This document shows, piece by piece, positions 1 to 64,000 of a DNA stretch of 64,000 nt. Made by a program: the position numbers and the translations under genes. The stretch covers positions 2,168,094 through 2,232,093 of the forward strand of contig OY970066.1 in the NCBI GenBank assembly GCA_963705285.1. Direction: 5' to 3'. Source of the DNA: an uncultured Chitinophagaceae bacterium. GTDB lineage: Bacteria; Bacteroidota; Bacteroidia; Chitinophagales; Chitinophagaceae. The stretch's first letter is position 1, and every line of letters begins with the position of its first letter. Under the pieces are notes generated by a model. The model saw only the letters and a list, made by a program, of their open reading frames with translations. It was not told the DNA's origin and ran no database searches.

Positions 1-1090
1 CTTTACCTTCACTCCAGAACCCACCCTTTGCATAGATGCGGCCAAGGTTGGTATCTTTTATTTCGTCAATACCAAACTGTCTTTCCAGCATGCGTTGCGA
101 ACTTTCCGCAGGAAGAATGGTATTCAGCCGCCGGAAAGCGCGCATGATAGCCATTAAATCATTTACCGAAAAATGCCACCCCACCGCGCCGCACCGCGGC
201 GACTGATCGCCCGAATTCCAGCCCGGTGCCATTGGGGGAACAGGGTAGGCCAGTGCATGGTCGCTTGTATGATCAAGCGTTGAACCTACACCCGCGGGCG
301 CCAGAATATGTTCATTCACATAAGAGGTATAGTAACGAATGGTGGTGCTGTCCCAATAGACATCGTTTGTGGTAGGCAATAAATTAAAAAGCCATGGCGC
401 ATCAATAGTACTGATGAGTATGCGGCACAGCGCATAATTAATATTCAGGTACCCGGGCATGCCGGTGGCGTTTTGGGCAATGCTGTTTTTCATGGCTATG
501 AAATCACATGGACCGGGAGAACCGGGTACTACCAATCCTGACTTGTGATTGAGCAAATTTCTGAAGGTAATCTTGTCAATACCCGATCCTTTTGTCCAAT
601 ACTTGGGCAGATAAGGCAATATCGACGCATCGGGAGAAATGTTATGGTATTCCAGCACCCTGGTCATGGCCATGGCGGTGATGAGTTTGCTTAAACTTGC
701 CACATGCATTTGCACATCCAGTGTCCATGGAACACCGGCCGGCCTGTCTGGTCCGCTGTCTGAAGCCAATATGGCCATCCGGTAAGAATCGCTGAATAAT
801 ACTTTTCCGTTGCGGCACAGTTGCATTGAATAGCCGCTCACGCATTTGCGTAATAATGTTTGTAAGTCGCTTAGTAATTGCGGCACATTTAAACGGTAGA
901 ACCATCCTGCCGGTGGTGGTGGAAGCTTTGGCTCCTTATCGGGGTCGCCATCGCTGGGCATCCTTAAATCAAACTGAACAATGCTATCGCCATGTGTGGC
1001 CGGCAGAAGTTCATGCGTACGCAACGATTGTTCCGTCAATCCCAGTCTGTGCAGTATGGCAACCAGTCTGGGCTCCAGATGTTCTTCCAT
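1..1090 (-). CDS. serine hydrolase / beta-lactamase-family protein (C-terminus runs off the window start)
   Basis: Absent from the ORF track because it is open at the window edge. My reverse-strand translation from ATG (complement of 1088-1090) reads MEEHLEPRLVAILHRLGLTEQS... with no stop down to nt 1. It contains an S-x-x-K motif (VASLSKLITAM, about nt 690-715), typical of class C beta-lactamase/PBP-like hydrolases. Confidence 0.6.
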   Translation of the reverse strand, partial: MEEHLEPRLVAILHRLGLTEQSLRTHELLPATHGDSIVQFDLRMPSDGDPDKEPKLPPPPAGWFYRLNVPQLLSDLQTLLRKCVSGYSMQLCRNGKVLFSDSYRMAILASDSGPDRPAGVPWTLDVQMHVASLSKLITAMAMTRVLEYHNISPDASILPYLPKYWTKGSGIDKITFRNLLNHKSGLVVPGSPGPCDFIAMKNSIAQNATGMPGYLNINYALCRILISTIDAPWLFNLLPTTNDVYWDSTTIRYYTSYVNEHILAPAGVGSTLDHTSDHALAYPVPPMAPGWNSGDQSPRCGAVGWHFSVNDLMAIMRAFRRLNTILPAESSQRMLERQFGIDEIKDTNLGRIYAKGGFWSEGK

Positions 1091-1203
1091 GAGGCCTCCT
1101 TTTTTATGAATTTACAACAAGAATATGGCCACAAAAGAAAAAGATGGTAATTACGCTACACGACCCGATTTGACATGCCGTTGAAAGTTTAGTGGTTGCA
1201 CAT

Positions 1204-2034
1204 TCATGCCTCTGCACTGGCCAGTGTTTGAGTACGTCGGCGCCATTGAAGATAGGCCGTGGCAAGTATACCAGCTGCAAGCACTGCCAACTGCAGAAAA
1301 ATGCCCATACGCTGCGCGTTGGTAGCGCCATTGCCGATATAATTTAATTCGCAAATACCCTCACTGCCTTTTAGCCCGGTAATTCTTTGCATGAGGTTTA
1401 CAGCAACGTGAATGCCTGCAGGTACTGCAATGCCGCGCGACCAGGCAGCCCCTGCACCAAAAACAAACGCCCACGTAAATGGACCGAGAAAAGCGATATA
1501 CCATGTCCAGCCCATGGCTACGTGGTACAACGCAAATGCGGTAGCCGTTATTAGCTGCGTGGCAGGCAGGCCATACGCCTTTTGCAGCGAGACAAAAGAG
1601 TAAGAACGGAAAGCGACTTCTTCCATGATCGCCAGCGGTAAGATAATTAGCAATCCGGTTACCATCCATGCATCCGGATGCCAGCTGTTCCATACCAGGC
1701 GTACTCCCGGCACCATCAGCAGCATGGCGTACATGAAGATGAACATGCATGTGCCAAGTAGCCATCCATTGAAAAAACGCCTGAGGGTTCCGGATGAAAG
1801 CGTTAACCCGATAGATGAAAATTTGTTATTCTCAAACAGTAAAAATAACCACGTAATTAACAAAGCTGCTATTGTTCCGGACACCCAGTTCTTCATTTTA
1901 TTAAAATAAACACCGCCAGGTGCCAGACCTAATAATGTGCCTGTTGCCCAATATAAGCCTACAAAGGCCATCCAGTACACAACAACCCGTACAACTGTTG
2001 TTGTTTTTAAAGCGCCAAACATCATTCTTTTCAT
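1204..2034 (-). CDS. CPBP family intramembrane glutamic endopeptidase (CAAX protease-like)
   Basis: 276-aa polytopic membrane ORF with the CPBP motifs EEVAFR (MEEVAFRSY) and a downstream FALYH histidine motif. Confidence 0.8.
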   Translation of the reverse strand: MKRMMFGALKTTTVVRVVVYWMAFVGLYWATGTLLGLAPGGVYFNKMKNWVSGTIAALLITWLFLLFENNKFSSIGLTLSSGTLRRFFNGWLLGTCMFIFMYAMLLMVPGVRLVWNSWHPDAWMVTGLLIILPLAIMEEVAFRSYSFVSLQKAYGLPATQLITATAFALYHVAMGWTWYIAFLGPFTWAFVFGAGAAWSRGIAVPAGIHVAVNLMQRITGLKGSEGICELNYIGNGATNAQRMGIFLQLAVLAAGILATAYLQWRRRTQTLASAEA

Positions 2035-2126
2035 ATGGCTGTAAAACTATGGCACAACCTGTCTGTGTGTTTGCGACAAATGCATTTGACGGCAAAATGA
2101 CGTAATTTGTCGCACGGTCATCAGTT

Positions 2127-2582
2127 ATGGATCAAGTCAATAAAAATAAAATTGCGGATTGGGTTAAGCAGGCACGAGCCGGCAAGGGCTACACCCAACA
2201 GGAATTGTCTGATCTGGCGGGAATCAGTCTGCGGTCTGTACAACGGATTGAAAATGCAGAAGTAGTGCCCAGAGCATATACAGTTAGGGTGCTTGCAGAA
2301 AGGCTGGGGTCATGGCCAGCGAGCGAGGCCGAGGATGTATGTAACGTTGATAACCATCACCCCCAGCCCAAAACGGAGGATGCTGTTGCTGCGGCTCCAC
2401 AAAAATTAAACAACCAAAGAAAAGTCATTTTATCTGCTGGTACAGGTGTAGTGCTGTTGCTGGGCACAACTGCATTTATAGCTCAATCGGCCCATTTTCC
2501 GGAAACATTGTTTGAGGGATTGTTATTGTGGACGAGTGTTGCGGCGTTATATACTTTCATTTTATACCGAATTTGGAAATAG
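2127..2582 (+). CDS. XRE-family helix-turn-helix protein with C-terminal membrane anchor
   Basis: N-terminal HTH (GYTQQELSDLAGISLRSVQRIENAE) and hydrophobic C-terminal segments. Divergent from the CPBP gene. Confidence 0.7.
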   Translation: MDQVNKNKIADWVKQARAGKGYTQQELSDLAGISLRSVQRIENAEVVPRAYTVRVLAERLGSWPASEAEDVCNVDNHHPQPKTEDAVAAAPQKLNNQRKVILSAGTGVVLLLGTTAFIAQSAHFPETLFEGLLLWTSVAALYTFILYRIWK

Positions 2583-2678
2583 AAAGTGATCCATCCATTT
2601 TGCCATCTTAGTGCACGCTGCTTCTTACCACACCATTCTATTAAAAGCAAACCGTTACAACGGTTGAGTGATTAAACA

Positions 2679-3353
2679 CTACTTTTCTGCGGCCACTTTA
2701 ATATCCCTGAAAAATGCATCGGTACCACCGTCTACGAACAAACCGATGGCCCCGCTGGACGTTGCCCCCAGCTTCAAGTCGCTCACAATTAATACCGGTT
2801 GCGGATGGTCGTTCAGATAAAGTTTGGCCCCGGCATCCTTAACCACTATTTTCAATTTTATCCATTCATTTAGCCCCATATCGGCATATGATTCATATTT
2901 TCCCTCTGCTTCTTTTCGCAACCTGTCGAACTTATAATCAGGATAAGAAAAATATTGGGTAGAATGATTTCTGCGCAGTTGGTCTTCCGCCCTGCCATTA
3001 GTGGGTCTTATGTAGATGCATTCAAATTTGCTATTATCGTCAGCAATCCTGAATGCTACGCCAATAAAGCCCCGTGCACCGGCATCAGCTGTAGGCAGCA
3101 ACCGGCTCAACAGCAGTACTTCAATGGTGCCGTTACTGAAACTACCGGTGTTGCTCAAGCGCACAAAAGTGGGAATATCCGCACCTTTAATGGCAGTGTC
3201 CCGTGAAATCCGCACCGCTTTTTTGCCATCAATACTGGTAACAGACATGGTCACCTGCACAGGCTGCAGATCATGATTTTCGAAACGCGTTTGTTGGGCC
3301 CATCCGGTGGCGGCAAAGGCCGAAAAAAACAACGTGATGATTGATATGCGCAT
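2679..3353 (-). CDS. secreted concanavalin-A-like lectin/glucanase-fold protein (DUF1080-like), function unknown
   Basis: 224 aa with an N-terminal signal peptide (MRISIITLFFSAFAATGWAQQ). Beta-rich sequence ending in a ...GLFVDGGTDAFFRDIKV pattern reminiscent of DUF1080/LamG-type domains. The family assignment is tentative. Confidence 0.45.
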   Translation of the reverse strand: MRISIITLFFSAFAATGWAQQTRFENHDLQPVQVTMSVTSIDGKKAVRISRDTAIKGADIPTFVRLSNTGSFSNGTIEVLLLSRLLPTADAGARGFIGVAFRIADDNSKFECIYIRPTNGRAEDQLRRNHSTQYFSYPDYKFDRLRKEAEGKYESYADMGLNEWIKLKIVVKDAGAKLYLNDHPQPVLIVSDLKLGATSSGAIGLFVDGGTDAFFRDIKVAAEK

Positions 3354-3981
3354 AGTATTTTTTTTATTCGGTTCCTGTCCCCACTAACCAATCAACTGCT
3401 TGGCCGCTTCTTTTAGTAAGCCACCGCAGCATGGCAAAATTAATCCCGGTAAATATGGCTGCCAGAAAAGCCCGGCCATATTGAATGAATATAGTTGCAA
3501 ACCGTTTTACCGGATCAATGTTCTTCCGGAGTTTTCATGGTGTGATGTGGTCGATTATTAAAAGCGTACTGCAATGTAACAAAATTGAATAGTAGGTTGT
3601 GCAGTTTTGCCTGTTGGAATTGTTTTTAACAATCTTCCTACATGAGTGGGTATGTTACCAGTTGCAGGCAATTGGATGCAAAGCTACAGGCGCTGATGAA
3701 GTTAATGTTTCCTTTTCCTGATTGGATCGGCTACCCAAGTGCTGAGCAGCTTCATTCAGTTACGCTGGATTCTTCAACCTGGGGTATTGCTGCAAACGGG
3801 TAAATGCACGAAGGCTCATATTGCAGCCGCTCACTTTACTACAACGGATAGCGTCGGCCTGATGTAATTGGTGGAAGGTTTGAACGCTTGCCCATTGCCA
3901 GGGCGGTGATAAACTATTTTGTGCTGATGCGTTTGCCGGCGCAGGGTTGAATGAAAAGGGGTTTAATTTTTCTTTATAGTT

Positions 3982-4013
3982 TTGGCCGCATATACAGATT
4001 TATAAGTGGCCAA
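3982..4013. repeat. 32-bp palindromic element, degenerate copy 1 (TTGGCCGCATATA-N6-TATAAGTGGCCAA)
   Basis: Read directly. Related to the copies at 4036-4067 and 5598-5629. Confidence 0.7.
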
Positions 4014-4035
4014 AACTATCAATTTATAAATAGTT

Positions 4036-4067
4036 TTGGCCGGATATAATTTTATATATCCGGCCAA
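4036..4067. repeat. 32-bp perfect palindrome TTGGCCGGATATA-N6-TATATCCGGCCAA, copy 2 (possible operator)
   Basis: The 13-nt arms are exact reverse complements. Lies 33 nt upstream of the ATPase start codon at 4100. Confidence 0.8.
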
Positions 4068-4099
4068 ATGTGTAGTTTCGTTGCAGAAAAATCTTTGTT

Positions 4100-5542
4100 A
4101 TGGGTGCTATCTGCGGGCGGGAAAAAGAAATAGATATGCTGGACGAACTATTAAAATCAAAGTCGGCAGACCTGCTGGTGGTATATGGAAGGCGGCGTGT
4201 AGGAAAAACATTTATCATTCAGACCTACCTGCATGATCATATGGTTTTTCATTTAACAGGTATGTACCAGGCGGGTTTAAAAGAGCAGCTACAGCAGTTT
4301 AGCCTGGCCCTGCAGCAGGCCAGCCGGTCGGCAATGGCACTGCGGCCTCCGTTAAACTGGATTGATGCCTTCCAGGCGTTACAGGCATATCTTTCTCCCA
4401 TGCTGCAAAAGAAAAAACTGGTGGTTTTCCTGGATGAATTTCCGTGGCTGGATGGAAGAAAATCGGGTTTTCTTTCGGCCTTTGAACATTTCTGGAATAA
4501 CTGGGCCAGCCGCCAACCCCAGTTGCTGATGGTTGTATGTGGTTCTTCTGCCAGCTGGATGCTGAGTAAGATTATCAATAACAAAGGCGGATTACACAAC
4601 CGCATTACGGCAAAAATGCCACTGGCTCCTTTTACGCTGGCGGAAACAGAAGAATACCTGAAAAGCACCGGTTGTAAATTGGACCGTTACCAGATACTGC
4701 AGGTATATATGGCTTTTGGTGGCATTCCGCATTATTTGAAGACGGTAGGAAAAGATAAAAGTGCGGCGCAAGTAATTGAAAGAACTTGTTTTTCGAGACA
4801 GGGCTTGCTTACCGGCGAATTTGATAATCTATACAACTCTCTATTTGAACTGGCCGATAATCATATTAAAGTGGTAAGGGCTTTGGCTGCTAAAGGCAAG
4901 GGATATACAAGGCAGGAGTTGATAACGGTGTGCGGGTTAAGTTCGGGCGGCAGGGCCACTGTTGTTCTTGAAGAACTGGAAAAATCAGGTTTTATACAGG
5001 CTACTGTTCCCTACGGTAAAATTGCCAAGGATGTTATTTACAGGCTGATTGATGAATTCTCTATTTTCTACCTGAAATTTATGGACAAACGCAAGCGTGG
5101 CGGGAAGGATGTTTGGGCAAGAATAAGTGAAGAGCCGTCTTATGCTATTTGGTGCGGCATTGCATTTGAAGCTGTTTGCCTAAAGCATGTTGAACAGATT
5201 ATGGAAGGGCTAAAAATACGAAAGGGTGCAGAAATTGCCGCCTGGCGTTATGTGCCTGCAAAAGGCAGCAAGGAAAAAGGTGCGCAAATTGATTTAATCA
5301 TCGACAGAAAAGATCTGATCATCAACATCTGCGAAATGAAGTTTTATAATAAACCTTTTGTAATAGATAAAAAATACGCCCAGGCAATACAACAAAAAAT
5401 GGATGTATTTACAGCCAAAATGAAGCCCCGTAAAACGTTGTTTGTATCAATGATCACCACCTATGGTATTGCAGATAATGCGTATGCAGACCAACTGGTG
5501 CAGCAGCAGGTAAATATGAATGTGCTGTTCAAAACCATTTAA
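4100..5542 (+). CDS. AAA+ ATPase (archaeal-ATPase / DUF234-type ATP-binding protein)
   Basis: 480 aa. N-terminal GREKEIDML...LLVVYGRRRVGKTF Walker A; LVVFLDEFPW Walker B-like; C-terminal winged-helix/DUF234-like tail. Confidence 0.75.
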   Translation: MGAICGREKEIDMLDELLKSKSADLLVVYGRRRVGKTFIIQTYLHDHMVFHLTGMYQAGLKEQLQQFSLALQQASRSAMALRPPLNWIDAFQALQAYLSPMLQKKKLVVFLDEFPWLDGRKSGFLSAFEHFWNNWASRQPQLLMVVCGSSASWMLSKIINNKGGLHNRITAKMPLAPFTLAETEEYLKSTGCKLDRYQILQVYMAFGGIPHYLKTVGKDKSAAQVIERTCFSRQGLLTGEFDNLYNSLFELADNHIKVVRALAAKGKGYTRQELITVCGLSSGGRATVVLEELEKSGFIQATVPYGKIAKDVIYRLIDEFSIFYLKFMDKRKRGGKDVWARISEEPSYAIWCGIAFEAVCLKHVEQIMEGLKIRKGAEIAAWRYVPAKGSKEKGAQIDLIIDRKDLIINICEMKFYNKPFVIDKKYAQAIQQKMDVFTAKMKPRKTLFVSMITTYGIADNAYADQLVQQQVNMNVLFKTI

Positions 5543-5597
5543 AGAATGGGAAGAATACTTTATGGCAGGGCGTCCAATTGTATATCTGGTGGGAGAT

Positions 5598-5629
5598 TTG
5601 GCCGGATATAAAAAATTATATGCGGCCAA
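5598..5629. repeat. 32-bp palindromic element, copy 3 (TTGGCCGGATATA-N6-TATATGCGGCCAA)
   Basis: One arm mismatch. Lies 55 nt downstream of the ATPase stop, so the gene is bracketed by this element. Confidence 0.75.
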
Positions 5630-5652
5630 ATCCTGAAAATCTATCATTCTCA

Positions 5653-6381
5653 TTACGCTCTTAATTTATAGAAAACAATCATGCACACCGATACAATAAC
5701 AATTATGCTCCACCACAACCCTCTTTTGGTATTTCTATCAATGTTTTTATTGGTTTGCACTGCATAGAATCCACGTACGAGCAGGATTATTGCAACCACA
5801 CCGCTAATGCCAACAATGATCTTATTAGTAAGCGTATACACCGCAATGAGTGCGATAACGGTTATCAACACCCCTGCTATTTCCATTCTTTGCCGGTTAT
5901 TGATCTTTGGCGGTGTTATTGGGCGGATGGCAGACAATGTGGCTACCAGGCCTTCGTAATCATTGATGCCGTACGGTATAACGATATAGTCTGTAGCTGT
6001 TTTACCCCGCACCAACAGACTTTTATTTTTATATTGTGTTATGGCAGTAACCTCGTTAAAATAAATAGTTATCTCCGGTGTATTCGCCTGCTCGCGTGTT
6101 AATAGATTGCCGGTTACAGTGAGGCGATAGCTTTCCAGCAATAAGCGCTGCTTTTTTGAACCCCGGTAAGCGCTCAACCCCAATACGATGGCCATGATGG
6201 GGATGATCAGCAACAAAGATCCGGTGTTTGAGTTGGCGCCGTTATTGGCGTATAACACTACTGCTACACCAATTGCCGGAACAAGGAGAAAAGTTGGGAT
6301 GTATTTCTTCCAGAATTGCCTGATCATTGTAGAAATGGAGGCGCTGGGAACCTGGTATTGCTGCATGGAGTAAAGGAACAT
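5653..6381 (-). CDS. hypothetical membrane protein
   Basis: 242-aa ORF with about 5 hydrophobic helices flanking a soluble central segment. No recognisable motif; the start codon is uncertain. Confidence 0.5.
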   Translation of the reverse strand: MFLYSMQQYQVPSASISTMIRQFWKKYIPTFLLVPAIGVAVVLYANNGANSNTGSLLLIIPIMAIVLGLSAYRGSKKQRLLLESYRLTVTGNLLTREQANTPEITIYFNEVTAITQYKNKSLLVRGKTATDYIVIPYGINDYEGLVATLSAIRPITPPKINNRQRMEIAGVLITVIALIAVYTLTNKIIVGISGVVAIILLVRGFYAVQTNKNIDRNTKRGLWWSIIVIVSVCMIVFYKLRA

Positions 6382-6592
6382 CGTTTTTACTAATTAACAA
6401 ACAGTCTTTCGTATTCAAATAATTTTTTCATCCTGGAGGGATGATAGCTGTTGTAAGGCTTTAGCCCGGTATGATGAGTATGATTTTATTGCGATCCCCT
6501 GCCGCTATAATTTCTTTTTGAAGCAGGAGTTTATCGGTATTTTCAATTGTTAACACTGGCATCATTGGTAACCTGTTAAATGAAGATGAATC

Positions 6593-8398
6593 ATGCAGCT
6601 TAGAGCATTTCTGTTGAGCACATTGTTACTCGGTGGCGGAAAAGCCATGGCGCAACTTTGTCCGCTACCTACCAACTGGTCGGCCAGCGCCTACCAGGCG
6701 CCCGTGCCTCACCCGGAATATCCCAGGCCCCAATGCCAGCGTAAAGAATGGCTTTGCCTCAATGGTATGTGGGATTATACCGGCGGTAAAGACGCGCCCG
6801 ACGCACAGCATCCCGAAGCAGCTATTTCCTTCTCAGGTAAATCGGAAAAAATAAAAGTTCCTTTTTGCCCTGAATCATACTTGTCGCATATTCAGCGCAA
6901 CCAGGAAATCAATATGTGGTACCACAGAAATGTGAGGATACCCGACAACTGGAAAGGTAAACAGGTGTTGCTGCACCTGGAAGCGGTTGACCACATCGCC
7001 ACTGTTTTTGTAAACGGGCAACAAGCGGGCAGGCATGAAGGCGGCTATGATAGTTTTGTCTTTAATATAACCCGGCTGTTAAAAAGCGGTGATAACAGCA
7101 TTGTTATTGCTGCGTATGATGCCAATGATGGCCGAACCCCTTCTGGTAAAAACGGTCCACGGGGAGATTATACATTTACATCGGGCATCTGGCAAAGCGT
7201 TTGGATGGAGCCTGTTAACCAAACGTATATTGAAGACTTCCGGCTTACACCCAACCTTTCGCGTGGCGGTGTGGCTATCAGCATACAGGCTGCATCCGGA
7301 ATGAAAGTGAAAGCAGTGGCGTTAAAAAATAATATGCCGGTGGCCACCATAACTGCCGCCAGTAATGACACCTTTTTTCTGCCCATCAACCGGCCTGTTT
7401 ACTGGACGCCGGATACGCCTTTTTTGTACGACTTGCAACTGAGCCTGCTAGACGGCAAAGGAAATACTGTGGATGCCGTAAGTACCTATTTTGGAATGAG
7501 AAGTATTGAACTGGGCATGTTAAATGGTATTCACCGGCCATTGCTAAACGGCAAATTTGAAATGCAAATGGGTTTGCTTGACCAGGGCTATTGGCCCGAT
7601 GGTATACTTACGCCACCTGGTGATGAGGCATTGCAGTATGATATGAAAATGTCTAAACAAGCGGGTTTTAACCTGATCAGAAAACACATGAAGACAGAGA
7701 ACAAGCGCTTTTATTATTGGGCAGACAAAATGGGACTGTTGCTGTGGCAAGACATGCCGGCCATCTGGTACCAGAATGAAGACACTGCAGCAAACAGGTC
7801 GCGCTTTAGAAAAGAATGGAAAGCCATTATGGACGATCATTACAACTCACCTTCTATTATTGCATGGGTGCCTTTCAACGAAAACTGGGGTGCCTTTGAT
7901 GTGAAAGAAATTACAGATTGGACAAAAGCATATGATCCTTCACGGTTAGTGAATGGTAACTCAGGGTTTAACAATAACCCGTCGTATCAAAAAGCTTATG
8001 GCGATCCCGGCAATGGCGATTTTGTAGATACGCATATTTACGTGGGGCCTTACAAAGCGTCCATTCCGGATAAGAACAGGGCCGCCTCTCTTGGCGAATT
8101 TGGCGGGGTAGGGCTTTTTGTGCGGGGTCATATGTGGCCGGTGGAAAACAATGCGTATGACTATGCCACTACCGTGCAAACACTCACCGACCGGTATGCG
8201 CTGATGATAAACCAGGTGGAGCAACTGATGAAATACCGGGGACTGAGCGTTGCCATTTACACGCAAACCACTGATGTGGAACACGAAGTAAACGGTATAC
8301 TTACTTACGACCGAAAGGTGCAAAAGATGGATTTTATGCGTGTTGCTGCGGCCAATAAGGCCTTGATTGCGGCGGGGCGGGAATTGCCTCAAAAATAA
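6593..8398 (+). CDS. glycoside hydrolase family 2 protein
   Basis: 601 aa with a signal peptide. Has the GH2 sugar-binding pattern (VLLHLEAVDHIATVFVNGQ) and TIM-barrel motifs (FNLIRKHMKTE..., WVPFNENWG catalytic acid/base region). Confidence 0.8.
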   Translation: MQLRAFLLSTLLLGGGKAMAQLCPLPTNWSASAYQAPVPHPEYPRPQCQRKEWLCLNGMWDYTGGKDAPDAQHPEAAISFSGKSEKIKVPFCPESYLSHIQRNQEINMWYHRNVRIPDNWKGKQVLLHLEAVDHIATVFVNGQQAGRHEGGYDSFVFNITRLLKSGDNSIVIAAYDANDGRTPSGKNGPRGDYTFTSGIWQSVWMEPVNQTYIEDFRLTPNLSRGGVAISIQAASGMKVKAVALKNNMPVATITAASNDTFFLPINRPVYWTPDTPFLYDLQLSLLDGKGNTVDAVSTYFGMRSIELGMLNGIHRPLLNGKFEMQMGLLDQGYWPDGILTPPGDEALQYDMKMSKQAGFNLIRKHMKTENKRFYYWADKMGLLLWQDMPAIWYQNEDTAANRSRFRKEWKAIMDDHYNSPSIIAWVPFNENWGAFDVKEITDWTKAYDPSRLVNGNSGFNNNPSYQKAYGDPGNGDFVDTHIYVGPYKASIPDKNRAASLGEFGGVGLFVRGHMWPVENNAYDYATTVQTLTDRYALMINQVEQLMKYRGLSVAIYTQTTDVEHEVNGILTYDRKVQKMDFMRVAAANKALIAAGRELPQK

Positions 8399-8497
8399 AA
8401 TGGACAAGCCGACTCAACATCGATTTGTCCATTTTCTGATAACCCAGGCTATAATGTAGGAAGGGGTGCGTTCTCGCAAGATGAATTCTTTATCCAA

Positions 8498-8824
8498 TTA
8501 CTTCTGACGGAGACACAACCCATTTCCATCTATATCTTTCAGCCATGCAAACTTGCCCCAGGGTGTGTCATCAATTTTACCGACCTCAATACCATTTTTA
8601 TTAAGCGCCTTGATTTGTTTTTCAATATCGTCTGTCTCGCAAATAATGCCGTGAAAACCCGCGAGCGAAATGGTGGCACCTCCATTGGGCAGACCCATTT
8701 GTATCCATGTGTCGCCATGCGCTCCCGGCGCTTCAACAATGACGTTGAACCCTGCTTTCAAATAAAACTCTTTTGCTTTTTGCCTGTCTTTTACAGGAAT
8801 CATAATAATGTCTAGCGATTTCAT
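8498..8824 (-). CDS. VOC family protein (glyoxalase / bleomycin-resistance fold)
   Basis: The track ORF is 8498..8908. The likely true start is the internal ATG at 8824 (MKSLDIIMIPVKDRQKAKEFY...). Size and pattern are typical of a single VOC domain. Confidence 0.7.
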   Translation of the reverse strand: MKSLDIIMIPVKDRQKAKEFYLKAGFNVIVEAPGAHGDTWIQMGLPNGGATISLAGFHGIICETDDIEKQIKALNKNGIEVGKIDDTPWGKFAWLKDIDGNGLCLRQK

Positions 8825-8952
8825 GGCTGTATTTTTTTGATTAATATGCTTGTTTGCACGACAAAGGTATTTGCGCAATTGCATATCGATGCTAGGTGAA
8901 TACGACATTATTACACGTTGATTGCGACAATAAACTCCTGTAGATTTGCGGG

Positions 8953-9922
8953 ATGAAACACGTCTCTATCTTACCCCTATATGATGCAACGCTTACCAGT
9001 ATTGACAGCAGCCATCAACTCTTTTCAAGGGTGAATGACTTTATGCGTTACCAGGGCAAACCGCCATTTTATAAAGTGGAAGTGGTAGGTGTGGCAAAGA
9101 AAGCAACATTGAACGGTGGACTGTATAATATTTGTTCAGATAAGTTGACCAGTGAGATTGAAAAGACCGATGTAGTTGTTATTCCTTTGTTGTGTGGCGA
9201 TTTTACAAAAGGCCATTTCAAAAAATAAAAAATATATTGATTGGGTAACTTCCCAGTACCACCGAAATGCAGAGATTGTATGTCTTTGTGTAGGCTCTTT
9301 TTTTCTTGCATCCACAGGGCTTATGAAAAACAGGAAATGTGCTGTGCATTGGGCCGCAAGAAACGAGTTTACACAAATGTTTCCCGATATAAAAATTGTT
9401 GACGACGCCATTATCACAGATGAAAACGGCATATACACTTGTGGTGGCGGTTTTTCTTATCTCAACCTGTTGCTGTACATCATTGAAAAACATTTGGGCA
9501 GGGAAATATCTATACTCGCTTCCAAAATGTTTGAAATTGATATTGAAAGAAAAAGCCAGAACCCGTATGTAATATTTATGGGTCAGAAACAACATGGCGA
9601 TGAAGCTGTTTTACAAGCGCAGGCATTTATTGAAGGGAATCCTACTATAATTTTTACGGTAGATGAAATTTGTGATAAGTTTAGTGTGGGGCGCAGAACG
9701 TTTGAAAGGCGATTTAAAAAAAGTACCGGCAACTCTATTGCCGCGTACATACAAAGAGTAAAAGTGGAGTTCGCGAAAAAATATTTGGAGTCAGGTCGTA
9801 AAACAGTTAATGAAATTATTTATGAAACAGGCTATAACGACATTAATGCCTTTAGAAAAGTGTTTAAAAAGTTTACTGATTTATCTCCCATTGACTACCG
9901 AAAAAAATATGCGGTGCAATAA
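8953..9922 (+). pseudogene. GlxA-family AraC-type transcriptional regulator (DJ-1/PfpI domain + HTH_AraC), split by a frameshift near 9205-9215
   Basis: ORF 8953..9228 encodes the N-terminal DJ-1/PfpI-like part (...VVVIPLLCGDFTK). ORF 9176..9922, in another frame, continues with ...AISKNKKYIDWV... and ends with an AraC HTH (GRRTFERRFKKSTGNSIAAYIQRVKVEFAKKYL). Removing one base in ACAAAAGGCC joins them. Confidence 0.7.
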
Positions 9923-9968
9923 TCTACAAGGAAACAGAATCGTTTTGCAATAATTCTACAATAATTTT

Positions 9969-12050
9969 ATGAGATACGTAATTAAACTAACCTTCTTACT
10001 CTTCTTTTTTTTACAAGTCCGCGGGCAAAGTGCACAGCGTTTTTTCCCCCAGGCAGAATTAATTACTACCGGTATTTATTATTACCCCGAATACTGGAGC
10101 GAAACCCAATGGGAAAGAGATATCAAAAAAATTGCTGAGATGGGGTTTGAGTTTGTGCATATTGCCGAGTTTGCCTGGTTTAAAATGGAACCCGTAGAAG
10201 GGAAGTATGAATTTTCGTGGCTTGACAGGGTGGTAGCACTTTGCGAAAAATATCATTTAAAAGTGGTCATGTGTACGCCTTCTGCCACTACACCAGTTTG
10301 GATGCGTGTCAATTATCCTGAAACATTTATTATTTATGGCAATTACATCAGAGCAGAGAATGGTACCAGGGGATTGGGATCTATCGTAAACAGCAAATAC
10401 AGCAATTTTGTAAAAAATATTGTGGCAGCAATGGCAAAACGTTATGGACAAAACAAAACGATAACGGGATGGCAGCTGGATAATGAACCACAAGCTATTG
10501 CGGATTACAGCCCTTCATCACAGGTGGCCTTTCGGGAGTGGTTGAAAAAGAAATATACCACCATTGATGCTTTGAATACTGCCTGGGGCGCAGCATTTTG
10601 GAGCCAATGGTTTAATAATTTTGAACAGGTTATTATTCCCAACACTACTTTGGTAAACTGGTGGGGCAATAATCCCCATGCCCTGCTTGATTTTAAACGT
10701 TATTGTGCCGATGCACAAGCGGCCTTCCTCGACCTGCAGGCAACCATTTTAAGAAACAATATTTTACCCACCCAGTACATTACCACCAATTACACCGCTG
10801 TGTGTACAGGCTCGGACGCCCGGGGTACAAAAAAATTAGACCTTGCTACTTATACGGCTTATCCCAATGGCGGCCGCAGCAATTTGGGAGAGCAGGGCTT
10901 TCGGTTGGGTGACCATAAAGCTGTTTTGTTTGCAAGCGAATTTTATAAGTCAACAGGAGGGGTTACAGGCATTATGGAAATGCAGATAGGTCCTGTTGGT
11001 TGGGGCACCTACAATTCGCAGCTAATGCCCGGCACACTGCGGATGTGGCTGTATCACAACTTTGCCGCAGGTGCCCGGTTAGCCTGTTCTTATCGTTTTC
11101 GGCAGCCCTTATCCGGGGCCGAACAAAATGAGGTGTCTATCATTAAAACAGATGGTGTTACGCCTTCGCAGGGCGGCGAAGAGTATGTTCAGTTTAACAG
11201 GGAAATGCAGGAACTTAGAAAGCACTATCAACCCAATGCAAAAATGCCGGAAAAGCTTTTTGCAAAATCAACCGCCCTGCTTTGGAACCTGGAAAATTTT
11301 TGGAGCATCGACCGGCAGAAGATTACCCAGCAATGGGATACCTGGAATTATCCGGTAAAATTTTTAGAAATAGCAAAATCATTGGGTGCACCTGCAACAG
11401 TAATTGGCGAGACTGACAATTTTTCAGCCTATAAATTTCTGATAGTTCCAGCTTATGACCTCGTTGATTCGGCATTGGTAAAAAAATGGGAAAGCTATGT
11501 AGCCAACGGCGGCCATTTAATTATTACCTGTCGCACTGCTACTAAAAATCGCGACGGACATTATTGGGAAGCCGCCATTGCTGCCCCTATATCAAAATTG
11601 ATTGGTGCTACCGTTAGCGTAAGCGATAAACTCTCGGCCACCAGCAACGGCGACATTGTGATGAAATCTACCCATTACCGCTGGAATAACTGGGGCGATC
11701 TCTTGATACCTGGCAAAAACACCGAAGTGCTGGCTACTTACGATAATCAATTTTACAAGGGTGCCGCAGCCGTAGTAAGAAATAAAATTGGCCGTGGAAC
11801 CGTAACCTACATTGGCGCAGACACCGATGATGGACAATTAGAGAAAGACATTATCCGCGAGATGTATACCAGTGCAGGCGCGGTTACGGATGATCTTCCG
11901 CCGGGGGTTTTTGTGTATTGGCGCGATGGCTATTATGTGGCCGTAAATTATTCTTCCAATGACTACACCATAAATATTCCGGGCACAGCAACCATACTGG
12001 TAGGTGAAAAAACGCTAAAGCCCGCTGGCGTGTGTGTTTGGAGCGAATAA
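9969..12050 (+). CDS. beta-galactosidase, glycoside hydrolase family 42
   Basis: 693 aa. Has the GH42 N-terminal signature (YYPEYWSETQWERDIKKIAEMGFEFVHIAEFAWFKMEP) and the catalytic WQLDNEP. Confidence 0.85.
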   Translation: MRYVIKLTFLLFFFLQVRGQSAQRFFPQAELITTGIYYYPEYWSETQWERDIKKIAEMGFEFVHIAEFAWFKMEPVEGKYEFSWLDRVVALCEKYHLKVVMCTPSATTPVWMRVNYPETFIIYGNYIRAENGTRGLGSIVNSKYSNFVKNIVAAMAKRYGQNKTITGWQLDNEPQAIADYSPSSQVAFREWLKKKYTTIDALNTAWGAAFWSQWFNNFEQVIIPNTTLVNWWGNNPHALLDFKRYCADAQAAFLDLQATILRNNILPTQYITTNYTAVCTGSDARGTKKLDLATYTAYPNGGRSNLGEQGFRLGDHKAVLFASEFYKSTGGVTGIMEMQIGPVGWGTYNSQLMPGTLRMWLYHNFAAGARLACSYRFRQPLSGAEQNEVSIIKTDGVTPSQGGEEYVQFNREMQELRKHYQPNAKMPEKLFAKSTALLWNLENFWSIDRQKITQQWDTWNYPVKFLEIAKSLGAPATVIGETDNFSAYKFLIVPAYDLVDSALVKKWESYVANGGHLIITCRTATKNRDGHYWEAAIAAPISKLIGATVSVSDKLSATSNGDIVMKSTHYRWNNWGDLLIPGKNTEVLATYDNQFYKGAAAVVRNKIGRGTVTYIGADTDDGQLEKDIIREMYTSAGAVTDDLPPGVFVYWRDGYYVAVNYSSNDYTINIPGTATILVGEKTLKPAGVCVWSE

Positions 12051-12249
12051 TATTATCTTTAAAAAGAATAACGTTAAGCATATATACCTGTTCTAGTTAA
12101 GATGGAGGAGCAATGAAGAACAGCGAGTTTTTAATAACTGGGTAATGCGAGGAAATAAATTATAAACTATCTGTTATTTCGCTAAAAGCTATTTGGGATA
12201 CGTAAGCCGAGTCAATAATGATTACAATCCAATAGATAACTTTAACTGT

Positions 12250-14331
12250 ATGATCAAAATCTTTTTGTGTGGCATCTTTTTTTGTCTCTGTATTATGGGT
12301 AGCAGTCATGCACAACCGAAAATTCCTGCCTCTTATGGCCCGGTACCAACCCCCAATCAAACGAGATGGCAGCAAATGGAGTTGTATGCCTTTGTGCATT
12401 ACTCATTGAATACGTATACTGATCAATCGTGGGGGTATGGCAATGAAGATGTTCAGCTCTTCAATCCTGACAGTTTAGATTGCCGGCAGTGGGCGCGTAT
12501 TTGCAAACAGGCAGGCATGAAGGGGATTATCATTACCGCAAAACATCATTGCGGTTTTTGTCTCTGGCCGTCAAAATATACGGAGTACTCTGTAAAAAAC
12601 GCACCCTGGAAAAATGGTAAAGGCGATGTGGTACGTGAAATGGCCGATGCCTGTAAAGAATATGGTTTGCAACTAGGCATCTATTTATCACCCTGGGATA
12701 GAAATCACCCTGACTACGGCAAACCGGAATACATTACCTATTTCAGAAACCAACTAACCGAGCTGCTCACTAACTACGGGCCTATTTTCGAAATATGGTT
12801 TGATGGTGCCAATGGCGGTACTGGTTATTACGGCGGTGCCAACGAGAATCGCAAAATAGACCGCACTGTATATTATGATTGGGCGAATACCTATAAATTA
12901 ATCAGGAAGCTGCAACCGAATATAGTGATATGGAACGATGGTGGCGACCGGGGTGATCTTCGCTGGGTGGGAACCGAATCCGGTTATGTGGGCGAAACCA
13001 ACTGGAGCCTGCTGAATAAAACGGGCGATGTGCCTTACGAAATGCTGCACCATGGTGTAGAAGAAGGTAATGCCTGGGTGCCTGCCGAGGTAAACACTTC
13101 CATCAGGCCGGAATGGTTTTATCATCCGGGTGAAAATGAAAGAGTAAAAACGGTACCCCAGCTAATGGAAACGTATTATCATTCCATTGGCCGAAACGGT
13201 TCATTGCTGCTCAATTTCCCCATAGATACAAAGGGGCTGATTCATAAAAATGATGAAATTGCCGCGCTTGCTTTTGCGGAGGCAGTAAAAAAGGCATTTG
13301 TCGTTAACCTGGCTTTACATAAGAAAGCGGTGGCATCTAACGTAAGAGGTAATGCAAAACAGTTTTCGGCCGCCATGGCAACGGATGGCAACAACAATAC
13401 TTACTGGGCTGCTGATGATACGGTGCAAAAGGCTTCTATTACCATTGATCTTGGCAAGCCAACCACTTTCAACCGCTTGCTGGTGCAGGAATATGTTCAA
13501 CTGGGCCAGCGTGTAAAAGCATTTTCGGTGTACGCCCTGGTAAATGGCAACTGGAAGGAAGTAGCTACAGCCACCACCATTGGCTACAAACGCATACTGG
13601 TGTTTCCTTCGGTGACAGCCACCAGCGTGCGGGTTACTATCAGCGATGCAAAAAGTTGTCCTTTAATCTCCAATATTGGTCTTTACAATGCCCCACAAAT
13701 TTTAACGGCGCCTGTAGTCATCCGCAACCAGAAAGGCGAAATAAATATTATACCTGCTGATAAAGAATCCACCGTGTACTATACCATGGATGGCAGTGTG
13801 CCCAGTTCCAAATCTGCAAAATATACTGAACCCATCGCCACCGAAGGCAGGGTGCAAATAAACGCTATAGCATATGAGCAGGTGTCCGGCAAAAGCAGCC
13901 CTGTTACACACGAAGCCTTTGATATTTCAAAAAAGGATTGGACCATCATTGGCATAGCCGATGCAAAAGCAAGTGCTGTGTTAGATGGTAATCCGTCTAC
14001 TGCGTGGCACCAGGGTAAAAACCAACCACTACCGGTTGATTTAATCATTGACCTGGACAAAGCAGAAACGCTCACCGGTTTTAAATACCTGCCCGACCAG
14101 AATATCTGGAACCCGGCCATCATTGCCAGCTACGAGTTTTATATCTCTGATGACAATGCCACCTGGAAGCTTGCCGCTGCAGGTGAATTTGCCAACATAA
14201 AGAACAATCCGCTTTGGCAGGTAAAAACCTTTGCACCGGCCAAAGCGCGCTACATTAAATTACGTTCTTTACGAAATATTGACGCCAGCGTAGAAACGGG
14301 TTATGCAGAGGTAGATGTGGTTACGCAATAG
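12250..14331 (+). CDS. alpha-L-fucosidase (GH29) with two C-terminal F5/8 type C (discoidin/CBM32-like) domains
   Basis: The track ORF starts at 12193. The ATG at 12250 gives a signal peptide (MIKIFLCGIFFCLCIMGSSHAQ). GH29 core: WQQMELYAFVHYSLNTY..., TAKHHCGFCLWPSKYT. The C-terminal halves resemble discoidin domains (ATDGNNNTYW..., LDGNPSTAWH...). Confidence 0.85.
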   Translation: MIKIFLCGIFFCLCIMGSSHAQPKIPASYGPVPTPNQTRWQQMELYAFVHYSLNTYTDQSWGYGNEDVQLFNPDSLDCRQWARICKQAGMKGIIITAKHHCGFCLWPSKYTEYSVKNAPWKNGKGDVVREMADACKEYGLQLGIYLSPWDRNHPDYGKPEYITYFRNQLTELLTNYGPIFEIWFDGANGGTGYYGGANENRKIDRTVYYDWANTYKLIRKLQPNIVIWNDGGDRGDLRWVGTESGYVGETNWSLLNKTGDVPYEMLHHGVEEGNAWVPAEVNTSIRPEWFYHPGENERVKTVPQLMETYYHSIGRNGSLLLNFPIDTKGLIHKNDEIAALAFAEAVKKAFVVNLALHKKAVASNVRGNAKQFSAAMATDGNNNTYWAADDTVQKASITIDLGKPTTFNRLLVQEYVQLGQRVKAFSVYALVNGNWKEVATATTIGYKRILVFPSVTATSVRVTISDAKSCPLISNIGLYNAPQILTAPVVIRNQKGEINIIPADKESTVYYTMDGSVPSSKSAKYTEPIATEGRVQINAIAYEQVSGKSSPVTHEAFDISKKDWTIIGIADAKASAVLDGNPSTAWHQGKNQPLPVDLIIDLDKAETLTGFKYLPDQNIWNPAIIASYEFYISDDNATWKLAAAGEFANIKNNPLWQVKTFAPAKARYIKLRSLRNIDASVETGYAEVDVVTQ

Positions 14332-14403
14332 TTTTGTTGGGTGGAATTTTAAAGAGAATAATTATGTGGGCGGTAAAGAACCACGCATTTGACTATGCCT
14401 CTT

Positions 14404-14474
14404 CTGCCACACCTGCATTCGAACCAAGACAAGCAGAACGAGAATCTGCGGTACTACCGTTATACTATTGGGTA
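14404..14474 (-). pseudogene. decayed tRNA-Gln copy (non-functional)
   Basis: Nt 14417-14468 match the body of the tRNA-Gln(CUG) gene at 36706-36779 with one mismatch, which turns the anticodon CTG into CTC. The 3' acceptor strand is not complementary to the 5' strand, and one T-stem pair is broken. Confidence 0.65.
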
Positions 14475-14696
14475 TGGGTCAAGTCAATAATTTAAAATCA
14501 ACAGCTTAAAAATAATCCATAACAAAGCTTAGGAAAGCATCTACTACACAAAATGCGTCATTTGCAGTTCTTAAGAAATGCTTTGAATCTCTCACGGTAA
14601 AGCCAATAAGATGCCTGCCATTATTGAAATATAAAAAAAGCTGGAACGCAGTAACATTCCGCCTGCTTCAGTCGTCCTACCACTCAAATACACCTC

Positions 14697-17135
14697 ATGC
14701 TCCGCAACTATCTCAAAATTGCCCTGCGCAATCTTTGGAAAAGCAAGGCTTTTTCTGCTATTAATATCGTGGGTTTATCTGCCGGACTTGCCGTTTGCCT
14801 TATGATTGTTTTGTACGTAAAGGATGAATTGAGCTATGATAACTTTAACCCCAACGCCGCAAATATTTACCGCGTAGATGCGGATATTTATTTCAATGGA
14901 ACACAATTTAATTCAGTACAGATTCCATCGCCCATGGCGCCTGCCCTGAAAAAAGATTTTCCCGCGGTAGTTGAAATAGTTAGGTTTAGAAATTATGGTG
15001 ATATAAGGGTGCGGAAAGACAATCAGAATATTCTTGATCATCATTCGGTGTATGCGGATTCCACTTTCTTTAAGGTGTTTCCATTTCCCGTGGTGGCCGG
15101 TGACCCGCTTACGGCACTGAATGAGCCCAATTCCATTGTAATTGACGAAACAACCGCCAGGAAATATTTCCAGGAGAAACCATTTGATGTGGTGGGCAAA
15201 ACGATGTTCATTAATAATTCCACCAATTGTAAGGTTACCGCCGTTATTAAAGACATGCCGGCGCAGTCTCATTTTCACTGGAGTTTTATCAGGCCGTTGC
15301 GCGATACCTGGCACGATGATGAAAACGATTGGCTAAGCAATAATTATGCTTCTTACATATTGGTAAGACCCGGCACCACGCAGGCCGCTTTGCAGCGCGC
15401 GGTTGATGCAACCGTTGATAATTACCTGCTGAAACAATTGTACCAGGTATTGCACGCCAGTCCTGCGGATATGAAAAAAGGCGGCAATCATTTTTTATAC
15501 CATACCATGCCGCTGACGGATATTCACCTGCACTCCAACAAAACGCAGGAGTTTGAGGCGAACGGAGAAATCAGCTATGTGTATATTTTCTCCATTATTG
15601 CAATACTGATTTTACTGATTGCCTGTGTAAATTTCATGAACCTATCTACGGCACGTTCTGCCAACCGCGCTAAAGAAGTAGGCATCAGAAAAGTGGCTGG
15701 TTCATTGCGCTCGCATCTTATTATACAGTTTTTAACGGAATCAGTGCTGGTGAGTTTTTTTTCTTTACTGCTTGCGCTGGCCATTGCGGCGCTGTTGCTG
15801 CCTTTATTCAATCAATTGGCAGGTAAAGAAATGAGATTTTTAACCCTATTGTCTTCCTGGATGTTGCCGGTACTCATTCTACTCATTCTTATTGTTGGTT
15901 GCGTGGCAGGTAGTTATCCGGCGTTTTATCTTTCTTCTTTTCAACCGGTGCAGGTGTTGAAAGGGCATATTGCAAAGGGATTTAAAAACAGCTGGCTGAG
16001 AAGCGGGTTGGTGATCTTTCAATTTTTTATTTCTATTATATTGATCATTGGCACCATTGTAATCTATAACCAGCTGAATCATATCCGAAGCAGGCAGCTG
16101 GGGTACAACCGCAGCCAGGTACTCATCATTAAAGGAACAGGCGCACTTGATAAAGGCATCAAAACATTCAGGCAGGATATGCTGAAAATAAGCGGTGTGC
16201 AGATGGCTTCCATTGCCGGTTCATTACCCACAGAGTCTGGCTTTGATGAAAATGGATGGTTTAAGGAGGCAACGCTGGATGCCAAAGAGGTGACCATCAT
16301 GACGGGTTTTTATGCTGATCAAAATTATATCCCTACCATGGGGATGCAAATGGCAGCCGGTCGCAATTTTTCTTTGGATTTCCCTACAGATTCTACCGCC
16401 ATCATTATTAATGAAACGGCTGCCGGGCTGCTTGGTTTTAAAAATCCCCTCAACGAAAAACTGTATCGTCCGTATGGCAATGGCCCCGATGGAAAATTGC
16501 TGGCCAGGCCCTATCATATTGTTGGTGTGGTGAAAGATTTCAATTTTAGCACCATGCACAATAAAGTGGGGCCGCTTATAATGGAGCTCAATGAAAACTG
16601 GGGCAAAATTGTGTTGCGCATCAATACAAAAAATATTCCTGCATTGATCAGCCAGGTAGAAAACAAATGGCGAAGCATGGTGCCCTCCCAACCGTTTAGC
16701 TATTCATTTATGGATGCTGATTTCAACCAGCTGTACAATGCAGACCAGCGGACGGGCAAACTATTTATAAGTTTTGCATTGTTTGCCATTTTTATAGCAT
16801 GCCTGGGTTTGTTTGGTTTAGTAACGTATGCAGCAGAGCAGCGGGTAAAAGAAATTGGGGTAAGAAAAGTGCTGGGCGCCAGCATAGGGGGCATTGTTGT
16901 AATGTTGTCTAAAGATTTTGTGAAGCTGGTGCTGATAGCGTCTCTCATTGCATTTCCCGTGGCCTGGTTTATGATGAATAAATGGTTGCAGGGTTTTGCT
17001 TACCGGGTAAACATTGGTTGGTGGGTATTTGTGCTGGCGGGCCTGATAGCATTGGTTATTGCGATGGTAACGGTAAGCCTGCAGGCTGTTAAAGCTGCCT
17101 TGGCCAACCCGGTAAAGAGTTTGAGAACGGAGTAG
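14697..17135 (+). CDS. ABC transporter permease, FtsX/MacB-like (two FtsX domains)
   Basis: 812 aa. N-terminal MLRNYLKIALRNLWKSK signature and two four-helix FtsX modules, each preceded by NFMNLSTARSANRAKEVGIRKV / EQRVKEIGVRKVLGAS motifs. Confidence 0.85.
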   Translation: MLRNYLKIALRNLWKSKAFSAINIVGLSAGLAVCLMIVLYVKDELSYDNFNPNAANIYRVDADIYFNGTQFNSVQIPSPMAPALKKDFPAVVEIVRFRNYGDIRVRKDNQNILDHHSVYADSTFFKVFPFPVVAGDPLTALNEPNSIVIDETTARKYFQEKPFDVVGKTMFINNSTNCKVTAVIKDMPAQSHFHWSFIRPLRDTWHDDENDWLSNNYASYILVRPGTTQAALQRAVDATVDNYLLKQLYQVLHASPADMKKGGNHFLYHTMPLTDIHLHSNKTQEFEANGEISYVYIFSIIAILILLIACVNFMNLSTARSANRAKEVGIRKVAGSLRSHLIIQFLTESVLVSFFSLLLALAIAALLLPLFNQLAGKEMRFLTLLSSWMLPVLILLILIVGCVAGSYPAFYLSSFQPVQVLKGHIAKGFKNSWLRSGLVIFQFFISIILIIGTIVIYNQLNHIRSRQLGYNRSQVLIIKGTGALDKGIKTFRQDMLKISGVQMASIAGSLPTESGFDENGWFKEATLDAKEVTIMTGFYADQNYIPTMGMQMAAGRNFSLDFPTDSTAIIINETAAGLLGFKNPLNEKLYRPYGNGPDGKLLARPYHIVGVVKDFNFSTMHNKVGPLIMELNENWGKIVLRINTKNIPALISQVENKWRSMVPSQPFSYSFMDADFNQLYNADQRTGKLFISFALFAIFIACLGLFGLVTYAAEQRVKEIGVRKVLGASIGGIVVMLSKDFVKLVLIASLIAFPVAWFMMNKWLQGFAYRVNIGWWVFVLAGLIALVIAMVTVSLQAVKAALANPVKSLRTE

Positions 17136-17208
17136 GGTAACGAAGATTGTAATTGCCGGCGAGTATGATTTAAAGCTGTTAGAAGGTTAATGGATTGATC
17201 CAAACGCA

Positions 17209-19587
17209 TCACTCGGCCCGTAAACTATTTGCAGGATTTGACCTGACTGCTTTCAATGCCTGAAAGCTGATGGTAAGTATTGTGATAGCAATTGCTACAA
17301 CCCCGGCGAAAAGAAATACCAACGGGCTAATCGCAATCCGGTAATCATATTGCTGCAACCAGTGCCTGGTAAAATAAAAAGCAACCGGTGATCCAATAGC
17401 TGCACTTATCAATATAAGTACGATAAAGTCATTGGATAGTAACATCCATAGCTGTGCTGCACTTGCGCCAAGCACTTTCCGGATCCCGATTTCTTTTTTC
17501 CGTTGTTCCGCCATATAAGCAGCAAGACCAAATAAGCCCAGGCATGAAATAAATATGCACAACATGGAGAATATCCAGGCCATCTTGCCCATCAGCACTT
17601 CTGTGGTGAACTTAGCGGCGTATGATTCATCGGTAAATGTATATTGAAAAGGAGATGCCGGATTGTATTTATTAAAAATAGAAGATACCTGTTTCAGCGC
17701 CTTATGGATGTTTGCATTAGCGGCAATGCGATAGATATAATTGGCGGGCACCCTGTTGAAAGAGTGGGTATAGGTATAAATGGTTGGTTTGGGATTGGTA
17801 AAAGGAGAGGTGGCCAGTGCATTCTTCACTACACCTATTATTGTTTGCCTGTTGCCCCAAAAGGCGATCGGTTGATTGATGGACGACTTTAACCGCATTT
17901 GCCTTATAAGCGCTTCGTTCAATATAACGGAGGCACCATTGGCACTATCATTGGGTGAAAAATTATTTCCTTCCACGAACTGCATTCCGAGCGTTTTAAA
18001 ATAGTCGGCATCACTCACCATAACAACGTTTACAATCAATCGCTCGTTTGGTAGTTTATCCTGCCACTGGTCAATTGCTGTTGCTATGTTAAGCTCTGTT
18101 GTTGGTGCGGAAGCCCTGGTAATGCTGCCTACCATACCGCTTTGCAGGAGATCATTTTTTAGTGCCACATAATTGCGGTCAAGATCCGCATTGCCAGCCG
18201 TCACAACAAGGCGGTTGGTATCCAGGCCCGTTGGCCTGTTTTTTGCGAATTGTATTTGCTGGTAGATAATGACTGTACCTGCAATCAACGCTATAGATGA
18301 ACTAAACTGTAAGACTACCAGCATCTTCCTGGATAGTGTCGCTTGTTTTCCTGGTTGAATGGATCCTTTCAGTACGGCGATTGGCTTAAAGGAAGATAGA
18401 TAGAAGGCGGGTTTACTTCCTGCCAGCAAACCGGTAATTAATATATACACCAACATAGTGATCCAAAAGCTGAGGGACGCATAGGGCACATGGATATCAG
18501 TGCGCGTTAAATTATTAAACGCAGGCAATGCTAATTCTACCATTACAATAGCCATTACTCCTGCTATTGTTGTGAGGAGCATTGCTTCCAGTAAAAATTG
18601 AACTACCAGGCTTATTCGTAAAGAGCCCACGGCTTTGCGTATACCCACTTCCTTCGCTCTTTTTTCAGATCTGGCTGTTGAAAGGTTCATGAAATTGATG
18701 CATGCAATTATCAGCACCAGCAATCCGACAATACTAAATATGTTTACATAATCAATCATTCCGCCGGACGGAAGACCATTGGCGAAGACAGAACGAAGGT
18801 GCCAGTCTTTGGCCGGTTGCAGCAAAAGCTCGGTTGCTTCATTGCTTTTGTCGTAGTGCCCCAGGAAGTGGTTCAGCTGCGATTGAACGGATGCTAATGA
18901 AACATTTGGTTTCAAAGTAATGAAGGTGAGGAAGCTGTTTTCCCAGTTTGTGCTGGCGGCCTGCACCCAGGGTTCTGTGGCTTTGTAGTACTCAAAAGGT
19001 ATCAGATAACTGAATGGAAAGCTCGCATTTTCAGGAACGTCCTGGATGACGCCAGTTACTTTGAGGTCGTGCCTGTTATCTACCCGCACCATACGGTTGA
19101 TGGGGTCGGCTGTTCCAAATAATGCTTTGGAGGTAGCGGCGGTAAGAACAATGGAATAAGGATCTTGCAGCGCCGTGCTCGCATTTCCTTTTAGAAAAGG
19201 ATACGGAAAGACGGTAAAGTATTCACTGGTGACCATAGAGCCGGCAAGCGAAATCTTTTTGTCTGCAACGCTCAGCGCATGTGTACCGGTCCAGTCGGTG
19301 GTGACAGTGTTCGCTATGCCCGGTATTTGTTGCTTGATGGTGGCTGCCAGGGGAATCGCAGTAGCCATTGTTTGTTCCGCGACACCATTGAAGTGTGTTC
19401 TGTACCTCACCTGGTAAAGTCGTTCATAATTAGGGAGAAATTGGTCGAAGGAGAATTGGTAGAGGGCCCAGAGCCCAATGAGTAATGCAACTGCCATACC
19501 TGTTGCGAGGCCTGTAATATTGAGCAGAGTAAACGTCTTATTGCGAAACAGGTTTCGCCAGGCGATCTTACAATAGTTTTGAAACAT
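17209..19587 (-). CDS. ABC transporter permease, FtsX/MacB-like (paralogue of 14697..17135)
   Basis: 792 aa. MFQNYCKIAWRNLFRNK..., NFMNLSTARSEKRAKEVGIRKA and EQRKKEIGIRKVLGAS motifs. Convergent with its paralogue. Confidence 0.85.
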   Translation of the reverse strand: MFQNYCKIAWRNLFRNKTFTLLNITGLATGMAVALLIGLWALYQFSFDQFLPNYERLYQVRYRTHFNGVAEQTMATAIPLAATIKQQIPGIANTVTTDWTGTHALSVADKKISLAGSMVTSEYFTVFPYPFLKGNASTALQDPYSIVLTAATSKALFGTADPINRMVRVDNRHDLKVTGVIQDVPENASFPFSYLIPFEYYKATEPWVQAASTNWENSFLTFITLKPNVSLASVQSQLNHFLGHYDKSNEATELLLQPAKDWHLRSVFANGLPSGGMIDYVNIFSIVGLLVLIIACINFMNLSTARSEKRAKEVGIRKAVGSLRISLVVQFLLEAMLLTTIAGVMAIVMVELALPAFNNLTRTDIHVPYASLSFWITMLVYILITGLLAGSKPAFYLSSFKPIAVLKGSIQPGKQATLSRKMLVVLQFSSSIALIAGTVIIYQQIQFAKNRPTGLDTNRLVVTAGNADLDRNYVALKNDLLQSGMVGSITRASAPTTELNIATAIDQWQDKLPNERLIVNVVMVSDADYFKTLGMQFVEGNNFSPNDSANGASVILNEALIRQMRLKSSINQPIAFWGNRQTIIGVVKNALATSPFTNPKPTIYTYTHSFNRVPANYIYRIAANANIHKALKQVSSIFNKYNPASPFQYTFTDESYAAKFTTEVLMGKMAWIFSMLCIFISCLGLFGLAAYMAEQRKKEIGIRKVLGASAAQLWMLLSNDFIVLILISAAIGSPVAFYFTRHWLQQYDYRIAISPLVFLFAGVVAIAITILTISFQALKAVRSNPANSLRAE

Positions 19588-19803
19588 AATCGTATTGCTG
19601 CAGCTTCGGCTGAGTATCCAGTATAGAACAAACGGAATACCAGTGTTCAGAGGCGTTGGAACTCAACAATTTAAATTTTGATACGCTTTGCCATGTCCGC
19701 TTTCAGTACAATTTACTGTTCAAAATGTAACATTTTTGCATTTACGATCCTGATTAAATCCTTTGCTTTCGGGGTTTTATTTACAATGATGGTAGAATCG
19801 TTT

Positions 19804-19936
19804 TTTGACGGTTAATCTTATCGAACCACAAGAGTCAATGAAGCTGTTCGCCTGATATGGGCCATGGGAGTGGGTTTCAGCGAAAATAAAAATGGACAAA
19901 CCGATCAAAAAATCGATTCGTCCACTTTGGTTACCC
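19804..19936 (+). mobile_element. 133-bp relic of a serine-recombinase 3' end plus att core (direct repeat of 36582-36714)
   Basis: My base-by-base alignment gives 127/133 identical positions to 36582-36714. Both copies end in GGTTACCC, which in the right-hand copy is the 3' end of tRNA-Gln(CUG). Confidence 0.75.
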
Positions 19937-19985
19937 CAGCTGGAGCTTTTTCGAATCATTTGGTAGAGGATTTGAAGCGCTTGGC
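19930..19985 (+). repeat. 56-bp att-like direct repeat, copy 1 (core GTTACCCC + flank)
   Basis: 52/56 identical to 21506-21561. Confidence 0.7.
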
Positions 19986-20131
19986 GAATGCAATTGACCC
20001 GACATTACTTGAATAATTGAGAATTGCACCCGTGAAATTGTGTTGAGGAAAAAAGCGTTAACTGGGGTTGGTTAATACTGACTTCGTGTTTGCTGTTTGC
20101 AAATCGCGAACAAAGAACTAACTTTAATAGT

Positions 20132-20647
20132 ATGAAAGCACATAATGGAATGCGTCCGCAGGATATGGTAATCCTGCTGAAAATATTAACCCGTGAAAAA
20201 GAGGATTGGCAATACCGGGACCTGAGTAGCAAATTATTTATCAGTACCGGAGAGATCGCGGAATCATTGAACCGAAGCCAGATAGCCGGCCTGATAGATG
20301 AAAGCCGAAAGCGTGTGCACCGGCAATCGCTTATGGAATTCATTGCTTACGGACTTCAATATGTATTCCCTGTAGTGCCAGGAACAATGGTGACAGGTAT
20401 GCCTACCGCACATTCACATCCTTTTTATATTTCACATTTTAAATCGGAATTCAAATATGCTTGGCCGGATGAAAACGGCATTATAAGAGGTTTAGCCATC
20501 ACACCGTTGCACATTGGCGTTCCGGGTGCCGCGGCACTCGATCAGGTATTATATAAAATGCTGGCTTCCGTCGATGTATTGCGCGTCGGAAGAGTACGTG
20601 AAAAACAACTTGCTATTAAAGAATTGACAAAAATGATTTTGCCATGA
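20132..20647 (+). CDS. winged-helix DNA-binding protein (putative antitoxin/regulator partner of the downstream nucleotidyltransferase)
   Basis: The track ORF starts at 20090; the ATG at 20132 gives MKAHNGMRPQDMVILLKIL... The N-terminal wHTH-like segment is ISTGEIAESLNRSQIAGLI. The stop overlaps the next start (ATGA at 20644-20647). Confidence 0.55.
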   Translation: MKAHNGMRPQDMVILLKILTREKEDWQYRDLSSKLFISTGEIAESLNRSQIAGLIDESRKRVHRQSLMEFIAYGLQYVFPVVPGTMVTGMPTAHSHPFYISHFKSEFKYAWPDENGIIRGLAITPLHIGVPGAAALDQVLYKMLASVDVLRVGRVREKQLAIKELTKMILP

Positions 20648-21324
20648 GCCACCAGGCGAATATTACCAGAATAAAGGCTGTTCATACCGCATTAGAGGAA
20701 TTAGCGGATTCAGTTGTATATGTTGGCGGCGCGACCGTATCACTGTATCGCGACCGGCCGGCTGCGGAACTAAGGCCAACAGATGACGTGGATATTCTCT
20801 TGGAAATAGCTAAGTACGGAGATTATGCGACGATAGAAGAAAAGTTGCGTTCAAAGGGATTTGTGAATGATATTGAATCGGGGGTTATCTGCAGATACAT
20901 TATACACGGTGTTACCGTCGATGTTATGCCAACAGATAAATCGGTGCTTGGTTTTTCCAATGCATGGTACCCTGAAGGATTTGTATCTGCCATAGAAACA
21001 GACCTTGGCAATGGTATAAAAGTAAAAATATTTTCGTCAGCGTACTTTCTCGGTTCAAAGCTGGAAGCTTTTCATCACCGCGGGAAAAAAGATGGGCGTA
21101 TGAGCAGCGACTTTGAAGACATCGTCTATGTTTTGAATAACCGCAACGTAATTTGGGATGAACTAAATGGTGCCCCTGTAAAAATTAAAAATTGGTTGCA
21201 ACGCGAGTTCAGGCTTTTGTTGGAATCCGGCATGCTATATGAATGGGTAGGCGCTCACCTGGATTATAATGAGCAGCGCAGGGTTAATATAATTGTTGGA
21301 GGCCTGGAGCAGTTCATTCTTTAA
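20644..21324 (+). CDS. nucleotidyltransferase-fold protein (MNT / AbiEii-like)
   Basis: 226 aa. NTase signature GGATVSLY ... TDDVDIL (G[GS]-x9-13-DxD pattern). Translationally coupled to the upstream wHTH gene. Confidence 0.55.
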   Translation: MSHQANITRIKAVHTALEELADSVVYVGGATVSLYRDRPAAELRPTDDVDILLEIAKYGDYATIEEKLRSKGFVNDIESGVICRYIIHGVTVDVMPTDKSVLGFSNAWYPEGFVSAIETDLGNGIKVKIFSSAYFLGSKLEAFHHRGKKDGRMSSDFEDIVYVLNNRNVIWDELNGAPVKIKNWLQREFRLLLESGMLYEWVGAHLDYNEQRRVNIIVGGLEQFIL

Positions 21325-21474
21325 ACGAAGCCTGAATTAGAAAGTTTCAAACTGTCCATGCAAATTTCCAAGAGCCGTTGCTAAATAACAACTTGATTAA
21401 CTAAGGCAGGCATGGTCTGGCAAACTTGGTGGCTGTGGCTGTATTCTCCTATGAAAAGAAATACTATAAATAAA

Positions 21475-21503
21475 AAGGAAAGACTGAAAAGTCTTTCCTT
21501 TCT
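21475..21503 (+). terminator. stem-loop (10-bp stem AAGGAAAGAC / GTCTTTCCTT)
   Basis: Perfect inverted repeat read directly, followed by a T-rich tract. Abuts att-like repeat copy 2. Confidence 0.5.
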
Positions 21504-21505
21504 CC

Positions 21506-21561
21506 GTTACCCCAGATGGAGATTTTTCGAATCATTTGGTGGAGGATTTGAAGCGGTTGGC
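21506..21561 (+). repeat. 56-bp att-like direct repeat, copy 2
   Basis: 52/56 identical to 19930-19985. Starts with the same GTTACCCC core. Confidence 0.7.
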
Positions 21562-21776
21562 AAGATTAGCAGACTTAAAACCAGCAAGTTAACACCTAGA
21601 TTTACACCGGCAGTGTAACCAACTAAGAAACGTCATACTATGAATTCTGAATTTTACCCGAACCAATCTAAAGTTATTAGACATTGTATAGTTGCCCATC
21701 ATTCATGTATCATATTATACGCTTTGACCAGAACACCCCTATGACCCAAGCCTCTTGATTTGACCTCTGGATAATT

Positions 21777-22097
21777 TTACATATTAATTGAGCTACGGCC
21801 AGATGCTGCCATAAAAGCATCTTTAAGTACTTCGCTATAGGTTGGATGTGCATACACCATCTTGCATAGATGTATTCCTCGGCATTTTGTAACCTATCAT
21901 TAGTTTTAATGCGTCCTTTTTCATCAAATTGTATTGAAGTATGTTCTAAACCCAGACCAAAGGTATAGGGCTTGCGCCCAACTGCTACCAAGCAATAGTC
22001 ACCTCCCAGTGGCGTTGCTGATTTGCCTATAGAATCCGTATTATACACAGAAACGCTGTCTCCATTGTTGGTAACAGATTCTACCGTGCGCCAAAGA
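21777..22097 (-). pseudogene. fragment of a dihydrolipoyl dehydrogenase / pyridine nucleotide-disulfide oxidoreductase gene (truncated, frameshifted)
   Basis: One frame gives ...DYCLVAVGRKPYTFGLGLEHTSIQFDEKGRIKTNDRLQ... (central domain). A second frame gives MVYAHPTYSEVLKDAFMAASGRSSINM*, the conserved HxHPTxSE C-terminal motif. The N-terminal FAD domain is missing. Confidence 0.6.
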
Positions 22098-22733
22098 GAT
22101 CACAACTCCAGTGTAATCAAACACGTCCTTTCAAAAATCCGGGATGCTCTAATTGACAGGCCGCGTACCTAGCCAGTTGCTTTTTTGCTGTTTGCATTAT
22201 TTTACGCACCGTATGTTCAGAAATTTGTAAAACACCGGCAACCTGTTTACGGGCAAGTTTTACTGTCGTATTAGTGGCAGTTCAACAGGAGCTGGCGGTA
22301 GAGGATTAAGAATTAACCAGGTAAGAACGCTTAATAATGCCAGAAGGATTTTTGATACGCATTCTGAAACTATGCCATTTTCATCGGAATACAGTGCCAC
22401 GAAAGCGTATGAATTTGTTGAACTACTTGAACGAGAAAGACTATAATTTCACTGAAGGTTTATTATTTTTTGGATAATTCGAATCTGCGTAGTAATACGT
22501 TTGTTATTACTAAAGAATTCTAAATATCTTTAATATAGCCCCAAATCTTATATAGTATGTTAGTTTAAAGAAGCCACATGCCGTACAAAGACGGTGAAAT
22601 TAATGATGGACTTCGAATTGAGATAATTGTACGCTGTGGCAGGAGTTTCTGTACTTTATTTGAAGCGGGTTTAACTATTACGACATTTTTTAGATAATCG
22701 TTTTTAAAGAAACCCAAACCGATTGCTTCATTT

Positions 22734-25700
22734 ATGATTACTATAAGGCTTCCCCAGGCAAGAAAACTTGTTTTTCACCATAAAGCGAATCCTGCCTGGC
22801 AGCTTTTTGGTGAAGCCAGTGTACTGGAATTTTCCGAAATCATCAGCACTTCACCATTCATTGTTTCTGTAAACGGTTACAAATATTATTTCAGTAGCAG
22901 GCCTAATGTGAAAGTTCCAGCCGAATGTAATTATGGTCTTTTGGTAAGCAAAATGCCAGTCAGGAAGGACTTTGAAGATAATAAAATTCATATTATTCGA
23001 TGGTTGAAACATCCTGCATTTATTGAAACAGATCCTGAAACGATAGTAGCATCCTGGAGGAACAAATTTCATTTTGTCAAAGAGGATACGGCGAATGATA
23101 TTAAGGGGTTACGTCCCCCGCAAACAGGTGCGATTTATTCCATCCTTGCACACGGGCAAAATGCGGACAACAGGGCTATTATTGTAATGCCAACAGGAAC
23201 TGGTAAAACAGAAGTTATGTTGTCCTCACTGATAGTTAATCAATGCCAAAAACTATTGGTGGCTGTACCATCCGATGCCTTGCGTACACAATTAGGCAAT
23301 AAATTTATTACGCTTGGGTTATTGAAAGAGTTTGGGATTGTAGAGCGTAGCTGTCTAAACCCAGTTGTTGGAATAATTAATAGTAAATTTTTAACAACAG
23401 AAGAGCTTTCCGCATTCCTAACAAAGGTCAATGTGGTCGTTACTACCATGAGTATTCTTACGACAAGCTCTGTAGAGCAAAAGGCATTCCTATCTTCATC
23501 CTGTTCCCATTTTTTTATAGACGAAGCACATCATGCTGAAGCCACCACCTGGAAAGAGTTGATCGGCTTATTTAAGAATGAAAAAATATTTTTATTTACT
23601 GCCACCCCTTTTCGCACGGATGATAAAAAACTGGAAGGAAAATTTATTTTTAATTTTTCACTCCGCAAAGCGCAGGAACAGAAATATTATAAGAAGATTA
23701 ATTATCTCCCAATAAGGGATTATAACCCAGTTACAGCCGATGAAAAGATTGCCACAAAAGCGGTCGAACAATTAAGAAAGGATATTTTGGCTGGACATCA
23801 TCATATAATTCTGGCAAGGTGTAAGGATAAGATCAGGGCGGAAGCGGTGTTTAGGTTTTATGAACAATATGCGGACCTGAATCCCGTGCTTATTTACACA
23901 GGAGTTGCCGGGCTGTCAAAAAAAGTAAATGATATTAAATTAAAAAAGCACCAGATTATTGTTTGCGTTGATATGCTTGGTGAAGGTTTTGATTTGCCAG
24001 AATTAAAAATAGCTGCCGTCCATGATGAACGCCAGAGTATTGCTATTACACTGCAATTTGTGGGCAGGTTTACCCGGCCTTCTTATGAAGCATTGGGGGA
24101 AGCAAGTTTTATAGCCAATGTTGCCTATCCACCGATAAAACATGAACTTGACAGATTATATGCTTCTGACAGCGACTGGAATTTATTACTCCCGGTATTG
24201 AGCGAAACGGCCACGGAAAAGGAAATCAAATTCAAAGAATTCCTGGATGGTTTTGCTAACCTTGATGATTCAATTATTCCTTTCCAAAGTATTAATCCAG
24301 CATTGAGCACAGTTGTGTATACCAATGGGACCAATGAATGGTCACCTAATAATTGGAGAGAAGGGATTCACAATATTGATTCCTATGATCACCAGTTTAG
24401 TAAACACAATCCTGCAAAAAACACGTTGGTGATAATTCTTGGGCAAATCAACAAGGTTGACTGGGGGCGGTTTGACACTGTTCAGAACCTCGAATGGCAT
24501 ATGGTAGTTGTGATCTGGGATTTGCGACCTGGAATCAACCGAATATTTATTAATACGTCAATCAAAGATCTGAATACGAAAAAATTGGTTAGCGCTATAT
24601 TTAAGGAGGATAACCAAATTGTGGACGGTATGGATGTATTTAAGATATTTCACAATGTAAACAGGCTTGCTATTTTTAATTTTGGCGGTAGAAAGGATTT
24701 AGGAAAAGATATCAGTTTTCAGTCATTTTTTGGAAGGGGAGTGCAGGATGGTCTTGCTTTGATGCAGCAAGGTACCCTGATAAAAAATAATATTTTCGGT
24801 TCGGGTTACAAAGATGGCGAGAAAATAACGCTTGGATGTTCAGTCTCCGGAAAAGTCTGGTCGTACCTCCGGGGTAACTTAGAAGAACTGGTGCAATGGT
24901 GCAAACAAATTGGTGAAACTATTACTGACTCCGAAATCGACCATAATACAGTTCTTCAGCATACTTTATTTCCTGTAACAATTACAGAGAGACCGGCTGT
25001 ACTGCCAATTCGGGTTGACTGGCACCCCGAAATGTATTTGCATTCGGAATTCAGGTATGAATTTCAAATAAATGGTAAATTATATGACTTATCGGACTGC
25101 GAATTAAATATTGTCGAAGTACCAAACAATGCTAATCTTCAATTTTCTTACGACACAGCAGAATCGAGTAGTGTTTTTGAATTGATATTAGGTGAAAGGA
25201 TCATTGACGGCAAACGATTGGCTTTCCATGAAGTTCAAAAGCTTAGTGGCCCCAGTGTCAGCATTTCCTATGCAAGCAAGGTGAATCAGCCTTTAACAGA
25301 TTTTTTTCAGGAATTCACGCCGGTGATTTGGTTTGCGGATAATTCCCAACTCTTGCAAAACAGGTACCTCCGTTTAAGAGAGTCAGTTGGGCAAATTGAT
25401 TTAGACGCCATAGTAATTGATACCTGGAATGGCGTTAACCTCCGCCATGAATCGCAGGGTATTTATCCATACCAAAAGGATTCCATTCAATTTTACTTTA
25501 TTTCTAAAATTATTGATGATTTCGAAATGGTATACGACGATGATGGCCCGGGTGAGATTGCTGATATTGTCGGCATTAATAACCTTGAAACTCACATCGA
25601 TGTTCATATGTACCATCTAAAATTTGCCAAACAGGGAAAAGTCAGCAATGAGATTGATAATTTCTACCAGGTCTGCGGACAGGCGCAAAAATCTCTGAAT

Positions 25701-25985
25701 TGGAAATATCGGAATGGCCGAGAGTTTTTTGAACACATGTTTCGGCGAATAACAAAGACTAAAAATAACGATAGCTGTACGCGCCTTTTAAAAGGAACAG
25801 AAGATGAACTTGAATTTTTGCTTAACTCCGCCAAATGGACTAAAGAAATGAAGTTTCATATTTATATTGTCCAGCCTGGGTTCAATAAAAATTCGGCATC
25901 AGAAGAAATATTGCTATTGCTCGGGAGCACTGCGCATTATTTGCATTCGGTCGGCAACGTTGAGCTAAAGGTTTATTCGAGCTAA
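22734..25985 (+). CDS. SF2 DEAD/DEAH-box helicase with large C-terminal extension carrying a PD-(D/E)xK-like nuclease motif (stand-alone helicase-nuclease, putative defence gene)
   Basis: 1083 aa. Motif I MPTGTGKT (aa 152-159), motif II FIDEAHH, motif III FTATP, motif VI QFVGRFTR. C-terminal DDDGPGEIADIVGI ... VHMYHLKFAK (nt about 25530-25635). Confidence 0.75.
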   Translation: MITIRLPQARKLVFHHKANPAWQLFGEASVLEFSEIISTSPFIVSVNGYKYYFSSRPNVKVPAECNYGLLVSKMPVRKDFEDNKIHIIRWLKHPAFIETDPETIVASWRNKFHFVKEDTANDIKGLRPPQTGAIYSILAHGQNADNRAIIVMPTGTGKTEVMLSSLIVNQCQKLLVAVPSDALRTQLGNKFITLGLLKEFGIVERSCLNPVVGIINSKFLTTEELSAFLTKVNVVVTTMSILTTSSVEQKAFLSSSCSHFFIDEAHHAEATTWKELIGLFKNEKIFLFTATPFRTDDKKLEGKFIFNFSLRKAQEQKYYKKINYLPIRDYNPVTADEKIATKAVEQLRKDILAGHHHIILARCKDKIRAEAVFRFYEQYADLNPVLIYTGVAGLSKKVNDIKLKKHQIIVCVDMLGEGFDLPELKIAAVHDERQSIAITLQFVGRFTRPSYEALGEASFIANVAYPPIKHELDRLYASDSDWNLLLPVLSETATEKEIKFKEFLDGFANLDDSIIPFQSINPALSTVVYTNGTNEWSPNNWREGIHNIDSYDHQFSKHNPAKNTLVIILGQINKVDWGRFDTVQNLEWHMVVVIWDLRPGINRIFINTSIKDLNTKKLVSAIFKEDNQIVDGMDVFKIFHNVNRLAIFNFGGRKDLGKDISFQSFFGRGVQDGLALMQQGTLIKNNIFGSGYKDGEKITLGCSVSGKVWSYLRGNLEELVQWCKQIGETITDSEIDHNTVLQHTLFPVTITERPAVLPIRVDWHPEMYLHSEFRYEFQINGKLYDLSDCELNIVEVPNNANLQFSYDTAESSSVFELILGERIIDGKRLAFHEVQKLSGPSVSISYASKVNQPLTDFFQEFTPVIWFADNSQLLQNRYLRLRESVGQIDLDAIVIDTWNGVNLRHESQGIYPYQKDSIQFYFISKIIDDFEMVYDDDGPGEIADIVGINNLETHIDVHMYHLKFAKQGKVSNEIDNFYQVCGQAQKSLNWKYRNGREFFEHMFRRITKTKNNDSCTRLLKGTEDELEFLLNSAKWTKEMKFHIYIVQPGFNKNSASEEILLLLGSTAHYLHSVGNVELKVYSS

Positions 25986-26349
25986 CAAACTATATAAAAG
26001 ATAATTCAAGTCCTTCTTTGGCTTTTTTGATTAGCAGCTTATTTTTTACCTTTTATTCGGATATGAACATTTAAAAGGTGTAATCAAATCAAAAGAAACG
26101 TTTGAAAGAATACTTGGATTAGGTAATGCTATCGAACAAAACAATCCTAATGTCCAAAGCCCAATCACCCTGACCGATATGATTTTAATAAAGCAATATG
26201 CGGGGTTTTATTTTATGACCCTGGCATACAGGCAGAGCCAGCAGGATAATACCCTCGCTCTTTTAATTGAAGAAGGAGAATTGTAAATGGAAAATCATTA
26301 ATTAAACACATCCCCTATTTATTCTTAGGAATGTGATGAATTTATTTGT

Positions 26350-28302
26350 ATGAATTTAATTTTTGTATACATCGAAAGTTTTAGGTCACTTAATGATGTC
26401 AACTTTAACCTGGGCGGAAAATTCCGGTTTGAATATAATGCAGTAACTAAAAAACTGAATGCTAAAGCCAACCCGGTTTACTTAAATGGGTTTTATGATG
26501 TTATTGAGGACAGGCAACCTGGTTTTGCTATAATTGACCATGTATCGGCTATCGTTGGGGAGAATGGCACTGGAAAAACGACCTTCCTCGATTTTATCAA
26601 GGAGAATTTTCCTGATGGAGTAGGTGGCTTTAGAACCAAGGCGATTTTTGCCTACCAGGACAGCAAAACCCAGGCAATCACTATTTACAGGCACAAGGTG
26701 CTTGATATTGATCAACAGTCTATCGCTGACTTAACCGAAAATAATATTTCATTGCGTGATTACGGCCCCAAGAAAGTAATCTCACATAATAAAAAACTCA
26801 GGGATTTGCTGGATATCACTCAGCACGATACTGTTGATCATACCATCGATACCGATTACGTCTACCTGTCCAATATTTTTGATAAAAAATATGAAAATGT
26901 ATATGGGGCCTTACATAATTTGTCCACCAATTACTTGCTCAGAAATGATTCTGCAAAATTGAAGGAAAACAATTTAAACAATGCTTTAGAACTGGTTGAG
27001 CAACATCGCAGCAGTGAAATCCACCGGGAAATGGATTTTATTAACGCTTTTCAAAAAGATTACAAACAATACCTGAGTTTTGATTTGCCTGATAAGATAA
27101 ATGCCTTTTTATTAATACAGTTTGAATACAAGAAAAATGAAAAATTATTTGAAGAAAGGGCATACTATTATTTGAGGGCTTTGGAAGAATTCTTACAGAG
27201 GCGGACACAGTTTCTTAGTACATATCAAAATTTTATCAGTACTTTTTTTTTCACAGGTATTTCAAATGTATTCAATGAATACTATAAGTATTCTTCAGAA
27301 ATTCTTTACCGTCCGGAAATTACTTTTGATGGTGAAAAGATTGGTGTTAATGATTTTTTAAAGATGTTGAATGATATTCTTGATGACCTACTACCCCAGC
27401 TAGATAATTTTGGATACCTAACAAAAAAGCTACTTCCCTTTCGGCAGCTTGTGTCCCTGCTTGATACCTATGTCAAAACCTATGACAATAAGATAATAGA
27501 AGCACCGCCTGGATTTCAATTCCAGATTTCAACTGAAAAGATGCAGGCTGAATTTTTTAGTTTTTATAACATGTATAAAGAAACTTTTCAGTTTGAGCCA
27601 TATTTAAATTTCGATTGGGATGATCGCAGTACAGGAGAGAAGGCCTTATTGAATATTTATTCCCGGTTATTTTCATTGTCGGATGCTGTTTATAACAGAA
27701 CAGCAGCAAACCTTATCCTGAAGGAGAATGTAATGGTTTTAATAGATGAAGGTGAGTTGTATCTTCACCCAACGTGGCAGAAGGAGTTGTTATTTCAATT
27801 ATTAAAAATATTGCCGATCATCTTTCAAAGGTCTGCTATCAGTAATCAGACTGAACCAAGGAAGATCCAATTGATATTTACTTCTAATTCCCCTTTAATG
27901 ATCACGGATATTCCTTCCAATAATATTGTATTCCTGAAAAAAGCCAAGGCAGGTGATCCGAGAAAAGTGATTGTGCAGGACAGCCTCAACGACCAGAAGC
28001 AAACTTTTGCTGCAAACATTCACACCCTCCTTTCTGATTCTTTTTTTATGGATTCTTACCTGATGGGTGAATTCGCTTACTTTAAGATCAACAAAGTGAT
28101 CAGTATACTGCTCGGCACAAATACGGAAATTGAAAACAATAAGGAAGAAATTCAGAAAGTAATTATGATGATAGGAGAGCCAGTGATAAAATCCAAATTA
28201 ACCCAGATGCTGAACGAAAGGTTATCGCTTAATATGGTTGATTTAAACGGAAGAATAACACAATTGGAGCGGCAGTTTGCGGAATTAAAAAAAGATAATT
28301 AA
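26350..28302 (+). CDS. AAA_15/AAA_21-type ABC-like ATPase (Septu PtuA-like)
   Basis: 650 aa. Walker A VGENGTGKTT, signature-like RSTGEKALL, Walker B VMVLIDEGELYLHP. Stop lies 1 nt before the HNH gene start. Confidence 0.75.
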   Translation: MNLIFVYIESFRSLNDVNFNLGGKFRFEYNAVTKKLNAKANPVYLNGFYDVIEDRQPGFAIIDHVSAIVGENGTGKTTFLDFIKENFPDGVGGFRTKAIFAYQDSKTQAITIYRHKVLDIDQQSIADLTENNISLRDYGPKKVISHNKKLRDLLDITQHDTVDHTIDTDYVYLSNIFDKKYENVYGALHNLSTNYLLRNDSAKLKENNLNNALELVEQHRSSEIHREMDFINAFQKDYKQYLSFDLPDKINAFLLIQFEYKKNEKLFEERAYYYLRALEEFLQRRTQFLSTYQNFISTFFFTGISNVFNEYYKYSSEILYRPEITFDGEKIGVNDFLKMLNDILDDLLPQLDNFGYLTKKLLPFRQLVSLLDTYVKTYDNKIIEAPPGFQFQISTEKMQAEFFSFYNMYKETFQFEPYLNFDWDDRSTGEKALLNIYSRLFSLSDAVYNRTAANLILKENVMVLIDEGELYLHPTWQKELLFQLLKILPIIFQRSAISNQTEPRKIQLIFTSNSPLMITDIPSNNIVFLKKAKAGDPRKVIVQDSLNDQKQTFAANIHTLLSDSFFMDSYLMGEFAYFKINKVISILLGTNTEIENNKEEIQKVIMMIGEPVIKSKLTQMLNERLSLNMVDLNGRITQLERQFAELKKDN

Positions 28303-28303
28303 T

Positions 28304-29386
28304 ATGTTTTTATACGATACCGGTACGCAAAATAGTTTTGCTGTTATTGCTGTGTCGCATTACGCAGGCTTGGAAGATTTCAAAATACTGAAATCGGGAG
28401 ACAAAAAATATTATGCGAGATCGATTATAGGAAAATTAGACAAGCTGGTCAAATCAAGCGCAAAAGGAGCCGTTTTTTTTAAAGATCTGAAAGCAGATGA
28501 TTACCACTTACTGCGACGCATTATCGTTGGAAAGCCGGATGAGCTGGCTAACATTATAGAATCAATCAAGGCAAATGTTGATTTCGGAATATATCCCGCT
28601 ATGGTCCGACAATTGAAAAAAAAACAGGTGCTTACAACTTTTGGCAAAAAAATCCAGGCATTGTTTGACTACAAACAATTTACGACAAAGCGCAATCGCT
28701 GGGACGCTTATACTTTGGCAGCTGAACTGGGAATTAATGTTTGTGCTTATTGCAACAGAAATTTTACATTTACACTGGCATCTGGGAAAAATAAAGTAGT
28801 ACGCCCTGAATTTGATCATTTTCTACCCAAATCTAGTTACCCTTACCTTGCCCTTTCCTTTTATAACTTGATTCCTTCCTGCCATATTTGCAATTCCAAT
28901 TTTAAATTGGATTTACCATTCAATTTGGATGAATATATTCATCCATACCTTGCAAGCCTTGATAGTATTGTTCGTTTTTCGGTTGAATTAACAGGTATGC
29001 CAGGAGCCGACCTAATTAAAGAAAAGTCAAATTTTGGAGTTGCCTTTTTTTATGGCAATTTGAAAAGTTTCAAAATAGTCCTTACATCCAGGCCTCATGC
29101 GACTGCTGCGGAAGTTGTAAAGGCGAAAAAAAATATTGAAGCTTTTAAATTGCTATTACTTTATGAAATGCATAAAGATATGGTTGTCGAGATGATACAA
29201 AACGCGATTTTGTATGATAGTACTTATATAGATGCGTTGTTTAATAAATTTAATGGCACTTTATTTAATACAAGAGAAGACGTGTTGCGGCACATTACGA
29301 AAAACTATCATAACGGTATCGATATGCCAAAGCGGGCTTTTTCAAAATTGTCAAAGGATATACACCTTGAATTTGGATTACAATAG
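28304..29386 (+). CDS. HNH endonuclease (Septu PtuB-like / TIGR02646-like)
   Basis: 360 aa. CAYCNRNF ... RPEFDHFLPKSSYPYL ... YNLIPSCHICNSNFK (CxxC ... DH..PKS ... N ... CxxCNxxK). Confidence 0.75.
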   Translation: MFLYDTGTQNSFAVIAVSHYAGLEDFKILKSGDKKYYARSIIGKLDKLVKSSAKGAVFFKDLKADDYHLLRRIIVGKPDELANIIESIKANVDFGIYPAMVRQLKKKQVLTTFGKKIQALFDYKQFTTKRNRWDAYTLAAELGINVCAYCNRNFTFTLASGKNKVVRPEFDHFLPKSSYPYLALSFYNLIPSCHICNSNFKLDLPFNLDEYIHPYLASLDSIVRFSVELTGMPGADLIKEKSNFGVAFFYGNLKSFKIVLTSRPHATAAEVVKAKKNIEAFKLLLLYEMHKDMVVEMIQNAILYDSTYIDALFNKFNGTLFNTREDVLRHITKNYHNGIDMPKRAFSKLSKDIHLEFGLQ

Positions 29387-29741
29387 GGATGATAAGTTGT
29401 AGAGGTTGATATTAACGAACGCTTTTTCAGCGTTAAATAATATTTCCAACGAATCTGCATTTTTTCGGCAACCAGAATTGGAGGATTGGGCATCTTAGAA
29501 TCTACTTGATAACCACCATAGATTAAAGAAGCGATATGGCCGCTTTATGTTCGCAACCGGCCGTCAATAGTATTGATTTTAAACCAATTCACAGTCAGTC
29601 TGAATTATAAATTTATAATCTTGTCATCCATAAACACCGGGATACGGCTAATGAAAAAGCGACAACAGATTTTAAAAAATAACTCAAATGGCTTATAAGT
29701 TGAGTTACTTTGTAATACCTTAATGAAGTCAATAAATTCTG

Positions 29742-31355
29742 TTAATTCTTGAATCGTTTTACAACGAGCTTTTTTCGAATAGATTGAACTTTCATGATAT
29801 CTTCGGTACAAAGGCCAAGGGTTGAATTGAGTATATGGGAATCATAACCTTCAAGTACATCTTCGATGATCAATTTCTTTTCAAAAGATTGTCTGAATTG
29901 ATTGAAGCTTTCATTTGATATTTCCACATAGGGAACTGGCAATTTCTTAAATTCCTGCGGTGTTAGTTCCAGTACTCCACCTCCGTAATATCTTCCATTA
30001 AGTTCTGCAAATGTCAGCGTTAATGAGTTATAAAAAGAATAGACAAGATGGTTAATAACAAACCCATGTCTCATATCAACTTTATAAGCTGTATCAGTTA
30101 CAAGTACAGCCGCATTGTTAACAAGAAATTTGGGATAATGATGGACACGACGAAAGAAAAATCCTTCTGGTGCTACCGCAACATTCGGAATAACGAACCA
30201 ATTTTTCCTTTTGGCACATTTATACCCTAATGGAATTTTCTTTTCAATACCTATATTCAAATATTCGGATATAGACTGATAGGAACGTGTTGTTATTTCG
30301 TCTGAAAAACAGAGTACTTTTGAGGGCTTCCCTTCAACCACAAGCTGGTCATATTCCTTTTGTTCGAACACCACGCTGCCATTTACAAAATGGCCTTTTT
30401 GGATAATAGGTCTGGCATATTTGCCAAGTCTGTAACGTTTTTCGGTTGCCTGGTCAATAATAAAAAAATTATTGGCTGCTGTTACAATGCCTGGTTTTGA
30501 TTCGCAATAATGATTGATATTATTAAGTCTCTTTCCTATATTATTTATAAAAGTTAATTCATCAGATGATACAGTGTGGTGTGTCCATTTTGTATCTGTT
30601 GCAGTCAGGGCTATATTCTGCTTTAGGATAAAATTCGAAGTGAGTAATTGATTTGTATCTGTAATGTGTGTAAAGAACTGCCCCTTTTGCACATGCTTTT
30701 TAAATCCAAATAGCAATATAGTGTCCTGGCCTTTGCATTCAAATAATAAATCATCAAAAGTGAATATTTCCAACCTTTCGAAATTCGCAGATAAATAAGT
30801 CCTGAGCTCCGCAGAAAAATTGACCTGTAATAATTCTGCGGGTAAGACAAAGGCAAGTATTCCATTCTCCGCTAGAAGCTGTGTACACCTTATCAGAAAT
30901 GTTGGCCAGATATTTTTTACGGAGGCATCAGAAAGCGAAGCGGCAATGTTTATTTCAGCGCAAACCTTGATTTGTGATTTAATTAGTAAAGACTTCTTTA
31001 TATAGGGTGGATTTCCGGCAATTAGTGAGTATTTGCTTTTTTTCTCTTTTTGATACTCAAGGAAATCCATATTTGTGAACGAAAATCGGGTATGGTGATT
31101 ATTACTTGCAAAAGCACTCTCCTTTGCTTTTTCCAATGCCTGATTTGTTTTTTCAATAGCATCAAAAGAAAAATGTATGATATTATCGGGGAAAATAGTT
31201 TGATTGTAAGCTCTGATAAAACTGCCATCGCCGACACTGGGTTCCAGAATTCGAATGCTATCGGCTTCTATAAAATAGCCGGACACGTAGGACATTATAA
31301 ATTCGGCCAGATAACTAGGTGTATAATACGAGCCTGTATGTTTTTGTTTATTCAA
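29742..31355 (-). CDS. gamma-class N6-adenine DNA methyltransferase (Eco57I/TaqI-like) with C-terminal target-recognition region
   Basis: 537 aa. GSYYTP, motif I ILEPSVGDGSF, motif IV NPPY (aa 115-118). About 300 aa of C-terminal TRD-like sequence. The start overlaps the upstream HNH stop by 4 nt. Confidence 0.8.
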   Translation of the reverse strand: MNKQKHTGSYYTPSYLAEFIMSYVSGYFIEADSIRILEPSVGDGSFIRAYNQTIFPDNIIHFSFDAIEKTNQALEKAKESAFASNNHHTRFSFTNMDFLEYQKEKKSKYSLIAGNPPYIKKSLLIKSQIKVCAEINIAASLSDASVKNIWPTFLIRCTQLLAENGILAFVLPAELLQVNFSAELRTYLSANFERLEIFTFDDLLFECKGQDTILLFGFKKHVQKGQFFTHITDTNQLLTSNFILKQNIALTATDTKWTHHTVSSDELTFINNIGKRLNNINHYCESKPGIVTAANNFFIIDQATEKRYRLGKYARPIIQKGHFVNGSVVFEQKEYDQLVVEGKPSKVLCFSDEITTRSYQSISEYLNIGIEKKIPLGYKCAKRKNWFVIPNVAVAPEGFFFRRVHHYPKFLVNNAAVLVTDTAYKVDMRHGFVINHLVYSFYNSLTLTFAELNGRYYGGGVLELTPQEFKKLPVPYVEISNESFNQFRQSFEKKLIIEDVLEGYDSHILNSTLGLCTEDIMKVQSIRKKLVVKRFKN

Positions 31356-31969
31356 GGCTTTCTAATTTCGGCAAGTTTATATGGACTAATGGTTTCTCTT
31401 GCTGCCAAATGATTTCTTACATCACTAACTACAGTAAATATTTTTTTTATCAATTCTTTATCTTGCACTTTAGATGCGAGTGTTGTTACTTCGTTAAAGA
31501 GTTTAACTTCTTTGTTTGATAATTTATATTCCCTTCTTTCATGCATAAGCTGCGGCCTATTTAAATACATTCTGTGTATCACATAGTTTGCGGATACGCA
31601 ATTCCCGTCAATGGTAAAAGTTGTATCATCGACACTAAGAATTTTATCGTAGTCGGTTAAACTAGGGTCTGGGTAACTAGCCACTTTCAAATCGGGATCT
31701 GCAGGCCAATCATCGTTTTTAAACCGGTTGCAGACGGGGCAAGTGAGGAAAAGATTGGCAATATCATTTTCGAGTTTTTTAAATGCAGCTATTGATTTAG
31801 GTCTGAAATGTTCAACATGAAAATTGTCAAGGCCACCCCAATGGTTAACATGGATAGCGCAATAAACACATTGTTGATAGCATTCTTCCGCAATTTGCTC
31901 TTTCCAGTCAGAATAAGTTCCCGTTACAGGTTGCTTTACGCCATTTTTATTTACAAGCTTGTATGTCAT
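31352..31969 (-). CDS. HNH endonuclease (PtuB-like / TIGR02646-like)
   Basis: 205 aa. CVYCAIHV ... FHVEHFRPKS ... ANLFLTCPVCNRFKND. 4-nt overlaps with both neighbours. Confidence 0.75.
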   Translation of the reverse strand: MTYKLVNKNGVKQPVTGTYSDWKEQIAEECYQQCVYCAIHVNHWGGLDNFHVEHFRPKSIAAFKKLENDIANLFLTCPVCNRFKNDDWPADPDLKVASYPDPSLTDYDKILSVDDTTFTIDGNCVSANYVIHRMYLNRPQLMHERREYKLSNKEVKLFNEVTTLASKVQDKELIKKIFTVVSDVRNHLAARETISPYKLAEIRKP

Positions 31970-32628
31970 TTTTTATCAAGTTTCTGCAATAATTCCTCTT
32001 TCAGACTTTCAAGATCCGCAATGTGTACCTGATATTGATCAAGCCATGCCTTTCTATCGTTAAATCCAGTCGTTGGAAGCTCAAGTTTCACCTGCAATGC
32101 TTTTAGCCGCTCCAATTTTTGTAAATCATCATCTCCTGCAGCAACTGCTTTTGTCAGTTCATTGAATTCGCTTAATTCTTTGGTGTTAGAATCAAGGTAT
32201 CGTTGCCCTGATCTTACAATGATTGGAGTATACATCTTGCCGCCATCTTCATCTTCCGTTATTTCTTTCCGGGTCAGAATATATTCAAACTCACTAAATT
32301 TAGAATTTAAATCATCGTCAGGAGCATAAGTAGTAACCATAAAAATCGGAAAATCTTTTAGGCGTTTACGCAGCTCCGTTACCAGCTCATTTCCTTTATA
32401 ACTAACGGGTCCGCTTTCTCCATTCGACTGATCGTTCAAACGTTCATCCAGGATCAAAACGCAAATGTCATTGGATTCGATAAAATCAAAGTACGATTCT
32501 ACCTGCTGGAAAGGGAATTGCGTAATAGTGGTAAAATTACTTTTGAAAATTTTCAAGTAATGATCAAGCGTTTTTTTCAGTGTACTGCTTTGATCGGCAT
32601 TGTCATCAATAATAGCAATCTGAGGCAT
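31966..32628 (-). CDS. CheY-like receiver domain protein with coiled-coil C-terminus (no DNA-binding output)
   Basis: 220 aa. IAIIDDN acidic pair; putative phospho-acceptor Asp61 in VLILDER (codon at 32446-32448); FMVTTY threonine position. The C-terminal 90 aa is heptad-rich. Confidence 0.65.
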   Translation of the reverse strand: MPQIAIIDDNADQSSTLKKTLDHYLKIFKSNFTTITQFPFQQVESYFDFIESNDICVLILDERLNDQSNGESGPVSYKGNELVTELRKRLKDFPIFMVTTYAPDDDLNSKFSEFEYILTRKEITEDEDGGKMYTPIIVRSGQRYLDSNTKELSEFNELTKAVAAGDDDLQKLERLKALQVKLELPTTGFNDRKAWLDQYQVHIADLESLKEELLQKLDKK

Positions 32629-32629
32629 T

Positions 32630-34966
32630 TTAATCTACTTTTGGTAACCAAATTTTAAATCTTGCTCCTTTTAATACAGGATCTTTGTCAACAATGACTT
32701 CCCCTTTTAATTCTTCAGTAATTGATTTCACAATGGTCAGACCAAGCCCAGTTCCCACGCTTTTGCTTGCATTTGCCCCAACAGTTTTTGTTGAAAACAA
32801 TGGTTCGAAAATCCGGTGTTCAAATTCTTTTGCAATTCCAGGACCGGTATCTGCGATTGAAAAATAAAACCCATCTATTTCTCCCAATGATTCTTTTTCT
32901 ACTGAAACCGATATGATCCGCTCGCCCGGTTTAAGTAGGGTCGCAGTATATGAATTGGTGAGTAAATTGACCAGAATGGATTCAATATCCATCGGATAAG
33001 TAGTTTGATAAAAATTTTCACCTTCAACATTGATTCTGATGGAAGAGGCTTCAAAAGCCGGCAACAATTCTTTTATAACTGTTCTTATTGTTTTGATGAC
33101 TTGTATTTTTCTTCTGCTGCGTTTTTCCCGTTGAACTCTGGTAAGTGCATAAGCGCCCCATGCGGCAACTTTCTTTGAATGCTTCAATGCCTTTTCTAAT
33201 TCTTCCAAGGCGCTTGCAATGTTGGGGGGCTCTTCGGTGAGCAAAAGCTTTGCAGTTGTAACAGATCCTTTAAACTGTGATATTGAGCTTTCGGTCTCAT
33301 GCCCGAATACAGCAGAAGAGATACCCATAGTGGCTAAACCACTAAGGACGCGCTGCCAGTTTAATAGTTCATTAATTGTGTCACTAACTTCCTCCGAAAT
33401 GTTTTCAACCGTTGAAATGGTTTTCATAATTGGCTTAAGAAAATTCGTCGGTTTTGTTTTATCGCCTTTTTTTTCTATTTCATCCTTGATATTAGTCAAA
33501 TCGATGGCAACGTCATTTAGTTGTGATCGTATTTTTATAGCTTCCTGGTGAGCAGAAGTCGCTTCCTTTTTCTTTTTTACTTTTTCAATTTCCGGATTTA
33601 TTTTGACGCGATAAGTTTCCAGTAACAATACAGCTCCTTTAACTATTGCTTTTAACTCTGAAAATTCAGGGGATTCTACCAAACCTTCTCTGGCTGCACT
33701 GTCTATTAATTTTGGATTGTTATCCCTTGCAATAAAAACTGCTCCTACTAATTGATTGGGGTTAACTGTATAATCATTGCCACGTCCAATACCTGCTGGA
33801 TTTCGCAGCTTCCGTTCTCCCAATTCCAGCCAATCGTATCCAAATTGTGAACTAGGAAACCCGTACGGCTTAATAGCAAAATTATCCCGGTATATTTTAA
33901 TACCAGCATTGTTATCAAGAAAGCTACGCAAATCAGATAATTTTAATTTTGTTCCTGAAATAGAAGCGGCTTCTCTTAAAAAAAATAATAGTTTGATAGT
34001 TATTGGCCCCAATGACAAATCAATCGATACTTCTTCATTAATTTCACGGCTGGATATTTGGGAAAGTAAAGTTTGCCATTGAATCAGTTCAGTCGTTTCT
34101 TTTTCAGAATACTTATCTTTTACAGTATAAATAATATCGGATCCCTTACCGTCATAAATTGCAGTTAGCTCAATCTCTGCTGCTTTATAAAAATCTGCTT
34201 TTACAATACCTGAAAACACCTGGGCTACATCATTTTCGAATCGCACTTTAAAATCTTCTACTTCTTTCCACGGCGGTGTTAAAGAAGACAATTCAAAATA
34301 TAGATTTTCAACATTGCGAGTGGACCAGGACTGGCGAAGTCCTGTAATTTTTATTTCCGTTCCTGAATTACTTTCTTTACCCTCTCGTAATGGCAGGCAG
34401 ATAGTTGTGGGATTTGTCAATTCTATATCGATATCAAATATGTCCTTGCTATCAACGTCGAAATCGTTCCAATTTACTTTCAACCCGATTATACCATCTT
34501 CTTCCGATTTAGTTTTTAATTCAAGCATTGCACCTAACCGATCAGTTGAAATACGTCCAATCCCTTTCTCACCTGTTTTACGCCTACCAAGCCCGCTGAG
34601 TTTTGATTGCCTTTTGCTTGAAAACCCGATCCGTAGCCAGCTATTTAGTAACTGGTTTCTGTTCATTCCAAAACCATTGTCTGCAACACGTATTAAATCC
34701 TTGCCATTTTTGCAAAACACTTCTACCTCGACACTATGGGCGTCCGCATCATAACTATTCTTTACCAATTCAATAAGCGCAGTAGTATGATCTTTAATAC
34801 TGTCCCGGCCAAGGTGAATTAGGGTCTTTGCATCCATGGAAAACCGTTGGAATTTAGTGTCCAGTTTGGACAGTTCATTTGACAATTTCAGGATGGAACG
34901 ATAATCAGGATCTTTAGCCTGTAGTAATTCAATAAGCTGTTTTTGCAATTTTTCAGCCGCGTGCAT
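32630..34966 (-). CDS. fusion of an N-terminal MORC/Hsp90-like GHKL ATPase (HATPase_c_3-type) with a C-terminal histidine-kinase core (DHp + HATPase_c)
   Basis: 778 aa. N-terminal module: ELVKNSYDADA, DNGFGM, GEKGIGR (aa 66-138). C-terminal module: H-box AVFGHETES (His556 = nt 33299-33301), N-box LVNLLTNSYTA, G1 DTGPGI, F-box IFEPLFSTK, G2 GTGLGL. No predicted TM segment. Confidence 0.75.
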   Translation of the reverse strand: MHAAEKLQKQLIELLQAKDPDYRSILKLSNELSKLDTKFQRFSMDAKTLIHLGRDSIKDHTTALIELVKNSYDADAHSVEVEVFCKNGKDLIRVADNGFGMNRNQLLNSWLRIGFSSKRQSKLSGLGRRKTGEKGIGRISTDRLGAMLELKTKSEEDGIIGLKVNWNDFDVDSKDIFDIDIELTNPTTICLPLREGKESNSGTEIKITGLRQSWSTRNVENLYFELSSLTPPWKEVEDFKVRFENDVAQVFSGIVKADFYKAAEIELTAIYDGKGSDIIYTVKDKYSEKETTELIQWQTLLSQISSREINEEVSIDLSLGPITIKLLFFLREAASISGTKLKLSDLRSFLDNNAGIKIYRDNFAIKPYGFPSSQFGYDWLELGERKLRNPAGIGRGNDYTVNPNQLVGAVFIARDNNPKLIDSAAREGLVESPEFSELKAIVKGAVLLLETYRVKINPEIEKVKKKKEATSAHQEAIKIRSQLNDVAIDLTNIKDEIEKKGDKTKPTNFLKPIMKTISTVENISEEVSDTINELLNWQRVLSGLATMGISSAVFGHETESSISQFKGSVTTAKLLLTEEPPNIASALEELEKALKHSKKVAAWGAYALTRVQREKRSRRKIQVIKTIRTVIKELLPAFEASSIRINVEGENFYQTTYPMDIESILVNLLTNSYTATLLKPGERIISVSVEKESLGEIDGFYFSIADTGPGIAKEFEHRIFEPLFSTKTVGANASKSVGTGLGLTIVKSITEELKGEVIVDKDPVLKGARFKIWLPKVD

Positions 34967-35144
34967 TTAGTAAAAAGTTTTGATACAGGTTAACTATCAG
35001 CGATTTACGGCAAGATATGAATTAAATACCAAGCAATACGCTTGTGTGGTCTAAAGTTAAGACACCGGACAAAAGATTCTTGTATGAATTGCATGTAAAT
35101 ATGCTGTAAATTAATAACGATAGCGAATAATTGGTATCATATAT

Positions 35145-35450
35145 TCAAACGCCCTTCAAATTCACCAAAATCCCTAACGAGTGATCATAACTCGCCACGT
35201 ATCTGATATACTTATATTCATGCAACTGCTGGAAACTGCGGTGATAGGTCGCAGCCCCAGCCAGTTTACAAAGCGGCTTCACCTCATGGCTGAATAAATA
35301 AAGGGGCGCGGCACGATTTCTTTCATACCAAATAGAAAGGAGCGCCATATAGAGCGTGATATGAGATAGCCCGATGCGCCAATCGGCGCGGGCCTTTTGC
35401 ATAAATGAATAAAATAATACGGCTAGTTCTTTCTCTGTCATCCTCTCCAT
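35145..35450 (-). CDS. hypothetical protein (mobile-element-associated, possible wHTH)
   Basis: The track ORF 35145..35483 begins with TTG; the first ATG is at 35450 (MERMTEKELAVLFYSF...). No motif recognised. Sits next to the recombinase relic. Confidence 0.4.
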   Translation of the reverse strand: MERMTEKELAVLFYSFMQKARADWRIGLSHITLYMALLSIWYERNRAAPLYLFSHEVKPLCKLAGAATYHRSFQQLHEYKYIRYVASYDHSLGILVNLKGV

Positions 35451-35775
35451 AATCACCTTTCTTTCTTCACAATTAAAAATCAATGCCCGATTCCATCCCC
35501 CGCTTGCGTTGTTTTATTTCAACGTGTTATTGATTAAGAGATACCGTCTGGAAAACCTAAACTAATTGACCCCGCTTGCCCGTGGTAACTGAACGGAAAA
35601 AATCCGGTTGAATTGACCCCTTTCGGCCATACGAAAATATGATTAATTCTTGGTGGCGTAGGCGGGTGGCTCAGCATGGGTTTTCCAGATAGGTTACAGC
35701 CAACAATTTAATTAGAACTTTGCCATTGTTGCAGACTTTCTTTGTGCAGATTTTAATTTGTCGCAACAAACTACT

Positions 35776-35980
35776 TAAGGTAGCCAAACCTGCTACCGGC
35801 TAGATGTCCCATTGTAATACAATGGTGATATTGCCAACCGCTCCAGAGTCGGGTTGCCTTGATTTCAAATTAATAACTGTATCGAAAAATCGCGCCCCCG
35901 ACTCTGGAGGAAGAGCGTAGAATTTCCGTTCGTGGTACAATGGGACATCTAGCAGGTAGCGGACGAAGCAGGCTGCCTTA
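35776..35980 (+). other. about 205-nt nested inverted-repeat structure (candidate structured RNA, oriT or recombination site)
   Basis: Outer helices: 35776-35785/35971-35980 (10 bp), 35790-35797/35955-35962 (8 bp), 35799-35816/35936-35953 (18 bp). Inner helix: 35841-35853/35897-35909 (13 bp). The two non-Watson-Crick pairs in the outer helices are T-G, so they pair only as G-U in a plus-strand RNA. Confidence 0.6.
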
Positions 35981-36033
35981 CCTCAGTCCTTTTTCTTTGG
36001 TTAGCATTAAGAAATATAATTGAAAATATTTAG

Positions 36034-36714
36034 ATAACGGGTTTTACTAACGAAAGAGAAGAGAGAAAAATAGCAATAAGCCAATTTTTAACCGGGAGAG
36101 CCAATCAAAAATATTATTACTATCACTGCAATGCAAAATGTGGTGTGAGGTTTAAAGCCGCGGAAGCAAATCGCTTGTTTTCTTCATCGCTGAAAAAGTT
36201 GCTGCCAAAGCCTGGTATGAGTGAAGTTTTTAAGCTGGTGCTGGAACAAGAATTACGGGCAAAATCAAGAGGTCAAAAAGAGGAAAGTAAAAAGGTGCAG
36301 GCCGATTTACAAAAAGCTAATACAGAGCTTGCAAATGCGCGCAGGTTATTGTTAACAGGTGAAATCGAGCCTTCAGAATACAAAACTATTAAGGCGAATA
36401 TGAAAAAAAGATGGAGAGACTAGACTGGACAATTTTCGAACTTTCCAGGCAGTCGGAAAATATTGATGATTTGCTTAAAAAGGCCGTCCAGTCGCTATCT
36501 CAGATGGATCAGCTTTATGAAAATTCAGACAACGAAGTGAAAAGACAGATAATTGGTTCGATATTTCCCGAAAAAATGGTCTTTGACGGCCAATCTTATC
36601 GAACCACAAGAGTCAATGAAGCTGTTCGCCTGATATGGGCCATGGGAGAGGGTTTCAGCGAAAATAAAAATGGACAAACCGACCAAAAAATCGATTTGTC
36701 CAGTTTGGTTACCC
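36034..36714 (+). pseudogene. serine recombinase relic (N-terminal catalytic domain missing; frameshift in an A7 run at about 36403-36409)
   Basis: In-frame after the stop at 36031-36033: ...LTGRANQKYYYYHCNAKCGVRFKAAEAN... (zinc-ribbon region). It continues in ORF 36145..36423, then shifts frame into ORF 36411..36797 (...IGSIFPEKMVFDGQSYRTTRVNEAVRLIW...ENKNGQ). No resolvase catalytic domain lies upstream. Confidence 0.65.
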
Positions 36715-36779
36715 GACCTGGATTCGAACCAAGACAAGCAGAACCAGAATCTGCGGTACTACCGTTATACTATCGGGCA
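36706..36779 (-). tRNA. tRNA-Gln (anticodon CUG), CCA encoded
   Basis: Reverse complement is TGCCCGATAGTATAACGGTAGTACCGCAGATTCTGGTTCTGCTTGTCTTGGTTCGAATCCAGGTCGGGTAACCA. I folded it by hand into a cloverleaf: 7-bp acceptor with one G-U, anticodon loop TTCTGGT, T-loop TTCGAAT. Confidence 0.85.
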
Positions 36780-36799
36780 ATAATGATACAAAACTAACA

Positions 36800-36829
36800 A
36801 AAAAGCTGAAGTAGCAACCTCAGCTTTTT
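36800..36829. terminator. bidirectional hairpin between the two tRNA-Gln genes (AAAAAGCTGA / TCAGCTTTTT)
   Basis: 10-bp perfect inverted repeat with A/T runs on both sides. Confidence 0.6.
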
Positions 36830-36830
36830 G

Positions 36831-36901
36831 TTGGCCTACCAGGATTCGAACCTAGACAAACTGAACCAAAATCAGTTGTACTACCATTATACTATAGGCC
36901 A
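36831..36901 (-). tRNA. tRNA-Gln (anticodon UUG), CCA not encoded
   Basis: Reverse complement is TGGCCTATAGTATAATGGTAGTACAACTGATTTTGGTTCAGTTTGTCTAGGTTCGAATCCTGGTAGGCCAA. Cloverleaf folds by hand; anticodon loop TTTTGGT. Confidence 0.85.
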
Positions 36902-36953
36902 TCCTAAAATGGAGTGCAAAAATAAGGTTTGAGTGCTTTGCTTCCAAAAGGTT

Positions 36954-37100
36954 TTAGCTGTTAGCTATTAGCTATTAGCTTCTAGCTTAGCCATTAGCTG
37001 TTAGCTATTAGCTTTTAGCCCTTTACAGAGCAGCCAGACCTTTAGCTATTAGCTGTTAGCTTTAGCTTGGCTATTAGCTGTTAGCTACAAGCTGTTAATC
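36954..37100. repeat. degenerate tandem heptamer array (TTAGCTN)n
   Basis: Read directly: ttagctgttagctattagctattagcttctagcttagccattagctgttagctattagc... Lies downstream of the four-helix-bundle gene. Confidence 0.8.
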
Positions 37101-37185
37101 CTTTACGCCGAGGAAACGGTCCAAGCCTCCAAAATCGTTCGCACGTCATCCAATGTAGCGCTGCAAGTGCCCTGAGTGACACCCG

Positions 37186-37551
37186 CTAACGGTTAGCAGT
37201 TGCTTTCAGGGTTTTGCCGAATGCAGTAAGCATTTTTTCCTCTTCCGCCAGTTGATGTAGCAATTCCACCACCAAATCCCTGCTGCCATAATTGAGCTCT
37301 TTTGCTATTAGTAATTGTGTTTCAAGTTCAAAACAGGAACCAAGTGAGATTTGGATAAAATGCAGGTAATCTTTACTGCTATTTCTGCCACTGCCTTCTG
37401 CAATATTTGATGGTATAGATACTGCAGCACGGTTCATTTGCGACACCAAACCAAACCGTTCATTAGAAGGAAAATCTTTGGTTAGTTGATAGCTTATAGT
37501 TGCTATTTCAATTCCTTTTTGCCAGATTTTTAACTGTTTGAAATTACGCAT
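37186..37551 (-). CDS. four-helix-bundle protein (23S rRNA intervening-sequence protein family)
   Basis: 121 aa. FKQLKIWQKGIEIA..., SQMNRAAVSIPSNIAEGSGRNSSKDYLHFIQISLGSCFELETQL are hallmark motifs of this family. Confidence 0.85.
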   Translation of the reverse strand: MRNFKQLKIWQKGIEIATISYQLTKDFPSNERFGLVSQMNRAAVSIPSNIAEGSGRNSSKDYLHFIQISLGSCFELETQLLIAKELNYGSRDLVVELLHQLAEEEKMLTAFGKTLKATANR

Positions 37552-37557
37552 AGAGAA

Positions 37558-37589
37558 GCTGTTAGCTATTAGCTTTTAGCTATTAGCCA
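37558..37589. repeat. (TTAGCTN) heptamer array, forward arm
   Basis: gctgttagctattagcttttagctattagcc. Inverted partner at 37714-37751. Confidence 0.75.
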
Positions 37590-37713
37590 TACCGTGGCAA
37601 GTTAATTTACCAAGCTAACAGGACAAGGGTGAAAACCTCTCTTTAAAGCTGTTTTTTAAACACACTTTTTGGTATAAAACACCGAGGCCTAATATTGGCA
37701 AGACAAAAGCACT

Positions 37714-37751
37714 AAAAGCTAACAGCTAATAGCTAATAGCTAACAGCTAGC
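37714..37751. repeat. (NAGCTAA) heptamer array, reverse arm
   Basis: aaaagctaacagctaatagctaatagctaacagctagc. Overlaps the cphA stop codon. Confidence 0.75.
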
Positions 37752-40365
37752 TCGCATTCTCCCGCTCGCGCAACTCCCTTAATTTATCCAAGGCGCCAGA
37801 CACCACATCGCACATTACTGTATACAATGCGCCCGGTTTTGCATGGGCATAAATATATTCCAGCGCTTCATTCTCGTTGGGTATCACCATGGTAGGCAAT
37901 GCAGGGTTTACTTTGGCAATACCTTCTTTCAGCAGGTTGATTATTTCATCTGCGCTGCGGCCGCGCAGGTTTTTATCGCAGCGAATAATGATCTCGTCAA
38001 ACATACCCGCAGAAATCTCGCCCAGTTCACGGATATCGGCATCGCGACGGTCGCCCGTACCCGAAATCAGCCCCACACGATAAGGATAATCCAGCTTGCC
38101 GATAAAGTCGGCCAGCAGCTTGAGGCCGTGCGGGTTGTGCGCAAAATCGGCCAGCACGGTAAAGTTTTTAAAATTAAAAAAGTTGAGCCTGCCCGGCGTT
38201 TGCACGGCAGATGGCATGAAAGACGACAGGGCTGAACGGATGTCTTCAATGGTTATATCGCGGAAAAGGTAAGAGGCCAGTACGGCAGGCAGGCAGTTGT
38301 TGACATTGTGCACGGCTTTTCCGTCAAACGTTACCGGAATGTCTTTTACATTCATCACCCGTATTTTCCAGGTGCCTTTAAGAATGCTTACGTAACCATT
38401 TTCAAATACAGATGCAAGTCCGCCGCCAGTGCAATGTGCTTTAATACGCGGGTTGTTTTCATCCATGCTAAACAGGGCCACATTACAATCCAGCCCCTTG
38501 CGCATGGCGTATACGCGGTCGTCATCGGCATTCAGCACCGCGTACCCGTGCGAAAATACCGTTTCGGGCAATACGGCTTTTACCTTGGCCATCTGGTCAA
38601 TGGTATGAATGCCGCCCAGGCCAATATGATCTTCAGCCACATTGGTAACAATCGCAATTTCACAATGCTGAAACGCCAGTCCTGCTTTAAGAATACCACC
38701 ACGCGCGCATTCTAATACCGCAAAATCAACGGTTGGGTCTTTGAGCACAAAATTAGACGATACCGGGCCGGTGCAATCGCCGCGCATCATCAGCTGGTTT
38801 TGTATATACACGCCATCACTGGTAGTGTACCCTACTTTTTTACCAGCGCTTTTGGCTATATGCGCAATTAGCCGGGTGGTAGTGGTTTTTCCATTGGTAC
38901 CGGTAACGGCAATAATGGGTATGCGGCCCGCGCTGCCTTTGGGAAACAGCATGTCCACCACGGGTTCGGCCACATTGCGCGGCAGCCCTTCGCTGGGCTC
39001 TATGTGCATACGGAAACCGGGTGCTGCATTTACTTCCAGTATAGCACCGCCATTTTCTGTTACCGGTGTTTTAAGATCAGAAGCCATAATATCGATGCCG
39101 CAAATATCCAGTCCAATAATTTTGGCAATGCGTTCGCACATAAAAATATTGGCAGGGTGTACTTCATCGGTTACATCGGTAGACGTGCCACCGGTAGAAA
39201 GGTTGGCGGTGGGTTTCAGCATTACCAGTTCGCCTTTAGGCGGAACCGTACTCAGCGAATAATTTTTTTCGTCGAGCATTTTCTGGGTAAACTGGTCGAT
39301 GGTAATCTGGGTGAGCACTTTTTCATGGCCATAACCGCGGCGCGGGTCTTTGTTTATTTCGTCAATGAGCCAATGAATGGTGTGCTCGCCATCGCCTATA
39401 ACGCTGGCGGGTGTACGCAAAGCAGCACAAATGAATTTATAGTTGATGACCAGTATGCGGAAATCGAAACCCGTAATAAATTTTTCTACAATCACGCTGC
39501 GGCCGTATTGTTTGGCTGCTTCCAGCGCGGTGAGTGCCTGCTCCCAGGTGGTGATGTTGGTGGTGTTGCCCTTGCCGTGGTTGCCATCAATGGGTTTTAT
39601 CACCAATGGGTAACCGTATTTGTCTACGGCCTCTTTCAGTGCTTCCTCGGTACGTACAACGGTGCCGCCGGGCACGGGTATTTCTGCGGCGGATAATAAA
39701 TTTTTGGTTTCTTCTTTATCGCACGCAATATCTACTGCAATGTTGCCGGTGGTGCTGGCTATGGTGGCGCGTATTCTTTTCTGGTGGATACCGTAACCCA
39801 GTTGTACCAGGCTGCTTTTATTGAGGCGGATAAAGGGGATACCTCTTTTTACAGCTTCGTTTACAATGCTGCCGGTAGAAGGGCCGAGGCGCGTGTCTTC
39901 GCGTATTTCGCGCAGTTGCTGAATATCGGCCGTCATATCGTATTCGGCATCGTCTACAATTGCCTGTACAATGCGCACGCTGGCGCGGGCAGCGAATACG
40001 CCCGCATCTTCTTCCATATAACTAAACACCACGTAATACACGCCATGTTCCCCCGCGCTGCGCGTACGGCCAAAACCGGTATCCATACCGCTGAGGGTTT
40101 GCAGTTCCAGTGCCACGTGTTCAATTACATGGCCCATCCAGGTACCCTCGTCTACGCGTTGAAAAAAGCCGCCGGGTTCGCCCTCGCTGCAGCGGTGTTC
40201 ATATAAAGAAGGAAATAATTTTTCGAGCCGAGTGCGAAAGCCGTCTATTTTATTGGTAGGCCGCTCTTCCATGTCTTCCAGGTCCAGTTTCATCTGTATC
40301 AGTTTGTTACGCCGTACGCTCCAGTAATTAGGCCCCTTTAGCACTTTGATCTCAAGAATCTTCAT
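37747..40365 (-). CDS. cphA: cyanophycin synthetase
   Basis: 872 aa. N-terminal MKILEIKVLKGPNYWS..., an ATP-grasp domain, and a Mur-ligase-like domain with IIAVTGTNGKTTT. Confidence 0.9.
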   Translation of the reverse strand: MKILEIKVLKGPNYWSVRRNKLIQMKLDLEDMEERPTNKIDGFRTRLEKLFPSLYEHRCSEGEPGGFFQRVDEGTWMGHVIEHVALELQTLSGMDTGFGRTRSAGEHGVYYVVFSYMEEDAGVFAARASVRIVQAIVDDAEYDMTADIQQLREIREDTRLGPSTGSIVNEAVKRGIPFIRLNKSSLVQLGYGIHQKRIRATIASTTGNIAVDIACDKEETKNLLSAAEIPVPGGTVVRTEEALKEAVDKYGYPLVIKPIDGNHGKGNTTNITTWEQALTALEAAKQYGRSVIVEKFITGFDFRILVINYKFICAALRTPASVIGDGEHTIHWLIDEINKDPRRGYGHEKVLTQITIDQFTQKMLDEKNYSLSTVPPKGELVMLKPTANLSTGGTSTDVTDEVHPANIFMCERIAKIIGLDICGIDIMASDLKTPVTENGGAILEVNAAPGFRMHIEPSEGLPRNVAEPVVDMLFPKGSAGRIPIIAVTGTNGKTTTTRLIAHIAKSAGKKVGYTTSDGVYIQNQLMMRGDCTGPVSSNFVLKDPTVDFAVLECARGGILKAGLAFQHCEIAIVTNVAEDHIGLGGIHTIDQMAKVKAVLPETVFSHGYAVLNADDDRVYAMRKGLDCNVALFSMDENNPRIKAHCTGGGLASVFENGYVSILKGTWKIRVMNVKDIPVTFDGKAVHNVNNCLPAVLASYLFRDITIEDIRSALSSFMPSAVQTPGRLNFFNFKNFTVLADFAHNPHGLKLLADFIGKLDYPYRVGLISGTGDRRDADIRELGEISAGMFDEIIIRCDKNLRGRSADEIINLLKEGIAKVNPALPTMVIPNENEALEYIYAHAKPGALYTVMCDVVSGALDKLRELRERENAS

Positions 40366-40414
40366 ATTTACGCAGTTAATTGATGTTGAATAGTCAATTT
40401 AGTTTTTTTTTGGC

Positions 40415-40586
40415 TAGTTTTTAGTTTTTAGTTCGGGAGTTCCAAAGTTCCCAAGTTCGGGAGTTCCAAAGTTCGCAGGTTCCGAACTTCCTAACTAAGA
40501 ACTGACGAACTTGGGAACTTTAGAACTTTGGAACTCCCGAACACCGGAACTCCCCAGCTGCCGAACTATAAACTAAAAACTATAAA
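40415..40586. repeat. about 170-bp imperfect palindrome built from 8-nt words (GTTCNNNN) in the cphA/efp divergent spacer
   Basis: Perfect 20-bp arms 40431-40450 (gttcgggagttccaaagttc) and 40523-40542 (gaactttggaactcccgaac). The outer arms, tagtttttagttt / aaactaaaaacta, are also inverted. Confidence 0.8.
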
Positions 40587-40623
40587 CTTTTTATTAGCTT
40601 TGCCGCCTCTTAAATTTTTATTT

Positions 40624-41190
40624 ATGGCAACAACTTCAGACATCAGCCGTGGCATGATTATTAAACTGGACGGCAGTTTGTACAGCATCATAGAATTTGG
40701 TGAAAATAAAACTGCGCGTGCAGCTGCCAAAGTATGGGCCAAGCTGAAAGGTGTAGACAATGCCCGCAGCATTGAAAAAACATGGAACAGCGGCGATAAT
40801 ATTTATCCCGTGCGTGTAGAGAGAAAAGACTACCAGTATTTATACAAAGACGATACCGGCTACAGTTTTATGGACAATGAAACATTTGAGCAGGTAACCG
40901 TGCAGGAATCGATGGTGGATGCGCCCCAGTTTTTAAAAGAAGGACAAGGCGTGAGTGTTTTGATCAACACAGAAACCGAACTGCCGATGAGCGTGGAACT
41001 GCCGGATAAAATTGTTGTGCTGGTTACTTACAGCGAACCCGGTATGAAAGGCGATACGGCCACCCGTACATTAAAACCCGCCACTGTTGAGCCCGGCGCC
41101 ACCGTAATGGTACCGTTGTTTGTAAATGAGGGCGAAAAAATCCGCATCAATACAAAAACGGGCGAGTATGTGGAGAGAGTGAAAGATTAA
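40624..41190 (+). CDS. efp: elongation factor P
   Basis: The track ORF starts at 40528. The ATG at 40624 gives MATTSDISRGMIIKLDGSLYSIIEF...; 188 aa with the typical EF-P pattern. Confidence 0.9.
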   Translation: MATTSDISRGMIIKLDGSLYSIIEFGENKTARAAAKVWAKLKGVDNARSIEKTWNSGDNIYPVRVERKDYQYLYKDDTGYSFMDNETFEQVTVQESMVDAPQFLKEGQGVSVLINTETELPMSVELPDKIVVLVTYSEPGMKGDTATRTLKPATVEPGATVMVPLFVNEGEKIRINTKTGEYVERVKD

Positions 41191-41386
41191 ATATTATTTT
41201 GAATTTTGTATTTTAAATGTTGAATTTATTTTGACGATTGATATAATTCCCAATCGACTTTTTAATTTGCTAGCATCGCGGTATAGGCATTTAAAATTCA
41301 AAATTCATCATTTAAAATAATACGAGTTGCAGCATTCAAAATAACCCTATCTTAGTCCCCCATTATTCACTGAAAAAATTCAGCAT

Positions 41387-41871
41387 ATGGATTTCAAGCA
41401 AATACAGGAACTCATTCGTCTGATAAACAAATCCAATATCGGAGAAATAACGGTAGAGGAAAAAGGATTCAAAATTACCATCAAACAAAAACAGGAGGCG
41501 GTGCAACAGGTATTGGCCGCGGCTCCTGTATATGCTCCACAGCCCGTTGCGCAACAGGCCATGCCCGCGGCATCCAGCGCACCGGCTGCAGAAAAACAAA
41601 ATCTGCCGCAGAAACCGCGGCATCTTCCAACCTTATCACCATTAAAAGCCCAATGATTGGTACATTCTACCGCCGGGCATCTCCAGACAAACCGTTGTTT
41701 GTTGAAGTGGGCGATGAAATTACACCCGGCAAAGTAGTCTGCATTATTGAAGCCATGAAACTGTTTAACGAAATTGAAAGCGAGGTAAGCGGTAAAGTAG
41801 TAAAAGTACTGGTAGATGATGCATCACCCGTTGAGTACGATCAGCCGCTGTACCTTGTTGAACCAGTTTAA
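41387..41871 (+). CDS. accB: acetyl-CoA carboxylase biotin carboxyl carrier protein, reading frame interrupted near 41592-41600
   Basis: ORF 41387..41656 is the N-terminal and Ala/Pro-linker part. ORF 41653..41871 contains the biotinyl domain (MIGTFYRR...CIIEAMKLFNEIE). A third frame across gaaaaacaaaatctgccgcagaaacc reads ...KSAAETAASSNLITIKSPMIGTFY and joins the two. Confidence 0.8.
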
Positions 41872-41900
41872 ATAATGTGTAAATGTGAAAATGTGATGAA

Positions 41901-41920
41901 CCTGCCTGCCGGCAGGCAGG
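41901..41920. repeat. 20-bp perfect palindrome CCTGCCTGCCGGCAGGCAGG
   Basis: Read directly. Related copies at 44473-44492 and 44561-44580. Confidence 0.8.
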
Positions 41921-42099
41921 TGTGAGAATAGTATACTTGTATTTTTTTTCACGCCTTTTTAATCACATTGCTGCATTTGCCTCATTTTACACAATGGAAA
42001 TTAAGTTTAATAACAGGAATGTGATGCTGCTAACAAAAGCCACAGCCGGCTGCTGATTAGCACATTTTCACATTACTCACATTTCCACATTTATCATCT

Positions 42100-43437
42100 A
42101 TGTTTAAAAAAATTCTGATTGCCAATAGGGGAGAGATTGCATTGCGTGTCATACGCACCTGCCGCGAAATGGGCATTAAAACAGTAGCAGTTTATTCCAC
42201 CGCCGATAAAGACAGCCTTCACGTAAAATTTGCCGATGAGGCGGTTTGTATCGGTAAACCACAGAGCTCAGATTCTTATCTCAACATACCGCATATCATG
42301 GCCGCCGCGGAAATCACCAATGCAGACGGCATTCACCCCGGTTATGGCTTCCTGGCAGAAAATGCAAGGTTTGCACAAATATGTCTTGAACATGGTATTA
42401 AATTCATAGGGCCCACACCCGACATGATAAATGCCATGGGCGATAAAATTACCGCCAAAGAAACCATGATAAAAGCCGGCGTGCCAGTAGTGCCGGGCAG
42501 TAAAGACCTGCTTACCGATGTTAACCATGCCAAAACACTGGCTGCAGAAGTAGGTTATCCCGTTATACTGAAAGCTACGGCCGGTGGCGGTGGCAAAGGC
42601 ATGCGTGTGGTATGGAAAGAAGAAGACATTGAAAAGGCATTCAATACCGCAAAACAGGAAGCAGCCGCCTCGTTTAAAAACGACGGTATTTACATCGAAA
42701 AATTTGTAGAAGAACCCCGGCATATAGAAATACAGGTTGCCGGCGATCAGTACGGAAAAGTAAGTCACCTGAGCGAGCGCGATTGCTCTATACAGCGCCG
42801 CCACCAGAAACTGGTAGAAGAATCACCTTCGCCCTTTATGACGCCCGATCTTCGGCAGCGTATGGGCGAAGCCGCCATCAAAGCCGCATCGGCCATTAAC
42901 TATGAAAGCGTGGGCACCATTGAGTTTCTGGTAGACAAACATCGCAATTTTTATTTCATGGAAATGAATACCCGTATACAGGTTGAACACTGTGTAACGG
43001 AAGAAGTGGTGAATTTTGATTTGATAAAAGAACAGATAAAAATAGCTGCGGGAGAATCTATCAGTGGCGAAAATTATGAACCGCAGGGCCATGCCATTGA
43101 GTGCCGCATCAATGCAGAAGATCCATATAATGATTTCCGGCCCAGTCCGGGTAAAATAACGGTGCTTAACCAGCCCGGTGGCCATGGCATCCGCGTAGAT
43201 TCGCATGTGTATGCGGGTTATACCATTCCGCCGTATTACGATTCCATGATTGCCAAAATTATTGCCACCGCCCGAACAAGAAAAGAAGCCATTGATACTA
43301 TGCACCGTGCATTAACGGAGTATGTGATTGAAGGTGTAAAGACTACCATTCCTTTTCACCTGCAGCTGATGAAAGACGAGCGTTTCCGCAGCGGTGATTT
43401 CAATACAAAATTCTTAGAGTCGTTTACCTTACTATAA
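42100..43437 (+). CDS. accC: acetyl-CoA carboxylase biotin carboxylase subunit
   Basis: 445 aa. [26 protein letters not shown]..., ATP-grasp core, [10 protein letters not shown]. Confidence 0.95.
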
Positions 43438-43593
43438 CCGCTCAGGTTAGTTAGCAACAGGGCCTGGCTGAGAATGCCGGGCTTTGTAGTTTTTTATCGC
43501 TTCGCGATGCGTTGCACGCGGAGGGCGCTTCGCTTAGGTTTCACGCGGACGGCGCGGTGGGGCGGAGGACGCGGAGGTTTTAACGCAAAAAAA

Positions 43594-43620
43594 CACCCGA
43601 AGTTTTTAAAACTTCGGGTG
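43594..43620. terminator. hairpin CACCCGAAGTT / AACTTCGGGTG (A-run upstream, so it reads as a T-run terminator on the minus strand)
   Basis: 11-bp perfect inverted repeat, flanked by aaaaaaa on the plus strand. Confidence 0.6.
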
Positions 43621-43646
43621 TTAGAAATTTCGGGCCTTTAAAACTT

Positions 43647-44047
43647 CGGGTATATCATATAGTTAGTGCTGCGCCCGCTGCTTCGTCTTTCCGCTGCGTG
43701 GAACCATCGCGAAGCGATCAAAAAAAACGGGTATATCATATAGTTAGCGCTGCGCCCGCTGCTTCGTTTTTCCGCTGCGTGAAACCATCGCGAAGCGATC
43801 ACTAAAACGGGTATATCGTATAGTTAGCGCTGCGCCCGCTGCTTCGTCTTTCCGCTCCGTGAAACCCATCGCGAAGCGTTTACTAAAAACGGGTATATCG
43901 TATAGTTAGCGCTGCGCCCGCTGCTTCGTCTTTCCGCTGCGTGAAACCCATCGCGAAGCGATCACTAAAAACGGGTATATCTATAGTTAGCGCTGCGCCC
44001 GCTGCTTCGTCTTTTCGCTGCGTGAAACCTATCGCGAAGCGATCACT
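43647..44047. repeat. tandem repeat, about 81-bp unit x5
   Basis: Units start at about 43647, 43728, 43808, 43890 and 43972. Consensus: cgggtatatcatatagttagcgctgcgcccgctgcttcgtctttccgctgcgtgaaaccatcgcgaagcgatcactaaaaa. No unique spacers. Confidence 0.85.
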
Positions 44048-44405
44048 CTTTCTTCTTCTTGTTTTTCCTTTTCTCGGCTTTTAACGCTTTTGCTTTTTCT
44101 TTTTGTTCAGGCGTTAGGGTGGCATCTATATCTTTCTTTTTTTCAGCTTTCAGCGCATCAATCTTTTGCTTCTTTTGCGCTTCGGTGAGTTTGCTATCGT
44201 TTTTTATTTTTTCTTTCTCGTCTTTGTATTCTTTTTTGGATGCTTTAACTTCCGCCGCCTGTTTATCTGTGAGGTGAAGTTCTTCTTTCAGCTTGGCTTT
44301 CTTTTTTGCAGTGGAAGCGTGATGAACGGTGTCGCGTTTTTGTTGTGCCAGCAATGCGGTGCTGCTACAAACCAGCAGGGCGATTAAGAGGTAAATTGAT
44401 TTCAT
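44043..44405 (-). CDS. secreted Lys-rich LTXXQ-motif protein (Spy/CpxP-like periplasmic chaperone family)
   Basis: The internal ATG at 44405 gives the signal peptide MKSIYLLIALLVCSSTALLAQQ. Three LTXXQ motifs (LTDKQ, LTEAQ, LTPEQ). Confidence 0.6.
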   Translation of the reverse strand: MKSIYLLIALLVCSSTALLAQQKRDTVHHASTAKKKAKLKEELHLTDKQAAEVKASKKEYKDEKEKIKNDSKLTEAQKKQKIDALKAEKKKDIDATLTPEQKEKAKALKAEKRKNKKKKE

Positions 44406-44472
44406 AAATGGATGTGTTTTAAAATTATGTTGACTGTTAAAAATTACATTTGTTGTCGCGGATGGTTGCACC

Positions 44473-44492
44473 CCTGCCTACCGGCAGGCAGG
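44473..44492. repeat. palindrome CCTGCCTACCGGCAGGCAGG
   Basis: Read directly. Confidence 0.75.
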
Positions 44493-44560
44493 CCTTCAGG
44501 GCTCTGTACGCTATATCTATTTACACCCCGGGTTTCACCCGGGGCTATTAAAGTAACGCC

Positions 44561-44580
44561 CCTGCCTACCGGCAGGCAGG
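44561..44580. repeat. palindrome CCTGCCTACCGGCAGGCAGG
   Basis: Read directly; identical to 44473-44492. Confidence 0.75.
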
Positions 44581-44727
44581 CTTTCACGGCTTCTCCGCCA
44601 TTGTTGGTGTTATCACCAACGACCTTCATTAGAAAAAAATCTGCGTGCCATAAACTCCGAAAAGGCATTTACACATTTACATATTTCCACATTTCCACAT
44701 TCATTTTATTTTCACATTATCACATTT

Positions 44728-45951
44728 TCATATTTCCACATTGACCACATTCATCACATCCTCTATCCCGTAAAATGATGCCAGCTTTCGTATCACTGCT
44801 TCCACTACTGCATCGGGACAGGAAGCGCCACTGGTGATTAAAATATCTACCGGCGTTGCCTGGGGTAAATAACCGGTTGATAACAATTCCTGGTGGGTAT
44901 GGAAATTATAATGCAGTATTTCTTTGGCGGATAAAATCTTTTCTTCGCTATTGATAAAGTAGGTGGGTAGTTTTTCTTCGCAAAGCTCTACCAGATGCGT
45001 GGTGTTAGATGAATTGTAACCACCCACCACAATAGCCAACTGTGCAGGTGTTTGCAACATGCCGGTAGCGGCGCTCTGGTTATCATTGGTAGCATAACAA
45101 AGCGTATCACGGGTATCAGCAAAACGTTCGGCAATATTATTTTCATTCAAACCATAATGTTGCATGATGGTTTTTTTGAGATAATCTGAGATGGCCTGTG
45201 TATCTGTAGCCAGTTGGGTGGTTTGGTTTACCACGCCCAGCTTCTGCAAATCTGTACGGCTGTTAAACCCTGCTGAGTACCTCCCCGCGAAAGCTGTATA
45301 AAACTCATCTGGGTTTTTTTCGCCCATCATATATTTCGCCAGCTCTATGGTATCGGCCATATCATTTACAATAACCGAAGGAGCAGAAGAAGCGGCATGC
45401 GAAAAAGTGGCCCTGGTTTCTTCGTGTTTGGGTTTTCCATGAATTACAATGCTGTAGCCCTTGCCGGCAATCTGTTCGCTGCGGTTCCATACTTTTTCTA
45501 CAAACGGGCACGTAGTATTGTATTTTTCTATGCGGATGCCTTTATCGCGCAGCATTTGTTCTGTTTGCAGCGTGGTGCCAAATGCCGGTATCAAAACAAT
45601 ATCATCCGGGGTGATGGTGTCAAAAGGAATCAGCTGTTTGCCGTAGGTATCCTGTAAAAATTGTACGCCGCGCTCCTGCAAATCTGCGTTTACCTGCGGG
45701 TTGTGGATCATTTCACTCAGCAAAAAAATACGTTTGCCCTGGTTTTCATCAATGGTTCTGAAAGCAATTTCAATGGCATTTTCCACACCGTAACAAAACC
45801 CAAAGTGGCGTGCCAGGTAAATGCGCAGCGGCCCAAAATTGAGCAGGGTGGCGCTAAAATCTTTTTTTAGCTTATCCTCCTTTCTGCGTTTATCCTTCAC
45901 CGCGGTAATCAGCGGGCTTCTATAGGTAAGGGGAACATTAAATGTTTTCAT
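44728..45951 (-). CDS. ispH: 4-hydroxy-3-methylbut-2-enyl diphosphate reductase
   Basis: The track ORF begins with GTG at 45960; the ATG at 45951 gives MKTFNVPL... Motifs: ARHFGFCYGVENAI, IHNPQV. Confidence 0.85.
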   Translation of the reverse strand: MKTFNVPLTYRSPLITAVKDKRRKEDKLKKDFSATLLNFGPLRIYLARHFGFCYGVENAIEIAFRTIDENQGKRIFLLSEMIHNPQVNADLQERGVQFLQDTYGKQLIPFDTITPDDIVLIPAFGTTLQTEQMLRDKGIRIEKYNTTCPFVEKVWNRSEQIAGKGYSIVIHGKPKHEETRATFSHAASSAPSVIVNDMADTIELAKYMMGEKNPDEFYTAFAGRYSAGFNSRTDLQKLGVVNQTTQLATDTQAISDYLKKTIMQHYGLNENNIAERFADTRDTLCYATNDNQSAATGMLQTPAQLAIVVGGYNSSNTTHLVELCEEKLPTYFINSEEKILSAKEILHYNFHTHQELLSTGYLPQATPVDILITSGASCPDAVVEAVIRKLASFYGIEDVMNVVNVEI

Positions 45952-46142
45952 TAACTGCACATTGTTTTGTGGTACACACCGCTACATCAAAAATTTAATC
46001 ACAAAGGTACAACCGGCAGGGGGTTATTATAAATTTTGAATCTTGTATTTTAAATGCTTTTCTTGCAGGATAATTGCAGCTTTTATGGCACTGGCGTCGG
46101 CTTGCAAGGCCATACGCCATTACACCTTTAACATTACATTGT

Positions 46143-47423
46143 ATGGAACACTTTACCCCGGTAGCATGGTCAACTGATAGCAATATTTATGAAGTAAACC
46201 TTCGCCAGTACACACAAGAGGGCACCTTTAATGCGTTTATAAAAGAATTGCCACGGCTGCGGCATATGGGTATCGAAATTTTATGGTTTATGCCCATTAC
46301 ACCCATTAGCCACGAGAAGCGGCTGGGCACACTGGGCAGCTATTATGCATGCAGCAGTTATGTGCAAACCAACCCCGAATATGGCAGTATCAGCGATTTC
46401 AAAAACCTGGTAGCCGCCGCGCACGATCTTGGTTTTAAAGTAATCATAGACTGGGTGGCCAATCATACCGGCTGGGATCATGAGTGGACGAAGGAGCACC
46501 CTCATTTTTACCGCCGTAATATGGAAGGCCATTTTTTTGACGCCCATGGGTGGAACGATGTAATTGACCTAAACTACGACAATGAAGAACTGCGTACCAA
46601 AATGATCGCGGCCATGGAATTTTGGGTGAAAGAATGCGGGATCGATGGATTTAGGTGCGATATGGCCATGCTGGTGCCGCTCGATTTTTGGAAAACCGCC
46701 CGCCGGCATTTAGACGGCATCAAAAAACTCTTTTGGCTGGCAGAGTGCGAAGACATTGTATACCACGAAGCATTTGATGCCACCTATACCTGGAAATGGC
46801 TGCATAAAATGGAGGCGTTTCACCGTAAAGAAACAGATATTGCCGGGCTTGATGAAGTCTTGAAATTCTACGACAGCATGTTTCCGCCAACGGCCATGCG
46901 CGCATTCTTTACTACCAACCACGATGAAAATTCGCACAGTGGCAGCGAGTATGAAAGGCTGGGTGACGCTGCTGAAGCATTTGCGGTACTCTGCTGCACG
47001 TGGAATGCCATTCCGCTTATTTACAGCGGACAAGAACTGCCCAATAAAAAAAGGTTGAAATTTTTTGACAAAGACTTTATTGAATGGAATGGCGAATTTG
47101 CGCTGCATGACTTTTTTAAAACACTGCTCACACTAAGAAAACATAATCCGGCATTAAAAACAGGTGATGAAGAGGTGGCTACCTTACGGGTACATACCGA
47201 TGCAAACAACTTTGTATTTTCTTTTTTACGACGTAATAAAAGAACAGGCAATGAGGTGCTGGTGGTTCTTAACCTGTCTGATATTAAGCGACCACTGGTG
47301 CACTTGACCGACGGTGAAATCACCGGTTCTTACACCAATGTATTTACCCATGCGGTGAAAGATTTTACCGAAGAAAAGCATTTTGCGCTTCGGCCGTGGG
47401 AGTACCAGGTATATGCGAAGTAA
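46143..47423 (+). CDS. alpha-amylase family glycoside hydrolase (GH13)
   Basis: The ATG at 46143 gives MEHFTPVAWSTDSNIYEVNLRQYT... GH13 regions: VIIDWVANHTG, GFRCDMA, FWLAECE, FTTNHDEN. Confidence 0.85.
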   Translation: MEHFTPVAWSTDSNIYEVNLRQYTQEGTFNAFIKELPRLRHMGIEILWFMPITPISHEKRLGTLGSYYACSSYVQTNPEYGSISDFKNLVAAAHDLGFKVIIDWVANHTGWDHEWTKEHPHFYRRNMEGHFFDAHGWNDVIDLNYDNEELRTKMIAAMEFWVKECGIDGFRCDMAMLVPLDFWKTARRHLDGIKKLFWLAECEDIVYHEAFDATYTWKWLHKMEAFHRKETDIAGLDEVLKFYDSMFPPTAMRAFFTTNHDENSHSGSEYERLGDAAEAFAVLCCTWNAIPLIYSGQELPNKKRLKFFDKDFIEWNGEFALHDFFKTLLTLRKHNPALKTGDEEVATLRVHTDANNFVFSFLRRNKRTGNEVLVVLNLSDIKRPLVHLTDGEITGSYTNVFTHAVKDFTEEKHFALRPWEYQVYAK

Positions 47424-47515
47424 GCATCGCTGATGTCTGATTTTGTGATCGCTGATTTGAAGGCAGCCAACCGAAATCGGAGATAAACAAATCAGCGATC
47501 AGAGATAAAAACAAA

Positions 47516-47547
47516 GGCCGGTGCTTCTTACAGCGCCGGCCTTTTTT
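47516..47547. terminator. bidirectional rho-independent terminator (GGCCGGTGC ... GCGCCGGCC + T6)
   Basis: GC-rich 9-bp stem (one G-U) between the convergent amylase and htrA-like genes. A-run upstream, T-run downstream. Confidence 0.7.
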
Positions 47548-47596
47548 AAAAGGATATATCCTGGATTCTTCTTATCGGTGATTCATAGATTCATTA

Positions 47597-49114
47597 TCAA
47601 TTATCGCTTCCTAATTTTACAGTAATCGGGTAATTGCCTTCATAACCGGGGTACACGCCATCCAGCTTAATGGTACCGTTAGCGTTTTTCTCAATCTCTT
47701 TTCTCAGTTCATCCACGGTTGTTACATCAACGCCGTTAACTTTTATGATCACGTAATTATCTTCAATTCTTGTTTTGCTCAAAGGGCCTTTTTCATTCAT
47801 GCCTTTTATTCTAACGCCACCTTTAATACCATATTCGGTTGCATCTTTTTTGCTTACGGTTTCAAACTCGCCCAGTTTATCAAGCACAGATGTTTTTACC
47901 ACATCAGTATTTCCGCTGCTGTTTTTCAGCAATACTTCGGTTGTAATTTCTTTGCCCTCATGCACGTAAGACACTTTTATTTTGTCGCCCGGGCGATAGA
48001 TAGCAATCTGGCCCACCAGGTCTGCACCTGAGTTGATGGGGTTGCCGTTTATTTTAGTGATGAAGTCGCCATCTTTAATACCGGCTGCAGCTGCGCCGCC
48101 ATCTTTTGTAACACCAGTAACATATACGCCTTCACCGTCTTTAATACCGTTTTGTTTTTTTACATCGTCGCTGAGGTTGCTGGGTGCGTAGTTAATGCCG
48201 AGGTAGGCACGTTGTACGGTTCCAAACTTCATGAGGTCTGATGTAATTTTCTTTACAATGTTTACCGGAATGGTAAATGAGTAACCTGCATATGAACCAG
48301 TAGGCGATGCAATGGCAGAGTTAATACCTACCAGTTTGCCTTCTGTGTTAATAAGTGGTCCACCACTATTGCCGGGGTTAACAGCTGCATCTGTTTGTAT
48401 AAAAGACTCAATGGGGCTTTTGCTCTGGCGACGGTTAATGTCGAGCGTTCTTCCTTTGGCACTCACAATACCGGCAGTAACAGTTGCTTCAAGTGTAAGC
48501 GGATAGCCAACTGCCAGCACCCATTGGCCAACCTGTACATCATCTGAATTGCCATACAAAAGAAAAGGAAGGCCTTTGGCTTCTACTTTAATAATGGCGA
48601 GGTCTGTACTGGGGTCGGTAGCAACTAATTTAGCCTTAAAAGATTTTTGATTGCTCAGGGTTACATTAATATCGTCTGCACCGTCCACCACGTGGTTGTT
48701 GGTAACAATATAACCGTCTTCGCTAATGATAGCGCCCGAACCGGAAGCCATTTGCGGAAGACTGCGCCCGCCACGATCGCCAAAGAGATCATCAAAGCCA
48801 TCCCCAAATAAATCAGAGAACGGATTTTTACGTGGAAGATTATTGGTGGCAACTGCGTTGGTTTTGGTTTTGATATGCACCGTGGCTGGTATGGCCGCAC
48901 TGGCTGCTGCGGTAAAATCTGCCGGTGCATTGTTAACACCGGTTACACCGTCAAACTTTGCATAGTTGGATGGGGCTTTGGTGGTGGTGGTACCCTGTGC
49001 CTGCGATTGGTACACATAGGTATCCTTTTGTGAAATCTTGTTGTACGCCCACATACTGCCCACGGCAGTAGACGAGCTGATCAACATAATGGCTACTACT
49101 TGTTTAAGTTTCAT
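47597..49114 (-). CDS. Do/DegP/HtrA family serine protease with two PDZ domains
   Basis: 505 aa. Signal peptide; trypsin-like core with TNNHVV, DLAIIK, GNSGGPLIN; two C-terminal PDZ-like segments. Confidence 0.9.
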   Translation of the reverse strand: MKLKQVVAIMLISSSTAVGSMWAYNKISQKDTYVYQSQAQGTTTTKAPSNYAKFDGVTGVNNAPADFTAAASAAIPATVHIKTKTNAVATNNLPRKNPFSDLFGDGFDDLFGDRGGRSLPQMASGSGAIISEDGYIVTNNHVVDGADDINVTLSNQKSFKAKLVATDPSTDLAIIKVEAKGLPFLLYGNSDDVQVGQWVLAVGYPLTLEATVTAGIVSAKGRTLDINRRQSKSPIESFIQTDAAVNPGNSGGPLINTEGKLVGINSAIASPTGSYAGYSFTIPVNIVKKITSDLMKFGTVQRAYLGINYAPSNLSDDVKKQNGIKDGEGVYVTGVTKDGGAAAAGIKDGDFITKINGNPINSGADLVGQIAIYRPGDKIKVSYVHEGKEITTEVLLKNSSGNTDVVKTSVLDKLGEFETVSKKDATEYGIKGGVRIKGMNEKGPLSKTRIEDNYVIIKVNGVDVTTVDELRKEIEKNANGTIKLDGVYPGYEGNYPITVKLGSDN

Positions 49115-49377
49115 ATGTATTAAAGTTTAACTGCTGCTATCCTTTCAAATTAAATGCCTGTTCCTGTACAAAATAACGAAGCTGACATCATTACGGTTGT
49201 CCACTTATATTTCTTAACAAATGTTTTACCAAAGGCTTCGTACTTGTCATTTCAAATTTACAAAAAATTGTTGGGAACAGACAGGTCGTCAGACGTGAGC
49301 CGTGAGGCGACAAACGTGAGGCCGCATGTATGACTATCAAACAAGACATCCGGGGTAAGAATATTGCATCTGCTGGC

Positions 49378-49433
49378 TGACGCCTGATGATTGACGCCTG
49401 ACGATTGACGCCTGACGATTGACGCCTGACGTT
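49378..49433. repeat. tandem 14-mer (TGACGCCTGACGAT) x4
   Basis: Read directly. Immediately downstream of the acyl-CoA reductase-like gene. Confidence 0.8.
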
Positions 49434-49446
49434 GGCCGCCTCACGC

Positions 49447-50448
49447 TTACGTATCCAGCAAAAACCGCATGGTATCTACGCCATCTGCAAAGTCTGGCAG
49501 CGCAGGATTTTGTGCCTCTCCAAATGGAATATATTGCCTGCCAACAACGCATTGAATATCGGCATTGTTTTGCAGGCTGTCAGCAACGGCTGCTGCAGAA
49601 CCCGTATAAAACTCATAATGGAGCACGCTGATGGGCGAGAAAACACCAGGGTTTTCAATTAATAATAGGGCGTCATTGGTCATATAGTACTGGTGGTTGA
49701 GCAACACAATGGCCAGCTGGTAATCATAATTGTTTTTGTACTTGTTATTGTCGGCAAAATCAATGTATTTTTTGAAGTGCGCTAATAGTGGCACAAAGTC
49801 ATACCCGGCAGGCACATACAATTTGGTAACGTTGCGGCAGCCAAGGCCGTAATATAGGTTCACATCATCAGCCAGTTTGTCCAGTTCGGCTGCAGATTCT
49901 TCGCCGGTAAGAATGGCCACAGAAGTGCGGTTACGTCTTATGATATGCGGGTACTTGCGAAAGTAATAATCAAAATATCTTGCCGAGTTGTTGCTGCCGG
50001 TAGCAATATACGCATCGCAGCCCTTCAACATGTCCGAAAAAATAGTTTGCGTGCCTGCTGCCGGGTTCCATTGGGCCAGTTTTTTTACAATCTGGGTAAT
50101 CAGTGCGGTGTCTTTAGACGATGGTTTTACAACGGCAAAATGCCCGCTCAGAAAAATACACAGCCAATCGTGAAAACCCACCAGTGGAATATTACCAGCC
50201 ATGACCAGGCCTATTTTTTTGGGCGATGCCTGCGCGGACGGTATAGCATAGGCTTTTACGAAAGATGTTAAAGCATCCGGCGCGAGGAACCGGGCAACAA
50301 TATTTTCCACGGCAAGGTTGATAAAGGCCGGAGAAAACCAACCGTTTTGCGCAAAAGCTTTGGTTTTTGTGGCCAGCCATTCTTCATCGTCAGAACGTAA
50401 ATAAATGCCCAGTTTCACTAATAAATCAATACGTTCTTGTAAATTCAT
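49447..50448 (-). CDS. acyl-CoA reductase (LuxC-like) family protein
   Basis: 333 aa. The overall pattern resembles Bacteroidota LuxC-type acyl-CoA reductases, which usually neighbour a ferredoxin gene. Assignment rests on my recollection of the family, not on a catalytic motif. Confidence 0.5.
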   Translation of the reverse strand: MNLQERIDLLVKLGIYLRSDDEEWLATKTKAFAQNGWFSPAFINLAVENIVARFLAPDALTSFVKAYAIPSAQASPKKIGLVMAGNIPLVGFHDWLCIFLSGHFAVVKPSSKDTALITQIVKKLAQWNPAAGTQTIFSDMLKGCDAYIATGSNNSARYFDYYFRKYPHIIRRNRTSVAILTGEESAAELDKLADDVNLYYGLGCRNVTKLYVPAGYDFVPLLAHFKKYIDFADNNKYKNNYDYQLAIVLLNHQYYMTNDALLLIENPGVFSPISVLHYEFYTGSAAAVADSLQNNADIQCVVGRQYIPFGEAQNPALPDFADGVDTMRFLLDT

Positions 50449-50508
50449 TTTGCCTTATTAAATTTGCGGTAAAGATAATCGTAACTAAACCATTAAATTG
50501 AATCAAAC

Positions 50509-50856
50509 ATGGCTATAAAAATTACTGAAGAATGTATCAATTGCGGCGCCTGCGAGCCAGAATGTCCCAATAACGCTATATATGAAGGTGGTGTAGAGTG
50601 GGCCATTGCAGACGGTACAACGGTGAAAGGCCAGTTTACCCTGCTCGACGGGACTGTAGTAGACGCCAATCAGAAAAATGCACCGATAAGTGTTGATACC
50701 TATTATATAACACCCAATAAATGTACGGAGTGCCAGGGTTTTCATGAAGAGCCGCAATGCGCGGCGGTTTGCCCGGTAGATTGCTGTGTGCCTGATGAAA
50801 TGTATACCGAAACAGTAGATGAACTGATGGCAAAAAAAGAGAAACTGCACATTTAG
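50509..50856 (+). CDS. 4Fe-4S dicluster ferredoxin
   Basis: 115 aa. CINCGACEPECP and CTECQGFHEEPQCAAVCP cysteine clusters. Confidence 0.9.
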   Translation: MAIKITEECINCGACEPECPNNAIYEGGVEWAIADGTTVKGQFTLLDGTVVDANQKNAPISVDTYYITPNKCTECQGFHEEPQCAAVCPVDCCVPDEMYTETVDELMAKKEKLHI

Positions 50857-51108
50857 TTTGTAGTTTATAGTTCTTAGTTCTTTGCCGGATTGGTTTACAG
50901 TTTTTAGGTTTTCAGTTTTTGCCGCAAAAGCAGGGCTTAAAAATTGGACTGATTGAATGAATAATGGGGCCGGATTTGTGCAAAACTTTTGGCCCTGAAA
51001 CGAACGGGACTTTGGAAAATTGGTTTACCTTAACACTATCAACAAGTTTCAACCTGTAGCCCGTAAGCTACACTTCAATAAGCGGGTGATATGTTCCGCT
51101 GGAAATCT

Positions 51109-51145
51109 GGTGAAGGGAATTAATAAGACCCTTCACCTTTTTTTG
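51109..51145 (+). terminator. rho-independent terminator (GGTGAAGGG ... CCCTTCACC + T7)
   Basis: 9-bp perfect stem, 11-nt loop, then tttttttg. Confidence 0.7.
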
Positions 51146-51376
51146 TTTTAGGCGCTAATAGGAAGCAAATAGGAAGCGAATGCGAACGCTAATGAGACGC
51201 TAATGAGACGCGAATAGCGGAGGATGATTTACTACATTACAGATCTGCACGACTCCTGAAAATCATAAAAATCTTCCATTGCCCTGCCTTTTTTCAGAAG
51301 ACTTTTCCTGTTCTTGAATTTTTACTCAATATTTGCGTTACTGTTGGACGAAGCACCCGCAGCAAACCAGCTTACT

Positions 51377-52375
51377 ATGACGCAAAAACCTACCATCGCT
51401 TTTATCACCGGCGGCTATTCAGGCGAGGCAGCCATTTCTTATAAAAGTGCTGTTACTATTGAAAAAAACCTGGATGCATCCTTATTCAATGTCTACAAAA
51501 TAGATATTACCCCGGCAGCCTGGTTTTATACCACCGCCGCCGGACAACAAATACCCGTTAACCGCGAAGATTTCTCACTCACCATTGCCGGCGGTAAAAT
51601 TAAGTTCGATGCGATCTTTATCGGCATTCATGGAACACCCGGCGAAGATGGCAAACTGCAGGGCTATTTTGATATGGTTGGCATCCCTTACACCTCCTGC
51701 GATGCTGCCACTTCTGCGTTAACATTTAACAAGCGATACACGGTGGCCGTTGCTGCGTTTTCTGGTATACATGTTGCAAAGTCTGTGTTGCTGATAAAAG
51801 ATAAATTTCAAAGTCCGGAAGAAGTAACCAGCCAGCTGGGTTTTCCTGTTTTTGTAAAACCCAACAATGGTGGCTCCAGCATTGGTATGTCGCGCGTGAA
51901 CAACGCCTCCGAAGAACTGGGTTCGGCCATTGAAAAAGCGTTTCGTGAAGACAACCAGGTACTGGTAGAAGAATTTATAGAAGGCCGTGAATTTACCATT
52001 GGCGTTTTTCAGTCGAAGGGAGAAATTATTACGTTGCCTTTTACTGAAATTAAAACCAAAAAAGAATTTTTTGATTTTGAGGCAAAATATACAGCCGGTT
52101 TTACAGATGAAATTACACCTGCCGTGGTAGACGAAAGCATTGCAGAAAAAGTACGCGCTGCCGCCAGAAAAATTTACCAGGTATTTAATTGCCGCGGTAT
52201 CGTAAGAATCGATTTTATTTACAACAACAAGAACGAGCAGCCTTATATGCTGGAAATAAATACCATTCCGGGGCAAACCGAAGCCAGCCTGGTGCCACAA
52301 CAGGTAGCGGCTATGGGCTGGAACCTGAAAGAATTTTATACAGCACTGGTAAATGATGCACTTTCCAGGAGTTGA
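51377..52375 (+). CDS. ddl: D-alanine--D-alanine ligase
   Basis: The ATG at 51377 gives MTQKPTIAFITGGYSGEAAIS... ATP-grasp motifs: FPVFVKPNNGGSSIGMS, EINTIPG. Confidence 0.9.
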   Translation: MTQKPTIAFITGGYSGEAAISYKSAVTIEKNLDASLFNVYKIDITPAAWFYTTAAGQQIPVNREDFSLTIAGGKIKFDAIFIGIHGTPGEDGKLQGYFDMVGIPYTSCDAATSALTFNKRYTVAVAAFSGIHVAKSVLLIKDKFQSPEEVTSQLGFPVFVKPNNGGSSIGMSRVNNASEELGSAIEKAFREDNQVLVEEFIEGREFTIGVFQSKGEIITLPFTEIKTKKEFFDFEAKYTAGFTDEITPAVVDESIAEKVRAAARKIYQVFNCRGIVRIDFIYNNKNEQPYMLEINTIPGQTEASLVPQQVAAMGWNLKEFYTALVNDALSRS

Positions 52376-52377
52376 GA

Positions 52378-52625
52378 ATTATGAATATTAATTATGAGTT
52401 ATGAATTATGAGTTAAGAGTGCGTTTGCTTTGCCATCAGCTTAATTATACAGTTGCAACTCGCAATTCATAATTTTTAACTACTAAAGGGGTAATCAAGA
52501 ACTCATAATTCATAACTCATAATTCATAACTCTAAACTCATAACTCTAAACTTATAACTCTAAACTCATAACTCTAAACTCATAACTCTAAACTCATAAC
52601 TCTAAACTCATAATTCATAACTCTT
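52378..52625. repeat. inverted arms of CATAACT/CATAATT words, including a 14-mer (CATAACTCTAAACT) x6 tandem array at 52525-52608
   Basis: Left arm ...ttatgagttatgaattatgagtt... (52390-52420) is the reverse complement of aactcataattcataactcataa (52499-52525). The tandem array was read directly. Confidence 0.8.
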
Positions 52626-52646
52626 CATTCTTAACTAAAAAACAAC

Positions 52647-53468
52647 GTGTTTCAATTTATAACAAAACGGCCCCTTTGGGCAAACATTCTTTTCGCAATT
52701 GTACTGGTAACGGTATTGCTTTTTATTTTTCTTCTTTCGCTCAACTGGATAACGCACCACGGCAAAATTTTAAAAATACCACAGGTAGCTGGTAAAAGCC
52801 TGACCGATGCGCGCAAGCAACTGGAAACGCAGGGCTTTGATATCATCATACAGGATTCAGTGTATGTGGATACCCTGCCACCGCTCAATGTGGTAAAACA
52901 ATTTCCGGAAGCGGATGCCGAAGTAAAAATCAACCGCACCGTATACCTTACTATCAACCGCGCTGCACCACCGCTGATACAAATGCCACAACTGGTGGGA
53001 CAAAGTTTTCGCAGTGCCGAAATATTGCTAAAGCAAACCGGCCTGAAGTTGGGCGACACTACTTTTGTAGTAGACTTTGCCAAGAACTCCATCAAAAAAC
53101 AATTATACAAAGGCCAGGAAATTGCATTTGGTACACGCATACCCATGGGCGCCACTATTGATTTGGTGATCAGCAATGGCATTTCAGATGAGAATATTTC
53201 GGTGCCCGACCTGGTGGGCATGACCTATGCCGATGCCAAAGTGCTGATGGAAGGCAACAACCTTGAATTTGGTTCGAGGGTGTTTGACCCAAGCGTAAAA
53301 GATTCTGTCAGCGCTTATATATACCGGCAAAGTCCACCGCGGCTAACAGAAGACCGTCGCGTTAACCGTATACACCAGGGACAGTTGATAGATATCTGGC
53401 TGAGCGCACAAAAACCAACGGTGGATTCCACCGCCAAACCCCAGGAACCAGCACCCAATAATTATTAA
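52647..53468 (+). CDS. PASTA domain-containing membrane protein
   Basis: 273 aa, GTG start, one N-terminal TM helix. Three PASTA-like repeats: IPQVAGKSLTDARKQLETQGF, MPQLVGQSFRSAEILLKQTGL, VPDLVGMTYADAKVLMEGNNL. Confidence 0.8.
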   Translation: MFQFITKRPLWANILFAIVLVTVLLFIFLLSLNWITHHGKILKIPQVAGKSLTDARKQLETQGFDIIIQDSVYVDTLPPLNVVKQFPEADAEVKINRTVYLTINRAAPPLIQMPQLVGQSFRSAEILLKQTGLKLGDTTFVVDFAKNSIKKQLYKGQEIAFGTRIPMGATIDLVISNGISDENISVPDLVGMTYADAKVLMEGNNLEFGSRVFDPSVKDSVSAYIYRQSPPRLTEDRRVNRIHQGQLIDIWLSAQKPTVDSTAKPQEPAPNNY

Positions 53469-53499
53469 TAATAATTGTACACTTACAAAATTGAACAGC

Positions 53500-53814
53500 A
53501 TGACAACCATGACCGTTGAACAATTGAAAGCAAGAATAGACGCAGGTGAGCAACTGAATATTATAGATGTACGCGAGCCCAACGAATACCAGGAATTTAA
53601 TATTGGTGCTAAACTGGTACCACTGGGAAAGATAACTTCTATGCAGGCAGATGAACTGGATGACCTGAAGGACGAAGAAGTGATATTGCATTGCCGTAGC
53701 GGCAAGCGCAGTGCTACCGCCGGCCTGTTTCTTGAATCGATGGGTTTTAAAAATACCGTTAATGTAGAAGGCGGCATGCTGGCATGGCAGGAGAAATTTG
53801 GGAGCCGAGGTTAG
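53500..53814 (+). CDS. rhodanese-like domain protein
   Basis: The track ORF begins with TTG at 53491; the ATG is at 53500. Active-site loop HCRSGKRS. Confidence 0.8.
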   Translation: MTTMTVEQLKARIDAGEQLNIIDVREPNEYQEFNIGAKLVPLGKITSMQADELDDLKDEEVILHCRSGKRSATAGLFLESMGFKNTVNVEGGMLAWQEKFGSRG

Positions 53815-53866
53815 CTGTTAGCTGTTAGCTGTGAGGCGTGAGGCGTGAGGCGTGAGGCGTGAGGCG
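53811..53866. repeat. (TTAGCTG)x3 followed by (TGAGGCG)x5 heptamer arrays
   Basis: Read directly. The first unit contains the rhodanese stop codon. An inverted (GCTAACA)x4 partner lies at 54036-54063. Confidence 0.85.
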
Positions 53867-54035
53867 TGAGGCGTGAATGCTAATTTGCGCTGTGCAAGGT
53901 AAAGTACAAATGTCTGAAAGCCTGACTGAAGGCAACGCGGTAATCTAATAACCAAGAGGGTAGACTTATAAAAAAATAAATAGAAATGGAACACAAATCT
54001 GTGTTCCATTTCTATTCGTTCGCGAAAAATGAAGT

Positions 54036-54063
54036 GCTAACAGCTAACAGCTAATAGCTAACA
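54036..54063. repeat. (GCTAACA)x4 heptamer array, reverse complement of the TTAGCTG family
   Basis: Read directly. Just downstream of the TonB receptor stop. Confidence 0.8.
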
Positions 54064-54069
54064 GCTCTC

Positions 54070-56517
54070 CTAAAACTTTACATTCACCGCCAGCATAAAA
54101 TTTCTGCCGGCCATCGGAAAATAGAAATTCTCTCTCACCAAAGATTTGTCGTAAAAATAGCTGTAGGTATAACCGCTGGCTTCATATTGTTTGTTCCAGA
54201 CATTGATAAGCCGTGCCACCAGCGTAATATTTTTTGTGAAACCTGTATGCACGCCATATTGGAGTGTAAGATCCTGCGTAAAATAACCATTGATGCTTTT
54301 AGCATCGTTGCCCGTATTATCGAGGTATTGTTTGCCGGCATATTTTACACTGGTATTGATTTCTGCATTGGCAAACGGAAACAGCTGTACCATACCCGAT
54401 GCTATAACTGACGGCGAAAATGCCAGGCTGGTTTTTTTATAATAAAAGGTGTCCTGCTGTACCAAATCAAAATTGGCGTTGTAGCGGGGTATGTTATCAT
54501 AAAAGTTATTAATCTTGTTATCGCTCACGGTAAGGTTGCCACTCAGCTGAATATATTTTGCGGGTTTGTAACGACCCTGCAATTCAATACCGGCGCGATA
54601 ACTGCTGGGTACATTCATGCGCAACGCATCGCCCACATCATTTATTTTTCCGGTAAGCACCAATTGGTCTTTGTATTTCATGTAATACAGGTTGATGCCC
54701 CATCCGTAATTGAATTTATTTTCTTCCACGCCCAGTTCAATATCATGCAACTGTTCTCTTTTGGGGGGGGCGGCTGTAGTACCGGTTTCATAATCATCGC
54801 GGTTGGGTTCTTTGTTGGCCATGGCGTATGATGCATACGCCACCAGCGGTCCTGCAGCATACGTAAGCCCCAGTTTTGGATTAAAAAAATGAAACGTGTT
54901 ATTCACTACCAGGTCCGGAAATTTGCGGGTGCCGTTGATATTGTAATCTACGCGGCGGTACTGCAGGTCTACCAGTGCTTCCAGCTGGCGGGTTAATTTA
55001 TACTGGTATTTGCCGTACAGGTTGAAATCTTTTTTAACAGCCTTGTTGTAATACCATTGGTAATTATCTGGTACGCCATTAGCGGCCCAGGTTATATTGC
55101 CGTAATGCTTGCCATCATACTCGTTCCATCCGCCACCCATACTCAGCTGATTGTTGCTGGTTTTATGTACTGCCGAAAAAATAGTACCGTACAGGTTGTT
55201 ATCTAACCAGAGGCGGCGTACCAGGTCTGTTTTTTTTATAGTGCTGTTGCCAATGATAGTAGCAGGCAGGCCATAGCTACTGTAGCTGGCATCGTACTTA
55301 TATTCTTCGTAATAGCCTTTGCCTTTTGATAAATAAACAGCGGTATTGACCGACCAGTTATTGCTGAACTGGTGGTTGAGAAAAAGCTGGTAATGATCCT
55401 GCTGGTAGTTATCAGTTTGATTGGCATAGGTAAACGCATTGTATTTACGCGGATCTGCGGTAAACAGGTTGGCCGAATCTGCAGATGTAAAATACAATGA
55501 ACCCAGGTTGTTATAATAATGGTTAAGCAGGCTGTCCTGGTTGTAAAATAATTTATACTGCGGTATACCGTTCCACGCCTGGTAGGTTTTTTCGGTACCC
55601 GAAATAATATTAAATCGGATGGATGAATGACCATTAATGTAGGCACCACTGGCATACAGGCTTTTTAAATTGCTGCTGGCACGGTCTATAAAACCATCGC
55701 TTTGCACTTTCGACAAGCGGGCATCAAACGTAAAATGATCGTTGATGAGGCCGGTACCCAGCTTCACGGTATTTTTCCAGGTATTGAAAGAACCAAAACT
55801 GTTATTGACTTCGGCATATGCTTTTTCATTGGTTTCGTTTGTGCTGAGGTTGATGCTGGCGCCAAATGCACCGGCACCGTTAGATGAAGTACCTACACCT
55901 CTTTGTATCTGTATGCTGCTGAGCGATGAAGCAATATCGGGCATATCTACAAAAAAAGTACCCTGGCTTTCGGCATCGTTGTACGGTATTCCGTTTACGG
56001 TTACGTTGATGCGCGTGGCATCGGTACCGCGTATGCGCAATCCCGTATAGCCCACACCGTTACCCGCATCTGAGGTAGTTATAACCGAAGGCGTTTGACT
56101 AAGAATAAAAGGAAGGTCCTGCCCCAGGTTGCGTTTTTCGATCTCGCTTTTGCCCAGGTTGGTTTTTGCAAAGGGTGCTTTGTCGCCCGCGCGGATGGCC
56201 TTGATTTCTACCGGCTCCAAAAATAATGACAGCCGTACCAGTGTAAGGTGTACCAGCGGGGCAGGCAATGAAATAGTAGTGTCTAACGACAGAAACCCTA
56301 CGCTGCTCACCCGGAAGCGCACAGGCCCTGTTTGCCGGGTAGTAAATGTAAATGTGCCTTTTTCATCGGCGGCAAACAGGCCGGTTCTTTCAATATCAAT
56401 ACTGGCATTGGCCACAGGATTACCCGCGGCATCTGAAACTAGAAGATTTGTTTTTGACTGGCCCAGGCTTATCTGCTGAACGGTCAAAAAGCAAATTCCC
56501 CAAAACAATTTTTTCAT
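54070..56517 (-). CDS. TonB-dependent outer-membrane receptor (CarboxypepD_reg N-terminal domain), probably thiamine or thiamine-precursor uptake
   Basis: 815 aa. Signal peptide, CarboxypepD_reg-like start, plug (GLRIRGTDATRINVTVNGIPYND), and a beta-barrel ending ...NFMLAVNVKF. Preceded by a TPP riboswitch. Confidence 0.85.
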   Translation of the reverse strand: MKKLFWGICFLTVQQISLGQSKTNLLVSDAAGNPVANASIDIERTGLFAADEKGTFTFTTRQTGPVRFRVSSVGFLSLDTTISLPAPLVHLTLVRLSLFLEPVEIKAIRAGDKAPFAKTNLGKSEIEKRNLGQDLPFILSQTPSVITTSDAGNGVGYTGLRIRGTDATRINVTVNGIPYNDAESQGTFFVDMPDIASSLSSIQIQRGVGTSSNGAGAFGASINLSTNETNEKAYAEVNNSFGSFNTWKNTVKLGTGLINDHFTFDARLSKVQSDGFIDRASSNLKSLYASGAYINGHSSIRFNIISGTEKTYQAWNGIPQYKLFYNQDSLLNHYYNNLGSLYFTSADSANLFTADPRKYNAFTYANQTDNYQQDHYQLFLNHQFSNNWSVNTAVYLSKGKGYYEEYKYDASYSSYGLPATIIGNSTIKKTDLVRRLWLDNNLYGTIFSAVHKTSNNQLSMGGGWNEYDGKHYGNITWAANGVPDNYQWYYNKAVKKDFNLYGKYQYKLTRQLEALVDLQYRRVDYNINGTRKFPDLVVNNTFHFFNPKLGLTYAAGPLVAYASYAMANKEPNRDDYETGTTAAPPKREQLHDIELGVEENKFNYGWGINLYYMKYKDQLVLTGKINDVGDALRMNVPSSYRAGIELQGRYKPAKYIQLSGNLTVSDNKINNFYDNIPRYNANFDLVQQDTFYYKKTSLAFSPSVIASGMVQLFPFANAEINTSVKYAGKQYLDNTGNDAKSINGYFTQDLTLQYGVHTGFTKNITLVARLINVWNKQYEASGYTYSYFYDKSLVRENFYFPMAGRNFMLAVNVKF

Positions 56518-56649
56518 GCATCAACATTTTGTGCAGTGATGGCCGGGCATAGCGGGTTGAATAATAATTAATTAGCTACCCGCATGGTTGGCGAACGACT
56601 GCTGTTATAAAATTGTGTTGAGGGAATGCTGCTAAGCAAAAGAGGAGAG

Positions 56650-56765
56650 AGAACTGAAGATCGGTTCACCTTCCCTGCGCAGGCATTACCCTGATCAGGT
56701 TCTACGGGTATTATCTCAGCCGGCCGCCTGCGCGGAAAGCACCCCGAGGACACTGTACCGCCAAC
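56650..56765 (-). promoter_or_regulatory. TPP (THI-box) riboswitch
   Basis: The minus-strand RNA reads ...CUCGGGGUGCUUUCCGCGCAGGCGGCCGGCUGAGAUAAUACCCGUAGAACCUGAUCAGGGUAAUGCCUGCGCAGGGAAGGUG... It contains the conserved GGGGUGC, CUGAGA, ACCUGAUC-GG-UAAUGCC-GCG-AGGGAA elements, about 135 nt upstream of the receptor ATG. Confidence 0.85.
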
Positions 56766-56853
56766 TTCGGCGGTATGCTGCAAAGGTATGCCAGAAAACC
56801 AATAATTGTTGTAACATTTTACAACATGCTTCGTCTTACTTAAAATATTGTTT

Positions 56854-57573
56854 ATGAAAAAAATCAGCCTTTTCCTTTTTGCAAGCCTGGTGGCGGTGTT
56901 TTCTTTTGCGCAGGATAAAATTATTAATGATCCCAATGCCGAAGCCAGAACAGTAAGCGGCTTTCATGGTATTAAAATATCAAATGGTATAGACCTAATC
57001 ATTAAACAGGGCAGTACAGAAGCCGTGGCAGTGAGCGCTTCTACCAACGAATACCGCGATAATATAAAGACCGAAGTAGTGGGTGGCGTACTGAAAATTT
57101 ATTTTGATACCAAATGGTATAAGAACTGGACGTCGAACGGTAAGAAATTAAAGGCCTATGTTTCTTTTAAGCAACTTGATTTGATTGATGGCTCGTCCGG
57201 ATCATACACCACCGTGGATGGCGGTTTTACAGGTACCAATGTAAGAATTGAATTGTCTTCGGGCGCGGGTTTTAAAGGCGCAGTAGAAGCAAACAGTATA
57301 ACGGTGGATGGTTCGAGCGGAGCAACCGCCCGCATTAGCGGCAAGGCACAAACAGCCAGCCTGGAGGCCAGTAGCGGTGCGGGTGTTTATGGTTATGAGC
57401 TGGTGAGCGATAAATGTGATGCGGATGCCAGCAGCGGCGGCGCTATTGAAGTAAGTGTTAGCAAGGAATTATCTGCGGAAGCCAGCAGTGGCGGAGATAT
57501 CCGTTATAAAGGTAACGGTGTTATTACCAAAGTATCTACCGGCAGCGGCGGCAGTGTAAAGAAAAACGGGTAA
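56854..57573 (+). CDS. DUF2807 / head-GIN-domain (putative auto-transporter adhesin head) lipoprotein-like protein
   Basis: The ATG at 56854 gives the signal peptide MKKISLFLFASLVAVFSFAQ. Repeated beta-helix-like SSGA/SSGG segments, ending GSGGSVKKNG. Confidence 0.6.
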   Translation: MKKISLFLFASLVAVFSFAQDKIINDPNAEARTVSGFHGIKISNGIDLIIKQGSTEAVAVSASTNEYRDNIKTEVVGGVLKIYFDTKWYKNWTSNGKKLKAYVSFKQLDLIDGSSGSYTTVDGGFTGTNVRIELSSGAGFKGAVEANSITVDGSSGATARISGKAQTASLEASSGAGVYGYELVSDKCDADASSGGAIEVSVSKELSAEASSGGDIRYKGNGVITKVSTGSGGSVKKNG

Positions 57574-57772
57574 AATTGCTGATCTCGGATTTTAATTGCT
57601 GATTGCTGATTTTGAGATTTATAGATTGGCTGCGCAGGATTAGGTCTGTCCACGAACTTTAAAAATGTAAAACATCTTATTTCTAAAATACCGCGAAGTC
57701 TAAATACTAGATACTAAATACTAAATACTTTTAAAATCCGCGAAGTCTAAATACTAAATACTAAATACTATC

Positions 57773-58483
57773 ATGAAAAAAATATTTGCCGGCTTGTTAC
57801 TCATGGCCACTGTGTTGTTTGCAAGTGCGCAAACTATTGTAAACGATGCTAATGCGGAAACAAGAGAGATAGGCAGTTTTACGGGCATCAGCGTGTCAAG
57901 TGCCATCGATTTATACCTCACGCAGGGTACCGACGAAGCCATTGCGGTTAGCGCTACCGAAACAAAATACCGCGACCGTATCAGAACAGAAGTAAGAGAC
58001 GGAATACTCACCATCTGGTACGATAGCGAGGGGATGCACTGGCCCAGCGGTAATAAAAAACTAAAAGCCTATGTGTCGTTCCGCAACATCAATAAATTAA
58101 AAGCATCGGGTGCCAGCGATGTAATCATCAGCGGTACGTTGAAAGCTGCCAGCCTCGACTTGAAACTGGCGGGCGCGAGCGATATGAAAGGTATGGTGGA
58201 GATTGGCACGCTTACGGCCAATATCAGCGGAGCCTCTGATATGATGGTAAAAGGTAAGGTAGAATCTTTGCAGATTGATGCCAGCGGCGCCAGCGATTTA
58301 AAAGATTACGACCTGGTAGTGCAGACCTGCGACGCGCAGGCATCCGGCGCATCTGATATAAAAATTACCGTTGAAAAAGAAATTACGGCTACCGCCAGCG
58401 GCGCCAGTGATATTGTTATAAAAGGAAATGGCGTGTTCAAGAAAATGAGCAAAAGCGGCGCCAGCAGTATTAAAAAGAGTTGA
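57773..58483 (+). CDS. DUF2807 / head-GIN-domain protein (tandem paralogue)
   Basis: 236 aa. Same architecture as the upstream gene (FTGISVSSAIDLYLTQG..., repeated SGASD segments). Confidence 0.6.
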   Translation: MKKIFAGLLLMATVLFASAQTIVNDANAETREIGSFTGISVSSAIDLYLTQGTDEAIAVSATETKYRDRIRTEVRDGILTIWYDSEGMHWPSGNKKLKAYVSFRNINKLKASGASDVIISGTLKAASLDLKLAGASDMKGMVEIGTLTANISGASDMMVKGKVESLQIDASGASDLKDYDLVVQTCDAQASGASDIKITVEKEITATASGASDIVIKGNGVFKKMSKSGASSIKKS

Positions 58484-58505
58484 GCAGCAGTGTTGGTTAT
58501 GCAAG

Positions 58506-58540
58506 AGCCCCGGGTTATCCGGGGCTTTTCTCTTTTTATT
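58506..58540 (+). terminator. rho-independent terminator (AGCCCCGG ... CCGGGGCT + T-rich)
   Basis: 8-bp GC-rich stem, 5-nt loop, then tttctctttttatt. Confidence 0.7.
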
Positions 58541-58582
58541 TGTTTTGGAATAATTTGTCCCGTACATTTGCACCCCATACAT

Positions 58583-58654
<72 letters not shown>

Positions 58655-58662
58655 CGAGAAGA

Positions 58663-58690
58663 AAGCCCACATAACCAGTGGGCTTTTTTA
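58663..58690 (+). terminator. rho-independent terminator after tRNA-fMet (AAGCCCAC ... GTGGGCTT + T6)
   Basis: Perfect stem read directly, followed by ttttttatt. Confidence 0.75.
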
Positions 58691-58820
58691 TTGATATTTT
58701 TGCAGGGAGCGGGTACGGATATGCGGCGGTGCATGGAGAAATAATGGCGGCCGATGGAGTTGTTATTTCTTACGCCTCACGACTGACGACTGACGCCTCG
58801 CAAACCTTAACCATTTTATC

Positions 58821-59693
58821 ATGAAAGCGGGTTTTGTAAACATATTTGGAAAGCCCAACGCGGGTAAAAGCACCTTGCTCAATGCACTCTTGGGCGAGAA
58901 GCTGGCTATCATTTCATCGAAAGTTCAAACTACCCGGCACCGCATCAAAGGCATCCTTACAACCAAAGACTACCAGCTTATCATTTCTGATACACCCGGT
59001 ATCATTGAACCCAAATACAAGCTGCATGAAAAAATGATGACCGCGGTAAAAGAAGCATTGGAAGATGCTGATGTGGCGGTGTTGCTGCACGATCTTACAG
59101 ATAAAGACACCTCAGAATCGCATGACATATTTGCTGCCCTTAAACTGAAGGTACCGGTACTGGTGGTGTGCAATAAGACTGATAAAGTGGGCAAAGAGCG
59201 AACGGAAACAGCATTATCGTTTTTCAAACAGCAATCGTATTGTACTGGTGCCATCGCCATTTCTGCCATTAAAAATCAGCATACAGATGAATTGCTGCAG
59301 CAAATTACAGCACTGCTGCCCGAAGGGCAACCGTTTTTTGCTGAAGACGATATTACAGATTTACCCGTTCGTTTTTTTGTGGGCGAAATGATACGCGAAA
59401 AAATCTATGAGTTGTATGAAGAAGAGATACCGTATCACACCACTGTGCTGGTGCAGGAATTTAAAGAAAAATCTACCCTGGTAAAAATACAGGCAGACAT
59501 TATAGTGCAGCGCGATACACAGAAAGGTATTATTCTGGGCGAAAAAGGACAGGGCATTAAAGCCCTGGGCATGGCGGCGCGTACAGACATAGAAAAATTT
59601 TTGGGGCAAAAAGTATTTTTAGAACTCTTTGTAAAAGTGAAACCCAAATGGAGGGATAATGATATTCACCTGAAGGAATACGGGTATCACTAA
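58821..59693 (+). CDS. era: GTPase Era
   Basis: 290 aa. G1 GKPNAGKST, G3 DTPG, G4 NKTD; C-terminal KH domain (VQRDTQKGIILGEKGQGIK). Confidence 0.95.
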   Translation: MKAGFVNIFGKPNAGKSTLLNALLGEKLAIISSKVQTTRHRIKGILTTKDYQLIISDTPGIIEPKYKLHEKMMTAVKEALEDADVAVLLHDLTDKDTSESHDIFAALKLKVPVLVVCNKTDKVGKERTETALSFFKQQSYCTGAIAISAIKNQHTDELLQQITALLPEGQPFFAEDDITDLPVRFFVGEMIREKIYELYEEEIPYHTTVLVQEFKEKSTLVKIQADIIVQRDTQKGIILGEKGQGIKALGMAARTDIEKFLGQKVFLELFVKVKPKWRDNDIHLKEYGYH

Positions 59694-59796
59694 TACATCA
59701 CGATATGTATTTTAAGAAAGCAGCAGGTTGGTTTGTTTTGTTGATGACAGCATGCAAACAATAGTCAGCGCATTTATTAAACAGTTATAATTTTTT

Positions 59797-61113
59797 ATGA
59801 ACGGATATACAGTAGCCATTGTTGGGCGGCCAAATGTGGGCAAGAGCACTTTTTTTAACCGGATGCTTGAACAGCGCAAAGCCATTGTAGATGATATCAG
59901 TGGCGTTACGCGCGACAGGCAATACGGTGTAACCGACTGGAATGGCAAAGCATTTAATGTTATAGATACCGGCGGTTTTGTACCCGAAAGCCAGGACGTG
60001 TTTGAAAAAGAAATCAAGAAGCAGGTACTGGTGGCGATAGATGAAGCCGATGCGATTGTGTTTGTGGTAGATTGCGCCACCGGTATTACCGAGCTGGATG
60101 AATCTATGGCCAATGTATTGCGCAGGACTTCCAAACCGGTGTACCTGGCAGTAAATAAGGTAGACAACCACGAACGATTGCTGGAAGCATCAGAATTTTA
60201 CAGCCTTGGGTTTGAATTTATATTCTTTCTTTCATCAATGACAGGGAGCGGTACCGGCGAAATACTGGATGCTATTACCGCGGGCATACCTCCAGATGAA
60301 GAAGATGCTTTGAAAGAAGGAGAGGGTTTGCCCAAATTTGCCATCATTGGCCAACCTAATGTGGGCAAATCATCTTTGCTAAACGCTTTGATTGGCGAAG
60401 AAAGAACCATTGTAAGTGATGTGGCCGGTACCACGCGTGATACCATACATACCCATTACAAACTTTTTCAGAAAGAATTTATATTGATAGACACAGCCGG
60501 TGTGCGTAAAAAGACAAAGGTGATGGAAGATCTTGAGTTCTACTCCGTCATCCGCGCCATTAAAGCCATGGATGAGGCGGATGTATGCCTGCTGATGCTG
60601 GATGCCGGTAAGGGCATTACCGCACAGGATATCAATATCTTTAGCCTTGCTGCGCGCAAAGGCAAAGGCGTTGTATTAATTGTAAACAAGTGGGATTTGG
60701 TAGAAAAGCAAACCAACACAGCGCGCGATTATGAAAAAGAATTAAAAGAACGCATTGCACCGTTTTCAGATATTCCTATCTTATTTATTTCAGTACAGGA
60801 AAAACAGCGCATCTTTAAAGTAATAGAGACAGCCCTGGAAGTGTATGAAAACCGCAGTAAAAAAATTCCTACCTCAGAGCTCAATGATGCCATTCAGGAT
60901 GCGGTAAGGCAGTATCATGCGCCGGTGGTGCGTGGTCATGCAATTAGTATAAAATATGTGTCACAGTTGCCCACACCTGTTCCTTCTTTTGCATTTTTCT
61001 GCAATTTTCCGGACGATGTAAAACAGCCGTATAAAAATTATCTTGAAAACCGTTTGCGCGAACGGTTCAACTTTAAAGGCGTACCGGTGCGGTTGTTTTT
61101 CAGGAAGAAATAG
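59797..61113 (+). CDS. der: ribosome biogenesis GTPase Der (EngA), two GTPase domains
   Basis: 438 aa. GRPNVGKST ... DTGG ... NKVD, and GQPNVGKSS ... DTAG ... NKWD. Confidence 0.95.
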   Translation: MNGYTVAIVGRPNVGKSTFFNRMLEQRKAIVDDISGVTRDRQYGVTDWNGKAFNVIDTGGFVPESQDVFEKEIKKQVLVAIDEADAIVFVVDCATGITELDESMANVLRRTSKPVYLAVNKVDNHERLLEASEFYSLGFEFIFFLSSMTGSGTGEILDAITAGIPPDEEDALKEGEGLPKFAIIGQPNVGKSSLLNALIGEERTIVSDVAGTTRDTIHTHYKLFQKEFILIDTAGVRKKTKVMEDLEFYSVIRAIKAMDEADVCLLMLDAGKGITAQDINIFSLAARKGKGVVLIVNKWDLVEKQTNTARDYEKELKERIAPFSDIPILFISVQEKQRIFKVIETALEVYENRSKKIPTSELNDAIQDAVRQYHAPVVRGHAISIKYVSQLPTPVPSFAFFCNFPDDVKQPYKNYLENRLRERFNFKGVPVRLFFRKK

Positions 61114-61210
61114 TTTTTAGTTCATAGTTTTTAGTTCATAGTTTATAGTTCATAGTTTAGAGTTCATAGTTCATAGTTCATAGTTCATAGTTTGTAGTTT
61201 ATAGTTCATG
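61114..61210. repeat. tandem heptamer array (TAGTTCA / TAGTTTN)n
   Basis: tagtttttagttcatagtttttagttcatagtttatagttcatagtttagagttcatagttcatagttcatagttcatagtttgtagtttatagttcatg. Starts at the der stop codon. Confidence 0.85.
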
Positions 61211-61223
61211 CCTCCACGTCTGG

Positions 61224-61438
61224 CGCGACGTCATTGCGAACCGCCAGAATAGACCTTATATTATTAGAGAGTCACGGCGGTGAAGCAATCTCAACATGGC
61301 TTCTGGTCTTGATGTATTTATTGCGCATGATGCGGTTGCACTTTTGTGTAACAGGCTGCTATCCCGGATTCTGGATTGCTTCGCCGCGCAAACCACTAAC
61401 AAATGATCAGCCTGCAAGCGGCTCGCAAAGACGTCGCG
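61224..61438. repeat. about 215-bp nested inverted-repeat element (REP/MITE-like)
   Basis: Outer arms cgcgacgtcattgcgaaccgc (61224-61244) and gcggctcgcaaagacgtcgcg (61418-61438), 19/21 complementary. Inner arms cggcggtgaagcaatc (about 61276-61291) and gattgcttcgccgcg (about 61374-61388). Confidence 0.7.
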
Positions 61439-61639
61439 GATAACTGCTTGGCGTCATTGCAAGGCCGGACCTCGGCTTCCGGCCACGGTGTAACAACGTT
61501 TTAAAAAGAGAAAAAAACGTTTTCCCAACGATGAAATCCCCATGGCCATATTTTTCTTTCCCGCTACCTTGAACATCGGAAATGTATTTCATTTCATATT
61601 GAAGGATACTACACACTTTCCATTTATATAGCACCCATT

Positions 61640-63736
61640 ATGCCTTATTCCTATTCTGAAAAAAAAGGCAGGCTCATGCATTGCCTGCTGATGACATTTG
61701 TATTGTTACTATCTCTGCCACTGGCCAGCCAGGTGAGGTGGGATGGGGAGGGTGGCGACGGCCAGTGGGACAATGCCACCAACTGGACCGGCAATACACT
61801 GCCTTCTATAACCGATGATGTAGTGCTGGACAATAGTTTCGTCTCCGGCAACTACACCGTTACTTTACCTGTTTCCGCAGCTGTTACCATCAGCACCCTG
61901 CACCTTAAACCCGGCGCAGGCAATAGTATACGGTTCGAAATTCCGGCAACCAGCACCATTACACCCGCGTTTACGGTTACTGGTCCGGGTTATGGACTAA
62001 TCATCGACAGCGGCGGTGTTTTTATCAATGCATCGGGCGCTACCAGTTCGTCGGCAATTTCTGTTCGTGACTCGCTTCGCATCAACAATGGCGGACAGTA
62101 CATCCACCGTACAAGAACAACCCATGCCGCCATGGTAACGCTTTTATCAAAACAGCCGGGAACAGAGAACGGAATTTTTACTTTTAACGTACCGGGCGGA
62201 GGCTATACCATTGCTTCAACTAACCGAACGTATGGCACGCTGGTACTCAGCAGCGAAGCCTCCGGCGGTAGTCAGTCGTATGCCACCACCGCTGCCAACC
62301 CTTTTACCATAAACGGCAACCTGGTAATTGAGACCGGTGTTATATGTAACCTCAATGTGAGTGCGCCCACACGTATCAATGGCAACCTTGTGCAGCACGG
62401 TGGCGTATTCAATTTGGCCAGCCAAAGCAACAACAATACCGTGTTTGTGAAAGGCCATTGCCTGCAAACAGGTGGCACTATTACCGAAACGGGCAGTGGA
62501 TTGCCTGCAATAGAGTTCAATGGCAGTATCAACCAGGATGTGCAAATAACTGCTATCAGTAACAGTGTGGCAATGCGGGTAAACAATAGTGCCGGCATCT
62601 CACTCTTAGCTGATCTGTCATTGCCTTACCAGCTGCACCTGGTAGACGGCACCGTAAACAACCCGTCGTTTCTTCTAACTTTACAGGCTGGTTGCACGTT
62701 GGTGGCAGACTCGTTACCCAATAACCGTTTCATCAATGGTGCATTAAAAAAGGAGGGCTTGCTGGGCAATGAGCACTTCCTGTTTCCTGTGGGAAAAGGA
62801 AATAGCAAGCGGTGGATAGCATTGAAAAATAGTACCGGCAGCGTAACTGCAGCATTTTTTAAATCGAACCCAAAAGCACTTGCCACAACGCCTGTCAACG
62901 GCATTCACCATACCTCTTCTATTGAATACTGGTCTGTTTTAGCAGATGCGGTTGCAGCGCCACCAGCAAAAATTGAATTATCATTTGACAATGTAAACAG
63001 CGGCGGCGTTACTGATCTTGCGGCATTGCGGGTAGCCCAGCTGGTAGGCGGCGCATGGACGGAAAGCGGTAATACCGCCACTACTGGTTCTGCAGGCGCA
63101 GCAGGATCGGTGGTTAGTAATGACTTGCCCGCATTCAGCACCATCGATTATTTTACATTGGGTAGTAGTGCAGCGCTGCAAAACGCATTGCCGTTGGAAC
63201 TGGTTTCAATAAACGGAAATATTATTCCAAATGGAGTTATTATTAATTGGGAAATGGCCACATCCTCAAAGCCGCTTAGTTTTTCATTGCAAGCATCTGC
63301 AGACGATAGCCGTTATACAACCATTGCGGAGTTAGCCGCACATGATAACCATACTTTGTATAATTACACAGATAAAAGAGTCTTAACAGGCAAAAGATAT
63401 TACCGGCTACAAATGGTAGATAAAGACAGCGTCATTTCTTACAGTAAAAAAATCAGTGTTGGTGTAAATGTAGTGGCAGATAATACAGCTTTACTTTGGC
63501 CCTCGCCTGTGCGCAGCAATACCACGTTAACAGTGAATTCCCATGTGACCGGTGTAGCCAGGATAACTATTTATACCGTGCAGGGACAATTGGTTCAGGC
63601 AAAAGACGCGTGGTTAACGAAAGGAACTAATCATATTCCCCTGCAACTGGCAACCCTGCACCCGGGAATGTATGTGCTGAAGGTAAACAGCCATGCGCAA
63701 CAGTCTATCAGTATTCAATTTATAAAAATGCCTTAG
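61640..63736 (+). CDS. secreted protein with T9SS type A C-terminal sorting domain
   Basis: 698 aa; an alternative ATG at 61676 gives the cleaner signal peptide MHCLLMTFVLLLSLPLASQ. The C-terminal ~80 aa (LWPSPVRSNTTLTV...GMYVLKVNSHAQQSISIQFIK) matches the Por/T9SS CTD pattern. Confidence 0.75.
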   Translation: MPYSYSEKKGRLMHCLLMTFVLLLSLPLASQVRWDGEGGDGQWDNATNWTGNTLPSITDDVVLDNSFVSGNYTVTLPVSAAVTISTLHLKPGAGNSIRFEIPATSTITPAFTVTGPGYGLIIDSGGVFINASGATSSSAISVRDSLRINNGGQYIHRTRTTHAAMVTLLSKQPGTENGIFTFNVPGGGYTIASTNRTYGTLVLSSEASGGSQSYATTAANPFTINGNLVIETGVICNLNVSAPTRINGNLVQHGGVFNLASQSNNNTVFVKGHCLQTGGTITETGSGLPAIEFNGSINQDVQITAISNSVAMRVNNSAGISLLADLSLPYQLHLVDGTVNNPSFLLTLQAGCTLVADSLPNNRFINGALKKEGLLGNEHFLFPVGKGNSKRWIALKNSTGSVTAAFFKSNPKALATTPVNGIHHTSSIEYWSVLADAVAAPPAKIELSFDNVNSGGVTDLAALRVAQLVGGAWTESGNTATTGSAGAAGSVVSNDLPAFSTIDYFTLGSSAALQNALPLELVSINGNIIPNGVIINWEMATSSKPLSFSLQASADDSRYTTIAELAAHDNHTLYNYTDKRVLTGKRYYRLQMVDKDSVISYSKKISVGVNVVADNTALLWPSPVRSNTTLTVNSHVTGVARITIYTVQGQLVQAKDAWLTKGTNHIPLQLATLHPGMYVLKVNSHAQQSISIQFIKMP

Positions 63737-63755
63737 CAGCAAAATTACTTGACAG

Positions 63756-64000
63756 TTATAGTTTGAAGCGCTTTGTAATGGCCGCTATATCTTTTTTGAA
63801 CGAGACCAGGCTATCCTGCTCCTGTTTAATAAAACCATTGTTTTCAAGACTGCCGGTAACTGTATCCATTTCCTTCCGGTTTGCATACACCATCTTGCGG
63901 AAAGTATTAGTATAGTCTTTAGCACGGCTGTCGTAAATACCTTTCACCATCCATTCTTTGGTATACATGGCCTGCTGCAGCAATTGTTTTAGTGAAGCTG
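63756..64000 (-). CDS. hypothetical protein, C-terminal part (gene continues past the window end)
   Basis: The track ORF 63756..63983 begins with TTG. The frame stays open upstream to nt 64000, so the true start is probably outside the window. Confidence 0.4.
   Translation of the reverse strand, partial: ASLKQLLQQAMYTKEWMVKGIYDSRAKDYTNTFRKMVYANRKEMDTVTGSLENNGFIKQEQDSLVSFKKDIAAITKRFKL

What the first reader, a model, noticed from the sequence alone, without database searches (positions are those of the whole stretch)
29742..34966. Four-gene operon wiring a GHKL-ATPase/histidine-kinase fusion and a receiver protein to a PtuB-like HNH nuclease and an N6-adenine methyltransferase
Four minus-strand ORFs are packed with 4-nt overlaps or a 1-nt gap (32630..34966, 31966..32628, 31352..31969, 29742..31355). 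This looks like one translationally coupled operon.

Gene 1 (778 aa) fuses two different GHKL modules:
- an N-terminal MORC/Hsp90/MutL-like ATPase (ELVKNSYDADA, DNGFGM, GEKGIGR; aa 66-138);
- a complete histidine-kinase core (H-box AVFGHETES with His556 at nt 33299-33301; N-box LVNLLTNSYTA; G1 DTGPGI; F-box IFEPLFSTK; G2 GTGLGL).
It has no transmembrane or PAS-type sensor.

Gene 2 (220 aa) is a CheY-like receiver (IIDDN, LILD61ER, MVTT) with a coiled-coil tail and no DNA-binding output.

Gene 3 (205 aa) is an HNH nuclease of the same CxxC...(D/E)HF.PKS...CxxCNxxK subtype as the Septu-like PtuB gene 3 kb away.

Gene 4 (537 aa) is a gamma-class m6A methyltransferase (GSYYTP, EPSVGDGSF, NPPY) with a long TRD-like tail.

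A phosphorelay with no transcriptional output that sits on a nuclease/methylase pair, inside a tRNA-linked defence island, suggests phosphorylation-gated restriction or abortive infection. The logic recalls Detocs (kinase, receiver, effector) and MORC-linked R-M systems. I do not recognise this four-gene combination as a named system.
Basis: partly seen in the sequence, partly recalled or inferred. Interest (0 to 1): 0.9.

Follow-up and report, generated by a model that had tools for sequence, protein, structure and literature searches.

The report
Ambrosia-like kinase-gated nuclease/methylase defence cassette
This is a real, widely conserved four-gene anti-phage cassette in which a soluble histidine kinase with a MORC-like ATPase head and a receiver protein sit on a small HNH nuclease and an adenine methylase. 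It is a distant, previously uncatalogued relative of the "Ambrosia" defence system validated in Pseudomonas in 2025, so it is a new variant rather than a new kind of system.

Summary
Four tightly packed minus-strand genes (29742-34966) encode:
- a GHKL(MORC-like)-histidine-kinase fusion;
- an atypical receiver protein with a helical tail;
- a PtuB-like HNH nuclease;
- a gamma-class N6-adenine methyltransferase.

The set is not a chance neighbourhood. About 50 reference genomes, mostly Bacteroidota, and a conjugative Bacillus plasmid carry the same genes in the same order.

It is not unnamed. g1, g2 and g3 are distant homologues (38%, 25% and 28% identity) of AbrB, AbrC and AbrD of Ambrosia, a defence system validated in P. 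aeruginosa (bioRxiv 10.1101/2025.09.30.679545). The receiver Asp61, HNH His54 and GHKL Asn70 align with residues shown to be essential there. The kinase/receiver pairing next to R-M genes was also predicted in 2021 (PMC8011034).

Differences from Ambrosia:
- a non-orthologous Eco57I-type MTase replaces AbrA;
- the gene order differs;
- there is no XRE regulator;
- the phylum differs.

New here: three unrelated adenine-MTase families are exchanged on about 80%-identical g1-g2-g3 modules, and the receiver has no detectable DNA-binding domain.

Most likely mechanism: a phosphorelay gates the nuclease. The role of the MTase is unresolved.

Verdict: new variant of a known kind, moderate interest.

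The parts
32630..34966 (-). g1: soluble GHKL(MORC-like)-histidine kinase fusion, 778 aa (AbrB homologue)
   Evidence: ORF. Pfam HATPase_c_3 + HATPase_c. 38% identity, E=2e-69, to AbrB residues 1-399. More than 2000 homologues, the top 120 full-length. 1014 representative clusters at E<=1e-30. No TM segment.
34277..34849 (-). g1 N-terminal GHKL ATPase head (aa ~40-230), with E66/N70/D73/D75, DNGFGM and GEKGIGR
   Evidence: Pfam PF13589. Profile hits to MutL, MORC3 and Hsp90. Residues invariant in A1. Asn70 aligns with AbrB N40, whose N40A mutation abolishes Ambrosia defence. NCBIfam and PADLOC match only the N-terminus of BbrUII/HgiDII-type restriction enzymes.
33677..34249 (-). g1 beta-rich middle domain (aa ~240-430), function unknown, possibly an S5-like transducer
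   Evidence: AF2 secondary structure, low to moderate confidence. Conserved with AbrB, e.g. IYRD..KPYG..DWL..NQ.VGAVFI..N.NP.L.D...REGL. No Pfam family.
33344..33670 (-). g1 long coiled-coil linker (aa ~433-541) between the ATPase head and the kinase core
   Evidence: AF2 helices 433-455, 457-467, 472-503 and 507-541.
33137..33319 (-). g1 DHp helical hairpin (aa ~550-610) with phospho-acceptor His556 (codon 33299-33301)
   Evidence: AF2 helices 550-577 and 583-610. Profile alignment to SrrB and AdeS starts at residues 555/556. G555, H556, E557 and E559 are invariant.
32642..33112 (-). g1 catalytic ATP-binding (CA) domain (aa ~619-775) with N, G1, F and G2 boxes
   Evidence: Pfam PF02518, E=1.6e-24. 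Foldseek HK853/CckA CA. N667, N671, D706, G708, G710, G738, G740 and G742 are invariant.
31966..32628 (-). g2: atypical receiver protein, 220 aa (AbrC homologue). REC is aa 1-124 (Asp61 codon 32446-32448), followed by a three-helix tail at aa 129-219
   Evidence: AF2 model, pLDDT 79.6. Foldseek REC domains. hhalign to AbrC at 97.9% probability, E=4.7e-13, over g2 residues 3-166. D61 aligns with AbrC D60, which is essential. D8/D9/D61 are invariant and the C-terminal motif is conserved. No HTH in Pfam even at E<=10.
31352..31969 (-). g3: PtuB-like HNH nuclease, 205 aa (AbrD homologue). Zinc ligands C34/C37/C77/C80; catalytic His54 (codon 31808-31810)
   Evidence: Pfam HNH. PADLOC PtuB, E=2.5e-20. 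TIGR02646 and PtuB hits below cutoff. 28% identity, E=1e-15, to AbrD, with H54 aligned to the essential H60. Motif residues invariant in 38 cassettes.
29742..31355 (-). g4: gamma-class N6-adenine DNA methyltransferase, 537 aa. Catalytic domain aa 1-245 (NPPY codons 31002-31013); M_Eco57I_C target-recognition domain aa 254-532. Not orthologous to AbrA
   Evidence: Pfam M_Eco57I_C, E=2.3e-35, plus Eco57I and N6_Mtase. PADLOC MTase_II PDLC03267, E=5e-135. M.BseCI and M.TaqI are the closest solved relatives. Only 22% identity, E=1e-4, to AbrA. GNPPY invariant.
34967..35144 (-). 178-nt region upstream of g1, the presumed promoter/leader of the operon. It contains no XRE/AbrR-like gene
   Evidence: Sequence and small-ORF list. 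Terminator-like hairpin at 35030-35044 after the upstream ORF. No tblastn hit in the window for the XRE proteins that abut g1 in 13 of 51 related loci.
29529..29545 (-). terminator-like hairpin about 200 nt downstream of g4, a possible operon end
   Evidence: Consensus scan only; weak evidence.
36582..36722 (+). context: right copy of the 141-nt direct repeat (att-like) overlapping the 3' end of tRNA-Gln(ctg); right boundary of the island
   Evidence: the repeat finder family D2, 94% identity. Alignment. tRNA-Gln at 36706-36779.
19804..19944 (+). context: left copy of the 141-nt direct repeat; left boundary of the ~16.8-kb low-GC island that carries the cassette
   Evidence: GC is 0.35-0.38 inside the island against 0.44-0.50 outside.

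Best explanation
What it is: a four-gene member of the Ambrosia family of anti-phage systems, carried on a tRNA-Gln-integrated island.

Proposed working:
1. g1 is a soluble dimeric sensor kinase. Its input module is a MORC/MutL-type GHKL ATPase head, not a ligand-binding domain. A long coiled coil couples that head to a HisKA-type DHp/CA core.
2. An infection cue sensed by the ATPase head, probably on DNA, drives autophosphorylation of His556.
3. The phosphoryl group passes to Asp61 of g2.
4. Phospho-g2, which has only a conserved helical tail and no recognisable DNA-binding domain, switches on the PtuB-type HNH nuclease g3. I favour direct protein-protein licensing, possibly combined with operon induction.
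5. g4 is a required but exchangeable helper. What the three-gene module needs from it is N6-adenine methylation as such, not a particular recognition sequence or a particular partner protein.

Shown here:
- domain identities;
- conservation of catalytic residues;
- strict co-conservation and co-evolution of g1-g2-g3;
- recent MTase exchange;
- homology to Ambrosia.

Taken from the Ambrosia experiments:
- anti-phage function;
- the requirement for the GHKL Asn, the receiver Asp, the HNH His and the MTase.

Inferred:
- that the ATPase head is the sensor;
- the direction of phosphotransfer;
- direct rather than transcriptional activation;
- the role of the methyl mark.
For: Identity and homology:
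- g1 vs AbrB 38% identity, E=2e-69; g2 vs AbrC hhalign 97.9% probability; g3 vs AbrD 28% identity, E=1e-15.
- The essential Ambrosia residues N40, D60 and H60 align with g1 N70, g2 D61 and g3 H54.

A true module:
- 37 fully colinear cassettes plus partial ones, across Bacteroidota, Ignavibacteriota, Balneolales, Leptospiraceae and TM6.
- The same order and the same MTase family on a conjugative Bacillus plasmid.
- g2/g3 and g3/g4 overlaps of 1-4 nt in most loci.
- Pairwise-identity correlations of 0.80-0.85 among g1, g2 and g3, against 0.60-0.67 for g4 with the others.

Both ATPase sites, His556, the receiver acidic pocket, the HNH and NPPY are conserved.

Receiver without a DNA-binding output:
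- no Pfam HTH at E<=10;
- the AF2 tail is three long helices with no wing;
- Foldseek matches only the REC part credibly;
- AbrC shows no Pfam HTH either.

No separately regulated effector promoter is possible inside the operon, because the junctions run from -4 to +1 nt.

Only 13 of 51 loci have an XRE gene, and the window has none, so gating in the four-gene form must come from the kinase/receiver pair itself.

MTase is exchangeable:
- g1 proteins 80-82% identical are paired with AbrA-type (L032), Eco57I-type (L012, L008) or a third 558-aa MTase (L014).
- The AbrA-type gene lies convergent to the operon in L011, L032 and L058.
- L034 has two tandem kinase-receiver-HNH modules but one MTase.
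- All replacement MTases in the HNH-bearing clade are gamma-class N6-adenine enzymes.

Effector modularity in distant relatives, with a metallo-beta-lactamase-fold protein in place of the HNH in L053 and L062, fits a sensor/relay + effector design.
Against: - No experiment exists for this clade.
- In Ambrosia, reporters replacing abrA or abrD were induced on infection, and the authors report a wHTH in AbrC. That points to transcriptional control. My failure to find an HTH is negative evidence only.
- The g1 model is of modest quality (pLDDT 64), so the idea that the ATPase head is the sensor rests on architecture alone.
- The His556 equivalent has not been mutated in Ambrosia. The N40A mutation hits the N-terminal ATPase, not the kinase.
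- g2 has Arg in place of the canonical beta5 Lys.
- g2-g3 co-evolution can be explained by co-inheritance.
- The role of methylation is unresolved. Ambrosia data (an MTase mutant loses defence; phage grown on AbrA-only cells is still restricted; no host toxicity) do not fit a simple protective model or a simple methylation-dependent model.
- Known defence genes flank only a minority of related loci.
Confidence: 0.55

Rival explanations
1. The model of the Ambrosia authors applied here. The kinase/receiver pair is a transcriptional switch that keeps the operon almost silent. On infection, phospho-g2 induces the MTase and the HNH. The HNH behaves like a type IV enzyme that attacks DNA carrying the system's own m6A mark.
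For: - Reporter induction on infection, loss of defence in the MTase mutant, and no protection of phage grown on AbrA-expressing cells, all in Ambrosia.
- Free exchange of unrelated m6A MTases on near-identical g1-g3 modules, and one MTase shared by two modules in L034. This is what a sequence-agnostic, mark-dependent nuclease would allow.
- XRE genes abut g1 in 13 of 51 loci.
Against: - g2 and AbrC have no detectable DNA-binding domain.
- All four genes are translationally coupled in one transcript, so the switch would have to induce itself.
- 38 of 51 loci, including the window, lack the XRE.
- g3 and AbrD are PtuB/TIGR02646-type HNH proteins with no recognisable modified-base reader.
- Co-expression of an m6A MTase with an m6A-dependent nuclease should be toxic, yet no host toxicity was seen in Ambrosia.
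Confidence: 0.27
2. BREX-like or type III-like logic. The MTase marks self DNA and also reads unmethylated sites on incoming DNA. It hands that signal to the GHKL-kinase, which activates the HNH through the receiver. Methylation is protective.
For: [quoted passage not shown]
- An MTase needed for defence, whose loss is not toxic, has a precedent in BREX (own knowledge).
- MORC/paraMORC GHKL ATPases are linked to R-M systems (PMC8011034).
- All partner MTases share the gamma-class catalytic fold, which could offer a common docking surface.
Against: - Three unrelated MTase architectures, one of them encoded convergently, pair with about 80%-identical g1-g3 modules. That makes a specific MTase-kinase complex unlikely.
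- Phage propagated on AbrA-expressing cells stayed sensitive in Ambrosia, although methylation of that phage was not reported as verified.
Confidence: 0.13
3. An ordinary type II R-M pair (HNH restriction enzyme + MTase) that merely carries or neighbours a two-component regulator, or a cassette with a non-defence role such as epigenetic regulation or repair.
For: - PADLOC and Pfam classify g4 as a type II MTase, and g1's N-terminus resembles BbrUII/HgiDII restriction enzymes.
- Few flanking genes in related loci are known defence genes.
Against: - MTase exchange without change in the HNH would be lethal for a sequence-matched R-M pair.
- The 205-aa g3 has no room for a specificity domain and is PtuB-like.
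- The four genes are co-conserved as a unit across phyla.
- The homologous Ambrosia system protects against phage, and every gene is needed.
Confidence: 0.05

Closest known systems
Ambrosia (AbrR-AbrA-AbrB-AbrC-AbrD), P. aeruginosa; van den Berg et al., bioRxiv 10.1101/2025.09.30.679545
   Same: - Homologous GHKL-kinase (38% identity), receiver (hhalign 97.9%) and PtuB-like HNH (28% identity).
- An N6-adenine MTase is always present.
- The essential residues N40, D60 and H60 are conserved as N70, D61 and H54.
- Some sister loci (L011, L032, L058) even carry an AbrA orthologue (34% identity, E=2e-53).
- 13 of 51 loci carry an XRE gene at the head of the operon.
   Different: - The MTase is a non-orthologous Eco57I-type enzyme with an M_Eco57I_C domain (22% identity to AbrA).
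- Gene order is kinase-receiver-HNH-MTase rather than regulator-MTase-kinase-receiver-HNH.
- No XRE regulator in the window.
- The hosts are Bacteroidota and Bacillota, whereas the preprint found Ambrosia only in Gammaproteobacteria.
- Sequence identity is low enough that the authors' HMM cutoffs may not capture it.
- No experimental data for this clade.
HEF_HK / Response_reg_2 'two-component-like' pairs linked to R-M and paraMORC ATPases (Bellieny-Rabelo et al. 2021, PMC8011034)
   Same: - Same kinase architecture (HATPase_c_3 + DHp + HATPase_c; soluble).
- An adjacent small receiver-like protein without an output domain.
- Embedded in R-M-type gene neighbourhoods that include HNH and N6 MTases.
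   Different: - Neither PF19191 nor PF19192 is reported for g1 or g2, even at E<=10, nor for the plasmid relatives tested.
- That study emphasised C5-MTase/Vsr contexts, as in the Campylobacter loci L059 and L095.
- It was purely computational and did not define a fixed four-gene system.
Septu (PtuA/PtuB) and retron type I-A effectors
   Same: g3 is a PtuB/TIGR02646-type HNH (PADLOC E=2.5e-20). This is a small nuclease that, in those systems, is controlled by a partner ATPase (control by the partner: own knowledge).
   Different: - The partner is a GHKL-histidine kinase plus a receiver, not an ABC/SMC-like PtuA.
- An MTase is part of the system.
- NCBIfam PtuB scores are far below cutoff (27 against 150 bits).
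Detocs (DtcA kinase, DtcB Hpt, DtcC receiver-effector)
   Same: Defence built on a phosphorelay with a non-transcriptional output (own knowledge of Rousset et al. 2023).
   Different: - No Hpt intermediate.
- The receiver is not fused to the effector.
- The effector is an HNH nuclease rather than a nucleoside phosphorylase.
- An MTase is present.
- No sequence relationship was detected (no Detocs model among the PADLOC hits).
MORC/paraMORC GHKL ATPases of R-M systems and BbrUII/HgiDII-type restriction enzymes
   Same: g1's N-terminal 180-220 residues match the GHKL head of BbrUII/HgiDII-family enzymes (NCBIfam E=6e-22; PADLOC REase_II E=7e-13) as well as MutL and MORC3.
   Different: The match covers the ATPase head only. 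The C-terminal part is a histidine-kinase core instead of a nuclease or specificity region.
MADS and BREX (methylation-based, multi-gene, non-classical restriction)
   Same: An adenine MTase works with ATPase/kinase-like proteins. The MTase is needed for defence.
   Different: - Gene content is unrelated. MADS has 8 genes with a type I-like specificity subunit.
- g4 hits mad2 only at the MTase-fold level (E=8e-14).

Membership tests
Ambrosia defence system | AbrB-type kinase: N-terminal HATPase_c_3 plus C-terminal HATPase_c, homologous to AbrB | tested here: met
   BLASTP 38% identity, E=2e-69, over AbrB residues 1-399, the only part available. Same Pfam architecture.
Ambrosia defence system | AbrC-type receiver with the phospho-acceptor Asp (D60) | tested here: met
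   hhalign 97.9% probability, E=4.7e-13, 156 columns. D61 aligns with D60.
Ambrosia defence system | AbrD-type (PtuB-like) HNH nuclease with the catalytic His (H60) | tested here: met
   28% identity, E=1e-15. H54 aligns with H60. Both hit PtuB/TIGR02646.
Ambrosia defence system | AbrA-type N6-adenine MTase | tested here: not met
   g4 vs AbrA 22% identity, E=1e-4, i.e. fold level only. g4 belongs to the Eco57I/M_Eco57I_C family. True AbrA orthologues occur in sister loci L011, L032 and L058. The function (m6A MTase) is present but the gene is not orthologous.
Ambrosia defence system | AbrR HipB-like XRE regulator in the cluster | tested here: not met
   No HTH ORF in the 178 nt upstream of g1. 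No tblastn hit in the window. Present in 13 of 51 related loci.
Ambrosia defence system | Scores above the authors' HMM cutoffs (AbrA 100, AbrB 500, AbrC 150, AbrD 200 bits) | not testable with these tools
   The HMMs are not available here. The cutoffs are quoted in the preprint.
Ambrosia defence system | Protects against phage, with every gene required | not testable with these tools
   Experimental. Shown only for the P. aeruginosa system.
HEF_HK / Response_reg_2 TCS-like pair (PMC8011034) | Match to Pfam PF19191 (HEF_HK) in the kinase | tested here: not met
   Not reported at E<=10. Also not reported for the Campylobacter and Bacillus relatives, so the model may be narrow or missing from this library copy.
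HEF_HK / Response_reg_2 TCS-like pair (PMC8011034) | Match to Pfam PF19192 (Response_reg_2) in the receiver | tested here: not met
   Not reported at E<=10. g2 does hit NCBIfam NF052378 'LM5578_1851 family response regulator' below cutoff (41.5 against 150 bits).
HEF_HK / Response_reg_2 TCS-like pair (PMC8011034) | Soluble HATPase_c_3 + DHp + HATPase_c kinase adjacent to a small receiver-like gene, in an R-M context | tested here: met
Canonical two-component system | Kinase with a DHp His and a CA domain with N/G1/F/G2 boxes | tested here: met
Canonical two-component system | Receiver with the acidic pocket, phospho-Asp, beta4 Thr/Ser and beta5 Lys | tested here: inconclusive
   D8, D9, D61 and the beta4 T/S are conserved. 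The beta5 position is Arg120 in this clade and Lys in AbrC. The fold is confirmed.
Canonical two-component system | Phosphotransfer from His to Asp | not testable with these tools
   Biochemical.
Type II restriction-modification | Stand-alone MTase with its own target-recognition domain | tested here: met
   M_Eco57I_C domain; M.BseCI and M.TaqI relatives.
Type II restriction-modification | Cognate endonuclease whose specificity matches the MTase | tested here: not met
   Indirect test. Unrelated MTases pair with about 80%-identical g1-g3 modules, and two modules share one MTase in L034. g3 is a 205-aa PtuB-like HNH without a specificity domain.
Septu | PtuB HNH encoded next to a PtuA ABC-type ATPase | tested here: not met
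   g3 is PtuB-like, but its neighbours are the GHKL kinase and the receiver. The true Septu-like pair (PDC-M62A/B) is a separate operon at 26350-29386.
Detocs | Kinase + Hpt phosphotransfer protein + receiver fused to an effector | tested here: not met
   No Hpt gene, and the receiver is not fused to an effector. No Detocs models among the PADLOC hits.
PADLOC candidate PDC-M60 | Matches to both the PDC-M60A and PDC-M60B models | tested here: not met
   Only a weak PDC-M60B hit for g2 (E=5e-4) and no PDC-M60A hit. The Bacillus cassette proteins hit neither.

The most novel reading that the evidence does not exclude
The phosphorelay acts post-translationally. A MORC-type ATPase head serves as the DNA-sensing input of a histidine kinase, and the phosphorylated receiver directly licenses a PtuB-type HNH nuclease through its conserved helical tail. 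The module uses N6-adenine methylation in a sequence-agnostic way, so any m6A methylase will do. That would make this family the first two-component pathway whose output is a nuclease rather than a promoter. It would also be an R-M-like immunity that has uncoupled restriction from the methylase's recognition sequence.
Probability: 0.35. Interest if true: 0.8.

Novelty: new variant of a known kind. Interest (0 to 1): 0.5.

Why it matters
- Reach: Ambrosia was reported only from Gammaproteobacteria. This work shows that the same kinase-receiver-HNH core is common in Bacteroidota, occurs on conjugative plasmids of Bacillota, and belongs to a superfamily of about 1,000 sequence clusters with exchangeable effectors and methylases. 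Current detection tools (PADLOC 2.0, Pfam, NCBIfam) do not recognise the kinase/receiver pair as defence genes.
- Limits on the mechanism: the methylase is swapped between unrelated families on nearly identical cores, the receiver has no detectable DNA-binding domain, and most loci lack the XRE regulator. A classical R-M reading and a purely transcriptional reading both have difficulty with these facts.
- Testability: if the relay gates the nuclease directly, this would be a new output type for two-component signalling. The four-gene form in this window is the minimal version on which to test it.

Tried and rejected
- Published Pfam models: I looked for PF19191 and PF19192 at E<=10 in g1 and g2, and later in the Campylobacter, Bacillus and Klebsiella relatives. 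There were no hits. I cannot tell whether the models are too narrow or absent from this library.
- PDC-M60 as an existing model for this system: rejected. Only a marginal PDC-M60B hit, and none for the Bacillus cassette.
- Shared operator upstream of g1 across 31 loci: only a clade-specific element and Bacteroidota-type -7 boxes were seen, with no family-wide motif. The sigma-70 scan was not enriched and does not suit this phylum.
- Rosetta-stone argument from receiver proteins with long C-terminal extensions (Campylobacter 331 aa, Hymenobacter 367 aa, L059 427 aa): the extensions have no recognisable domain, so nothing follows.
- Defence-island enrichment around related loci: only a handful of strong PADLOC hits among 136 nearest large neighbours, and no baseline was computed. 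This is descriptive only.
- Phage-borne copies: one IMG/VR contig has a full-length g1 relative, but at the contig end, so the cassette could not be assessed.
- Source organism: the sources give no names for the four proteins.
- MADS as a relative: rejected, because its gene content is unrelated.
- Structure of g1: only pLDDT 64, so the middle domain remains unassigned.

Full report
**1. The observation**

The four ORFs exist exactly as described, on the minus strand:
- g1, 32630-34966, 778 aa
- g2, 31966-32628, 220 aa
- g3, 31352-31969, 205 aa
- g4, 29742-31355, 537 aa

There is a 1-nt gap between g1 and g2, and 4-nt overlaps at the other two junctions.

g1:
- Pfam finds HATPase_c_3 (aa 62-177, E=3.6e-22) and HATPase_c (aa 659-776, E=1.6e-24).
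- A profile of 20 homologues aligns aa 555-777 with solved DHp+CA kinase cores (SrrB, HK853, AdeS), and aa 64-113 with MutL, MORC3 and Hsp90.
- The AF2 model (pLDDT 64) reads as GHKL head, beta-rich middle domain, long coiled coil, DHp hairpin carrying His556, then CA domain. Its C-terminal third matches HK853, EnvZ and KinB at TM about 0.6.
- Both ATP sites and His556 are invariant in the family.
- None of the four proteins has a TM segment.

g2:
- It reaches only a sub-threshold Response_reg score.
- Its AF2 model (pLDDT 79.6) is a clean (beta-alpha)5 receiver with Asp61 at the end of beta3, followed by three long helices.
- Foldseek returns receiver domains at TM about 0.7.
- D8, D9 and D61 are invariant. 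Arg120 replaces the beta5 Lys. The tail carries a strongly conserved motif.

g3 is an HNH of the PtuB/TIGR02646 type. g4 is a gamma-class adenine methylase with an M_Eco57I_C target-recognition domain, and M.BseCI and M.TaqI are its closest solved relatives.

**2. It is one conserved module**

g1 has more than 2000 homologues. The best 120 are all full-length at 60-78% identity. An exhaustive search finds 1014 representative clusters at E<=1e-30.

Synteny:
- I fetched 80 loci from reference genomes. Nearly every locus with a full-length g1 homologue (42-75% identity) carries g2, g3 and g4 homologues downstream in the same order.
- These loci come from Chitinophagaceae, Flavobacteriaceae, Sphingobacteriaceae, Cytophagia, Ignavibacteriota, Balneolales, Leptospiraceae and a TM6 MAG.
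- 37 loci are fully resolved colinear cassettes, with g2/g3 and g3/g4 overlaps of 1-4 nt in most.
- A conjugative Bacillus plasmid has the same four genes in the same order with the same MTase family (35% identity).

Pairwise identities of g1, g2 and g3 track one another (Spearman 0.80-0.85). g4 tracks them less well (0.60-0.67).

**3. It is already known in kind**

Two publications cover this kind of system.
- PMC8011034 (2021) described, by computation only, soluble HATPase_c_3+DHp+HATPase_c 'HK-like' proteins. They were 91.6% linked to small 'RR-like' proteins and enriched next to type II R-M genes, and the authors related them to paraMORC ATPases.
- bioRxiv 10.1101/2025.09.30.679545 (2025) validated 'Ambrosia' in P. 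aeruginosa. Its genes are AbrR (XRE), AbrA (N6 MTase), AbrB (HATPase kinase), AbrC (REC) and AbrD (HNH).

In Ambrosia:
- point mutations in each gene abolish defence;
- reporters replacing abrA or abrD are induced on infection;
- phage grown on AbrA-only cells is still restricted;
- no host toxicity is seen.

Using the sequences in that preprint's Table S1, I compared the window's proteins with Ambrosia:

| Window gene | Ambrosia protein | Result |
|---|---|---|
| g1 | AbrB (residues 1-399) | 38% identity, E=2e-69 |
| g2 | AbrC | hhalign 97.9% probability, through the receiver and the first tail helix |
| g3 | AbrD | 28% identity, E=1e-15 |
| g4 | AbrA | 22% identity, E=1e-4, methylase fold only |

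The mutated Ambrosia residues map as follows:
- AbrB N40 to g1 N70. This is the N-terminal GHKL Asn, not the kinase.
- AbrC D60 to g2 D61.
- AbrD H60 to g3 H54.

**4. What differs, and what is new**

(a) The methylase is exchangeable.
- L011, L032 and L058 have, instead of g4, a convergently encoded 434-aa MTase that is an AbrA orthologue (34% identity, E=2e-53).
- L014 and L040 have two further Eco57I/MmeI-type adenine MTases.
- The exchange is recent. L032 (AbrA-type) has a g1 that is 82% identical to L012's and 80% to L008's (both Eco57I-type), and 81% to L014's (third type).
- L034 has two tandem kinase-receiver-HNH modules but a single MTase.
- Every partner in the HNH-bearing clade is a gamma-class N6-adenine enzyme.

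(b) The XRE regulator is optional. An HTH_3 gene abuts g1 in at least 13 of 51 loci, mainly Flavobacteriaceae. It is absent from the window and from most other loci.

(c) The receiver has no detectable DNA-binding domain, by Pfam at E<=10, by the AF2 model or by Foldseek. AbrC shows none in Pfam either.

(d) The wider superfamily swaps effectors.
- L053 (Microcoleus) and L062 (Pontiella) have a metallo-beta-lactamase-fold protein in place of the HNH, and L062 has an AbrA-type MTase upstream.
- Campylobacter pTet plasmids have a kinase, a 331-aa receiver with an unknown C-terminal domain and a convergent C5-MTase.
- A Hymenobacter plasmid variant sits next to a pAgo gene.

(e) Current libraries miss the system.
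- PADLOC 2.0 has no model for the kinase or the receiver of any variant.
- Almost all g2 homologues are unannotated.
- PF19191 and PF19192 were not reported for any protein tested.

**5. Mechanism**

The anatomy is that of a cytoplasmic sensor kinase. A MORC/MutL-type ATPase head takes the place of the sensor domain and is joined by a signalling coiled coil to the DHp/CA core.

The best-supported reading runs in three steps:
1. An infection cue acts on the ATPase head. In Ambrosia the head's Mg-ATP Asn is essential.
2. This drives the His556 to Asp61 phosphorelay.
3. The phosphorylated receiver turns on the PtuB-type HNH.

For this four-gene form I favour direct, protein-level licensing, for four reasons:
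- The receiver lacks a DNA-binding domain.
- The effector genes have no promoter of their own, because the junctions run from -4 to +1 nt.
- Most loci have no XRE.
- PtuB-type HNH proteins are partner-controlled nucleases in Septu and retron systems (own knowledge).

This is inference. The Ambrosia reporter data show induction on infection, and the two modes could co-exist.

The methylase exchange rules out a sequence-matched type II pair. It also argues against a specific MTase-kinase complex. It suggests that the core needs m6A as such. Whether the mark flags DNA for attack (the Ambrosia authors' view) or marks self is not settled, either by their data or by mine.

**6. Context in the window**

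- The cassette lies in a low-GC segment (0.35-0.38 against 0.44-0.50 outside).
- The segment is bounded by a 141-nt direct repeat at 19804-19944 and 36582-36722. The right copy overlaps the 3' end of tRNA-Gln, and a further partial copy lies at 21506-21561. This indicates serial integration.
- The island also holds a strong PDC-M62A/B (Septu-like) pair and a 1083-aa ResIII helicase protein.
- The 112-aa ORF upstream of g1 is island backbone, not part of the system.

**7. Verdict**

- The claim of an unrecognised system is not upheld. This is a distant four-gene variant of the Ambrosia family.
- Its value lies in extending that family across phyla and in the comparative limits it places on the mechanism.

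Noticed in passing
window 19804-19944, 21506-21561, 36582-36722; tRNA-Gln 36706-36779 and 36830-36901: A 141-nt direct repeat (94% identical) brackets a ~16.8-kb low-GC island. The repeat is made of the 3' end of a recombinase-like ORF plus the first ~17 nt of tRNA-Gln(ctg). A third partial copy at 21506-21561 suggests two successive integrations. Two tRNA-Gln genes sit in tandem at the right end.
   Followed up: partly
window 36145-36705 (+): Two short ORFs (92 and ~98 aa) with no Pfam family look like remnants of the island's recombinase/integrase. The second runs into the tRNA-Gln gene. The island appears to have lost a functional integrase.
   Followed up: partly
window 26350-29386 (+): A two-gene operon matches PADLOC candidate system PDC-M62 very strongly (PDC-M62A E=4e-147; PDC-M62B E=2e-84). 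It is an AAA_15/AAA_21 ATPase plus a 360-aa HNH protein, and so Septu-like. It is a separate system from the finding.
   Followed up: partly
window 22734-25985 (+): A 1083-aa protein has an N-terminal ResIII/DEAD helicase (aa ~125-450). Its ~600-aa C-terminal region has no family hit. It gives only weak PADLOC hits (PbeA, type IV REase). It may be a stand-alone defence gene of unknown type.
   Followed up: no
window 20090-21324 (+): An overlapping gene pair lies between the first two att-like repeats. One is a 185-aa protein with a weak Lrs14/Sta1-like HTH hit. The other is a 226-aa protein with weak nucleotidyltransferase/AbiEii hits. Together they may be an AbiE-like toxin-antitoxin module.
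   Followed up: partly
window 36943-37106, 37544-37587, 37712-37749, around 37186-37551 (-): A gene for a '23S rRNA-intervening sequence protein' (PF05635, E=7e-38) is flanked on both sides by arrays of short TAGCTATTAGC-like repeats.
   Followed up: no
window 21710-22048 (-): A 112-aa ORF matches only the C-terminal part of a pyridine nucleotide-disulphide oxidoreductase (Pyr_redox_2, profile positions 221-272). It is probably a gene fragment left at an integration junction.
   Followed up: no
L034 2354-11460 (Flavobacterium procerum): Two paralogous kinase-receiver-HNH modules lie in tandem, with a single MTase between them. The second module has no MTase of its own.
   Followed up: partly
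L053 8001-11746 (Microcoleus) and L062 6682-11654 (Pontiella): These are distant relatives of the system in which a 320-330-aa metallo-beta-lactamase-fold protein takes the place of the HNH nuclease. L062 has an AbrA-type MTase upstream of the kinase.
   Followed up: partly
L095 4974-9404 (Campylobacter coli pTet plasmid); 38 Campylobacter plasmids in all: Conjugative pTet-type plasmids carry a GHKL-kinase and a 331-aa receiver with an unassigned ~200-aa C-terminal domain, plus a convergent C5-cytosine methylase. There is no separate nuclease gene.
   Followed up: partly
L014 4440-7746: In this locus the cassette's MTase (558 aa) is followed by a 546-aa protein that fuses a BsuBI/PstI restriction-enzyme HTH domain to an AAA_21/AAA_15 ATPase.
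   Followed up: no
L092 1-11236 (Hymenobacter sp. PAMC 26628 plasmid): A variant cassette (kinase 875 aa, REC-like 367 aa, 289-aa unknown protein, N6 methylase 655 aa) lies directly next to a large DNA methyltransferase and a Piwi-domain (prokaryotic Argonaute) gene.
   Followed up: no
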